Shown in pieces: positions 1 through 64,000 of a stretch of 64,000 nt of DNA (position 1 is its first letter; each line of letters begins with the position of its first letter). A program made the translations under genes and the position numbers. Source of the stretch: Marsupella aquatica (taxonomy: Eukaryota; Plantae; Marchantiophyta); the NCBI GenBank assembly GCA_973895155.1, contig OZ316897.1, forward strand, positions 3,318,211 to 3,382,210, written 5' to 3'. Below the pieces are notes generated by a model, which ran no database searches, had not been told where the DNA came from, and worked only from the letters and a program-made list of their open reading frames with translations.

Positions 1-2315
1 CGATCCCTTTCCATGATGTAATGCCATTTCATCTTGTCTTCGGCTTCCCCTCTGAGGCGATCTCCCTATGCTTGTTGCCAAGACACTCATTCTCATGAAT
101 ATGTTATATCATTTCAGTAACCCTTATACTCAAATAGAAGGCTTGCATTAATGTCAGAAACAGTAACAATGCTTCTGTATCGGCTTACCCATGTTCAGAT
201 TTGTTTACTTAATATTGGTTTCTGTAGATAAGTTCTTAAACTCTCTTGTATCTATTTACTACTTGGTCAGCTAATTATCAAACACAAAAGCATAGACATC
301 TAAGCAAAACTTATATCCTTATTCAATCCAATCTGCTATGAGTAAGAGAATGTCCACCACCTTAGCTCTACGATCTACTGTTAGAAAGCACTTTGGAAAT
401 TCTTTCATCAACACCATTTTCACAATTTCTTAGTGTAACAAAAGACGACAAATTATGCTTGTTGGTCTTGGAGTAAAGACCTTCTCATGAAGTTGTCCAT
501 CACGAATTGTGACACATCTTGCATAATTCATCATTCGGTTCATCAACTTTGACTCATCAAGAGCCTCTTCAATTTTTGCAATAGCATTTTCTTTGATTCT
601 GCAAACCATAAAGCAATCCAACTAACAGCATATATTGGCAATAATTTAATCGACAACCAACTTTTGTATGGATATATCGTTGAAAATGTTTGTTCAACCA
701 AACCTAACGTATTTCTTCAATCTCCAACTTCACTTGAAATTTTTCCATCCTCCAGTTATAAGAAGACTAGAAGGTCTGTTCCAAAAGAATTTCAACGGTA
801 CACAACAATCCAAAACATAATTTTGGTTTGGGCTAGAACTAAGACTTTTCAAAGGTAATTGCCTTCCTATCTGGGATCTGACTTCCATCTCAATTCACAT
901 ATATATAGTCCAAACTGCCACAAACACATAACACCCTAAAACTTATTACTATCTTGGGTATGAGCATATATGGGCACTGCAGGGCTTTACTGTGGTCAAG
1001 TGAGCATTGCCCGGGTGTGTCCTCTTTCTCCCAAAAAGAAGAGGGAAAGGGAAAGAAAAAAAGAAAGAGCCTGGTTAGATTACAATTAGCAAAGGTGGTA
1101 AGTGGCGGTAAACACCTAACCTATCCTCGTTTTGACGCTTCAATATCTCTGCATCAGAGAGTCTGCCACTTTTCCTCTTTCGCTCAGCTTCCATCTACTT
1201 AATTGCACAGGGTGGACATGCAGTTTACCAAATGAGCAGTAATGCATTAATCACCTATACAATCTGAAGAGCCTAACTATTCCTGATAAATTAACAAAGC
1301 AATTTACCATACCAGTTGACTGCATGCTATTGATGTAAACGCGATGCATGACTCAAAAACACATGAACGAGCTCAATTGATGATATCCTATTCCTAAAAT
1401 GTGGCATCTCGAGAATGTGATTGCAGACTGCCACTTAGAAGAGTGTGGCTACTCCCAAACCTTCCGTCATAGATGTAAAGCATTGGAAATTCTAATATTT
1501 TATGGCAACACAATGTAAGGGAGTAGGTTGAGACCACATGCCTTCAACATCATCTGTTTTCTCTGATTTGCCACTGCATGGATTCGATCCTGCTCAGCTT
1601 GCTTCTCAGCCAATATTTTTCTCTTCATTTCATCTGTCAATATGACTGCTCTCTCCTGTTTTTCCAACAAATCAAGTGAACCTTTCAATACCTCCTGACC
1701 TTCTTGGAGAATGGAGCTCACTTTTTACACGAGTTCTCCAAGTTACACTATTCACTTTTTCTCAAGATTATGTCCAGGCAGTAGTATTCAGAGAGTACAA
1801 TTATTGTGTTTGGAAAACAATTTGAGATGTAAAAAGACCAGAATTTCTCTATGGAAGCTTTGAGATGATTGTTTTAGGGTGATGATGTCTTCTTCCTATT
1901 ATGTATCCTGGAAAGGTAGTACTGTTTAGAGAAGTTTTTGAGATTGTGCAAGAAAAGGACTAGCCTTGATTTTTTCAATGTCATCTTTTGAAATGATGAC
2001 TGTGTCAGTGTCCTCTGGGGTGCTCTTAGATGAATCTTTCAATTCTTCTTTCTTCTTCTTGACACCCATACGTTTTTGCCTTCTCCATACCTCCAACTCT
2101 TCCTGTAAGTACAATTGAATCAATGAACTAATTCTTGAGAAGCAACAATCAAGACTTGATTCTGATAGAATACTGAAGTTTTCATCTTAGGTGCAAATTC
2201 AACTAGGATCCAATTATTGATCTGATGGTTCAATTTTAAGATTCACAACTGCAATTGAGATTGAGAGAGCAAATCTTACCTTGTGCTTGCGAGATTCTGT
2301 TGGTTTCCTTGCCAT
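1..2315 (-). CDS. CFAP45: CFAP45/CCDC19-like cilia- and flagella-associated coiled-coil protein, 5' part (continues beyond window start)
   Basis: Phase-compatible exons 2315-2280 (MARKPTESRKHK), 2102-1965, 1655-1542, 1194-1121, 598-481 and 65-<1. The peptide ...IEEALDESKLMNRMMNYARCVTIRDGQLHEK... resembles the conserved CFAP45 block (DEVKxMNxMxxYAKCVTIRDAQ). Two donors must be GC to keep the frame. Confidence 0.75.
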
Positions 2316-3996
2316 TGTTTCTAGCTTTGTACTTAGCTGTCAATTTTGGAAATCGTCCAGCCCTCTTTTGTCACTCCAGAGTTTTCTCTCGAAGTAACAC
2401 AGTGGTGTTTGCAAAATTAACTAATAACTACTGAAACAAAATCAATTGTTTTGGGGATTCTTCTGTAAGTACTTATCACTTTTTGGATATTTACGTGCTA
2501 GTGGTACTCCAAATTGAACCTTTGCCATTCATCATTGAGTACCCAATGAGATGGTCTCTCAACAACATATGATGAACAGCGAGCCCAGGCTAGGACAAGG
2601 TTAGTATTCTTGCATTGGTCCTATCAAAAACAAATGAGAGATAGTTTCAATCCGACTTAGCATCCATCATAGATTAGGCCAGCAAGACGTTGTGGACTCC
2701 AATGCAACAACTCAGACACACTTTCGAGTCTTGAAAATCACTAGTGAGACCATCACAATATGTGATCTCAAATGCAATTATCCTATTTGTAAACAATTGA
2801 ATTCACATCTACAAAGTGCTGGAGAAGGAATTGGACAGTGGCATTGTATTCTTTCCATCAGACAAGAGTAAGTTCCTTTGGCCAATGTCTTGTCTGGAAT
2901 AAGAGTATCCAGAATTATCTTTGATGGCAAACTTTACAAAGAAAAGTAGGGGGGTTGAGAACTGGGTATCAGGTGATATCAATCACCAGCTCTGAATGTA
3001 AATCACAAAAATACACATAATCATGGTGGAGCCCATGTTGGAGCAATTTGACGTCTCATCTGTAATAACACTTTGGAACACAAGAATGGCTTTATAAGGG
3101 AGATCAAATTGAAATCAATCTTACAGATTGGTCTTGAATTTGCCTAGTGGACTGGGCATTGGTTTCTAGCATCCCACGTGGTTTACAATGTGGTAGCAAA
3201 GCTGGACGAGACCCTTGACAGGAACTCTGTCAAACTTTGCTTCATCAACAACTTACGAGGGTCAATATCAACGTTTGTTATAGTTTAAGAAAAATCAGTC
3301 ATCTGGTAGATCAAAGAACCCTATCCCATGAGAGTGTTTGTAATCTCAAGGCTAGGTACTCATTGTGGAGAACTCAGCGAGGAGGGGAAGTTCAAATCCA
3401 GTTGAATTGTATGAACACCCATACCATGGTCCAAAATATTCCCAAGCATAATGAGGGTTTAGGCAATGTGTTTTGTACTACAAAGAGGAGCTTAAATAAT
3501 TGATTGTAGCTTGAAGTTAACCTAACCAAAGGTGTGAAGTAAGACAAATTTCTTTAACCTAACCAAAGGTGTGAGAATCCCAAAACAAAGGTAAAGTAGC
3601 CTGTAATGTAATGTTCCCCATTTAAAAGATTCTGATGATAAGAATAATGATTAATCATCCCTTTTAAGACTTTGGATGAATTATTTATGAACCCGTTTAT
3701 GAATCACCTTTAAGCAAGAATTAATTAGTTACAGACCCCCATTAGGGATCCTTTGCAAAATTCCTGGATCCACAGCATGCCACGCCCATCTACTGCAATT
3801 GTTTTCCAACTTTCCTTGAACCAAGCGCTTTACTTATGAGAAAAGTAAAAATAAAATCCAATAAAACAGGGAGTTATAAATTTTAAACTCCCCCCCCCCC
3901 CCTAAAAGGAAAAACCTAAAAAGCTAAAGTGCGATGGAACTTATGGAATGGACTATGGAAGATCAATAAAATCAATCTGTTCAAGGAAAAGGTGTT

Positions 3997-4329
3997 TTTT
4001 TTCTGTTGCCTTGAAAACCGAAAGCAGGCCCATCCAACAGAGGATAGACGTCCAGCTTTGGAGCATGCAGTTCTATGTAGGGCAGTCACAAGGGGACAAT
4101 ACCCAAGGATCCGACAGGGACCCAGACCAGGAGGGAGAGAGGATTAAACCAGAACCCAAAGTGGACAACCAGGGCTGAGGAGATAATCAATACTCCCACC
4201 ACTACACCCCACCCACACACACACACACACACATACCCTCCACACCCCTTATGTGTGGAGGGAGGATTGAACCTGGGACCTCTCGGTTCTAGGCTCATCC
4301 TCTGGCCAACTGACCAAAGCCAGTTGGTT
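3997..4329 (-). mobile_element. tRNA-derived SINE
   Basis: 13-bp TSD AGGAAAAGGTGTT at 3984-3996 and 4330-4342. On the - strand the head carries Pol III A-box-like TGGTCAGTTGG and B-box GGTTCAATCC, with an internal (GT)n and an A-rich tail. Confidence 0.8.
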
Positions 4330-5090
4330 AGGAAAAGGTGTTCTACACTAAGTACAGGTAACTGAATAAATGAATATTGAATGAAAAGGTAGTCTGTGTT
4401 GAAGAAACACGGTATTTGAGGTCTGTACTCAAGAATTCATATACAAAAATTTTGGGCTACCAGACTGTCATTAAATCTGCTCATCAAAGATAGAATATAT
4501 TAAAAAATTCAAAATTGAATGCTTTAAAAATATTTTGAGCCAATGAGGGAAAAAAGTCAATTGGCTTGGAGTGAAAGCATGAAAAAAATTTAAAATTAAG
4601 TGAAAAGGAGAAAAAAATTATTTCTATGGCAAGTGAATAAGAAACATATGAAAGTGGCAATGAGTGTAAACCCTCCATAATGACAAAAGAGAAGAAAACA
4701 ATGAAAGAACTTCAATTAACTTGATTCTTAACTGAATGAATAAAATTGACACTCTGTTCTTAGATTCAAATAAACAAAAATATTCTATCATTTGTGTAAT
4801 AAAAATATCATACTGGAATCAAGCTACAGTAGGTACAAGTGCAGATACTCAAGTTCAGACACTTGATTGGTATAGTAAAAAGGTATAAAGGCCAGCATCT
4901 GAATAAAGTGATAGAAGCCTCCAAACTATATGCTAAAATCTTAATTCTGCACAGCACTATCTTCTTATGCATTGAGAATGTGCACAAAGAAAAGAAACCA
5001 CCAAAACATATTGCTAAAACATGAAGAAATTAAGGATACGTCATATGAAACTCGAGTGTACAAATAGGTTTATTGATTAAAACAATTTTG

Positions 5091-5430
5091 AACCAACTGG
5101 CTCTGGTCAATTGGCCCGAGAATTGGCCAGGATGAACCTAGAACCCAAAGGTCCCAAGTTCAAACCCCCTCCCCCCTCCACATGCAAGGGTCGTGGAGGG
5201 TGAGTATGTGGGTGGGTGGGTGTAGGTGCGAGTACTGGTTTCTCTTCAGCCCTGGCTGGTTCGCTTTGGGCTCTGGTCCCACCCTCTCTCCCTCCTGGTA
5301 CTGGGTATGAAACCACCCCCCCCCCCCCCCCCCCCCTCTCGCTTACAGGCACCCCACAGAGGTGCATGTTTCAGAGGTGATCGTTTATCCTCTGTTGGAT
5401 GGATAAGCTTTCTGTTTTCAAGGCAAAAAT
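5091..5430 (+). mobile_element. second, diverged copy of the same SINE family
   Basis: Starts AACCAACTGGCTCTGGTCAATTGG like the 3997-4329 copy, with B-box-like AGTTCAAACC and the shared tail TATCCTCTGTTGGATGG...TTTTCAAGGCAA. TSD not clear. Confidence 0.7.
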
Positions 5431-6837
5431 ATAAATTCTATGGCATATCTTGCCTGGGCCTGGGGCACTTCATGAAATTTATTATTTATCTGTCTTTGTC
5501 AGGTTTTGCTTTACCTAAGACAGCCACAAGGAGCTGTCCGTGTGAATTGTGGGAGTAAGGGCCCCAAAATTAATTTGTGGGAGTAAGGCCCCCAAAACCT
5601 GACTCCCCAAAACTTGACAAATTCCTGTGGTCACCATTAGATTGTCATCTATATCCTCTACCCCCACCCCTAAACCCTTTCCAATCTGTTGGGTCTCATA
5701 ATGTGCTCCTGGCACTTCTGCTCCCTCTCCTGTCGCACTTGAGGGTGGTGACAATTATCCAATCATGAAAATTGAAAGGTTGTGCACCATTAGATCATTC
5801 CCATCTAACCAAAGTTATTTTAATTCACAGGATCGACAAGGTACGAATAATTGAATAAAAAGAGTGTCAATGTAATAAATGTTGGATTTCATGTTTTGTT
5901 GTTACGTATTTCAAATTTTTGAAATGTACTCCCTTGTAGGTGGAAGCCAGTGCCAAAATGAATTGTATTTGATTTTCCTTTTATTGTGAATATTGAACTT
6001 TGCTTGTACTGATGAAGGGCAAATGGCCCCCCATAATGATCGTCCTTTAGAACAGTACAGTCCCCACCATATATAGACCATTTTTAATTCAAACCTTTCA
6101 ATTGCAATAGGGGAAAGTGAAATGGCAAACACAAGGCCGGCGCTCTGTTTTTGAAAATGAATTTTTTTAATCAGGATAAGAAAAAGTTGTTTCAACTCAT
6201 ACACAATGTCATTTTAACAAAGGGCACTATCTTTGTATGAGGTGTTGTGTTTGAGTTTAGAGGTGCATTTAGAGTAGAAGCTCCAGTCAAAGCAGATGTG
6301 ATGAGACATCCGCCTCAGTTGCAGTTTAGTGCTAGTCAGCCTGGCCAGCCCAACATCCGTAGATGGAGCATCCAATTCTACCGTAGGCTTTGCAAGTTAT
6401 CATGATTGCAATTGATTTTGGCCTGAGTTGTTGTCATTACCTAGAACACAAGTACGGTGTAAGCAAAATTTGGGCTGTATAGGACTTACTAAGTAATCAC
6501 ATTGATTTGATAGTAAGGTGTTGGTTTCTTACTTTGCCTTGTAGGTCACTTACAGGTGATCGAGTGGTACTGATGCCCTTTGATTCCAGTTTTCCCGATA
6601 ACCAAGGGTTATTGTAGATATGACTTCTATGTGCTACCATACACCCAAAGAACAGGGCAAGCATCAGGGCTGTGGTTTTTGTGTAATGCATGGGGTGATG
6701 CATTTAAATTGACATGTAATCATTGACTTCACACAGTCTGATAGCTTTTGAGTATGACTTACTTTATGGTCCACGAAATGTAACATCAAAGTCTGCCTTC
6801 TTTTGCATTACAAATCTGTGTAATTTCAGTGTTTGAA

Positions 6838-7334
6838 TTCTTTTTATTTTTTATTTTTTTTAAGGGGCAAGCCCAAAAGTTTATTAACTGGGGCCATACA
6901 AATCATCTGTCTGGGGTTAGGAGACAGGAAGGAACAAAGCGAATTAAGGGGGCCATAGGAGAGGGGCACACCCAGAGAAGAGAGGGGGCAACCCCCAACC
7001 CAGAACGCTAAGAAGAAGGTGGCAGATCAGAGGAGGGAGGGGGACCCGGAAAAATGTGTCACTAAGCAACCTAACTAAAAGGAACAAACTTGCACCAAGA
7101 GCAGTATCATAGCCTAGAAACAACCATAGGAACAGACCCAGGAGCAGCCCACAGCTCCATCCTCCTCAGACCGCCAAAACCATGGCCACCAGCCACCGAG
7201 CCAAATCACAGTAACCAGCAGCCGAGACCACACTGATGAGCAATCCCCCATTCCAATAGGGGAAAACCGAGGCCCCCCTAAAGCCGGAAGGGGAAACCTG
7301 GAGAAGAGAACACCCGCCCCCCCCCCCCCCCCAA
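6838..7334 (-). mobile_element. 5'-truncated non-LTR retroposon (LINE 3' UTR-like or SINE)
   Basis: TSD CAGTGTTTGAA at 6827-6837 and 7335-7345. T-rich tract at the left end is poly(A) on the - strand, with AATAAA at 6880-6885 (-). Confidence 0.65.
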
Positions 7335-7507
7335 CAGTGTTTGAAGTCTTTAGCTACATTCCTTCATTTCTTTAGAGAGTACCTTGTTTTCAAAGTAGAA
7401 GAAGCTTGAACTTGAATACACTTCTATCTAAGACACATCTGTTTCATGCCTATCAATCCTGTTACACCGTACTTTCAGCTCACAAAGACAAAATTTGAAC
7501 ACTACGT

Positions 7508-7725
7508 TGGGATTCACACACAACACCACGAACCCAAAATCCAAAAACACAATGCCCGAGGCACTGTATTTGAATCCCACTATTTGAATACAGGCTATGA
7601 GGCTATTTTTGGGGGGTTGGGATTCACACACAACACCACGAACCCAAAATCCAAAAACACAATGCCCGAGGCACTGTATTTGAATCCCACTATTTGAATA
7701 CAGGCTATGAGGCTATTTTTGGGGG
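7508..7725. repeat. near-perfect 110-bp tandem duplication
   Basis: TTGGGATTCACACA...GAGGCTATTTTTGGGGG occurs twice head-to-tail. Confidence 0.9.
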
Positions 7726-8195
7726 AAGATGATACTTTCAAATTGAGTTTATGTTAGGTTTGTTGGCCAGAAATGATGGAGTGTATTTGCAGTTTCAAAT
7801 TGACTTTATGTTAGGTTGGCTGGACAGAAATGTTGGAGTGTATTGTATGTCAGACATATATAATATATGAACTTATAAGCTACTCTACCATGGAATATTG
7901 GTAGGGCATTTTCTTGCCAGAAAATTAGCTTATCTCAAAGCCGTCAAAATTTAGAACCTAACTCAGATTTAATTTACTAACAGGGTAATTTGCACAAAAG
8001 TTTAAAGCAGCAAGGAATTGTCTTTAATTGAATATACATAAGTGAAGTCATGATGGCATGGGAGAGGAGAAAGCGGACCTCTGGGTTTGCCAAAATGCTC
8101 TGATGACTTAGTTAGGCAAGGCTGATGGACTGTATTTTACCCACAATCTCACAACGAATATATAGTTAGCGTATCTCAGTTGCGTGTTTATTATC

Positions 8196-10500
8196 TATGG
8201 TCCAATTTTTTTAGTTGGTCTTCTTGTCGTACTGGTGAGATTCCGTTGACACCAAGTTTGTAATTCTTTCCTTCCTATATCAAACAGATACTCTTGAACC
8301 TCGTTTGATCGTTTCCAGACAATTCTCAAGATCCCAATGTTAACAAACTTGTGGAGTGAGAGTCTAGAGAAGCATTTCCCTTACACTTCTTTCAAAAAGA
8401 AACTATCATTTCCAAATCATATCCAATAACCAATATAGTTTATAAATGATGGTTGATTCCTCTGTTAGCAAGAAGCGACTCATTGCTGAAAAATAATTAA
8501 ATAAATAGCTCAGTAAGACCTGGTTTAGCCCTATGATTGTGATACTCTTGGTAATATATCCAAGGTCACGGAATATTACTACCCGCCTTGCTCCGCATAG
8601 GCTAAGACATGCGAGAAGACATGAGTCAACCTTTAAAGTAGACATGAGACCGTGAAACTTTCTATGCTCCCTGTGAATTCCCTTTAATTAAGATATTCTT
8701 TTATTTCTTTTATTCTTCAGGAAATGTACCTTCACCTGCATTCACACACATGGTGACAATTTTGTTTTATGCGTTGTCATTAAACATATTTTGCAAAATT
8801 AACACCAAGAGGTTTCACAATACATTTGAGGTAGCTACAGTCCCACAACAAGCAATGGAGAAATTTGAGGATATCTCATTCAAGCGTTTTGCTCAGCCTT
8901 AAGACGTCAGTTTTCACCCCTCTCGAGAGCTTTGTCTGGGGATTGGATGCACAGACCTGGTAGATTCTCTGTATAATTATCTTGGGTACGTGCCCCATTG
9001 GAAATAAGTCAAAATCAGCTGAGCTGAAGTTTAGATGAATGAACCTGCCAAGTCGCTTTTTCACTGAGGAATACTAAGTGGTTAGCGATAGGCTGACCCT
9101 TTTGAAGCATATTTCATTGGGGCATGCCCGGATTTCAGTTTATGGTACCTAAGCTCCTCTCCAGCACATAATTATGCGGTTTTCACAAGCTTGAAGGATC
9201 CTTTTGGCCATACTGTGGGGGCTGTACTGCCAAAGGCAACTCTGAGCAACCTATGCTAATTGTATTGCAGCAAATATAAATCCAGGAGATAACCAGGATT
9301 AGAAACAAGTGCATGTTGAGTAAAATGATGATTACTTGTAAAACTGGCATTGGCATGTGCGCATAGGCCATAGGTCCACCAGAACTGGGCTATAGTCTTC
9401 CTTGTCAGGTAAACATATTAGGGCATCTCAAAGTTCAAAGAAGCAACAGGCCATAAATTCTGTAGTTGGTATACAATGTTTTTGGTGTTTCAACTATCCT
9501 TGTGATTAGGTTTTCTGGTAATGCCCTGTTGTCAGGATGTTATCATATACATAGTTCTCAGAGACCTGAAGCCTCAAGCAAAGTTGAGGCGGGGGGTCAA
9601 CTTTTATGTCTTAACCTGACTGGGAAGACTATAGCGCAGTTCTGGTGGACACCAAAAATTGTACCCTCTCCATAATTGGCTTTGGTAGAGGCTGAATGGA
9701 CTGAGTGAGGTTTATTACATTAGATGTGCTAATAAGGAATCCCTTTACCATAGCTACCAAATAGTACCTCCATTCAATACCCAAATTGTTGAGTTTGATT
9801 TTGAGCTAAACATGAAACTGCTGGGTTTTGCAAAATGAATGTGGAGTTCCCCTCATCCAAACTGATTTCCCTTCCATTCTAAAATTAGTGAACAAAATCC
9901 TCAAAGAAACTGTAAATTCTGTTAGGAAGACAGGTTACCAGCATGTAAGTATTTATGGAGGCCCTTGTGGTTCCCATAACCTGTTTCCCTGGTAGTAACC
10001 TTTTTTTGGACAAAAATTATGTACTATAATTCATGTCTGGTAGGGGTTGGAGCCTAAACCTTGCTCCAAAAATACTCCCAAAACTTTCTGGGCTACCTCC
10101 ATCAATTTCTTTTAACTTTCTGGTCAGAGGGTTAATGGTCAGTAACCCCAGACTTGCATTATTATATACTTCTAGGAAGGGTGAATGGTTAGTAACCCAG
10201 ACTTGCATTATCCTGTACCTGTAATAAGAAATTGTCAGGCTCAATTGATTCCGTGTTTTCTGTGAATGGGGTTCGACAACGCCTTCTAATAATCGTCTTC
10301 TCTCACCCTCAGAATTACTAAGTGGTTCACTACGTTGCTTGCATTCAATCCCATATTCCGTAAGTTGCCACGAAGGTGGTAACGGAATCACTAAGCCTCC
10401 CTCGTAACTCGGAAGTTTTAATAATAATCCATGTCGACAATCATGTCGTGGCGATCCATGCGCGAACGCGACGACGTTATTTAATTCCTCGTGCTCTGTC
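8196..10500 (-). other. possible spliced gene of unknown function
   Basis: Exon-like segments with AG acceptors translate to protein-like runs (EHRKFHGLMSTLKVDSCLLACLSLCGAR at ~8585-8670; LSLHKFVNIGILRIVWKRSNEVQEYLFDIGRKELQTWC at ~8196-8363), plus the 201-aa ORF 10017-10622. No family recognised and the gene model is not resolved. Confidence 0.3.
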
Positions 10501-10780
10501 CCCGTTTTGTGCCTTTGTCTCCATGGCATGTCTATGATTAGAATTCCCCGTCTTTTACTGTCCTCTTCAAGCCGCCAGCCCGAATCGCAAAATGCCATTG
10601 GCAGGGCAATGGACCATGTCACAGCTTTTAGAGCCAGTACTGTACTACTACTACTGTGAATTACTAGGCACAGACCTCCAATCCTTCATAGTAGTCGACG
10701 ACATGACTCATCAAGCCCGAGGCAGCCGTTGAAGGCGTTGGTTGAGGAGGAGGAAGTGGAGAGGACCGGGAGCAGGGGAA

Positions 10781-10815
10781 AAGGAAGGGAAGGGAAGGGA
10801 AGGGAAGGGAAGGGA
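10781..10815. repeat. (GGGAA)n microsatellite upstream of the 5-phosphatase
   Basis: About 6 GGGAA units. Confidence 0.85.
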
Positions 10816-11754
10816 GGAACCGGATTCCGGATGGAGGGAAACTCGAGGCACCACTCGGCCACTTTCGGGAAAACTGGTCTCGTGGTGGGTGTTTATTATG
10901 GGTACTGTTATGTGTAGGAGGAAGAGAGCGAAAGGAATGAATGAGAGGGGGGCCTCCTGGTTCTCAGCCTGCATGATTTTTACAAGATCATTATGATTTG
11001 ACTGTGTCTGGGATGCTGGAGAGAAAAGCGAGGTCCTTGTTCACTGTGTCGACTTATACGCTATTAATAACAAGCCAGTCGCCTATGTCATCAACGTGGG
11101 ACTTCCCCACTCTCAGAGCAATTTTCCTCTGATCCATCTACCGCGTTTTGGTATTCATCAGCCCCGTTTGACAAAAATCGATTACCAATTTCGGCTAAGT
11201 GCTAGCCAGGGCTGATTTACTCTTCTTGCAGCAGTTTAGTTGCGAAGCCTCCTCCACACCCATCAATCAACATCCATTTTTCTTCTTCTGCCGTTCTTTT
11301 GATGGAAAAGTTTGTTTGGAGTTGGTACAAGTACAGCGGTTCGATCGAGCGAGGATTTTTTTTTCCCTTTATGTTGTGCGAGAATGAATAACTTGAGCAC
11401 ATAACCGTCGAAATTGCCGACTTCGCTTCGTCTTCTGTTGGTTGATCGAGAAATTTTCCGAGTAAGTGGTGGAAGCACTGTTGTTCGTGGGCAGACTGAG
11501 ACTACTCCTCGTCCAGCAGTGCACATGTCGTCCTTGGACAAGATGAGCGTCCAGCGTACTAATGGAGTGATCACCTTCATCTCAGGCGCTGTGTGTTTGT
11601 GCTCCCATTACAGTCATCAGCAGCAGTTGTGCTAGTCGTTTAGATGGCGGGGACGTCGACCTTTTGCGAAGGAGGAGGAGGAGGAGGCGGAGAATTGAGG
11701 GAAACATGGATGAGATTCAGACCGTGAGAGGAGGCGCACAGGGAAAAACGAGCC

Positions 11755-14700
11755 ATGGGAATGTGCTCAGGGAAATGTATTCCTTACTCTCCTAATGGGA
11801 CCGGACGGCATTTGTTGGCATGCTGCGTTCGGAAGTTAAAACTAATTCAGGGTTTGGAAGACAAGAGCGACTCCGCCAAGCTTTTACCGTTCGATGCGGA
11901 AATTTTGTTCGACGAGAAGCATGTAATTTGTAGGGATGCCAAATCTGAGGAGGAAGTGTTCGGCTACAGTATCATATCTCAAGAGAGTTGTAGAGGTGGA
12001 TCTAGACAGAGTACACCGAAAACCGCTGACAGGAATTTTGCCATTGCTGCTGGGGATGTCATGACGCCGACATCCTTTTCAGACACCAATTTTGATTCTT
12101 CTAGATATGGGGAAAAGGTTGCCTTCCTTCTCCCCCAACCAACGACCACGGAACTCAACATGTACATTGTCACTTGGAACATGAACGGCAAGGTATGTCT
12201 ATCTTGTCCTCGTCCTTCATACTCGTGCATGACTCCTCGACTTTGAACGCGTTTCCTACGGGATTTAACACCTTCATAATTCCGGACTTCAAATTCGAAA
12301 GGCGCTTGTCTGTTAGATTTATTCAATGTCATCTCCTCCTTGGACACATTACAGAATAGTAATTTCCTGTTCGTCCGTCTTCATTCTGCCACGTCTACTG
12401 CGTCTTGGGATGATCAAAGGTCCGTTGAGTAGGTTCTGTTCCTTCGGTCGATCACCTCAAGAGTAAAGTGTTTGATGTAGCCGACCGCTCAATGTGGTGG
12501 TCATGTCCAGGCGCTTGTTAGGAACATAGCCAAACTTTTGGACGTGGACGGAGAGCGTCATGATTTGTATGTTATTGGACTTCAAGAAGCCCACAACTCC
12601 GTCGCAGAGTCGGTCATCTCGGCAGCTTTGGGTGAGAAATACAGGTATGCGATTGTTTCTTGCGAAAGATTTAGTTCATCATTTTTCTTGCCAGATTCAT
12701 TCTCCTCTCAATTCTTTCCTTGTAATTAAAGTAATCCGGCTCAGCATCTCTGCCATGCAAATGTGTTCACTTCTCATTTCATTTGTTCTGTGAATAGCTT
12801 CGTTTCTGCTGCCTGCATGCAATCCCTTCAACTCTTCATAATTGCGAGGAAGGCAGTCCTACCCTTCCTATCGAGTAAGTGACCATTCCCGAACACTCGA
12901 ATCTGTAGCTTTAGGTTTCTCTAGATTATTGTTTCTGTCATGGCTTCCGTCTATTACTCATCCTAGTGATAGGAGCGAACTCCAATTCGTCTCGAGACCA
13001 GTGGCTCCGCTGCTGTTGCTCTTTGTCGGAAGAAGCACAATTCCGGGCTGGAGCTGATGCGATGCGATGTGATGTGAGCAGGGCCATTGGTGGACAAGAT
13101 CTCAACCGGAGGCTTGGGTGGGTTAGCTGGTCGCCAAAAGGGAGCTGTGGCAGTAACATTGAAGTTCAAAGAAGCTTCACTTCTCTTCATAGCATGCCAT
13201 TTCGCTGGTATGTAAATCATCTACCCTTTCCTTCCCAGCTCACCCCTCCTTTCCAATTGACTGCCTCATGTTAGTGGAGTCTTGTGGTTTTATGGTCGAG
13301 TCCTGTAGCAATGCTATGCTGTCCTATGGGAGTGAATTGGTCGCTCGATTCTGATCCCATGTTCATGCAGTGCAGCCCACAGAAGCAATGTAGGAGAGCG
13401 CAATGCGCAATACCACCACATTTCCCAATCAGTGTTCAACAGGCAAGTACCAGTAGTTGGGCTGCCTGGAGGAGTGTTCTCCGGCTGCTCGTACAGACAC
13501 GGAATCGTCGACGATTTTGCCCTGCGAACGGAACGTCCTCGGTCCATTTCCAATTTTGCGGAAAAGGCAGACGTGGTGGTGTGGATGGGAGATCTCAACT
13601 ACAGAGTGGAGATGAATCGCAGCCGTGTGGCCTTTTTGATTGGACATAAACTCGAGGAGGTGTGTTATCTGCGAACTTTTCGGTGTCTCTAAATCTATTT
13701 TTCTTTGGTGGAGTCTGCGAGACTTCCGCTACTTAAGAGTGGTCGCCCGTCGGCACGCACAGTTCGATCATTTTTGAGTTTTCGGTGACCATCATGGACG
13801 TTGACCAAGAGGATCATTATTCTGTCTGAAATGTCTGTGAGCTACTTTTTACTTCGCAGGCGCTATGGTCGGAGGATCAACTAACCAGGGCGCTGAGAGA
13901 CGGCCAGGCGTTCATCGGATACCAAGAGGGACCGTTAAGGTTCAGACCGACTTACAAATACGACGTTGGAACGGATAACTATGACACCAGCTCCAAGGTC
14001 AGAGGGGTCATACCATACCCATCAAACTAGTGAAATAGGTAGCTCAGGATTGACGGTGTTGAATTTCATGCTAATCTAGTCCTAGGCTCCTCAGATTTGC
14101 AGTTTAAACTTTTACACAAGGTGTCAGATCGGATGTAGCTAATTACGCTCCCCCCAATCGACGAAGCATAGACTCTGGAGTCTGGACTCCTCAGACGTTT
14201 GCCACGACGCGGGCCACTGTAGTCTCTCAATCTCTGGGCACTATGTAGCGTGCGCAAGATTAATTTAACAGACTCCCCGCAGACTGCGCTTCGCGTCCCA
14301 GATGGGATGGGCTGGGATTCGAGCGCGAGAGGGGGGACAAAAAGACACACCGCAGGATGTACTTTCCGTGACTGTAGCTTTTTCGTTACTAGCCGTTGTC
14401 AGTTAGCACTTTCCATATCTCGGTAAAGTTGAGGTGATTTAGTGTCTCGATGACGAGATTCTCTAGATTGCATCGACAGTTTTGGGGTTGTTTGATGTTA
14501 GTTGGCCGTTGGGTAGGTAGCGCTCTCGTTCTACGCAAGCTCGCGTTTGATTTGTGTAGGCTGGCAGTGGAAGCGCGGCTGATACGAGTTATTATTATTA
14601 TAGTACCCAACGTTTCAACCTGACAGACTCGGACGCACGTCTCAGCTACCCACCCACCGTGAACCTGTGCTTAATGTCCGCCCGTTCAGTCGCTGCTTTG

Positions 14701-16027
14701 TAGGACTATGCAAACGTGGAAGGGGGTCAGATACTGAGATGTGGCTCCATCTTTGGGGGCCTCCAGTTTGTTACAGAGTACCATTCTGTTGTGATATACT
14801 GATATGGCTCTCAGTTTGGAGTGGGCCCAGAGGAAGCCAGGGTTGGAATGCATCCAAGTACTCTTCGGTGACATGAAGCTGAGGGAGGTGGTGGTGACAT
14901 TCCGCAGTACGAGTAAATTCGTCATAAAGTGGTCATGTGGCATTCTTTACTCTGTTAGTGAGAGAGTTGAGCAGAGGGCTTGCCCAGCGCAATGTGGCCC
15001 AGCTCAATGTGGCCCAGCTCAATGTTGAGTCTATTGCACCCGTTGACCTGAATTAGACGTTGAGATGACATGATCTGCATTGTGGTGGAGCACCTTGCTG
15101 ATCCCCTTCCTCCCAACTCCACCTCAAGGGCGAGGGGTCTAGCTGGACTGTTCCTCCAATTTCATCTCACGGGTGAAATTCTTTGGCTTAGCTCGCACTC
15201 CCACTCCACATCCAGCGTTCCTTTCAATTCATCTCAATGGAGAAATACGCTGCAGAGCTAAGCTTTCCGCACTTGGATGATTTATCTTCCCAGCGCGATG
15301 GCAGGAACGGGTTATCGGACAGTCTCACTTTACGGAGTTGAATCTACGTGATGATCTTGAATGTGGTTCCAATCATTGAATGGGCCCCACTTGGTGATGT
15401 CCGACACTACGATGAGCTGGCGAGGAGGGTGGATGATTGAGTCTAGTTTTCATCAGTCTCCCATATTGTCAGAGATTGTTGCGTTTCTGGCATTCAATCG
15501 GGACAGAATGAACCAATTTGAGATTCCCAAGAGATGGTGATGAAGAGACTCGTTCAGAGTTCTACCTGAGATGCATGTGAATTAAAGGGCGATTGGATGA
15601 CATGAGACAATCCTAGATTACAAAAGAAGATACGGAACTGGTCTGAGTCGATCTCAGGATTTGAGTCTACCAACTCAATTATCGGATGAATCAGTGATTT
15701 CTAGAGATTAGGTACTTGAAATGAAAGAAGAGGAAATTGAGTTAGGTTGTTGAAGTTGATGTGGGTTCCTGTTCAGTGGTCGTTGATCTATACTGACATC
15801 ATTGACCTCTTGGTGGAAATGATTTCCAGGAAAGAGTGCCATCTTGGACGGATAGGATACTGTACAAAGTTGGGGATGCCGGCAAATTGAAAGTACGATT
15901 GAAAAGATACAACTGCATCAATTCCATCAAGAGTTCTGATCATAAACCAGTGAAAGCTCTGATGACGCTGAGCCTCAACAGTAGCAGCCCGCAGGAGAAA
16001 GTAAAATACCATTCATTAGTAGTGTAG
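11755..16027 (+). CDS. inositol polyphosphate 5-phosphatase (type IV, At5PTase11-like)
   Basis: GT-AG exons 11755-12192, 12511-12644, 12798-12874, 13082-13207, 13376-13659, 13860-13997 and 15830-16027 splice in frame. Motifs [43 protein letters not shown] and SDHKPV. N-terminal MGMC is a possible acylation site. Confidence 0.93.
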
Positions 16028-17109
16028 TAATCAGTCATCTGTAGTCCACTAAAAATTTAGCCTGTAATTAAGTTGTTTGTTCTTCCATCAAACAACCGGA
16101 GGCCTAGAATTCGTTGCAGCTCGCATCGCTTATTTGTTAATAGAGAAGTATATAAAGCTGGCAAGCTGTTCATGCTCCCACCTACAACGGTCTCTTCCAT
16201 GTACTATATTGAATAACTATGGTGGTCCACAAACAGCAACTCTGTGAAGCAATTTGTTGGAGGGAAAGATAGCCTAGTCTAGTCTTGTGTTCCCTAAAGT
16301 GGACTCGAAACTTGCACCTCACCAGAATGATTGGCAATCAGTGAATCCAGACCTTTACCTCAAGTCTTCAACCCCGTTCAGATTTTGAAGAGAATGATGT
16401 TGCCCAAATGTGGTGGCCGCACACGCACTTGCATTTACCAATCCTCTGTGGGTATAAACGCTGAAACTGGGCCACACTGAAGGCTTCAAAGATGCAATGC
16501 AAACAATTATGGAATTTGAGTACAACCAAGCATGTGGATTCCTACACATGACGAGCCTACAAGAAAATGCCAAGCCACTATGTCCTTTTTGGGCAGTTGT
16601 CCCTATTGCGTTGGCTGTAAAGTATTTGGTTGTCCTACATAGGTAGATTGTAGCCAACACTTTATTTGTCAGTCTTTTTTATTAATTTGGTCTTGACAAA
16701 GTGAGACATCACCTGTTTACCCTCACCGTAAAATAAATGGCACATTGAGTAGGGTAAACCCTATGACATATGGAGCATCGGGTGGGCTATGGAACAGAGT
16801 TCAATATATTATTTACTTGACAGGGTAGTTTGGAACTTGCACACCTTTTCAATAGCACGAGTTAAAGTAACTCATCTGGTTAACCATATGACTGAGGGTA
16901 ATAATATGGCACATTGGGTGGGAGGCGGAGAAGAGGTTAGTATATCTATTTATTTTTAAAAGACGGTGGTCGGGAAATTCACACCTCTTGGCACTCCAAC
17001 AAGAGACTGTTACTTGTTACTAAAGTTTGCATTCGGAAAAAACAATCTTTGTTTAATTTCAAAACTTTCGAGCAAGTTCTCTGATGTCCAATCTATTATT
17101 ATCTCACAA

Positions 17110-17290
17110 AATTTGAGATTTCTAGATCATTTGCGCAAAAATGGTCAAATATATTAGCCAACTGCCAACAGGTGCTTCACTTTTATAAAAGACTCTCTGA
17201 GTAGTTTGGGCATGAGCCACAAATTACCACTCCTGGAAAGAAATTTCAATTTTGGGAAGGACACCCGAGTAGTTTGGGCATGGAGAGCAA
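17110..17290 (+). repeat. dispersed repeat, homologous to ~41275-41460
   Basis: Shared blocks CTAGATCATTT, GCTTCACTTTT, TAGTTTGG(G/A)CATGAGC, AAATTACCACT and AAGGACACC in the same order at both loci. Confidence 0.6.
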
Positions 17291-17427
17291 CTTATCACCA
17301 GGCGAACTAATTAAGCTCAGCTGCAAACAGTCAGGAGCCAGTTTACAAATCAGATTTCAGAGAGAATGGATACTATTCACACTTGCTGTGCCAGTCCTTC
17401 CAAGCTTTGGAAATACATCCAGGCTTC

Positions 17428-17532
17428 AGAGCAACCCCTTAGTCCATCAGGGTTTTATTTTCCTTTAATTCCAGAGTGGAGAGCAACCCCTTAGTCCATC
17501 AGGGCTTCATTTTCCTTTAACTCCAGAGTGGA
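17428..17532. repeat. ~53-bp tandem duplication
   Basis: AGAGCAACCCCTTAGTCCATCAGGG...TCCAGAGTGGA occurs twice. Confidence 0.8.
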
Positions 17533-19393
17533 AAACTACGTAATAGAATGAACATCGCCTATCTTCAGCACACGAGAAGTTTCTCAAGTCTACAGTGAAA
17601 CGCGCAATGAGAGTGAGCTGGAGTGAAAAGGGCTCATTAGAGTATTGATAGCAATGACGTCGCCAATGAAAGTAATGGAATAACTTAACTACCTTCAAAC
17701 ATGCTGTTGTCAGCAGGAGACAAGGCATTGAAGCCATCAACAAGGGGAAGAGATGATTCAAATAATTCTACAGCACCGACGTGATCAGGCTCAATCAGCT
17801 GAGCAGCGCAATGGGAGCCCGTACAGAGCATTTAATCAGTCGAAATTCAATTTTTAATTTTTTATCGAAAGGCTTGATGCAATAATTGTTGACAGGAAAC
17901 TCATGCACTTGAAGCTCGATGGTAAGCTATTATTCGACTTACTCATTCCATTAAGTACGGGCCAATCACATGTTTGAACCCATTTGTCTATGTCTGCTGC
18001 TTTGGAATTCAAAATTTTGAATATAGCAGAGTAGGAAGTCTCCCTGGACACTACCCCAGTATTCTGACCATACCCAAAAATAAACAAACAAAACATATCA
18101 AAGAGTCATTATAGTTTACCTTAATTGGTTTTGGTAACACTATTTGTGTAGCCCAAAATGTTTGCTGTATGCTATAATTTAAGTTGCCTATGTTAATTAG
18201 TGACTAACACTGATAAAGGTGAAATGAAGGAACATTAGGGTAACACTGTTTGGAGCATAGCGGCCCGGAGCAAAATCAATGAATATGATCAAGGAAGACA
18301 CATTTCAAAATTGACCAGGCACATTGGACATGTTTAAAGCTCCTTCTCTGGCTCTCTAGTGGAAATTCCTCAACAAGGAAGGCTAGTTGCACTATTGCCA
18401 AAGTGGTGGCAGAAGAGAGCAGCAATCTTAGTACCTGGGAATTACTCTCCATTGTGGAATTGCAACCCAAAATAGTATTAGCAAGAAAACCCACTGAGTT
18501 AGTATTATTTTCTGCTGAAACTGGCCCCACTCTAGAATTAGGGTTACCAAGGTTAATTATGAGAAAAAACTAATTTGGAGACAAGACCAATTACATTGAA
18601 CGGTCTAGGAGAGACTGGAGATGATGAGTAGCCACTCACTGCAATCTGCAAAGCACTTCGAGTTCACCCAACTTTAATTGAGACAATAATGTGTCTCCAC
18701 TACTTCATTGAAAGGTTCTTCCGGTACCCCTAAAAGAAGTACCTTCATCTTGCAAGGTATGTTTTATTAAAAAATAACAATATTCAGAAATGGTGCAAAA
18801 GACTCAAGTCTCACCACACTTAGATTGCAACCTGTGAAGCAAAGGGACTCTGTATCATCCCAAAAAAACAATATCCCCAAAACAGAGCAGTGTTGGAGTG
18901 AATGCCAAATGATGTTGAAAACTAGGTCATAATATGGTAGTGCTTGGTAGTTCATTAGGAACCAACACAAACACTGCACATTTTGTTGCACTGTGCTGCA
19001 AAAGATATAAAAAGGTTTCACTTGGTAAGACATGTAAAATGATGCATACGAATATGAACTTTGATTTCACAATTGTGCCTTTGGTTGCAATTGTTTTTGG
19101 GTATAGTAGGGGGCCTCAATAATCAGGCCATGAAATGTTTCATGGCTATTGCTATTCATCTGTCAGAACAGTGGCGGGTGAGTGTTCCAGGCACTGTACA
19201 TTTAGCGGCCACCATTTTGAATGGTCCCGCGGTGCCTACAGCATGGAGATGCTCACAAGGTCGCTGCCTCACATCATTTGGACACACTCATTTTCTTGCT
19301 AAATAATTCGTAACCAAGGGTTAGTCTGTGAGTTACTGGTGAGTACACTTTCCCGTTGAGGGTAGTTACTTCCATAATCTTTGGTGTAAACAG

Positions 19394-19619
19394 ACGGTGT
19401 TCTGTAATTTATGGACGGTAACCTGTAATGTTAAATCCAGACCAACGGTAAAGCTGTAATCCAGCAACGGTACTTTTGTAATCCCTTGACCGAACTGAGG
19501 TATTTTTTCACCGTTTGTCCATTTTAAAATCACCGTCCATCACACCTTCCATTTCAAAATTGTAGTTTTCCTTTGTCCATTTTAAAATGACCGTCCGTCA
19601 CACCGTCCATTTCAAATTT
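19394..19619. repeat. subterminal repeat array of the YR element
   Basis: Four ACGGT-N4/5-TGTAAT units at 19394, 19415, 19445 and 19467, then a 58-bp-period tandem duplication (19514-19619) in a stretch carrying four oppositely oriented ACCGT. Confidence 0.75.
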
Positions 19620-20050
19620 TCCATTGGTTTTGTGTGAGCAATGTAGTGATTGTTTACATTGTTGTCCGTGTCCAGGCATTGCATAAATCCTCGGTGTGAC
19701 AATTTGACAAAACTCTTGAGACAATACACATACTGAAATCACCGATGACTACTGAAAATCCAGTGGCTTTATTCAAAGTCGAAAAGGTCTAGGTGAGTCC
19801 TTGGACGATACATCAAAACAATGATACAGTCATGCTTAAACTCATACTCTAGATCACTTTATTCCGAGATCAAAATATAATCCGGTACTTCTATTCTATC
19901 TAAAAGGAATTAACAAGAATGAGTATTTACTAGACTACAGATAAGACTAGACTAGAGATAAGAGAGAATCTGAGTCCTTCAACTCTACAATAGCGTAGGT
20001 TGTCATCTTGTTTGACTAGAGTCTGATTGTCTGCAATAGTTCTACAGTGT

Positions 20051-22434
20051 CTAAATCTTTGGATCATCATTCTCCTTCTCATCTTCCTTCTTCACAATGA
20101 AATTGATTGTGCAGTTCTCAAATGTTCCAGATAAAGTGTTTCCAACTCCCTTCACTACACTGCCTCGGCCAGCACCTCCTCCAAGAATACAAGCAAGAGT
20201 TGGATTCTTGGTTAACTCACCCAAGAAATCAACTTCATCAAATGTCTTATGCCATGCATCCAACCACAACTGCAACTGCGGATCAGTCAGCATGATCCTG
20301 TCACTCGATGTATTCATTAGCTCCTACAAAACAGAAATGAAACATTAGACAACAGCAATCAAAAGTCTGTGGAATTGATAACAAAAAACTATAGACAGTA
20401 TGGACTTACTTACATGTACATTCTTACTGAGTAAGAGGCCTTCATTCAATTTTGAGCCGCTGGATTCCTGTAATCAGCACACAGGAAACCAACCAGTAAA
20501 TCTTTGCAACTCAAACAACAAATTACACAACAAAAAGATAGTTCGTCAAGAATCTACATACCCCAGAGGTCTGTGGAGTGATGGCCAGCTGCTGATTATG
20601 CTGCAAACTCACCCTATCGATCAGGGGATTAAGATTTGCCCCACTTCCCACCAGATTCTTGGTATAGAACTTCTGAGCAACCTCAGTCAAAGCTTTTTCG
20701 TAGCTCAGATCAGGATTACAACCAACCAGAGTAGCAGCTTCTTGTTTAATTTCTTGAGTGCGGTCATACCTCAGATATCCACTTGTAGTGTGATGGCCTG
20801 TTACTAGCATTCCAACTTCATCTGGGACTCCTTTCGTGGCCATCCGTGTCACTAAAGTGGCCCTGCCACTCTTGTTAGAGAACAAATCAGGAGGCAACCC
20901 TACTAACTTCAGCATGTTAGTCAAAATATGTGCAACTCGATCCTGAGCAACTTTATGGCTTCTGTTGTACCAGACATTTCCTGCAGGGTTAGTAATAGGC
21001 TGCATGAACAGATCCGGCTTCTTACACTCATCCAGTGGAGCCATGTGTCTCAAATATTGCTTCACGCACATAATGAAGTCCTCTTCAAAACTATGAAATG
21101 CTCTTCGAAACTGCTCCTCTGAGTAACGATCCAGAGTCACACTGTTATTCTTGCTCTCTCTCTCTTCAAAACTGTCCATCAGAAACGCACCACAGAAAGA
21201 ATCAGCACTTGGCTCACCAAAATGACTTTCAAGAAGATACATAAACGACTCAAGGAAACTTACCGCACGTATTCGCGTCCATCTTGCGTGGTGTCAATAC
21301 GTACATCATTCCTCTTCAACTCCCACAGTTCTGAACCCCCTCGGATCCCCAACCGAACAAGAAAGAAAAACGCAAGACGCTTTTGGCAACCATGGGGGCT
21401 ACTCAGTTGGTGGTCGATGTCTACAAGTATAGCTACTTCCATCTGATCAGTCAATATCTCCACCTGCATTACAAAAACAGCAAGCACTGAGTCTCTCTTC
21501 AACGCGGCATCACATTAACAAACATCAAATATTCAACGAAAAGGGACAATCATATTTTTTTTCTCTTCTTGTTCACTCCTTCTCGAGAAGACTTCTTGAT
21601 GGCAGCCCGCAGAACCATGCATGTCTTTGAGAAGGCTGGATGTATCTTGATGTTGAAAGTGGTTACATCAAGGAGATTCTCTCCCCCTCTCAAAGACCTC
21701 AAGTCACTGGCTCGTTTAATCAAACGGTTATAAGCATTGCACATGTTCATCAAGGTTGCACTGGGGTATTCTTCGCCATTAACTTTCACAGCTCTACTAA
21801 AAAGATCACTGAACAGCTGATCTAATTGTGGTAGTGGCAAATCGCCAAGAGGAATACTCATATTCCAGCCAATGGCTTTTCAAAGCGAATCTGCTCGCCT
21901 GAGAGCCCAACGATCGTTCCTCTCAGACGGTAATCTCTCCTCTCCCTTCCCAGCATTGGTCAGCAATTGGTCTGGAATAGACCTCAAGCCTGGAATGCTA
22001 ACCTGCAAGGCGCTCCCTTCTCCATGAGGCGAAATGACTTCCGAACCAGCAGAAACAGCAAGATTGGCATCACTAGAACTATCATCAAGAACACAGCCAT
22101 CAAGCGTATTGCCATCACTAGATTTATCAAAGAAACTCTCGAGATTCGGAAGATCAAGGTCCTCATCTCCACCAAGCTCATTGAGATAGAGCATATCCAC
22201 ATCCTCTACATCTCCAGAGTGCAGCTAGCTCATAGCTTCATCACCCTCCGCCATTGCAATCTGCAAACCAGCAGTAATCAATGAGAAGGAGGCATTCGGA
22301 TCAGCTTCATCAAAGAGAGTCATCAAATCTATTGAACAGAAAGCCAAAGATGCATATGTACAAACTTTCGACACAAAATATAGTCCCAAATTGACAGTTC
22401 GAACAACTCTCCTTGCTCCTTCAGCCCCCGCCAT
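20051..22434 (-). pseudogene. Crypton/DUF3504-type tyrosine recombinase, 5 exons, ~670 aa, inactivated by point mutations
   Basis: Exons ~22434-21556 (start uncertain), 21463-21264, 21171-20562, 20467-20414 and 20323-20051 are phase-compatible. Motifs LDQLFSDLF..VKVNGEEYPSATL, GIRGGSE (Arg), YVRFEERESKN (Lys; rebuilt across an intron), FMQP..VWY, NKSGRAT (HxxR position), TGH..SGYLRY (His, Tyr) and C-terminal GTFENCTINF. Lesions: in-frame TAG at 22225-22227, TGA at 21880-21882, and a probable donor GT->AT at 21555. Confidence 0.88.
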
Positions 22435-24415
22435 CAATCTTCTTTGATTTGAACGACCCTGAATGCTGCAAGCCCTGCCTGCCACTAGCAGCACTGCAAT
22501 GCCACGGATCGATGGAACAAACACATACAGGCACCGCTAGGCACGACTTCCTCTCACCCGCCCCTGCCTCTGTCGCTTGCGTCTGATTTCTGAAACTGCA
22601 AAAGCAAATGGCCCAAATGAGCTTCGCAGGCGCGCCTCCGTTGCTTTACCCCCATACGAGCCCTAATTCTCATGCTGCACTCTCACTGGCTGAACCGGCT
22701 ACTCCCAGTAACTCCCTTCCTAACCGTTGGTTACGTCCGATAACACATATCTTGTCCGTCGTTGCTGGGTTCTACCGGGACTCCCCAGTTCCTTGCCAAA
22801 CTCTCCCGGCTCCTGCCGGTCGAGTCAGGCTCGTAACGGGGTTGCCCCATTACAACCCAGTAACGCCGGACTAGACCTGCGTTATCTTATACATAGCAAA
22901 AACACCCTAAACTGAAAGCTGCACAAATAGCCCGGGCTCCCTACTATTGGCAAAACACTAACAGAAAATGGAAAAGTCCCGCGGCTACTCTGTGTGGACC
23001 ACTATCAAAGGCTGCCAGTCGTTTTTCTGACCGTGTCCGTGCTGAACCTGACACGGACACTCAAAAACATAGTGACCTCATTATTGAGGCCCCCTATCAA
23101 GACTACCTCCTGAATTTTGAACTACAGTAAATTTGGGGTACTCTACTGTAGCTGTCTAGAAAACCTCCTGAAAATTTAATCCTAGTGTGCCAACAAGAAC
23201 TACTGTAGTATATCAGTACATTCACCAGGAGAGACATTCAAGACTGCATTCCCTGAACCTCACTGAGGAGACAACTTTCTGGTTGTCGGTTCTTTAGTAA
23301 CGACGATTACTCTATTCTGAGAATGCACATGCCTGGATATTGATGTGGCTCTCATGGGAAGCTCAGGTTTTAATGTCAAAGCAGCAGGGCCAGCCGTGAC
23401 ATACCATCAAAGCACATGTGACGCCATTTTTTAATGTCTAGGTCCAGTCTGCTTTTGGGTAGGACCTGTGGTAGAAGAACTCTCCATGTTCCTATCTCCA
23501 GGAGGGCCCGGTCCTCGCATGTGATGGAAGAAGTTGTCCTGTTCCCAGAGAGGAGGTCCACCATGAAGGATTGCTTGGAAGACGTAGATGTAGTAATAAA
23601 TGTGGACCTTCGTGCTTGGAACATGCTAACTGGGCTACTGCAAGGAATTTCAGTACTCCCAGTCCCACTCAGAAGATTGCTCAGGGTTCGGATGGCGTGT
23701 CCAGAATTTCCTAGACACAGCAGATTTGATCTGTCAACAGTGCAGAAAGTTACTGTGGGTGGGAGGGGAGCTGCATTTGAAGTAGATACGCCTTGCAACC
23801 CGCTCGACTCAACAATGAATGGTTGGAGCACCTTAGCTCTCTGATCAGTTCCCAACTTAGGGGGACCGGGAAAGAGGTGTGAAGCACAGAATTTTCTTGC
23901 CAGAGTAACTAGATGAAACATAGACCAGCCCAATAGTAAACTTTAGGGTACCTACCTTGAAGTAGTTTCGGAGCACTTTCAGCTCAATATCCACATTTTC
24001 AAGATTAGTTTGTGATATATCAGATTACATTCGGTGCTTTTAAATTTATAATGGTTTGCTTTCGAAAGGAAGATCAGATCACCATGAAAGCTGTTGAAAG
24101 AGAGCGGTTGTATTGTGCTTGCTCGATGGAGTGGAAGCTGCAATGACATGCTCCTGTCTCAAAATTGTTAGATCTAAGTCACAACGTTGTAAACAAATAT
24201 TTATTGTCTTTGCTTATCTGTCCTCGTTGCCCGACAAGCTCATGCAGGAAGAGTTTTGAGTTGGCTCTAATGATTCAACAGGGAACTGAGTAGCAACTTC
24301 AGGGCCAAAGGAATCAGCTCGGGCCTTCAAGAATCGAATCGTTCTCCAGATTTGAGAGGAATGGCCAGAGCATGTCTAAATATTTAGACTTCGTTCTAAT
24401 CCAAAGACTAAAGAG

Positions 24416-25380
24416 TAGAATGCTAATCAGATAGGACCTCAGATCGCAATACATACTTGACACCCTTTGGTACAACCCTCGATGCGTGCGACAAGAATTG
24501 CTTGCCATGACTATGAAACAGAGGCGGCGTTAAACTACAGAATCAGGGGGGGCACACCCTTCAAGTTCAAAATATCAAGAATTTACTTTCAACATTATTT
24601 ATGTGCGTATTTGGGGCTCAGTCTAGTAGACGTTGGTGAGATCAAAATGCTTTAACTTCAGCTCGAAAATACGGACATTGATGAGCATCAGACCTCAGCG
24701 ACCACACGTTTTCTGTCGTGGACGACTATTTTCGCCGCGGCTTACAGTCCTCTCTTGGGATTTGTATCTCCTTGACGTCGATGAGAAGAGTGCAAGTCTA
24801 GCTTTCCTCCTCCAACTTCAGCCCTTTTGTCGTCAATTTTCTGTCCAACCTACTGAATACCTCAAATCAAAAAGCCTGATAAGCACACGACTAGTAGTTC
24901 GTTTACAACAAAACCAAAAAAGAAATTGCGCCAAACGTTCATGATATAATCTGAGTTGTGGTCGTTAGCCTACTCTTGTTAAAAAGGAAAGCGTTACAGA
25001 CAGGGTGATGATTCAGCTGTCTTTCAGCACGTTCATTGGCGATGAACAAGCCACAAGGAAACAACTACTGAGAAAATCTCATATCTAATCACGTACGCAA
25101 GAGAGGGCAGCCAACCTTGTGGAAAACGAGTATTAAAGTTAAGCCCGATTGCATGGCTGCCATCTACTGTCACATCCTGAAAGACGAACAAAAGGCCAGC
25201 TATCGAACGACTTCGTAACATTCGGCCATTATCTCGAAAGGCTTCTCCACATTTAGGTCCAAAGCTTCCTTGCTGTTGAAGGCCAAGAGCCTCTGCAGCC
25301 TGGATGAAAATTTCGCAATCTCTGGGTGAGAGAAACCCTTGCGCCTGTAGCGTTCCCATTCTCCATGTCAACTCTAGACG
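24416..25380 (-). pseudogene. decayed 2OG-Fe(II) oxygenase (prolyl-4-hydroxylase-like, resembles Arabidopsis At5g51880)
   Basis: Remnant exons: FLSPRDCEIFIQAAEALGLQQQGSFGPKCGEAFRDN..AIGLNFNTRF (~25125-25350); frameshifted RYSVG..ID..CTLLI..RVVAE (~24690-24860); LFHSHGKQFLSHASRVVPKGVKYVLRSEV (~24420-24530). Deletions and frameshifts are present and the HxD motif is degraded. Confidence 0.75.
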
Positions 25381-26515
25381 ACACAATGGGAAAAGCGAAA
25401 GTCTATTTGTGAAAGATTTTAATGAACTGCCTTGTATATACCCCAAGATCCCTCCAAGAGAAGATAAAATTCGTTAAACTTATCTCTATAAGATGGACGT
25501 GGGAAGATTTTGCTTGAATACAAATAGACACATGATTTTGAGCGAAGACAGTGGGGCTCAGGTTCCTTTATCCATTGAAATACTCATCCGGAAGATTGAG
25601 AGCGGAAATTTCGACGCACAAAGACGGAGTATGAACTAAGAAACAGACTACAATTATACAACATTACCAAAAATGCGCATGGTTTGTACAAAGAGCAGAA
25701 GGACAAGTGGGCAAGCATGTGAATTTCAAAGGCTAACGAGAAAACATCACTTGGTTCTCTCATCAAAGAATGACCGCTAATGCAGTCTTTTTTTTATTTC
25801 TAACTTGTCAAGGAGAAGACGTGATTCCAAAAGGAAGCGACTGTGTTTATAGTGCGGCGTCCATTAGAGGCCCCTGTCGTAGACTTTGGGCCCAAAAATA
25901 AACTTAAATGACAGAGAACGAATAATTCAAATACGAACAGGGGCAACATGACACCAAGGGACCGATTTCTTACACGTCTCGTCAATAGAAAACGTATCGA
26001 CGAAGGGAAACAGGGAAGGAATGGGGTCAATTGGGTTGACTGCATCAAATGCAACTGAATTCAGTATATTACACTTCGAAGGGAATTGTTTTGTTCCTCA
26101 AGAATCCTACACGGGTCCAAATGAAGGCAATAAACTTCAACCTACGCCTCAGGTCTGGCCTCCTTGAGGCAGACTTTCAATTACATGATCTCTTCACTTC
26201 TCAGCTAAAACCCAAGACAGCCACACATCAAGTTTTTTTCAAAGGTAATTGAAACCTCGCTCTAGCTGTGCGTACATATATACAGAGAATGGGGTAGCAT
26301 TCCGTCTCCTAAACGTTGGTCTGCAATCTAGCTGGCTGGTTAGCTGGTTACAAAATTCTAGCTAGGGACCTTTGTATAGTTGCTTATACTTACATAAAGA
26401 AAATGGAATTCTGATTACACTGAAGAGGTCCAAGCACGGAGCTCTCGCCTGAAATGCAAGGGTACAAACGACTTCTTCGACGCTGGCCAGTGGATCGGAT
26501 CGGTGAAGAGTGTTT

Positions 26516-28390
26516 TCAAGTGTCATATACCAAAGGGGAATATTCTGGACACCACATATGCTTGTAGACAAAGTCTAAAAGGCCATCTGCTTCGGCAAGC
26601 TCTTTGAGCTCTCGAGCATCCAGGTCCCTGTATCCCTCGGCCACCTCCTCTTTAAGAGCTTCTTCGATCACAGCTGCAGCAACTCGAGCTGTGATGTCCC
26701 TAATTTTCGGAATAGGGGGATAAATAATACCTTTCTTCACACTCTCTTCGTCCATGACTGAAGCAAGAGACTCAGCAGCAGCGTGGAGCATGCCGTCTGT
26801 AATATACTGAGCACCACTTAAATGCGTTCCAAGTCCAATCCCTGGAAAAAGATACATGTTGTTCCCCTGGTTCACGTAGCCTATCTTGCCATCGCCAAGA
26901 TCCACATCCTGGAACGGGCTCCCACTAGCAAATACAATGTTTGGTCCTGCATGCTTAAATGCTTGCTCTGCTGTACATTCGGCTTTCGAAGTTGGGTTGG
27001 ACATCGGCATTATTGCTGGTCTTACACAGTCCGATCGTTTCATGGCTTCCAGAACCTCGGTGCTGAACAATCCCCCCACTGCTGAGAGCCCCATGAGAAT
27101 ATCCGGCTTAACCACCTTCACTACATCAAGCAAGCTCGCACCCTCAGTAAGGCCTCCCTTTTCGGCTTCACCGAGATGACGAGAATATGGCTTTACGTCT
27201 GGATCAATATCCGTTCGCGCATCAGTTACCAAACCAAGTTTGTCCACCAGCCAGAAGTTGTCTGCGGATTGGACTTGTGGAGCCTGACTGCCAACAACCC
27301 TCGCTATTGCCTCTTTGAGAAAGGCCAGAACCCCGAGCCCAGCACTGCCTGCACCTACAATCACAATCTTTTGTTTACATATATCAGAGATAGGACGACC
27401 TTGAGCCCTCACTGCACCGAGAACTCCTGCCAGAGCCACCCCTGCTGTCCCCTGGATGTCATCGTTAAACATACGATAATGGTGACGATATCTCTGAAGC
27501 AGCTTGAAAGCCCACTTGCTCTGGAAATCCTCAAATTGTACGATGACATTCGGGTACCGAGAGAAAACAGCCCCCATAAACTCATCAACCACAGCCATGT
27601 ACTTCTCTCCCTCGATCCTTGGGGTGTGCAGCCCCATGTAGAGAGGATTCGCCAAAAGCTGCTGATTGTTCGTGCCCACATCAAGCATGATTGGTAAAAC
27701 TCTCTGAGGATTCATACCTGCCGCAGCCACATACAGATCAAGCTTCCCAATGGCAATCCCAATGCCCTGAACACCGAGATCACCCAGACCTAAAATTCTG
27801 CTTCCGTCTGTCACCACAATCATGTCCACCTGCTCAGCTGGCCAGTTGTAAATCATGGAGATCATCTCGCCCTTATCCGCAGCACTGAAGTACATTCCCC
27901 TGGGGCGTCGAAACAAGCCACTGTAGTTCTGACAAACCAGTCCAACAGTAGGGGTGTAAACAATTGGCGCAAAAGCCTGAATGTTGTCAATAAGAATCTT
28001 GTAGAAAAGAGTCTCGTTCCTGTCATGCAGCCTGTTGAGAATGCGCCACTTCGCCAGAGCTGCCACCTCTGTCGCCCCATCCCTCGTGTTCCTCTCCAAA
28101 GAACGGAAATTCGCCATGAAACGGTCAATCTGCATCTCTATGCTCATGACACGAGGAGGGAGCAATCCTCGTAGCCCCAACCTCTCTCTCTCGGTCAGGG
28201 GAAACGCAGTGCCCTTGTTGTACCAGGGATCATGCAGGATGTCCGAGCTGCGCTTCCTCACTATGCTCGGCCTCGTGATCGGCCTCCGAAACTCTCTCCT
28301 CCCTCCATCCCTCATGTAAAAGCAACAAACCTGCTCCAATCCTCTGAAGAGCGATTGCCTGCTGCTGCGAGCCTGAGAAGCGACCGCCAT
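26516..28390 (-). CDS. NAD-ME: NAD-dependent malic enzyme, mitochondrial, single exon (624 aa)
   Basis: Uninterrupted ORF with an Arg/Ser-rich presequence-like N-terminus. Motifs VYTPTVG, VTDGSRILGLGDLG, QFEDF, FNDDIQGTAGVALAG, GAGSAG, MSNPT, ASGSPF and NQGNNMYLFPG. Confidence 0.95.
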   Translation of the reverse strand: MAVASQARSSRQSLFRGLEQVCCFYMRDGGRREFRRPITRPSIVRKRSSDILHDPWYNKGTAFPLTERERLGLRGLLPPRVMSIEMQIDRFMANFRSLERNTRDGATEVAALAKWRILNRLHDRNETLFYKILIDNIQAFAPIVYTPTVGLVCQNYSGLFRRPRGMYFSAADKGEMISMIYNWPAEQVDMIVVTDGSRILGLGDLGVQGIGIAIGKLDLYVAAAGMNPQRVLPIMLDVGTNNQQLLANPLYMGLHTPRIEGEKYMAVVDEFMGAVFSRYPNVIVQFEDFQSKWAFKLLQRYRHHYRMFNDDIQGTAGVALAGVLGAVRAQGRPISDICKQKIVIVGAGSAGLGVLAFLKEAIARVVGSQAPQVQSADNFWLVDKLGLVTDARTDIDPDVKPYSRHLGEAEKGGLTEGASLLDVVKVVKPDILMGLSAVGGLFSTEVLEAMKRSDCVRPAIMPMSNPTSKAECTAEQAFKHAGPNIVFASGSPFQDVDLGDGKIGYVNQGNNMYLFPGIGLGTHLSGAQYITDGMLHAAAESLASVMDEESVKKGIIYPPIPKIRDITARVAAAVIEEALKEEVAEGYRDLDARELKELAEADGLLDFVYKHMWCPEYSPLVYDT

Positions 28391-29063
28391 CTTGTACCTC
28401 GAGCAATTGATCTACAAGTGAAGAATGCTCCCTCCTCGGTCAACCACGCAACGCCCTACTACTGTAGCCCTGTTTCATCCCAACGTGAGATCCTCTGGAC
28501 GGACACGAAACGAATGCATCTCCTCAAGTGGGTAGAGGATTTCGCCTTCAGCACAGTTGGTCGTGAGCAGAATGCCGATCAGCAGAAAGGAGTACTCGGG
28601 ATCTTCTCCTATACGCAAATGCTCTCTCTCTCCGATCATATCAATCACACACGACCCACGAGCCCTGTTTCTTCAGCACACTGACATGAATCGAAGGTAT
28701 CTATCTCTCCCCAAGTTGATGAGCGATTTCGCGTTCAGCACACACCACCGTTGGTCACGAGGCGGGGGATGAATAATGCAGCCCGGTGGATCGGAAGGGC
28801 CCCGATTGTCGCTGAATGGAAATGTTCTGAGACTGTCGACGGATTTGGAAGGCCCACTTCTGATGGGGAAGCTGAATCCCTGCCGCCATTCAATCGATCC
28901 TCTCTTCTGCCGACTCGACTCTCGCAGCATGCAGCTGAATCGGATAGTGGACTCGTACCTTTGCGTCAGTTGTCACACTGGTCCTCTGCTTCTACTGTGG
29001 TTTCCCGTTCGCTCGCAACCTTCGCGGTTGTCGACTGCACAGTGACAGTAATACCATATGTGA

Positions 29064-30490
29064 CTAGCTCAATACCCGTAGTAATACCATATTTGACTAG
29101 CTCAATACCCATGCGTTGCACAAAAGATGTCGTGTCGATCAAGATTTGGTTGAGAAAAAATATGTTGTGTCGGCCAAGATGTTGCTGAGAAAAAAGATGT
29201 CGTGTCTGTCAGGAAGTCGTTGAGAAAAGGATGTCATGTCGGCCAAGATGTCCTTGAGGAAAAAGATATTGTGTCGGCCAATATGTCGTTGAAAAAAAGA
29301 TATCGTGTTGCCCAAGACATCATTGAGAAAAAAAATATTGTGTCGCCCAAGGTGTTCTTAAGAAAAATTGTCGTGTTGCCCAAGATGTTGTGAAGAAAAC
29401 CCGTGCGTTGCACAAAAGATGTCGTTAAAAAAAATCGAGTTGCCAAAGATGTCGTGCAGTAAAAAGATTTTGTGTCGCCAAAGATGATGCAAAGTAAAAA
29501 GATGACGTTAAAAAAAAACCCATGGAATAAAAAGATGTTGTTCAGAAAAAAACGAGTCGTGTCTGCAAAGATGTCATGGAGTAAAAACATATTGTCAAGT
29601 AAAAAGATGTCATTATGTGAAAGATATTGCCAAGTAAAAAGATGTCGGGATGCCAAAGATGTTGTTATGTCAAAGATATCATCAAGTAAAAAGAAATAGT
29701 GTTGCCAAAGTTGTTGTGAAGTAAAACATATGTCATCAAGTAAAAGATGTCGTCAAGTAAAAAAATGTCGTGACTCCAAAGCTGTCATCAAGTAAAAAAA
29801 TGTCATCAATCATAGATGTTGTGAAGTAAAACATGTCGTTGCATGACATATTGTTAAGGAAAAGATGTGCAAAAAATGTCAATAAATTTCTTGCTCAAAA
29901 GATGTCATTAAGTAAAAAAATATCACTGCCTAAAATATGTCTAAGTAATAAAAGATATAATTACCCAAAAATTGTTATCTAGTAAAAGATGTCATGGGGT
30001 AAAAAATGAGTGACAACAACCACAAAGTATCATCAGCTAAAAATTATTTTTGTCTTTGTATTTTTCATTTTTTTATTCCACACACCCCCCCCCCCCCCCC
30101 CCTCTTTTACCGCTTTTGTACTATTTTTTGGTTTTGATATTTTTTATTACAGTATGTAATATTTGTAATCAATCTTATAACATAGATTATCATGGGGTAT
30201 AGAACTAAGTATAATTAGATGGTACATAAAGTACTATACATAGATGGTCCATAGGATACTCATTATTGTGTATTGTCATTCCTGGCATTCCCCTCTATTT
30301 ATTGCTTGGAAAACATGTCACTCTTTACTTCACACCAAAGATAATATAATTTTAGTTTATTCCTTCTCTTGGTCAGCTTCTTTAATTTTTGTGCCCTTCA
30401 AATTCAAATGACGACCACTCTATAAAAAGGCGCAAGTGTTTATTATAGAAGTTAATGTGTACTATAGTAGGGCATCTCAAATATTGGACA
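29064..30490 (-). mobile_element. non-autonomous Helitron-like unit 1 containing a GATGTCG/CCAAGA minisatellite
   Basis: On the - strand the left end reads TGTGCAACGCATGGGTATTGAGCTAG|T, like a plant Helitron 3' end. A 33-bp duplication of this end lies at 29048-29110. Body is a ~35-40-bp degenerate minisatellite (29120-30000). 5' TC end not identified. Confidence 0.5.
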
Positions 30491-31571
30491 CTAATACCAT
30501 ATGTGACTAGTTGAATATCCGTGGGTTGCACAAAAGAAGTCAAGTCCGCCAAGATGTCGATAAAAAAAAAGATGTTGTGTCGCCCAAGAGGTTGTTGAGA
30601 GAAAATATGTCATGTCGGCCAAGATGTCATGGAGAGAAAAGATGTCGTGTCGGCCAAGAGGTCGTTGAGAAAAAAAGATGTCTTGTTGGCCAAGAGGTCG
30701 TTGAGAAAAAATGTGTCGTGTCGGCCAAGAAGTCGTTGAAAAAAAAGATGTCATATCGCCCAAGATGTCGTCAAGAAAAAAATTGTCATGCAGGCCAAGA
30801 CGTCATTGAGAAAAAGATGTCGTGTCGGCAAAGACGTCATTGAGAGAAAAGATGTCGTGTCAGCCAAGACATTGTTGAGGGAAAATACTTGTGTGTTGCA
30901 CAAAAGATGTCGTGTTGCACAAGATGTTGTTATGTGAAAGATGTCATGAAATAAAAAGAAGTCATTTTGCCAAAGATGTCATTATGTGAAAGATGTTGAT
31001 AAGAAAAAGGTGTCATTTTGCCAAAGATATCGTGAAGTAAAGATGTTATAAGAAAAAAGGTGTTGTTTCACCCAAGTTGTCATTATGGGAATGATGTTAT
31101 GAAGTAAAAAGTCAAGGAGAGAAGGAGCGAGTCTTTTTCTTTGTTTTGTTTTTTACCCAAAATGCCCTTGCATTTTATTTACTAAATGATATTGTTTGTC
31201 GAAAGATGTCAATGTACGTGTAACAGATGAGGTTGTGCTAAAGATGTAGTTCAGAAAAATTGCCATGTTGCTAAAGATAGCTTGAGTAAAAGATTTTGTT
31301 TGTTAGAAAGATCTCATTGCATAAAAGATGATGAGGTGACATCAACCACCAAATATAACACAGTGACAATGATTTTTCTCTTTGCTTTTGTCATTTTTTT
31401 CCTTTCAAACCTCAACAAACCACCCCAAACCAACCCCCCACACCCCACCCCCTTTGGTTCACTCAGTTTTATTACTTTTTGGTCTCTTTTTCTCTCGTTG
31501 ATTAGATTATGCCCTACTTGATTGACTATGTGATATTTGCAATTAAACTACTATCATTATGTAGCCCTGGA

Positions 31572-34500
31572 TGTAAGAAACCGTCGGCTCCTGACTAGAC
31601 AGCAATGCGGAAACATGAGAGACACTCAATTAGACGCTACACCGACGAGACACCCCGAGTGGAGAAACTCCTGAAGGCTCCATAGCAAATGAGAGTACAT
31701 GTGAAGAATGAGGGAGAGAGTTCTCTCCCTCCAGCCTATACCCCCCAAGGGGGCCAAGATGAGTGGGCCTAAACTAAACGGATCTTATCCTAATGTAATC
31801 CAGGGTTAACTAACCCTAGTAAGGCCAAACTAACTAAGTTAGGAACTCGAGTCAATTCCTAACAATCTCCACCTTGACTCCAGTTCACACAATGAGTCAG
31901 GTGATATACAATACGTAACTAAGTAACATATCTACATAGTTTCCAGTTTGGCCCTAACATTAATAATATCCACACAATGACTAAAGCTATTGGTAGGTAA
32001 AACTTTGGTAAGCATGTCTGCCGCATTCTCCTCTGAAGCCACCTTCTCCAGAAACATTTGCTTCGTCTCAATCACCTCACGGATGAAGTGATAACGAATA
32101 TCAATGTGTTTTGTCCTGGCATGGAACACAGGGTTCTTAGCCAGATGCAAAGCACTTTGACTGTCGCACAGCAACACCGGTCTTTCAGGTGAAAGACCTA
32201 GATCACTCACCAATCTCCGTAGCCAGATCAGCTCCTTGGTTGCCTCACATGCAGCCATGTACTCAGTCTCAGTAGTAGACAACGCAACACAAGATTGAGT
32301 TGCCGACTTCCAACTAATACAACCTCCACCCAGCATAAACACATAGCCTGTAGTAGATTTCCTGTTATTCAAGTTACCAGCATAATCTGAATCTACAAAA
32401 CCTTCCAACTCTAATGTAGGGTCTGCTTTACCGTCAAATAAGATCCCACAATCTAAGGTACCTTTCAGATACCGCAAAACCCACTTCACTGCTTCCCAGT
32501 GAAGCTTACCAGGATTTGCCATAAATCTGCTCAAAATGCTAACAGCGTGGGCAATGTCAGGTCTAGTGCATGTCATTGCATACATCAAACTACCCACAAC
32601 ACTATCATAGGGAACATGTTTCATCGCCAGTCTATCACTCTCACTAGAAGGGCAATCATTCTTTGAGAGTTTAAAGTGGGAGGCCAATGGAGTACCAACT
32701 AGTTTTGCATTCTCCATTCCATACTTGGCAAGTACCTTCTCCAAATACTGCCTCTGAGACAACCATAATTGCCTTTGCTCCCTGTCACGATGAATCTCCA
32801 TCCCTAGTATCTTCTTGGCCTGACCCAAGTCCTTCATTGAAAACTCCTTACTCAGCATTGCTTTCAGATGGGCAACATCAGACTTATTCTCAGCCAGGAT
32901 CAGCATGTCATCCACGTACAATGCCAGCACAATGTAACCAAAGCATGAGTAATTCTCCACCTCCTTCATGTAAATACAACAATCATGTTCACTTCGTGTG
33001 AACCCCTGAGATAACATGAAGGAATCAAAACGCTTATTCCACTGTCTGGGACTCTGCTTCAATCCGTATAACGAGCGCAAGAGCTTACACACCAAGTGTC
33101 TGGTCTTCTCATCAATAAAGCCTGGAGGCTGAGTCATATAAATCTCCACATCAAGCAATCCATGCAGGAAAGCAATAATTACATCCATCTGATCTAACTC
33201 AAGATCATAGAATGCCACAATCGCAAGTAAAACACGGATAGTAGCGAGTTTGACAACTGGTGAGAAAATCTCCGTGTAGTCCAAGCCCTCCTTCTGGGTG
33301 TACCCTTTGGCCACAAGGCGTGCCTTGTAAGTGCCATCCTGCTTCTTCTTGTACAACCATCTACACGGAACCAGTGTTTTCCCGCGAGGCATGTCAGTCA
33401 AGCGCCAAGTTGAATTCTTCTTCAAAGAATTCATCTCCTTCAACATCGCCTCCATCCACTTAGCCTTCTCTAGAGAGGCCATAGCTTCTTCATAGCTAGA
33501 GGGGTCTCCATCTTCAGTAAGCAAAACAACACCGGGATCATCGTCATGTGCAACAACGTGAACACGAGGATCTACAAAACCAAATCTATCAGGGGGTTGG
33601 CCAAAATTGGCCCTGGTGGAGCGCCTTGGTTGAGGAATTGCTCCTCTACCAGAGGGACCAGCAGCTTCCTCATCACCACCAAGCTCCACCATAGTGGGTT
33701 CCTCCACCTGTTCCTCCTGAATATCCCGGGGTCTTGACAACCATTCTTTGTCAAAAACAACATTTATGCTCACAACTGCCTTGCAATCGACAGGATCCCA
33801 CAATTTATAGCCCTTCTGCCCAGGACTAAAGCCTAGAAAAATACATTTCTTAGACTTGGGATCTAACTTAGACCTGTGTGTCTGCTCAATGTGAACATAG
33901 GCAACACAACCAAAAACTCGGAGTCTAGAGTAATCAGCAGGTCTCTTATACCACAACTCAAATGGAGTCTGCATCAACTTACTACTATGCGGTGACAGAT
34001 TGTAGACGTATGCAGCTTGGTTGACAGTTTCAGCCCAAAAGTTGTTAGGCAACTTGGACTTACATAGCATGCTGCGTGCTTTTTCCAGTAATGTCCGATT
34101 CAACCGTTCTACAACTCCATTCTGCTGCGGGGTCTTCGGTACAGTGTAATGACGCTTGAGGCCAAGGTCCCGACCAAATTGATCAAACTCATTGGACTTA
34201 TACTCGCCACCGTTATCGGACCGAACACACTTCAACTCCTTCCCAGTTTGTAGCTCTACCATGGCTTTCCACTCCTTGAAAATCTCAAAGACTTGAGACT
34301 TCTCCTTCATGTAGTACAACCAACACAGTCGAGAGTAATCATCTACAAACGTCACAAAATATCTGGCTCCACCCAACGATGGCTCCGGCGCTGGACCCCA
34401 AACATTCGAATGTACATACTCAAGAATCTCATGAGAATGGTATGAACTAGAACTGAAACTCACTCTCCTCTGCTTGCCGAAGATGCAATCTTCACAGAAA

Positions 34501-37500
34501 GATAGTTTACCAGATTGAGCGCCTTGCAGCAAATCTCTGTTTGCCAAGGCTGCCAATCCTTTACCACTCAAGTGCCCCAACCGTGCATGCCACAAATCTA
34601 TGGCTTGTGTGCGACCAAATGTTGAGGGTGCTTCAATTGAAGCAGCCGTAGATGACTCTATAGCAGATGTTGCCGCTGCATCCGAACGTTCCACCACAGA
34701 ATCCACATGCTCCACTCTAGGAGCAATGACATCTCCTTCCAAGATGTACAAATTATTCTGCCGTAGCGCCTTAATCAAAGATATATCATCTTTGACGACA
34801 AAGAGCACACCATCACGTGCAGTGAAATGAGATCCACCAACTTCCAAAGCACCAAGAGAAATCAAATTCTTAGAGATGTCTGGTATGTGTCTGACTTGCG
34901 TCAGTGCTCGCACAACACCATCAAACATCCGGAATTTGATAGTCCCCATGCCAACAATTGCACATCGGACTCCATTTTCGATTTCCACAGTACCGGTACA
35001 AGGTTGGTAAGTGGAGAAATATGATTGCATTGGACACACGTGATAAGAGGAACCCAAATCCAACATCCATTTATTGTCATACACAGAATTCACAGCACCA
35101 ATACATAGCACTTCAGCAACATCCTCATTATCAGCAATCACAATACCAGCTGACGATGAGGACGCACCATTGGAAGTAGGACGCTTCTGCTTTGATAGAG
35201 AAGGACAATTCCACTTGGTGTGGCCCTTCTCATGGCAATGCCAACACTGAACTTTCTTACTACGGGACTTAGATTTAGATCTACTATGTGATTTAGATCT
35301 AGACTGATCCGTAGTACGCTCCGTCGATCTGCCTCTAACCACTAAGGCAGCAGACTCATTGTCACGGCCAGAAAGTTGTCGATTGCCCCATTCTGCAAGA
35401 ACGGTAGCCTTCACCTCATCCAATTTCAACATAGACTTGTCATGTGTGATGACCGTCACCAATGTTGAATAGGTCTAAGGAAGCGACATCAACAAATGCA
35501 TCGCAAGTTACTCATCGGTCAACTTGTCTCCCACCGTGGTCACCTCATGCACAATCTCATCGAAGAGACTGAGGTGATCACGCATGTTGCCACCATCCTT
35601 CAACTTCAACCTGAACAGCCGCTCCAAGTGATAAATGCGAGTAGTCAATGAAGTACTCTGGTATAGCTGAGTAAGCATATCCCAGATCTTCTTGGCATTC
35701 CAATCCATCCTCAACATGTTCTTGAGAATGTTGTTTGCCAAGAACAACTCAATTGTGCTACACGCCTGCACCGACATGTCCTCCCACTCCTCATCTGTTA
35801 GATTCGAGGGTTTCACTCCAGTGAGGGTCTTCTCAAGACCTTGCTGGATCAACACATTGGTCACCTTTCGAGTCCAGAGGCTGAAGCTGACCTTCCCGTC
35901 AAACTTCTCCACCTCAAACTTTGGCGCTGCAAGCTTTCTTGAAGTCATTGATGCTGCTACAAACACACAGGAAACACACAACCAAAATACCTCCACCCAA
36001 AAATTCACCAAAAAATGAAAGTTCACGAAAGTGGAAATGGAATGCACCGCCGCGTAGCCTGCAAGGTACACTGCCAAGATCTGAAAACAATTTGATGAAA
36101 AACTTCTTCAGCAAAAACTTATTCAACCCGGACCGGAGGTGGGTCAAAATGGCCGTTTTGACCCCCGACGGGTATCTTAGGTCCCGAAAAAATTTCGCAA
36201 TAGTTAACTGTAAATTGATTTCACAGGCCCGTGCTCAACTCCCTTGAGCATCCCCTTGCAAAGTCTTACGGAAAAATTCTTCCTCGACGACTGCTGAAAT
36301 TGGAATTTTTGGCCAAAAATCAGCTCTCTGGAAAAGTATCTTTTGGAGGGAATCAAAGTACAGTTGAATTTTACAGTAGAAGGCACCCAGTAATGACACA
36401 TGTCCGGCTCAAAAGAAACCCCAATGCGTGAAAAGAAAAACAGATGTTTCCTGTGTAAAAGTCATCGGAGGTACTCGCCCCACAGACTTCCACAAAAAAA
36501 TTCTCGTTCACACATTTGTTCCCCTCGCGCCACCTGTCCCCAAGAGCATAGGGCCTCACGCCCCCTAAGCTCCTCCTTAAAGTGCTTCCGAGCCCTCCTG
36601 GCTCATCATAGGGCTTAGAGCCCCTTTTAAAATCTCCCAAAAAAAGAGGGAATTAAATTCTCCTCCCATCCACTCCTTAAGTACTTAGGGCCTTGTGCCC
36701 ACGTTAAATGCTCCCAAGAGAAGGGAGTGCCTCGCTGCCCCTCTCCTCCTCTTCAAAGCTCTTTGGGCCTTGTGCCCCCATCTTTACGTACCTGCACAGA
36801 GCCTTGTGCCCTATTAAAGAGTTCCTGAGAGGATGGAGCTATGAACTCCCCCTCCCCTCTTACTTTAAGACTGTACCTGCAGGTACAATCGTACCTGCAC
36901 AAGCCGCCTCGGGCTACGCCTCCTTAGGGCCTCGTGCCAAGAGCTCCCGTGGGAAGGGAGCCATGTACGCGCCAGGGAATACCGTCCGACACGCCGTATA
37001 AGGTTGCGTGCGGCGACCACAATGAGTATACAAAAGAGTAGAAAATTGCAACAACTGCCCCACAAGACACGACCTTTTTACGAAGAAAAAAGCACCCCCG
37101 ACGACCCCACAAGTGATTCATCTAACCACTAAGAGCCATAGTCGAGAGTTCCAAGCACTTAAACGAGCAATACATAAGATAAGATTGTTCCACACTCGTC
37201 GGATGAAACGTTGTGAAACTTCCACCGTGACGTAGTGCCCGTCGATGCGCACAATAAATTGCCGGATTGTCCTCCCAACAGTTTTCTTAGACCCACTGTG
37301 ACCCCGACTGTGACACATCCGATACTTCACGATGAAGCTTCAATCGGAAAACCGTCACCGCTTTCAAACACGAAACTATTAACGCAAACCGACCAGTGAA
37401 ATGATCACGCAACCGTCGACGATGATTCAATCTTCCACCTCGATCCAACACAACGAAACGCTCTCACCACTGCCCAGGCCACCGAACCACGAACGCGAGG

Positions 37501-37806
37501 CTCTGATACCACTTGTAAGAAACCGTCGGCTCCTGACTAGACAGCAATGCGGAAACATGAGAGACACTCAATCAGACGCTACACCGACGAGACACCCCGA
37601 GTGGAGAAACTCCTGAAGGCTCCATAGCAAATGAGAGTACATGTGAAGAATGAGGGAGAGAGTTCTCTCCCTCCAGCCTATACCCCCCAAGGGGGCCAAG
37701 ATGAGTGGGCCTAAACTAAGCGAATCTTATCCTAATGTAATCCAGGGTTAACTAACCCTAGTAAGGCCAAACTAACTAAGTCGGGAACTCGAGTCAATTC
37801 CTAACA
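31572..37806 (-). mobile_element. full-length Ty1/Copia LTR retrotransposon (Tnt1/Tork-like)
   Basis: 293-bp TG..CA LTRs at 31572-31864 and 37514-37806 with 5 transitions between them. TSD CTGGA at 31567-31571 and 37807-37811. PBS TGGTATCAGAGC (tRNA-iMet) at 37500-37511; PPT AAGGTGGAGAT next to 31865. Confidence 0.97.
31932..35948 (-). pseudogene. Copia gag-pol (gag, CCHC knuckle, protease, GAG-pre-integrase, integrase, RT, RNase H) with two in-frame stops
   Basis: Starts MTSRKLAAPKFEVEKFDG at 35948. Stops TAA (35508-35510) and TAG (~35475). Motifs CWHCHEKGHTKWNC, LWHARLGH, RSDNGGEY, YVDD, FVDSD and KHIDIRYHFIRE. The integrase HSD motif reads HSN. Confidence 0.93.
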
Positions 37807-37809
37807 CTG

Positions 37810-37972
37810 GATGCATGGATGATATAGCATGGATGGTAGAGGGAGGAGCATGGTATTGCATGGATGGTAGAAGGAATTAAGAGGTAGCATGGATGGTAGA
37901 GGGAGGGGCATGGTATAATATGGATAGTAGAGGGAAGAGCATATAATTTGTATACATGGATAGTAGAGAGAA
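37810..37972. repeat. ~30-bp tandem repeat (CATGGATGGTAGAGGG..)
   Basis: About 5 degenerate copies immediately right of the Copia TSD. Confidence 0.7.
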
Positions 37973-38566
37973 TAATTACTTTGTCTTTTTCCTTCTAGTT
38001 TGGGGACACATGTTCACTTTTTCATTCACACCAAATATAATTCATTTGTTTTTATTGCTTCCACTTTTTGCATTTTCTGTTTTTTCACCCCAAAAGCTAC
38101 TCCAAATTTGAATGAGGACCATTGCATAAAAAGGCGCAACCTTGTATTATAGTTCTTGATATGGACTATAGTAGGGCATCTGAAATATTGAAACAAAAAA
38201 AACACCTCATGGGTGTCCTGCAGTGTGCTCGGGCACATCAATTGGTAGATATAGCCAAGCAATGATATTTTTGAGCTCTCAGAGTTGAATGGGGTCACAA
38301 GGGTGTGTGAAAATAGCACCATGAGTCAATGAACACACTGAAACTAGGGCCTCTCCTCATAGTAGATGCCCCTCCGTGTTTCGGTCATGACTCCTGGGCG
38401 TGACTGATTGGGTCTCACATTTGGTGCCCGGCCAGTCGTTCCCACTTCCCCGGGCCACAACACTCCCAGACGAGGTCACAGACAAAAATTTATTGTATTG
38501 GAGACGCCCTAGAGTCATCCCCAGTGTCATCCCGGTCCGCATAGGTCATGCCCGACATATTAACTT

Positions 38567-39995
38567 CTTTTTTTATGAATAATTTAAATTTATAAAGAAC
38601 GGAGAACGGGCCGGGGGCAAACACCACCCAAACCGAGGAACAAAAGAGAAGGGGGAAGGCCACACTCCCGGGGCCAAAGTACCTCCCCCCCCCCCACCCA
38701 CGACCAGTAACCCTCAATCGGGCCACCTGGTCCAAAAGGCCCACAGATCCCCGTACTCAATCGTGGTCCACCTGGGGAGCATACACACAGATCTACTCAT
38801 CGCATAGTCCCTATTGACCCTGTATTGCTCACTAGTCGTATTGAACCAAAATTTATCGCAGTCTCTATCGATCCGTTGCCTATGATACCTCTGGTTTTGT
38901 CTGCAATAAAAGGCCTGGTCAACCTCAGCAGCCTGACTGTGTTGACCAGGTCTGTGGCATTTCCTACCGAAGGACCTAGACTCAACCTTGCTAATGTTTC
39001 TGGCCCTGGAATAGCCATGGTGCAAGATGTTGCTGCACTCACTGGCAAAGCTAAAGGAATGCATACTCATCACTACTAGTTGGAATTGGCAGCATTCCCA
39101 AGAATTGGGAGTGTTCCTTTCTTTCCATAATTCATTGCTCAGTTCAATGATAAGCACCAGTGGTCCAGGGTTGTGCTTTTGGACCAACACAGCAATGCGA
39201 ATAGAATCAAACAAATTATCCTGCAGTCTATTCAGGTAAGTGGAATGAGATAACAAAGTCTTGATTTCGCGCCACCGGTTCCCCACCTTGTTGCAGCTGT
39301 AGAAAAGGTGGCTCGTGTCCTCAAAGCTGGTGTTGCATCTTTCACATAGTCCAGGGCTAACTCCCCAGTGGTGAGCCCGACCGTTTGTGACGAAGCCATG
39401 ATGGAGCAGACGCCAGATGAAGAACCTGACCTTGGGGAAAGACCACCCACCCCAAATCTTCTTCCACCAACGTTTCCAGTCGGTTGCGGACTCCAGCTGA
39501 CCCCACCTTCTACTAACCATAGTGTTATCAGTGTCGGTGCCCTGGGCAGGGGAGGCCCACGTACTTGTTGGGAATTTCCACCCACAGTTGCGGGAGGTCC
39601 ATTCCCACCTCCACCCTTGGCATTTGTGGAGTTGAAACTCCAAGGGAGGATCCCTGATAGTTAGCTCATGAATCATAGAATTCTCTGTAGGTATTCAGCC
39701 AGACTTGTCTGGTACTCCTGATCCTGGAAATGAGCTCCTCCCTATCCCTCCAACAATGTTCTGGGGTGATCAGATCACCCACCCTCTTGATCCTCCTGTT
39801 GGCGAAGAAGCGTCTAAGATCCACTTGCTCCTGCCGTCTTCCAAACTTATCCTTGAAGAAAAGAATCATGGCTTGCTCGATCGAGATTTGTTTAGGGATT
39901 GATCCCTCATGAAAGGAAAAGTGGAGGCGAGGGAATTGAGAGGTCCAGCTCTTAAGAAGGTGCCGGATGGTATAGGACCCCAAGATTCTGATTTC
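38567..39995 (-). mobile_element. 5'-truncated L1-type LINE (ORF2 C-terminus with zf-RVT)
   Basis: 20-bp TSD CATGCCCGACATATTAACTT at 38547-38566 and 39996-40015, with a T-run tail at the left. Peptide WKKIW..PKVRFFIWRLLH..CERC..EDTSHLFYSC..LWKERN; frameshift near 39670. Confidence 0.9.
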
Positions 39996-42900
39996 CATGC
40001 CCGACATATTAACTTAGTCTGGGCAATAATCACAATGCAGATAATCTTATTGTATTATTAGGTTTTCATCTTCAAAAGCAATGTATACACTGATAAGTAA
40101 GTGTTGCATCAAAATACTTAGAATATTTTTACATTTCACATTTTAAGGTTTCCAAAATCCAAAATAATCCAATATTTCAGTAATTATTTTGTTTTTGCGC
40201 AAACCTGAATGGCACTACAGTAGTGTCAACTGCATAGTAGAGTAGTACCTCCACACTGTTCACCCCAATTAGTCTTGGTAATATTATTTGTGTAGCCTAC
40301 ATTTTTCAATTAACATAACTAATTTTAATTACAGACTAACACTAATAGTGTTTGCATTAAATAACATTTCTGTAATACTAATTCAATGTTTTGCATAACA
40401 CAATTTGGAGAGTAAAGGTAATACTAATTGGAGAGCAAAGATAAAAATTACACTGCTCTCTCATCTCAAATAGCTTGGGAAGAGAGTGTGTCTCATACAC
40501 CCCAAGATCACTAGAAAATAAGCTGCCCCTAAGGAACAGAGTCTGAACAAGGCTACACTACTTGCCAAAACATGTCAGCACAAATCAGGAGTACGATTAG
40601 ACACATCTACTGTAAATTAAGGGAATTCCAACCCTAACAATCTTAGCCCAAAAATCCAGCATATTTAGTGTTATTTTCTATTCAAACCTGCCCCAGTCTT
40701 TTTTATTTTTTATGTTTTTAAAATTAAGTAGAAATCTGTGAAACCCCACAAAAAGGGAACAATCAGTCTCAACATTTGAACCCAAGACCTATCAGGACTC
40801 CACTCAAGTGAACTATCACACATCACATAGGCATGCCTCTCTAGGCTTGGTCTTACCTGCCCGAGTCTTAAATTGGGATTACTAGCTAACATTAAGTACA
40901 AGATATGACCAATTATGGTGAACAGTGGAGTGTGATGTCAAGGTGTACATTAAAAAATTCTTGTGCATTTCAGAAATATTCCAAGCCACAAAATGTATTT
41001 TGTGGTATATAAAGCCATGATGGATAGAGGGGCTTGTTTCGCCCATCCCAATGGACTACTTAAAATTAGGAAAAGAAAATTAACCAATTGTTTTTGGAAT
41101 GATGGACTCTTCTCTTTTGAGGACACCCAAGTAGATTTTCCCAGGCACCCTCACCAACAGTAAACCATTGGTTTTTGATAGACTTGTGCATTTGGTGTAT
41201 GACATACTTATGCATTTATTTTGACAACTTTTCCAGCATGTTCTTTGATGTCCAACTTATCACCTCACAAGGTTTAAGATTTTCCTAGATCATTTACTTC
41301 ATTTTTTACAAATGCAAAATTAGCAAATATTATAAACCACCTACCAATGGAGGCTTCACTTTTTTGAGTGATGCCTGATTAGTTTGGACATGAGCGGCAA
41401 ATTACCACTTTTTGCAAGGACACCTTGACTAGTTTAGGCATAGCAAGAAAATACCACTTGTTTGGAAAAAAATGGCACAATACAACCATGAGCACAACCA
41501 GCAAGCATGCACACACCGACACCAAGAGATGTGTGGTTCATCTCCATTGAGGCTACGTCCACGGGAACAGACAAGAGCATTACTAAGCTTTGGTCACCAC
41601 GGCCACACAAAGCCGCCTTATAAAGTTCTCCTCCTAGTACCTAGCTAGTTCCTTCAACAATGAGCATGAGTCCCCACGAAGAGCTCTCCCTAGCCCTTCT
41701 ATATGTTAGATGCAATAGTCACGACTGTTCGTGATCACTAATACAATCTTTGAAGTTGTACATTGTATTCTTCCACCCTGTCCTTGCTCACCATACTCAC
41801 GGTGATTCCCTTGGAAGGAGATCTTGTACCAAACAAGTTTATTTGCGTGGCCAACATTTATTCAACTCATTGATCCTTCCAATTCCAGAGCACACACAAA
41901 GCCAATATCTTCTAGAAGACATCTCACTTGTGAAACCTTATTTTCTATTGTACCTTGTGGGACTCAAACTTCCTGATCTTGAGCTTGTTTGTAAACTTCC
42001 CACACTTGCAACAAACTCTGTCTGGTCTGAACTTCTGAGCAGCTAATTCCAATCCAAGAGTCTTGCTATAGGAAGACAACGAGCAAGACAGTAGTTAGAC
42101 TCATAGCTGAAAAAGGTGTATTAGCCCAGTTGAGGAGTGATTGAGTGATTTTATGTGTTGTACTCCACAAACAGAAACTCCAAGTCAGATGGAAACCATC
42201 CAGAGATTGATGACTCAATTATTGTTATTCCAATTGACCAGTCACGTCCTTTCAATTATGCAATTCAATCTGAGAAATCACCATCAAACCATTATGTAGA
42301 GTTATCGCAGACCTTGTGAAAGACCCTCCTCTACTCACAAAGTAAGGCCAAATGTGCTGAAGTACCAACAAAGTACAGATTTGCAACCAGACCAAACTCA
42401 CTCCCATCGATCTAGATGATCCTGCTCTGACTATTTTGCCTTCTTCTCAATTCTCTTCAACTCAATCCACACTAAAGTTCAACCCACAAATGTCATGAAG
42501 CAATGCGCCGATTTGGATTCTGCAGCTCAATTCACATTTTTTTGATTTGCAATCTATTCAAAACCCTACTGGAAATTGGCTTCTACTACGACTGTGATTC
42601 AACCCAAACGATGTCAGTGAGGAATAGCAAAAGACACATCATCCCCGAATAGAAAGCTCATCCTTGTGAATTGGTAGGTCCTGACTATTGCACGCAACAG
42701 CTTGAGAAGTGAAAGAAGAGGATCGGCAAATTAAACCTTTACTGAGAGTGTGTGATCATTGACCGCACAACTTTTTGGAGAGAGGCCCTGGTTTATGATT
42801 GAGAATTCAAATTTCCTGCAGTGTCTCAACTCTCAACTTTGTTTTTAACAGCCAACTAAGGTGGCACATAGTCTCCAACAGTTAGGTGGCATGTCATTGT

Positions 42901-44655
42901 AAACTGTCATCTAAACTCATTATAGTGTAAGGACATCCCCACCCATGCTTTAATTCACGACCTGCTATTAGTGTCAACAGCAAGGCGAGGGGTGCAGGTA
43001 GTCAGCTTTGGTGGAGAGTGCCCTGACTCTATCCTTACCCATTAATATCGGTATTTTTCAATTGACATGCATTTGGCCACAGCTTCTGCCAGATTATCCA
43101 CATACTAGTCATGACTGTCTGGGTGTCTCATACTAGCAATATCCACTCTGCCTCACAATTTAGCATAAGTGAGTGAGCTCTAACACCACTGGCCCCAACA
43201 TGCCAGTTCTACTACATCTGTGGCCTTGGTTTGACTTTGCTGCGGGCGGATGGGGACTGAAAAGACATATAAGTTAAAATTCCGATATAATTCATCCTAG
43301 CCTGACCTTCCTCTAGGTCAATGCAAGGGCTTAAGCCAACTTCTTTGGGAACTTCTTCCACTTATGTATTGAACATTTATTATTTATTTATTTTTGCTAG
43401 AGAGCATAGGGAAACCAAGACTGAACTGAATGCAACCTGTAAAAACTGCTAAAGAGAAGGAAAACCCAATATTTGATAATGGACAACAAAAATTGCCATG
43501 GGAGACCAAAGCTATGATCAGATATAAAAGCGGAAGTCCAAGACTTAACTGACCCACCCAAACATGAGAGGAGAAAAGAACTAAACTAGAGGAGACTGAT
43601 TACCAGAGCACCATATTGAAGGTAGGTGAAGACGGCAAGACACATAAACTAGACAATGCGCCAGGAGGGAGCCCAGCAGCCACAAGGGTGTGGTCACAAA
43701 GAAGCCTGCCAATTTATCTATGATGGTGATGATCTAGTACCAAAATGATATCTATCTACAACTATAATAAGGGATCTTGTTTTTTTTGTCTTTTGTTCCA
43801 ATACAAAAAAATCTCCTGGACAAGAAAGATCCACAGCCATTGGATTTGTTTGATTGTTTTCCCTGATCATTGATGGAGGAAATGGGCACCTCTAGTGCAT
43901 ATGTGCTTCCCCACGTTGCCCCATACATGCCCCGGCCCGACTCCCTATGGGTTGGTCCTCCTTGCGTCGTGTAACGCACGGACACAGGGCTTGTAAGTGA
44001 ATGAAAACTCAATTTATTAGCACTCTGATATACTTCAAAACATATTTGGGCAACCCATGGATTTTTTGTAACTCAGACAGACCTCATTTTACTCACAATG
44101 TCATAGAGAATATTTTGTTGCTCCAGATTGTATGGTTTCTGTCTATGGTCCATAGGAACATCGTTTTCCAGCCTTCTCTATGCTCGAGAATTCTCAATAA
44201 GGATTTTAAGAATTTGGAGATCTGAACCGATCTGAACCATTGATTTCCCAGGCAGACGGTGACGATTGACTGTTGGATACGTGCTCCATGTGAAGTTAAC
44301 CTTCAATTCCCTGACTCTAGTCAAGGACTGGAAGTGGTCAGTGGGCAGGGGTCCGTGAGTACCGCAGTGTGCCTAAAGTCCTCCCCAAGTATGGTTTTTG
44401 CTTCCGCCGGCCCCGTCCGAAGGACTCTCCCTTCGCCTTCCTACTTCCTTCAGTGCTGCTGCTTGTCCTCTGTTTTTTTTTCCCTTCCTGTGAATGAGCT
44501 CGCGGAGAGGCCAAATGGAGCTGCCGCTTCTCCGCCGATGAAATCCTTCGTCGACTGAACCAGAGCAATGATGCAGTCGTTGGGATGCTTCTAAATTTCT
44601 CTTCTCTGGAGATGAGGATTTCACATTGACCTCTCTCACCCCCTTTTTTTTCTTC

Positions 44656-44662
<7 letters not shown>

Positions 44663-44718
<56 letters not shown>
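44663..44718. repeat. (CT)n microsatellite in the STT3B 5' region
   Basis: About 28 CT units ~400 bp upstream of the ATG. Confidence 0.9.
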
Positions 44719-44723
<5 letters not shown>

Positions 44724-45123
44724 CTCCTTCCGATCTCCGGGTTTGGGTTTTTCGTCTGATCTCTGTGGTGATTTTGTCGTGTGGTTCTTTCTCGCCACAT
44801 CACTATTTCGTTGCTGTCTGTTTCTCATTCTCATTTCTCATTTCTTGTTGCGTGTTACGTTTTTGCTTCCAACACTCCATTTTTCCTGCTTCTCCCTCTT
44901 ATTCTTTAATTTTTTACATTTTGTGCTTCGTCATTGATTTTTATGTATTCGGGCTCATCTCTTCTGTTGCTATAGTTGTGGCCAATTTTTCGTTCTTCTT
45001 CCACTTATCAATGTCCATTTTGCACCTATTTCTATCGTTTGTTCTTACGCTCTTTAGCTCCTGATCCTCATTTTGGAGCATTTTCGGTCGATCCGATCGG
45101 AGTGGGACCGAAATCTGGTCAAG

Positions 45124-48100
45124 ATGAGCTCCTTCACGGTGACAAGCACGAAGTCCAGCACCAAGGCGGACTCTGGAAAATCGTCCACTGGCTCCTCCCC
45201 TACGAGCATGGAGTCCATTCTCAATCAGCTCTATGCTTTCCGGCTGAAACCGAAGCAGCAAGAGCTGCTCATTCGCGTCTCGGTGCTCCTTCTTGTCTAC
45301 ATTCTTGCCTTTGCCACGCGGCTCTTCAGTGTGTTGCGCTACGAGAGCGTCATTCACGAGTTCGATCCCTACTTCAATTATCGCACCACGCTGTACCTCA
45401 CGGAGAAGGGTTTCTATGAGTTCTGGAACTGGTTCGATTATGAGAGCTGGTATCCCCTCGGCAGGATCGTGGGAGGGACCGTGTACCCGGGCCTCATGGT
45501 CACGGCTGCGCTGCTGTACTGGGGGCTTAGGTTACTGAGCTTCGCCGTGCACATCAAGGACGTCTGTGTGCTCACTGCTCCCTTTTTTGCGTCTAACACC
45601 ACTGTTGTGGCTTACTTCTTCGGCAAGGAGCTCCGGGACAGCGGAACAGGCCTGATTGCTGCCGTGTTCATCGCCATTTGCCCCGGTTACATTTCTCGGT
45701 CCGTGGCAGGATCTTATGATAATGAAGGGGTAGCAATTTTTGCATTGCTCTTGACCTTTTACCTTTTTGTGAAGGCTGTGAATACTGGTTCTTTGGCTTG
45801 GTCGGTCGGCGCTGCCTTTGGCTACTTCTACATGGTGTCAGCCTGGGGAGGGTACATATTTATTATCAACTTGCTTCCGATCTATGTGTTGGTGCTTCTC
45901 GTGACGGGGAGGTATTCCAAGAGGCTGTACATTGCTTACAATACAGTGTACATTTTGGGGACACTTCTCGCAATGCAGATCCGCTTTGTGGGATTCCAGC
46001 ATGTTCAGTCAGGAGAGCACATGGCTGCTTTGGGAGTCTTCCTCTTCTTGCAGGTCAGATGCATGCAAATTTTAATTGAATTTTGAGTTTGGGCCTGGTA
46101 TTTTTGGTGCGTGTTGGTGGGGATGACTGGGTTCTATCACAGACCATGAAAGTTTTAACCTATGATCAAGTCTTAACCTAGCTGAATATCAATGTAGTTT
46201 TGATAGTCTTCAATTTTGTTTTCAATTTCTCTCCGCTCTGAAGTGCAGGTTTACTTTCTTGTATGAATTCAATTACTTTCCGGGAAAATTGGGAGTTGCC
46301 CTAATCTAGTTCATAAATTGAAGCAGAGCTGGCGATCTCTCAGTATTAGAACAAGCTCACGTGCTCGGGATCTCATGCCTGTCCTAGTTTCAGGTTTCAG
46401 AATGCATTTGCTGGTCTTTAGAGGTTTAACGTTTACATCCGGAGGCTTCAAATTAGAACGTGAAATCCTTTCATGTTAGGAGAAAGTCAGAGAAACTGCT
46501 TTTGTGTTTGGGTTTTCAACCCTCTCGCTCTTAAATAGATTTACACAAAACTGCCTGGGACAAGCTGGACTCTAAAGGTGACAGCTTGGTCCTACGAATT
46601 TCAGAGCTTCTAAAGGAGTTTGATGTTAGTGTTCTTGTAGATAGCTCAGGCTATCTTGCAAGCTAAATTCGCAGTCTGTTAAGTTTTAGGGACATCTTCT
46701 GATTCTGAAAGGTTGTATAGAACGTTGTCAATTCCATTTCAGCTTGATATCATTCACAATGTTCAGATAGTCGAATTGTGACCTACAAAGATCAACGATG
46801 GTTTGGAAAATCAACACGATTTTGTTAGAGGTCTCTGGAAAGTTAGTTGTCGTTCGTGTCCAAAGTGCCCTTTCAAAATCGCAATTGTTGACTATCAGTG
46901 ATTCGCTAAAGGTCCTTTTTTTCTCTGAATGCAGGTGTTCTATTTTGTGGAGTGGGTTAAAGCCCAGCTTGCAGATCCCAAACTCTTCAAAGCTTTCTTG
47001 AGAGTCACTGTGGTTTTGGCAGGGTCAGTGGGGGCCTTGGGACTAGGCTTTGGACTCGCCACTGGTTACATTTCTCCATGGACCGGACGGTTTTACTCCC
47101 TTCTGGATCCTACATACGCCAAGGACCATATCCCCATCATTGCGTCAGTGTCAGAGCACCAGCCGACCTCGTGGTCGTCTTTCATGTTTGACTTCCACCT
47201 TCTTTTGATACTGTTCCCAGCCGGCTTATATTTCTGCTTCAGGCGGCTGAGTGATGGTATCATCTTTATCATCTGCTACGGCCTAACGAGTCTGTATTTT
47301 GCTGGAGTGATGGTTCGTCTCATTCTGGTGGCCACTCCTGCGGTTTGCTTGATTAGTGCAATTGCCGTGTCTGCGATGTTGAAGAGCTTTTCTAGACTCC
47401 TTCGAGAGAAATCTTCACCGGTTCCCTCGTTCAAGTCTTCTGGTAGCCAAAAAGCATCTGCCAAGGTTTGTTATTTGATTACTCTGCTAAGTAGACGTTT
47501 GAATGAAGGTGTCGTAGCCAGTAATGATCACTTCAAAGACGTATACGTTTGTTATTTGATTACTCTGCCAGTAGACTCTTATATTGTATCATATTTTCTG
47601 TTGTGACATTGTGGTGCGAACGGTGTGTGCAGAGTGGCATTGATCAGGGTCTCCCATTCCAGAAGGAAGGAGCTCTTCTGTTGCTCCTGGGCAGTCTATA
47701 TCTTCTAATCCAGTTCGTAGTGCACTGCACCTGGGTCACCTCAGAGGCTTATTCATCCCCATCCATAGTTCTCGCTGCAAGGCAGAGCAATGGGGACAGA
47801 GTCATTTTTGATGATTTCCGAGAATCATACTACTGGCTCCGTCACAACACCCCTCCAGATGCGAAGATTGCTTCGTGGTGGGATTATGGATATCAAATTA
47901 CAGCTATGGGTAACCGGACAGTGATAGTGGATAACAATACTTGGAATAATACCCACATTGCCACAGTCGGCCGAGGAATGTCATCATATGAAGATGAGGC
48001 TTATCAGATATTCAAGTCTCTGGATGTTGATTACGTGCTTGTGGTTTTTGGAGGTGTCACCGGATATTCATCGGACGATATCAACAAGTTTGTGAACAGC

Positions 48101-49141
48101 CCCCTTTTTGGTCTTTGAATCGTTTCTGATATGACCAGTATGTTGCAAATTTGTGTTCACTAGTCACCAGTTAGTTCTGCAGGTAGTCAAGTCTTGTCAA
48201 TTTTGAAGTACAGATTGGTCGTTGCTTGAATACGAATCTTGATTTGGGTGATGCAGATTCTTGTGGATGGTGCGTATTGGAGGAGGGGTGTTTCCTGTGA
48301 TCAAAGAGCCTGACTACCTCAATAAAGGGGAGTACCGGATTGATAAGGAGGCGGCTCCGAAAATGCTTCAGTGCCTCATGTAAGTCAACAGAAACGGAGA
48401 AACTCTCACTTCGTGAATCTACGCAGACGAAATTTATTGTCCAACTTCAAGATCCTTGTTTGGACGGTACCACCACCAGAATCTTGTACAAGAGGTTTAC
48501 TTTCCCTGAGGGTTTGCATACAGATTACTAAGTCACATTTAAACGTTAGTATCGACGGATTCAATAGGAGGATGTACAGTTGACAGCATCAAGCTCATTA
48601 AGTGCACGTGGAGGTTGTATTGTTCCGAGGTAAAAAGGAAGTGAAGAGTCACTAGGCACGATCTTTGAGGGTTGCTCGACAGGATGAGTGCTTTGGTTTC
48701 AGTGTGCACAGCCACTGAATACAATCATATATGACTCACCAGATTGTTTCTTACAGGTACAAGTTGTGCTACTACCGTTTCGGAGAACTTAGCACGGAGT
48801 ATGGAAAACCTCCTGGGTAAGGCTTCTGACATTTCCGAGTGCAGTTGATTGCTCAGGGCCTTTCACCGTCTTCTTAAAGTGTGTCAATGAGCTGGGTGTC
48901 TTATCATCTGTGAAGTTGATCATCTCAGTTGAAGGTTCACTGTGGGTGTTGCAATTTGACCTTATCTGGAGCATTGCACCTGTCCTCTGACAATTGGATC
49001 TGTGTACGCAGATGGGATCGTGCTCGGGGTGCAGAAATCGGCAACAAGCACTTTGAGCTAGAGTACTTTGAAGAAGCCTTCACAACATCAAACTGGATTG
49101 TCAGGATTTACAAAGTGAAGCCACTTGAAAATAGACGGTGA
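45124..49141 (+). CDS. STT3B: oligosaccharyltransferase catalytic subunit STT3B
   Basis: GT-AG exons 45124-46053, 46935-47465, 47633-48087, 48257-48379, 48757-48816 and 49012-49141 splice in frame. Motifs [41 protein letters not shown] and DINKFLWM. The intron-poor structure is typical of the B paralogue. Confidence 0.95.
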
Positions 49142-50444
49142 TACAGTCGACCTTTTCTCCTTGGATAAACACTTGACTTGCCACACCTCGGTGAGCTTCA
49201 GTCATGTGGGGTTTGGGGAGGTAAAAGTCTTTTTAGGCGATGAGGTGCAGTTTTACCCTCGTTTGTAGTTTGTTCAAATTTACTTGCAAAGCTGCATCGG
49301 ATCATTAGGTAAATGCTCCACGCCAGCAAATTGCACAGTGCAGTGTAGACATATAGCATCAGCAGGATTTTTTTCTATACCTATGTTGAGTCTACCGGTG
49401 CTGTTAATTGCTGGGGGCATTGGTTTTATGGGAGCAAAAGCTGCTCTTCCGTAGAGTGTCGTTGAGTTGAAATGGGATCGCAGGATATTGTACAAGGCCC
49501 CTCTTTTGGACAGGGGCCTGAGTTCTTACAGCCATCGTGAAGGACTTCCGGTGCGAAGGATGCTTGAGATTCACAATTAATATGATGAAGAGAATATCCA
49601 AGAAGAAAGGATCTGATGAATACGATATCTCTCACTCGTTGTTCTCTAAAAGTTGTTGGTCAGCTTAAGATGCGCCTTGTGATGGTCATCTCTTGGTGCC
49701 TATTAATGAGCTCAAACTGACCAGCACGTCATGAATAACTGGTCCTTCCACTGTAGTTGGAGGTCGGCTTTGGATGTGAATCATAGTGATTCTTGTGTTC
49801 TGTTTTAGATCAACACAGTAGGCCTGAACGAACCCCTGCGCCATCTCATGCGCCTTACGTAATCATTACATCGTTCCTTCTCCTCGCTGATCACTGTTTG
49901 CTTTGTGCTAGGGACAGGGGAGAGGTTACAATTAGTGACCCGGTTACAATTTCTTAGGAAGTAATGCAGACTTGCGCCGGTACAAACTTGGCAACCCTCC
50001 CTGAATTTTGTTCGTTCCATCTAACTGGATGTGTTTGATTACGATTACGAGGCCCTTTACTGCTTCAAGCAGGGTAGGTTGCTCTGATCACAATAGTTCC
50101 CGACATCAAGTCGAAGTTTCAAGCCACATTGCTTGCTTCAATTGGACGTTGGCGGAATCAAAACCTTGCAGTTTTCAGGAAGAGCTGTGCAAAGTGGATG
50201 TGGTGACATGTCTTGTCAAGCACTTCTCAACTTACTCCCATTGTTAAGTTCCTCATGTTTCCAGTAATACCTTAAGGGCCGCCAGGTAAACGGTGCTTGG
50301 AGATTTCGCTCGTTGAGTGGGACTACTGGCTCCTTCCAATTTTTGCGCCTCTGCGTCCGTGAGATGTTTTCAGCAATGGTTTTGTTACGGGTCCTCTTAC
50401 CTGGTTTGTGTGAAGAGGTGGCTTCTCCAATTCCTGACGGCAAA

Positions 50445-51297
50445 CCATGAGAATATCTGGCTTCACCACCTGCACCACATCAAGCAGGCTCGCACCCTCA
50501 GTAAGGTCTCCCCTTTCAGCTTCATCGAGATGTCGAGAATATGGCTGACTTTACGTGTGGATCCATATCCGTTCCAGCATCAGTTATCAAACCAAGTTTG
50601 TCCACCAGCCAAGAACAAATGCAATTGAATTCAGTATATTACACTTCGAAGGGAATTGTTTAGTTCCTCAAAAATACTACACGGTCCAAATGAAGGCAAT
50701 TGAAACCTCGCTCTAGCTGTGCGTACATATATACAGAGAATGGGGTAGCATTCCGTCTCCTAAACGTTGGTCTGCAATCTAGCTGGCTGGTTAGCTGGTT
50801 ACAAAATTCTAGCTAGGGATCTTTGTGTAGTTGCTTATACTTACATAAAGAAAATGGAATTCTGATTACCCTGAAGAGGTCCAAGCACGGAGCTCACGCC
50901 TGAAATGCAAGGGTACAATCGACTTCTTCGACGCTGGCCAATTGTAGTGGATCGGATCGGTGAAGAGTGTTTTCAAGTGTCATAGACCAAAGGGGAATAT
51001 CCGTAAGCTCATCAGTTACCAAACCAAGTTTGTCCACCAGCCAGAAGTTGTCTGCGGATTGGACTTGTGGAGCCTGACTGCCAACAACCCTCGCTATTGC
51101 TTCCTTCAGAAAGGCCAAGAACCCCAAGCCCAGCACTGCCTGCACCTAAAATCACAATCTTTTGTTTACATATATCATAGACAGGACGACCTTGAGCCCT
51201 CACTGTGCCAGAGCCACCCCTGCTGTCCCCTGGATGTCATCGTTGAACATACGATAATGGTGACGATATCTCTGAAGCAGCTTGAAAGCCCACTTGG
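50445..51297 (-). pseudogene. scrambled partial duplicate of the NAD-ME gene and its 3' flank
   Basis: Mosaic of ~27091-27253, ~26046-26131, ~26249-26543 and ~27207-27518, with small indels and frameshifts. Confidence 0.9.
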
Positions 51298-52104
51298 TCT
51301 GACTTGGTCTGACACTAAATTCCCGATGGTAAACCGGATCATTGTCGTTCCTAGATTTTTCTTCCGGGCAAAATTCGTCGTGTCTCAGGAATGTTTCGTC
51401 GTCCGTAGCTATAACCCTGATCTTGTGAATAATCTCAACAATGTGTCAACGTCATCAACATCGCAGTGACTGCCTCAGTCCCAATGTCGAGAGACACTAA
51501 TCATTGGAAGGTAAGCTTTAGACAGTCGTTCAGCCTCAGTCAGATGGACGATACTTTCTCCGTTGTATGAATGAAAAAGATATTTTCTCTGAAGATCAAC
51601 CATTCCGATCCAGATTCTCCGTTGCATGAATGAAATGATATTTGCTCTGGTTTGAAGATCATCTGATCCATATGTGGAACGGGTATTCTGATGGTACTTG
51701 CTGAAATTGTAATAGCTCTTATTGAAATTTATGTCTAGCATAGCAAAGTCATCTACTGTGAAAGGCGTGACCATTGGGACATCTTTACATTAGTTGGAAA
51801 TTATCCGACTAGGCGTGAAAAAATCAGCTGTCCAGTACCGAACCAAGAATGGGACGCTTGATGACACAAGAATGTACACCCTGCTCAGGTTTAATGTTGG
51901 AGAAGCAGCGGGGTACCATGAATCTCTTTGGTCATGACCAAGGAATCACTCGCAGCAGACGGAGACCGAAAGCTCTTTTGTCAAATCTCAGCTAGGACGC
52001 TCGGTGTGTAATCTTGTCAAACACTGCAGTCTACAGAATTGTGGTTTCTGGGGTACTCTGATCAGTTCTGTGTCGCTTGCTTATTATCAATTTATTTGAG
52101 TAGA

Positions 52105-52628
52105 CAGCTTTTTCCTAATGTGTCCCCCAAACAGCTTTTTACTAATGTGTCCCCAAACTAGTCCATATTAAGGTGTCCTTCAAACAACATTAATTATCAA
52201 CTAGTCCCCATTTTGTATTGGGGTCAAACATTAATTATCAACTAGTCCCCATTTTGTATTGGGCTCAATATTAACTTGTACACAGGTTCTCATTACCATG
52301 TGACAAGTCACTATTGGCTAGCCTTAACCAACCACCATTCCCCTTGGGCCCCCTCCCCTTCCCTAGTGTGTTTTCCTGAGTATAAATGAGGACCAAAAGT
52401 GTTGGGTTTTTGTGGGGGGAGTGGAGATGATTGTGCCCTACAACGGGAAGGGGGCCCAAGGGGAAAAGTGGTGGGTTTAGGCTAGCCAATAGTGAGTTGG
52501 CAACGGGAACCCGGATACAAGTCAATACTGACCCAAATACAAAATGAGGGATGGGTTGATAATTAATTTTGTTTGGGGAGCATGTTAGTAATATGGACTA
52601 GTTTGGGGGACAGTCTAACAAAAAGCTG
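52105..52628. mobile_element. Mutator-like (MULE) MITE / foldback element
   Basis: 10-bp TSD TTTGAGTAGA at 52095-52104 and 52629-52638. Ends CAGCTTTT..AAAAGCTG with long imperfect inverted arms spanning most of the element; small internal duplications in the left arm. Confidence 0.85.
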
Positions 52629-52989
52629 TTTGAGTAGAAGGTAACATTGGAGAATTGTCCATGCCATCCTAGATAGTCTATCCGAGCATCTTGCCAAGTA
52701 GAGCACTCTAGACTACCTTGGACCCAACTCTCCTTGGACCCAACTCTCATGTGAAGGCTTTAAACAATATGGCCCTCAACATTTGCGAAATGTTAGGGAA
52801 AAAGCATATCTTGTTGGACCACAATATCTACTGCGAGGCTCACAAACATCGTGTAATGACATGTGTCCTGTTTGGGTTTTTGCTTTATGCTGGAGTTTGA
52901 GGTCTGGACCTCAAGGGGCTAGGCTATCTGGCCCCGTTGTAAATACTGTTCCCTCTAATGTGTGACCCTAGTTGTGGACTCCCCTTGTG

Positions 52990-55900
52990 TGAATGAGTTC
53001 CTTCCAAAACTGTGGGATCTGGACAAGGAGTACAGAGGTGTGCAATGCCAAACCCTACCAACAAGCACTCATAGGAGTCCAACATATCCATGCACATTTA
53101 GGTGCCAATCTGCATGAACTTGTGCTGAACAACGGTGCACTGATTATTAGGTTCATGCAAAAACAAATTAGCACCGAGTGTAAAATTGTGACATTCCAAA
53201 ACCAGTGGGCTGGAAAATATGATCCGGTGATTTGGCTGGAAAACATTTTAGAAGCGATTGCTCCCGAAATGATCTTATCTGTTGAAATTGGACCTCAACA
53301 CATGTTTTGGCTAGAAAACTACATGGGAAAGCTTTTCGGTTGGGAGATTTTAATGGCCACCCATGAAATTCTGAGAGCAAGTAAAATTAACTGTTTGCAA
53401 TTGAGAATCCTGACCCAAGTTACCCCAATGGTATATTTGTTTACAGGCATTGTTGGCTATTTCAATGGTCAATGCATCAGACTCTATTCTAACCAGTCTC
53501 TGCTTCCATTTACATTGAACAACACAGCCCTTACTCCCCTTAGATGTTGGTGGAAACGATTTTTAAAAGTAAAATAAAGAACTATTTGAGTGTATTCCTC
53601 TTTATGTATATAAGACAAAAACTAAATTATGTACATGAGGATGGGCATGTCAGGCATCCATGATTTAAAAAGGAACGGGTGTGTCATAGGAATGACAAGT
53701 AGCGCACTGCAATGAGACCTTGAATTTCATTTGGCCAGTTGTTGAAATTCGTAAAGGGCATTCGGCAAGGATTAGCTTGCTATGTGTTGCATGATGCACA
53801 TATGTGACGACAAGGGACAAGTTAGGTGGGCACATGTCAATAAGCATGGAGACACAAGTGACAGGGACGAAGGCCTACTACTTTCCATAGGTGTGGTTTG
53901 ATTGACATGGAAGTTCTTTTCATGTGAGTAGTGTTAGAGAAAGTTTTCATTTACAAATAAGGGCCAAAAACATTCCATTGAAGTAAAAGCAAATGAAGTC
54001 CAGAAAGGACAAAGAGTAACTCAACAGAAGAAGGCAAACGCAAACCCCAAAAACCTATATTAAAGAGGAAAAATGGGAAAAGGACATAAAGATGTACCAC
54101 TCCAATAGTGTGACGAGCTTTTATTGTGGCAGAAGAACATCCCCTTGAAATAGGTAAACCAAGGAGGATGTCTTTTCTGTAGTTGAAAAGGGGGCAGGAT
54201 GTCTTGCTTGCTTGCAGAGACTTTGTCCTAAACAGTATAAAGTACAGTAGCTGGCCTATTGCACCGCACAATCTAATTATCATTTGAAGGAAAATATGCA
54301 AATGAGTCGTTACCCAACAATTTTTATTTTTATTTTTATTTTAAATTTATTTATTTTTATTTTGAAGGAAAATATGCAAATGAGAAAACAAGTTTGGACA
54401 AACAATGTAGTGGGCTAGTCATTTCGTAGTATGCAAAAACTGGCCAAAATCTGGCCTCACTCCCCTCAGGGAAATGATACACAAAGGGGAAAAAGAATAT
54501 GGTTTGAAAATTTGCAAGGTGCCTACCCTATGCAAAGGCAACTTTCCAGGTCTAATGAGATCTGATGGCTCTGCAAATGATCATGAAATTTGGATGCTTG
54601 GGAGGCAGTCACCACGTTGCCTTCCTTGAAAACCAAGAAAAAACCCCTCAATGGAAAGACCTATTAATGGTTATCATATTCCATTCAAGTGTGTGCATAA
54701 GAAAGTCTGCTTGGCTTATAGGATTGGCTTGTTACAACTTTTCTACCTCAACTATGAAACTCTCAGTCTATGAGTGTGATCATGAAGGCAAAATCTTAAC
54801 TTCTACCCAACCTAAGTAATGCTAAGTTGACTACTGTGATACTCTAAGTAAACATGAATCCACGACAACCATGGGAGCTTGAATAGTGATAAGGAGGGTC
54901 CAATCTATCATCAACAAGAATTGGCCACACCAAAACAGAAATGGAAAAGAGTAGAGAACAGCCCACACCAATCATGAGATGTTAAATAATTTCAAGCTGT
55001 ATGCGATAGTCATCATCACTAGCTGGTAAGTTACCCAGGTGGAAGATTTCCTTCGTCGGCAGATATGGGTCCTATGGGTCAAAACACAGGATAGGAATCG
55101 CGAGAGGAATTGGTGTCTCAGGCATGGGTTCTCAATATATTCTCTTAAAACATATTGAAGACATTGTCATAAAAGGTGGGTGATTCATGTCTAATTTCAG
55201 GAGTGGGTCAAGGAACAAGGAGCACCCAAACAAGATGTGATACAGCTCTTGTTAGACTCTTCTAAACGGAGGGGTGAAATTAAAAAGTTGGGTGGAGGAA
55301 AAGCACCAGGTACATTGTTTCTCTAGCTGCATCAATCTACCATCTTTGGTTAGCATTTCTACATGAAACAGTGCATGTTGGGATTGCACGTGAATTCTAG
55401 GGAAGGATTACAAGTGGCTGTTATTACAACATCTTCACCAGACCTGTGTTAGGCCTGGCATAGTGACAAATATGATATAAAAATCTTCTTGTAATGTGAT
55501 GGATGGAAATATCCTGTTGCCCAAATATTTGACATTCATGGCATCAATGGATAGGTGGAGATCAATGATCGTACATTTGAAATCCTAAAATTACTTGTAG
55601 GCCATATTAGGAGTTGTAGATGGGCACCTTTTAGTGCCACATGAAGCTTCTCAAATAATGTTTTTGGGACCCAATCTTCTTGGGCTTTAGTGAAAAAGGC
55701 AAGGTGGAAGGCCAAGTCCCTAAAATTCTAAACTACACATTAAGATTGTATTAATGCTAGTAATTTGAATTACTTTGTCCTAGAGTAGGGTGTAGACTAG
55801 TATGAAAGAGCATCAGCTGGCCCACACTAAATCATCCAACAGTGGATGGAATTCTTCTCCAAGCATCCAAGACTCGATAAATATGAAAGATTCAAGCTCA
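52990..55900 (+). mobile_element. highly degraded LINE remnant
   Basis: Scattered L1 ORF2-like peptides (LWVKTQDRN ~55075, GKAPG ~55295) in broken frames. The 194-aa ORF 52993-53577 may be an ORF1 remnant. Boundaries uncertain. Confidence 0.35.
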
Positions 55901-56609
55901 GACCTTTGTGACCAGACAGTTCTGATTTTGTATCTAATATGATTTTTTACCATAGCACTTGTGATAGTTGTAAGATTTTTAGCCCAAATACCTATGCGAA
56001 TGCACAGGAAATCTTACAACTATATCGCAAACAGAGCCTAGATTTCGGGTCTAGGTTTCGAGAGTGAGTGAAGCCTCTAGATAGTAGCCCTTAGGGCCCA
56101 CCAAATTTATGTCCATGGATAGAAGGATGGGAGAATATGCATCTAAAAACTGATGAGCATGCATTGTGACCTTTATTATCATGTCTATTCATATTCAAAG
56201 AATGGGCATTCTGGCTGGTACTCCCTATACTCAGACTCCCCATGGCCATCTTTACCCACAAGCTTAGTCTAAATATCAATTTGTTTCTTTTGCCAGAGAA
56301 ATTGTGGTCTATAGGTCATGGAAATAGACTTCCACCCCAAATTCTAGTATAGATTAAAAAGAGAGTAAAATTTACCAAATATAACCAAGTTGTATGATAT
56401 GTCCAAAGGCCATTTCTCATTGTAAAATAAAATAATATCTGTATATACTGGCCCAATGCCTGCCCAGTGCACGAGTAGCAAGGGCTACGCACTCTATGGG
56501 ATTGCACAAATGGCCAAGGCGAGGCACAAAGGGTAAGGTGGAGGCATTTGTGGTACACAGGGAGGGCAAGTGAGCCTGTATTTTTGACCTATCAAACCAT
56601 GTTTTCAGT

Positions 56610-56855
56610 GAATGGCCATGATTTCTTCCTGCCCAGATGACATTTTGTAAACTGATGGTTCAGAATTGGAGGGATTGAATATTGTAGTGTTTTGTAAAAG
56701 ACTCGTACTGAATGGCCATGGCCATGATTTCTTCCTGCCCAGATGACATTTTGTGAACTGATAGTTCAGAATGGTAGGGATTGAATATTGTGAACTCATG
56801 GTTGGGAATGGTAGGGATTGGATATTGTAGTGTTTTGTAAAAACTCGTACTGAAT
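56610..56855. repeat. imperfect local duplication (~110 bp)
   Basis: TGGCCATGATTTCTTCCTGCCCAGATGACATTTTGT and GGATTG.ATATTGTAGTGTTTTGTAAAA.ACTCGTACTGAAT each occur twice. Confidence 0.75.
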
Positions 56856-59158
56856 TTCTTCGATCACTTTCTGATGGTCTTCGCTCTCAATTGGTTGCCC
56901 CAGTCTCAAACCAGACATCGTTCTCTCACAGTATCGTCTTTTCACTCTAACAATTTGAAGCAATGGCTCTGAGCAACGAACGAGACGTGTAAAGTACTAT
57001 GCGAGGCTCTCTCTCTCGATGAGAATAGTTGCTGCGCTCCGATTTTAGACGAATGATATCGAAAGCTGGCTCTTCGAAGAACAATTGAGAAAGATTTATC
57101 AGCATTGTAAACGGCGTCGAACTTGTGACTGAAGAAACGCTTCTCGGGCATCGATCCATTCCAAAAATTGAGGAGGAGCAGCTGAGGTCCTCACTTGGCG
57201 GATCTTGACCGAGTTCTGACCTCTGACGGAAAGCTGTCTCTCGCGGCTCGATCAGTTCACGATACTCTCGAGTGTGTTCTAGGATTTTGGGGTAGTAGGC
57301 AGGGAATGAACATTCATCACATGCTTCGAAAAGCTTCCACTGTCAGTCTATTTCTTAAATGCTACTCATTGACTGTGCCGAAATGTCCCAAAAGGCAAAG
57401 GCACTTGGATTCTCAAAAACAGTCAACGTCAAGCTGTCGATGACGGTGTGTACTGAGTAGTGAGTGACTGAGTACCCCAGCTCACAAAACCTCACGAAAC
57501 CTCACGACGAGCTTGTAGATCAGTCTGCTGCTTTCCAGCTTCCACGAAGGTGCTCAACGTGGAGAGTGCTGAACGTCAACTCTAGCTCAAACTGCAGCAT
57601 TAATGGACAGTTGCATTTGCAAGTCTGACCTGGTGGCTGGTGCGCACCTGTCAGGCTCAAATATTCTTCGAGCTTTGCTACTCTGTCGTCTGTACTGTGT
57701 AGTATCCTTCTACCTTCTTTCGGGATTTATAAAATGAAATATGGGACCAAGAGTGAACCGAATATGGGCGGTGCATGCTCTATCCCCAAATCAAAATCAC
57801 ATTCAGGGACACTCTTCTTTGGAATGCCATTTATGGTCCTGGAATGTCATTTATGGTCCTGGTACACTTAGTTGCTTGAGTCACAAAAGTTTGTCTGATC
57901 TTCATTTTTGGGTGGGTGTTGGTGTAAAAAACCCTCATCCATGGTGAGTTTTGAACCCACTACCTCTGCCTCCCCCTCAACTCGGTTACCTCTACGGGCC
58001 TCAGCCTACTAATCGAAAATAAGGATCCATTTTTGGTATTTATTTTGATAATAAACATGCAACCCGGGCAGCACCCGGCAAGCAGCGGGTACGGAGAGTC
58101 ACTAATGACTTTCCAGGGACCCGTAACCCTGAATCAAATCACTTGAGAGAAAACATGTCCTGGCTGATCCAGGCAGGTTCAGAGTTCACCAATGGTAAGT
58201 AGAATCAGCAATGTTGACAAAGTAATGACAATGGAGCCAAGGAAAGTCAACCTTCTTTGAAAATTCAGAACCTCACATATTACAATGTTTCTCCATTACA
58301 TGTTAGAAATGAAGTCTTGAGTTTGCCCACACTAAAGCTTCTTGTATATAGAGCATGCTCATCCTCGAACATGTTTGATTTGTTTGTCTTGTAGTGATAC
58401 ATAAAATATGGGAGCAGAACTAGAATACATATTAAGTGTGAGTGAGATAAAATAATATAAATGGAGCACATGCAAATAAAAACATATAGTGTGACCACTG
58501 AAAAGTACAGTCAAGTTCTATGACACGAAGGTGCTACAATTTGTGCACTTATTAATTCAAAGTGCCTTATTAATGACATAGAACCATAAACTTAGGGAAA
58601 AAAGCCATGAAGGGAACTTAAGACATGATTTATTATTTGGAATCATTTCTCTCACTCACGAGAAGACTTAAAACTTTGTTCAAGATAAGAAAGATTAAAA
58701 ATTAAGAGGGCTGCCAGAATAAGTTCAAAATTCTCTAGGATACCAAAAATTAATGGGATCCATAAATAAAAAAATAAAAAAATCTATATGATACAAAGGA
58801 TGCCCCTTGATAAGGGACATTGAAATAAAAATAAATGACACAAAAATTCTGAATAAGACAAAATCTGAAAGGCAAATATGAAACGGGAATTCACCATGTA
58901 GCAGCTTCAAAATTTGTGTTTTGGGTTTGGATACTATGCAATCTCATTGCCGTAATGCTGTCATTTCTCCTGAATGTGAAGCAAAGTTTACTAGTCTTTA
59001 TGCTAAAAATAAAGCTCAGCCATACCCAGGAGGGAGAAAGGGTTGGACCTTGTGGGGTACCCTAGAGAGTTGCATGGTCTAGAGTTTATCCTCTCCTAAA
59101 TGGGTCAGATTTTTGTATCCAAGGCAAACATATAAAATAAAGTTCAGCAACAGCATAG

Positions 59159-59487
59159 GCTTTCCCTCAAGCTAGAGCCAAGCGGGTCATAAGTAGCCGC
59201 ATCTGAAGCCTACAGATATATTTGGGATGGATTCCAAAATGAAATGAATTACTTGATGGGACCCTTCAGGTTTTTTGATAAGTTGATTTAAGGTCTATTA
59301 ATGGTTCCAATCACTCAGGGTCCTAAGCTTTCCTCAAGCTAGAGCCAACTCGCTCATAAGTAGTTTCAATCTAAAGATTACAACTATATTTGCTTGATGG
59401 ACCCCAAAATGAAAAGTGTTACTTGATGTGACCCTTGAAGTTTTTGATAGGTGATTTAAGGTCTATCAAGGGTCCAACTCACTCAGG
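59159..59487. repeat. diverged ~168-bp tandem duplication
   Basis: GCTTTC(C)CTCAAGCTAGAGCCAA...GATTTAAGGTCTAT..CACTCAGG occurs twice. Confidence 0.8.
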
Positions 59488-62400
59488 TCGGGCCCCTAAA
59501 CTATGGCCACAACCCAAGCTTGGATCTTATACCCTTCCTCTTGAGCAGTAAGTTTCTGGTATTTGTTATGGAGAGTTTAGGGTGTAGTGTTTCCTTCTTG
59601 TTAGTGGATCCAAGAATGCCTGATTCTCTTCCTGACACCTCTTTGATTTCTATACGATGAAATCGTTGAAGCACATGAACAGCATAAGTCATAAGTCTGA
59701 AGGGACAGAAACGAACGGAGCTGAATGCTGAACCTCGGGGTCTCAGATGCATATGCACTAATGCATATGCACTAAAGCAGGCTTCTCTCCAAAACACCTT
59801 CAAGGAACCTCTGGCTCTTTGGATGGAGTCGGTCCACTTGCTATCACTCAATTACAGAAACCAACTCAGCAACCATCTACCCTGTAGGATCAAACACAAA
59901 CAACGCGTGGAAAAAGATGAAGAATATGGAATCCAAAGTAATCTTCGTCTGGATTCGTCTGTCCTTCAGAGTCGCCCACTTACGTCTGTTGCTTCACTTA
60001 TTGTTGTCAAGCGGAATTTCCAACGCAAAGGTGAGAATCCATAAGGGAACTTCCCGAAAAATGCCGCAACCGTCCACTAACTTGTCGGTGCGTTACTCGA
60101 TCAAGGGCCTTGGATTATGATCAGGCATTACCTTCAGCACGAGCGTCAGCAGGTTTTCACCGAGCAAGAAACGCCCCTCGCATAACTACTGTACACTACT
60201 ACTCCCGGGTTTACGTTTGTAAATTAAAGAATTGCATGGTTTTTCTGCCATGAACTATCCCACTGAAATCCATTCAGCGGAAAGGAATCCAGCTATTTAG
60301 CGCGTATGTTTTGTCTCGAAAGGAATTTATGTGGAAGATCACTCAGGTCATTCCCCATGGCAGCGGCGACAAAACGAAACGAAATCATTGACATCATTGT
60401 CTCTGCCATCACAGATGTGTATAGGAAGACTATGGTAATCTTATTTTAGACAGTCAAGCTCATGACTATATACTGTCCATCGTCCGACTCACTCCGGTCA
60501 ATCACTTTCAGGACGATCTCACTGAAGCTGATTGACTTCATTTTCAACAAAGTTGACCTCACCAGCTCAGCACAGCAGTGTTCCATGATCCTTCACACTG
60601 AAATAGGCTAAATCCAGTAAAACCCAAGACGCAGTGAAGAAGCCATATCGACGGGGTAAAGATTACGGTATGTCTCCTGGATTCATCATATTTTACATCA
60701 ACCAGCAATTGCCCCCTGATCCCGCCTCCCCTTCCTTTTTCAGAACTTATCCGCATCATTCGAGAAAATTTCGAGACTTGGGTAGCCGTTTCATGAGTCC
60801 AATCAGAATCAGCGAAAATTACAGCCAGATCAACTCGAGCCAATACAAAAATGTCCAAGGTGGGTCCAATCCGTAGACCAACGAGGCCAGTCAAGCTCGC
60901 TCGAGCCCACCAGCAGTCACTATGGTCAAGAAACAGAATATGCCCACCAGCAACCACTATGGTCCAGGAACAAAATATGTCCAACTTTCTCCGTTCCTAC
61001 ACCTTCCAAATAATGTCTTCCACATCATTTTGCTGCAAATGAAATTTCCGTGCGCGTCCCGTCCAATGTCATCATCCGCCACAATACACAAAACCGACAA
61101 AAACACTTCACAACTCTGCAAAACAGTGCTCAGGAGACGCCAGCGATAGACGATTCTGTAGGACACTCGCAGACACATGACGATGAACGAAAGTAAACGG
61201 TCAAGCAGTACAGTCTACCGTCTTTCAAGGCAAAAGGACGACGCTCGACGCAAAACCACGACGTCCAGATTTACGCATTCCATTGTACAGAAATTTGTGA
61301 CATTCGAGTGGGCGGGAATGGCAACGAATGTTCTAACTTTACTTGCGATAATTCTGATAAGCGGAAGGGAAGGTTTTGAAGGTTTTGATTTGGGGAGAGC
61401 CTGATCAACTCTTACAAGTGCTAGGGACTTATGGTGGCCCGAGCCCAATAGAGCGTCTCAAAACTGGCATTAGGTCATAAAGAATAGATCATAATTTTTT
61501 CACAAGATTAAGTAAAAGTTTTCATTTGCTTTTCCTTTGACCAGTACGAATGGTTATGGCATAAGACCAATCCTTATGGCATAAAGTTATGGACCATGAA
61601 GTATATAGTACATAATAACTATTTATGTCCATAACTAGGGAGTTAGGGTACACCTAATTGTCAGCTTTGAGGCCCTAATTGACTTACATCCAAGTACATG
61701 TTACAACCTTTTTGGCCAGGACAAAAATGTTAGGGGCTATCTGTAACTTAAGTATGCAAAACTTTCAGCCATAAGACCTAGCTTACAGAGTGTTGTGACA
61801 ACCTAGCTTACTGCAGTGCTGTGACATGCCCTAGTGTGTAAATGTTGCATAAAAAGTATCAACTTGAGACAAAGAAATGCAAATGAGGCAAGGAACTGCC
61901 TTGCAAGGTAGGTCATGGTGGTTGCGGCCCCACAGTCCTGGGAACAATTGGGGGGACGGAGAACGAGTTTTTCCCTCCCCTTTGTTTTCCTTGTTTCCCC
62001 TTGCCTCTCCCTCCCCCTTCTCCCCTCCCCCTCTCCAGATGTGGGCCCAGGATAGAGGGTCGTGGATGCGTGATTCTGTGGGGAGGGAATGCAGGCTTGC
62101 AGGTTGGGATTTTGGCAACTTCAACCGTTACGAATGGCCACAATATGTTCATGCCTGGTTTACTATTTGTGAAGTAGTTGGTGGACCCCCTAGCTATTTT
62201 GCTTAGCAAGACTCAAGTAGGAGGAAACAAGGGCCACTATGTGCAAGGAGGAGAAAGAGACAAAGCAGATAGAGAGAGACAGAGAGATGATTAGGCGCAT
62301 TACTACTAGCCAGTGCCTTGCTTTTGAGAGGCATAGAGAGCAATTTGAAATTTGAAAGGGTTCAGATCTCTAGATCACATCTCGTGATCCTAAATGAGTG

Positions 62401-64000
62401 TCAACTATCTTCTTTGCAATAGTTTTGGATTAACCCAAGACTATAGGATGGCTTCAATCGATGCAAATATTTGCCCTTTCTCAATACTCAATTCATTACA
62501 TACATTAAATCATCACTCAGATTGATCCTCTCCTCTATTTTGGATTTTCCTGGAAAATGAAGCATCTAGACTGTTTTACTTTCCATTCAATGCTTTGCCC
62601 AGAATCATCCCCGGAATTATCCATCCATCCCGTGTTCAAAAGAAAATATATGGGATACAACCTTCTGATCTTGCTTTGAGTGGAGCTCAAAGTGGTTTGT
62701 ATTCAGAGAATTACAATAATGAAGCTCATATAGGTTTATGACACTGGTGAATCGAGGACGTACTGTTGCGGAAAGTTGCGAGCTGTCTTAATGTTAAACA
62801 TGGCTCAAGCTTAGAAGACCTCTGGTCCTTGAAACCTTGACAATTTTGTGGTGACACAAGCTCAGCCATGGGGATCAATGCATGGCCAGCTTTGTGATCA
62901 AGTATAATTAAGAAGACTTTGAATACCTTCAAGCAGTCGCAGATTTTGTATTTACATGACTTTGCAGATTTTGCATTTACATAATTTCACTGCAGTCTTG
63001 TAAACAAATTGTAGTCAAGTACAGACTAGTGCTAGTGAGTCCGGTCTTCCCTTGGTTCTCACAATACTAAACATGAGAAGCGAGTGCCATTAGCCAGTTT
63101 TGCACTGAAACTACCCAAAGATTTTTGAGTTTGAAATGGTTTATGCAAATCACCAAAGGAATCTGGTCATGATGGCATTTATCAACCGGAGATAAGTGGG
63201 CATATGGAGAAGTTACCTAGCTTGCCAACTACTGGGCAGCTATTAGACTTCTTCTTGTCTTTATCGTCTTTGGATTTACCCCCATCGACCCCAAGACAAA
63301 CCAACGCCAATTGAAGACAAGTACAAGTACATTTTCAGGATAATCCAAATAGGTTAGATTATTCTCTGTATGTGTGAAAAACTAGACAATATTTGGGTAG
63401 TTACATAACTACCTTTCCTTTTTACAAGATCACTGTTTCATTATTGTTAAACACTCTTGTATGTAATAAAAAAGAATTATTTTACTTCTACAAAATAACT
63501 AAAGTAACTAAACCGGTTACTTGCTAAAAACAATTCATCTAGTCCTTTGTGTTTTTGTTTTCTCTATGCCTTGTTTTTACTGTGCGGCGACCAAGAATTT
63601 TCTTCCAAATTGGCACAAACAAGAAGGTAGCAGTTATTTTGATTCCCAATAAAGACTAGTGGTGTTTGGTGCACGTCACCATGACATGGTGTGCTGTGGT
63701 GCCTGGAATTTTGGAAAGGACCCCTCATGGCAGTCCGTAACTAGTGATGGAGGAGACTGGGCAGGATTGCATAGTCTAATATGTAGATGTTAGCTAATTG
63801 CAAGTCCCAAATTAGGGGTGTCACATCATGTCTAGTGCCCCACTCACGGCTTGAAGGGGATTGTGGGGGCCATTTCAGTTTTTTCCTCTCTCTGAGATGG
63901 AATCATAGTTGTGGGTTTGCAAGAACCGCCTGCACTTCACTTTTACAAAACTTTGGGGACACATTTTATGTCAAAGTTTCTGGATCCCTCATGGACATGC

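Follow-up and report, generated by a model that had tools for sequence, protein, structure and literature searches.

What is a tyrosine recombinase (YR) gene doing in a liverwort genome between two inverted repeats that are flanked by TA? The question is raised by positions 19107–23096 of a 64,000-nt stretch of Marsupella aquatica DNA (the window), which a preliminary description took for a Crypton-type element bounded by these terminal inverted repeats (TIRs). Had the two indeed formed one YR transposon with mariner-like TIR/TA ends, it would have founded a new class of element, but this is not the case. We read the interval as two nested mobile elements, a Crypton-like unit at 19309–22891 inside a TA-flanked TIR element of ~407 bp, and from the sequence comparisons we put the probability of this reading at about 85%. 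Nesting of this kind can mimic hybrid transposon architectures.

Crypton DNA transposons were reportedly described by Goodwin in 2003. They carry short terminal direct repeats, have no TIRs and occur in low copy number (PMC3212892, PMC8969392, PMC13465315); the group of interest here is the DUF3504-type (CryptonA-like) one (Kojima and Jurka 2011, PMC3212892; Glomhoppers, PMC13465315). A Crypton-type, reverse transcriptase (RT)-less YR element in a land plant was among the claims of the preliminary description, and this part holds.

The inverted repeats are also real. At 19109 and 23094 they comprise 22 nt with 20 of 22 positions matching when TA is excluded, whereas the arms including TA (19107–19130 and 23073–23096) measure 24 nt and are 92% complementary. 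The 15-mer core of the TIR occurs exactly twice in the 64 kb, once per strand and at both ends of the interval, against 0.12 expected occurrences. TA adjoins both TIRs, at 19107–19108 on the left, where it might instead be a TIR extension of 1–2 nt, and at 23095–23096 on the right. Pfam scans of all ORFs of ~60 aa or more within 19107–23096 detected no DDE transposase, RT or RNase H domain, in line with the original annotation.

The first line of evidence for nesting comes from copies of the TIR element that lack the YR unit, whose source is Logan contigs alone, placed at 85% likeness. In contigs of three public runs (X2, X4 and X6) the two terminal modules of ~200 bp are joined base-exactly (19308|22892), without the intervening 3,583 bp. 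Contigs pass from 19274 to 22892 in all three runs and from 19295 to 22896 in X2, and loose ends occur at 22892. The 34 letters found between 19274 and 22892 equal window positions 19275–19308 in length and are identical to them at 26 of 34 positions; this stretch is thus the homologue of 19275–19308, and the paralogues read 19308|22892 with nothing in between. Sequencing depth in X2 is uneven, with one contig at single-copy depth over the interior (20270–20937) and 2–3 times that depth at the ends. The catalytic exon is covered by only one contig each in X2 and X4 (at least 85% likeness). Run X6, which bears the same species label, contains almost none of the words sought, its coverage being low and its paralogues diverged, and none of the public runs searched was an RNA run containing the stretch.

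These contigs delimit an outer shell made of a left half (19109–19308, plus strand, TIR 19109–19130) and a right half (22892–23094, plus strand, TIR 23073–23094), where one X4 contig diverges exactly after 23096. The shell is scarce, with ~2–4 copies at 85% identity or above and no further copy within the 64-kb window. One paralogue also matches outside the TIRs (18602–18671 and 23097–23194), so at least one shell 'copy' is a duplicated locus and not an independent transposition. The TIR and TA signature fits a Tc1/mariner-type MITE, the class being assigned by resemblance. Like Stowaway-like and Tc1/mariner MITEs, the shell is short (~400 bp), non-coding and equipped with ~22-nt TIRs beside TA; unlike them, it has no known transposase partner and few copies, and its TIR resembles no nameable family.

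The second line of evidence comes from Calypogeia fissa, a liverwort of a genus to which the host of the window is close. Two copies of the YR unit sit there at different loci with unrelated flanks, and the sequence that they have in common is confined to 5477–9857 of locus L002 and 5454–9023 of locus L003. The ends of this unit map to 22891 and 19309 of the window, DNA similarity between window and L002 beginning at 22895 opposite 5474. When aligned, window, L002 and L003 start with GTATA(A/G)GATAAC and end with GTTACG. The window TIR has no match in L002, and no homology to the TIR modules lies beside any of the relatives. Shells without the unit, together with C. fissa units that end at the equivalents of 22891 and 19309 without TIRs, therefore place the 3,583-bp Crypton-like unit (19309–22891, minus strand) inside the TIR element.

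Could the interval still be one TIR/TA-bounded element, moved by its own YR through a circle junction of two TIRs around TA? TIRs, TA and a YR gene are all present with no DDE transposase inside, and the joined TIRs would make a lox-like palindrome. We regard this as very improbable, because TIR modules are found joined without the YR unit, the C. fissa family stops exactly at the inner boundaries, the inner unit's own ends are conserved down to ~19–28% protein identity, and the X2 depth differs between interior and ends. Since the TIRs are not the ends of the YR element, the TIR–TA–TIR circle junction proposed at the outset falls with them. That the TIRs might belong elsewhere had been envisaged in the form of a DDE transposase between the same repeats; what we find is shells without the YR unit, but no DDE transposase in the company of these TIRs.

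Alternatively, the YR-less shells could have arisen by internal deletion from an autonomous element that was bounded by the TIRs, the agreement of the breakpoint with the C. fissa ends being a coincidence. MITEs usually arise in this way, and the breakpoint is identical in all YR-less contigs. However, the breakpoints are the base-exact ends of a unit defined independently at two C. fissa loci and also correspond to the GTTACG and palindrome ends of distant relatives, none of which is flanked by TIR-module homology. An origin by deletion thus appears highly unlikely compared with the insertion of one element into another.

Composite transposons provide a further precedent. In Fusarium oxysporum, MarCry-1_FO combines Mariner and Crypton parts, with 16-bp TIRs and TA duplications (PMC3212892), and in the same way a DDE transposase that recognizes the TIRs could mobilize a MITE together with its Crypton cargo. 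The window resembles MarCry-1_FO in having a Crypton YR gene between short, TA-flanked TIRs, and these are still intact at all but two positions. Yet MarCry-1_FO encodes a Mariner DDE transposase of its own and is known from several composite copies, while the window has no transposase, its shell is also found without the Crypton, and the single contig over the catalytic exon in X2 and in X4 leaves one composite with no second seen there. With no DDE partner known, joint mobilization seems improbable, and we retain the nested arrangement of two separate elements.

The gene within the unit lies on the minus strand in several exons, along which the full-length C. fissa protein P0160 (711 aa) can be aligned. 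The first coding exon (21553–22254) encodes the N-terminal region and core-binding domain and is 52% identical to P0160 over 22209–21553. It is followed by an exon with the first catalytic Arg in GIRGGSEL (21263–21466; 62% identity to residues 335–401) and by the catalytic exon (20619–21170; 64% identity to residues 402–585), which supplies the Lys in ERESKNN, KSGR, GHH and the nucleophilic Tyr in GYLRYD. Putative exon sequence between 20317 and 20619 falls outside the aligned segments, and the last coding exon (20054–20317 by its ORF limits) encodes the C-terminal tail, with residues 645–711 aligning to 20251–20054 at 37% identity (E 3e-9). The YR residues thus follow in canonical order, and 11 homologues show no variation at G126, R127, H150, Y156 and Y159. 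The spliced protein with an R-K-(H/K)xxR-H-Y layout that had been described is recovered in its catalytic residues and in four exons, but its frame is broken: the first exon contains a TAG at 22227–22225 and a TGA at 21882–21880, the latter aligning with an Arg of P0160 and of a metagenomic homologue on L001. With two in-frame stops the window copy is dead and its enzyme can no longer be made.

These stops also bear on the idea of a domesticated Crypton-derived host gene, comparable to the DUF3504 genes of animals, that came to lie between inverted repeats by chance. In its favour, many readers will know of DUF3504 genes that have been domesticated (PMC3212892), and just one copy of the catalytic exon is seen at 85% likeness or above. 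Against it, in addition to the stops, C. fissa has copies at unrelated loci with sharp common ends, the non-coding ends show both conservation and structure, and the catalytic residues are kept in a transposon-like context. Domestication is accordingly an extremely unlikely account, and a mobile unit remains the preferred one.

To which recombinases does the protein belong? The DUF3504/Crypton assignment of the preliminary description has support at the level of profile and fold, but not from a direct Pfam match. Searches with six minus-strand ORF pieces of the window, the exons being used one by one and unjoined, returned no YR family, neither DUF3504 nor Phage_integrase; Pfam DUF3504 (PF12012) matched P0160 no better than the window exons, and the distant relative P0022 reached 4.4e-5, short of the cut-off. 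A comparison of the catalytic exon with the PDB by phmmer gave nothing significant, and a metagenome scan based on the protein alignment yielded 62 pattern matches, none of them confirmed. The family profile, in turn, matches QRICH1, which contains a DUF3504 domain, at 8e-8 and XerA at 0.016. The fold was modelled on P0160, the natural full-length homologue of the broken window gene. In the AF2 model the core (residues 213–571) has a pLDDT of 70–90, and Foldseek aligns the model with Cre (E 3e-6, ~350 columns, target TM ~0.5) as well as with XerH, the Tn1549 integrase and lambda Int. Among Atlas clusters, those annotated DUF3504/Phage_integrase come nearest (score 0.98, TM 0.80). Taken together, profile and model support a tyrosine recombinase that is homologous to DUF3504/QRICH1 proteins and has a Cre-like fold, the DUF3504 link holding at profile and fold level only.

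The ends of the unit have a compound design. In gene orientation, the 5' end is an imperfect palindrome of ~155 bp (22736–22891, minus strand), a hairpin module whose predicted DNA fold reaches −49.2 kcal/mol (z −9.7; z −6.7 for the C. fissa homologue). Of its 61 consensus pairs, 11 are kept through changes on both sides. Directly after the palindrome comes an internal inverted-repeat arm that starts with CGTAAC (22705–22735, minus strand; homologous arm at L002 5633–5667). Its partner, 31 nt long and 84% complementary, forms the 3' terminus and ends with GTTACG (19309–19339, minus strand; L002 9823–9857). Near this terminus ACGGT/ACCGT motifs cluster (19394–19607, minus strand), a region that includes a 48-nt tandem duplication (19514–19561/19572–19619). 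The last 520 nt contain eight such motifs against 0.7 expected and a maximum of four in 1000 shuffles, and copies of GACGGT followed by ACCGTC recur in the same arrangement in both C. fissa copies. The unit is bordered by TTACGT on either side in L002, by AAGTA/ACGTA in L003 and by TATG/TACG in the window, where the direct repeat is weak, with only 4 nt and one mismatch. These short TACG-like repeats are as expected for Cryptons and follow their known rule. In the literature searched, we found no description of an end design combining palindrome, inverted-repeat arms and TACG repeats.

The same design recurs in distant relatives with ~19–28% protein identity to P0160. The P0158 family ends with TTACGT at the point where two genomic contexts diverge, and at its 5' side a 124-nt palindrome is followed by an arm starting with ACGTAAT; on L009, a 150-bp palindrome precedes ACGTTATGG. 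Evidence of mobility is thus provided by units in unrelated flanks (the two C. fissa loci and the two P0158 contexts) and by the shells without a unit in X2, X4 and X6; circle junctions, excision footprints and polymorphic insertions of the unit were not observed. The YR family is hosted by liverworts and has more distant members in ferns and in moss-like metagenome DNA, and no paper describing Cryptons in such hosts was found in the literature searched. We tentatively propose, at slightly less than even odds, that these hosts carry an undescribed Crypton lineage defined by a 5' palindrome of 125–160 bp whose symmetry is maintained through paired changes, by clusters of ACGGT motifs near the terminus and by two inverted-repeat arms that come together at a TACGTA-like core. 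For this land-plant lineage the window adds one more copy with base-exact ends, which is useful but modest.

Some features around the C. fissa units were considered and set aside. An inverted repeat of ~430 bp that precedes the L002 unit on its upstream side (5051–5478) does not qualify as a homologue of the shell (local alignment 36 versus 31.8 ± 5.1 for shuffled sequence), nor as a travelling module, being missing from L003. A preference for hairpin-prone target DNA was likewise dropped, as no inverted repeat adjoins the unit in the flanks of L003.

How might the two elements have come together? The shell would have depended for its movement on a DDE transposase encoded elsewhere and acting in trans. 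A Crypton-like element of 3,583 bp would then have integrated mid-shell with its gene on the minus strand, bringing in the order of its gene the ~155-bp palindrome, the 31-nt arm, the spliced YR gene, the ACGGT cluster and the partner arm ending with GTTACG. On the model of Cryptons and of YR elements in bacteria, the recombinase may excise the unit as a circle. The circle junction would read GTTACG|TATAAG, a TACGTA-like core between GTTAC and GATAAC arms, and in C. fissa it is predicted as GTTACG(T)|ATAGGATAAC. Integration would proceed by crossover with a short similar target, here putatively CTATG^AATT in the MITE, and leave the TACG-like direct repeats. To our knowledge, the mechanism of Crypton movement has never been shown biochemically. 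In this respect the unit offers a concrete, testable candidate recombination site, and the natural enzyme of C. fissa, which carries apparently intact copies and whose copy at L003 encodes a 711-aa protein free of interruptions, could be used to study how eukaryotic YR DNA transposons move.

Compared with known systems, the unit shares with DUF3504-type Cryptons the YR as sole enzyme, the absence of RT, the low copy number, a short terminal direct repeat similar across copies (TTACG/T), the profile match to the DUF3504 domain of QRICH1 and the Cre-like fold. It differs in that its family's proteins miss the Pfam DUF3504 threshold and that its ends join the 5' palindrome to an inverted-repeat pair of 31–35 nt, one arm internal and one terminal, whereas Cryptons are without inverted repeats according to the literature consulted. 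The predicted junction resembles Cre/loxP and Xer/dif sites in its short inverted arms (GTTAC and GATAAC), which enclose a 6–7-nt spacer containing TACGTA, and the core of the predicted protein can be superposed on Cre. Nothing in loxP or dif, in contrast, corresponds to the long palindrome beside the putative site. This palindrome could serve recombination as a structural cofactor or form a cassette with a lox-like site at each boundary, and either role, if true, would mean that the ends of eukaryotic YR DNA transposons can follow a new logic.

A dead Crypton copy, belonging to a land-plant lineage, lies within a MITE-like element in the window, and the apparent tyrosine-recombinase (YR) transposon bounded by terminal inverted repeats (TIRs) and TA is a product of this nesting. 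The inverted repeats with adjoining TA reported in the preliminary description are borne out. The arms at 19107-19130 and 23073-23096 span 24 nt each and are 92% complementary; without the TA that abuts both ends they comprise 22 nt with 20 matching positions. Their 15-mer core has exactly two occurrences in the 64 kb of the window, one per strand, located at the two ends (0.12 expected). A Pfam search of all sizeable ORFs of the interval likewise agreed with the earlier reading in finding no DDE transposase, reverse transcriptase or RNase H domain.

The recombinase gene lies in pieces on the minus strand, and the window exons were searched separately rather than as a joined protein. They align to P0160, a full-length homologue of 711 aa from Calypogeia fissa, at 22209-21553 (52% identity), 21466-21263 (62%), 21170-20619 (64%) and 20251-20054 (37%), all on the minus strand. 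The YR catalytic set is found in the window gene as GIRGGSEL, ERESKNN, KSGR, GHH and GYLRYD. Two in-frame stops, TAG at 22227-22225 and TGA at 21882-21880, break the frame, so this copy is dead; at the position of the TGA, P0160 and a metagenomic homologue carry Arg. Pfam gave no direct match to the window exons or to P0160. A profile built from the catalytic exon and its homologues retrieved 460 proteins, 90 of them with E 1e-10 or better, the named members being from Calypogeia fissa and the fern Adiantum. The distant member P0037 matches Phage_integrase above the cut-off (1.1e-6), and another, P0022, matches DUF3504 below it (4.4e-5). With a profile of 17 longer members, the QRICH1 DUF3504 domain was matched at 8.1e-8, followed by XerA and other integrases at about 0.02. 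In the AlphaFold model of P0160 the confident core comprises residues 213-571 (pLDDT 70-90). In Foldseek this core matched Cre (3e-6, about 350 aligned columns) as well as XerH, the Tn1549 integrase, lambda Int and QRICH1, and among ESM Atlas clusters the closest belong to DUF3504/Phage_integrase families (score 0.98, TM 0.80). The window protein is thus a tyrosine recombinase, probably one of DUF3504/Crypton type; the QRICH1 profile match and the Cre-like fold of P0160 uphold the proposal of a Crypton-type YR in a land plant.

That the TIRs bound a YR transposon is refuted by copies in which the TIR modules are joined without the YR unit. Logan contigs of four public sequencing runs were compared with 18600-23600 at 85% likeness. 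Contigs of X2, X4 and X6, from two studies, jump from about 19274 to 22892; one more X2 contig joins 19295 to 22896, and 22892 is also where additional contigs end loosely. The 34 nucleotides between the joints equal window 19275-19308 in length and match it at 26 of 34 positions, so the paralogues are collinear to 19308 and resume at 22892, the joint reading ...AAAATT^CATAGC.... Two terminal modules of about 200 bp (19109-19308 and 22892-23094) therefore exist joined, without the intervening 3,583 bp. This shell of about 407 bp bears the TIR-plus-TA signature of Tc1/mariner-type MITEs. Contig depth fits shell copies that lack the unit: the catalytic exon (20270-20937) is on one contig at single-copy depth, and both ends show 2-3 times that depth. 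Part of the shell copy number reflects locus duplication, since one paralogue also has sequence beyond the TIRs in common (18602-18671 and 23097-23194). Seen in X2, X4 and X6, this paralogue is about 92% identical and has matching sequence to either side of the shell, but is missing both the YR unit and 18672-19182, a segment that includes the left TIR; it resembles a duplicate of the entire locus that has since diverged.

The same boundaries emerge from Calypogeia fissa, in which the YR family has at least two copies at different loci. These share only 5477-9857 of locus L002 and 5454-9023 of locus L003 (88-93% identity), with unrelated flanks. The window and L002 begin to match in DNA sequence at 22895 and 5474, respectively, and the alignments give a common start GTATA(A/G)GATAAC and a common end GTTACG. 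The shared ends coincide with the boundaries 22891 and 19309 given by the YR-less contig joints. The TIRs are thus refuted as ends of the YR element: the ends of the family lie within the TIR modules, and the TIR has no match in L002. Upstream of the L002 copy there is an inverted repeat, which is not homologous to the window shell and is absent from L003. Taken together, the YR-less joints, the C. fissa ends and the TIR-less relatives place a Crypton-like unit (19309-22891) inside a TIR element of about 407 bp. That upstream repeat, an element of ~430 bp at L002 5051-5478, has ends ACATAAT... and ...ATTACGT that resemble the Crypton's own arm ends, and adjoins the 5' end of the Crypton copy, with a TTACGT site common to both; possibly the full element inserted into the end of what was a mini-Crypton of non-autonomous type.

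The end design of this lineage is unusual and conserved. In gene orientation the unit starts with an imperfect palindrome of about 155 bp (22891 to 22736; DNA fold z -9.7, and -6.7 for the C. fissa counterpart), in which 11 of 61 consensus pairs are kept by two-sided changes between the two species. Directly after it, a 31-nt arm (22735 to 22705) pairs with an inverted partner at the extreme 3' end (19339 to 19309); the corresponding L002 arms have 35 nt and are 91% complementary. The last ~300 nt contain eight ACGGT/ACCGT motifs (0.7 expected), with GACGGT copies followed by ACCGTC in the same order in both C. fissa copies. Short direct repeats mark the junctions: L002 has TTACGT on each side, L003 has AAGTA/ACGTA, and the window has TATG/TACG. 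The palindrome and the ACGGT cluster may be accessory binding sites or, alternatively, a cassette with two similar sites as its boundaries. The 3' non-coding region also carries a 48-nt tandem duplication (19514-19619, 92% identity); 66 nt are missing at this place from other copies in X2 and X4, so repeat number differs among copies.

By analogy with Cryptons and bacterial YR elements (PMC3212892), the recombinase would excise the unit as a circle with the junction GTTACG^TATA(A/G)GATAAC, in which short inverted arms flank a TACGTA-like spacer. To integrate, it would cross over with a short target of similar sequence, in this case CTATG^AATT in the middle of the shell. The shell has a small inverted repeat there (19290-19320; TTGCTA ... 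TAGCAA, gene orientation), and the Crypton is inserted in its 9-nt spacer; this may be coincidence or a hint that lox-like targets are preferred.

Distant relatives with about 19-28% protein identity to P0160 have a matching end plan. The intronless P0158 family (843 aa) has a TTACGT end exactly where two genomic contexts diverge, and its 5' end consists of a 124-nt palindrome and then an arm beginning ACGTAAT; in L009, a 150-bp palindrome is followed by ACGTTATGG. P0158 is encoded identically, letter for letter, on 12 JGI metagenome contigs (L004-L008) from several samples and in two contexts, which suggests a Crypton recently active in a plant present in those samples. Its neighbouring genes include LTP_2 and Copia-like ORFs.

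Cryptons are described as low-copy, without TIRs and recognised by a short direct repeat alike across copies (PMC3212892, PMC8969392, PMC13465315), and the unit agrees with this. The only TIR/TA-flanked Crypton on record, MarCry-1_FO, is a composite that its own Mariner transposase mobilises (PMC3212892). Of known elements it comes closest to the arrangement in the window, but the window interval lacks a transposase and no second composite copy was seen. A survey lists Crypton among the superfamilies annotated in all groups studied (PMC4438587); in our literature search, no paper dealt with liverwort, moss or fern Cryptons, or with palindromic Crypton ends.

The neighbourhood is transposon-rich, with a 1,176-aa Copia-type polyprotein ORF (RVT_2, rve, gag_pre-integrs) at 31935-35462 and a separate zf-RVT ORF at 38717-39676, both on the minus strand. 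An uninterrupted, intronless NAD-malic-enzyme ORF of 624 aa (26519-28390, minus strand) shares 89% identity with its counterpart in Calypogeia fissa and 79-80% with the counterparts in Marchantia and Riccia, which places the host as a liverwort near Calypogeia though distinct from C. fissa; the lack of introns may be ancestral or the mark of a retrogene. An STT3 oligosaccharyltransferase gene with at least two large exons occupies 45073-47603 on the plus strand.
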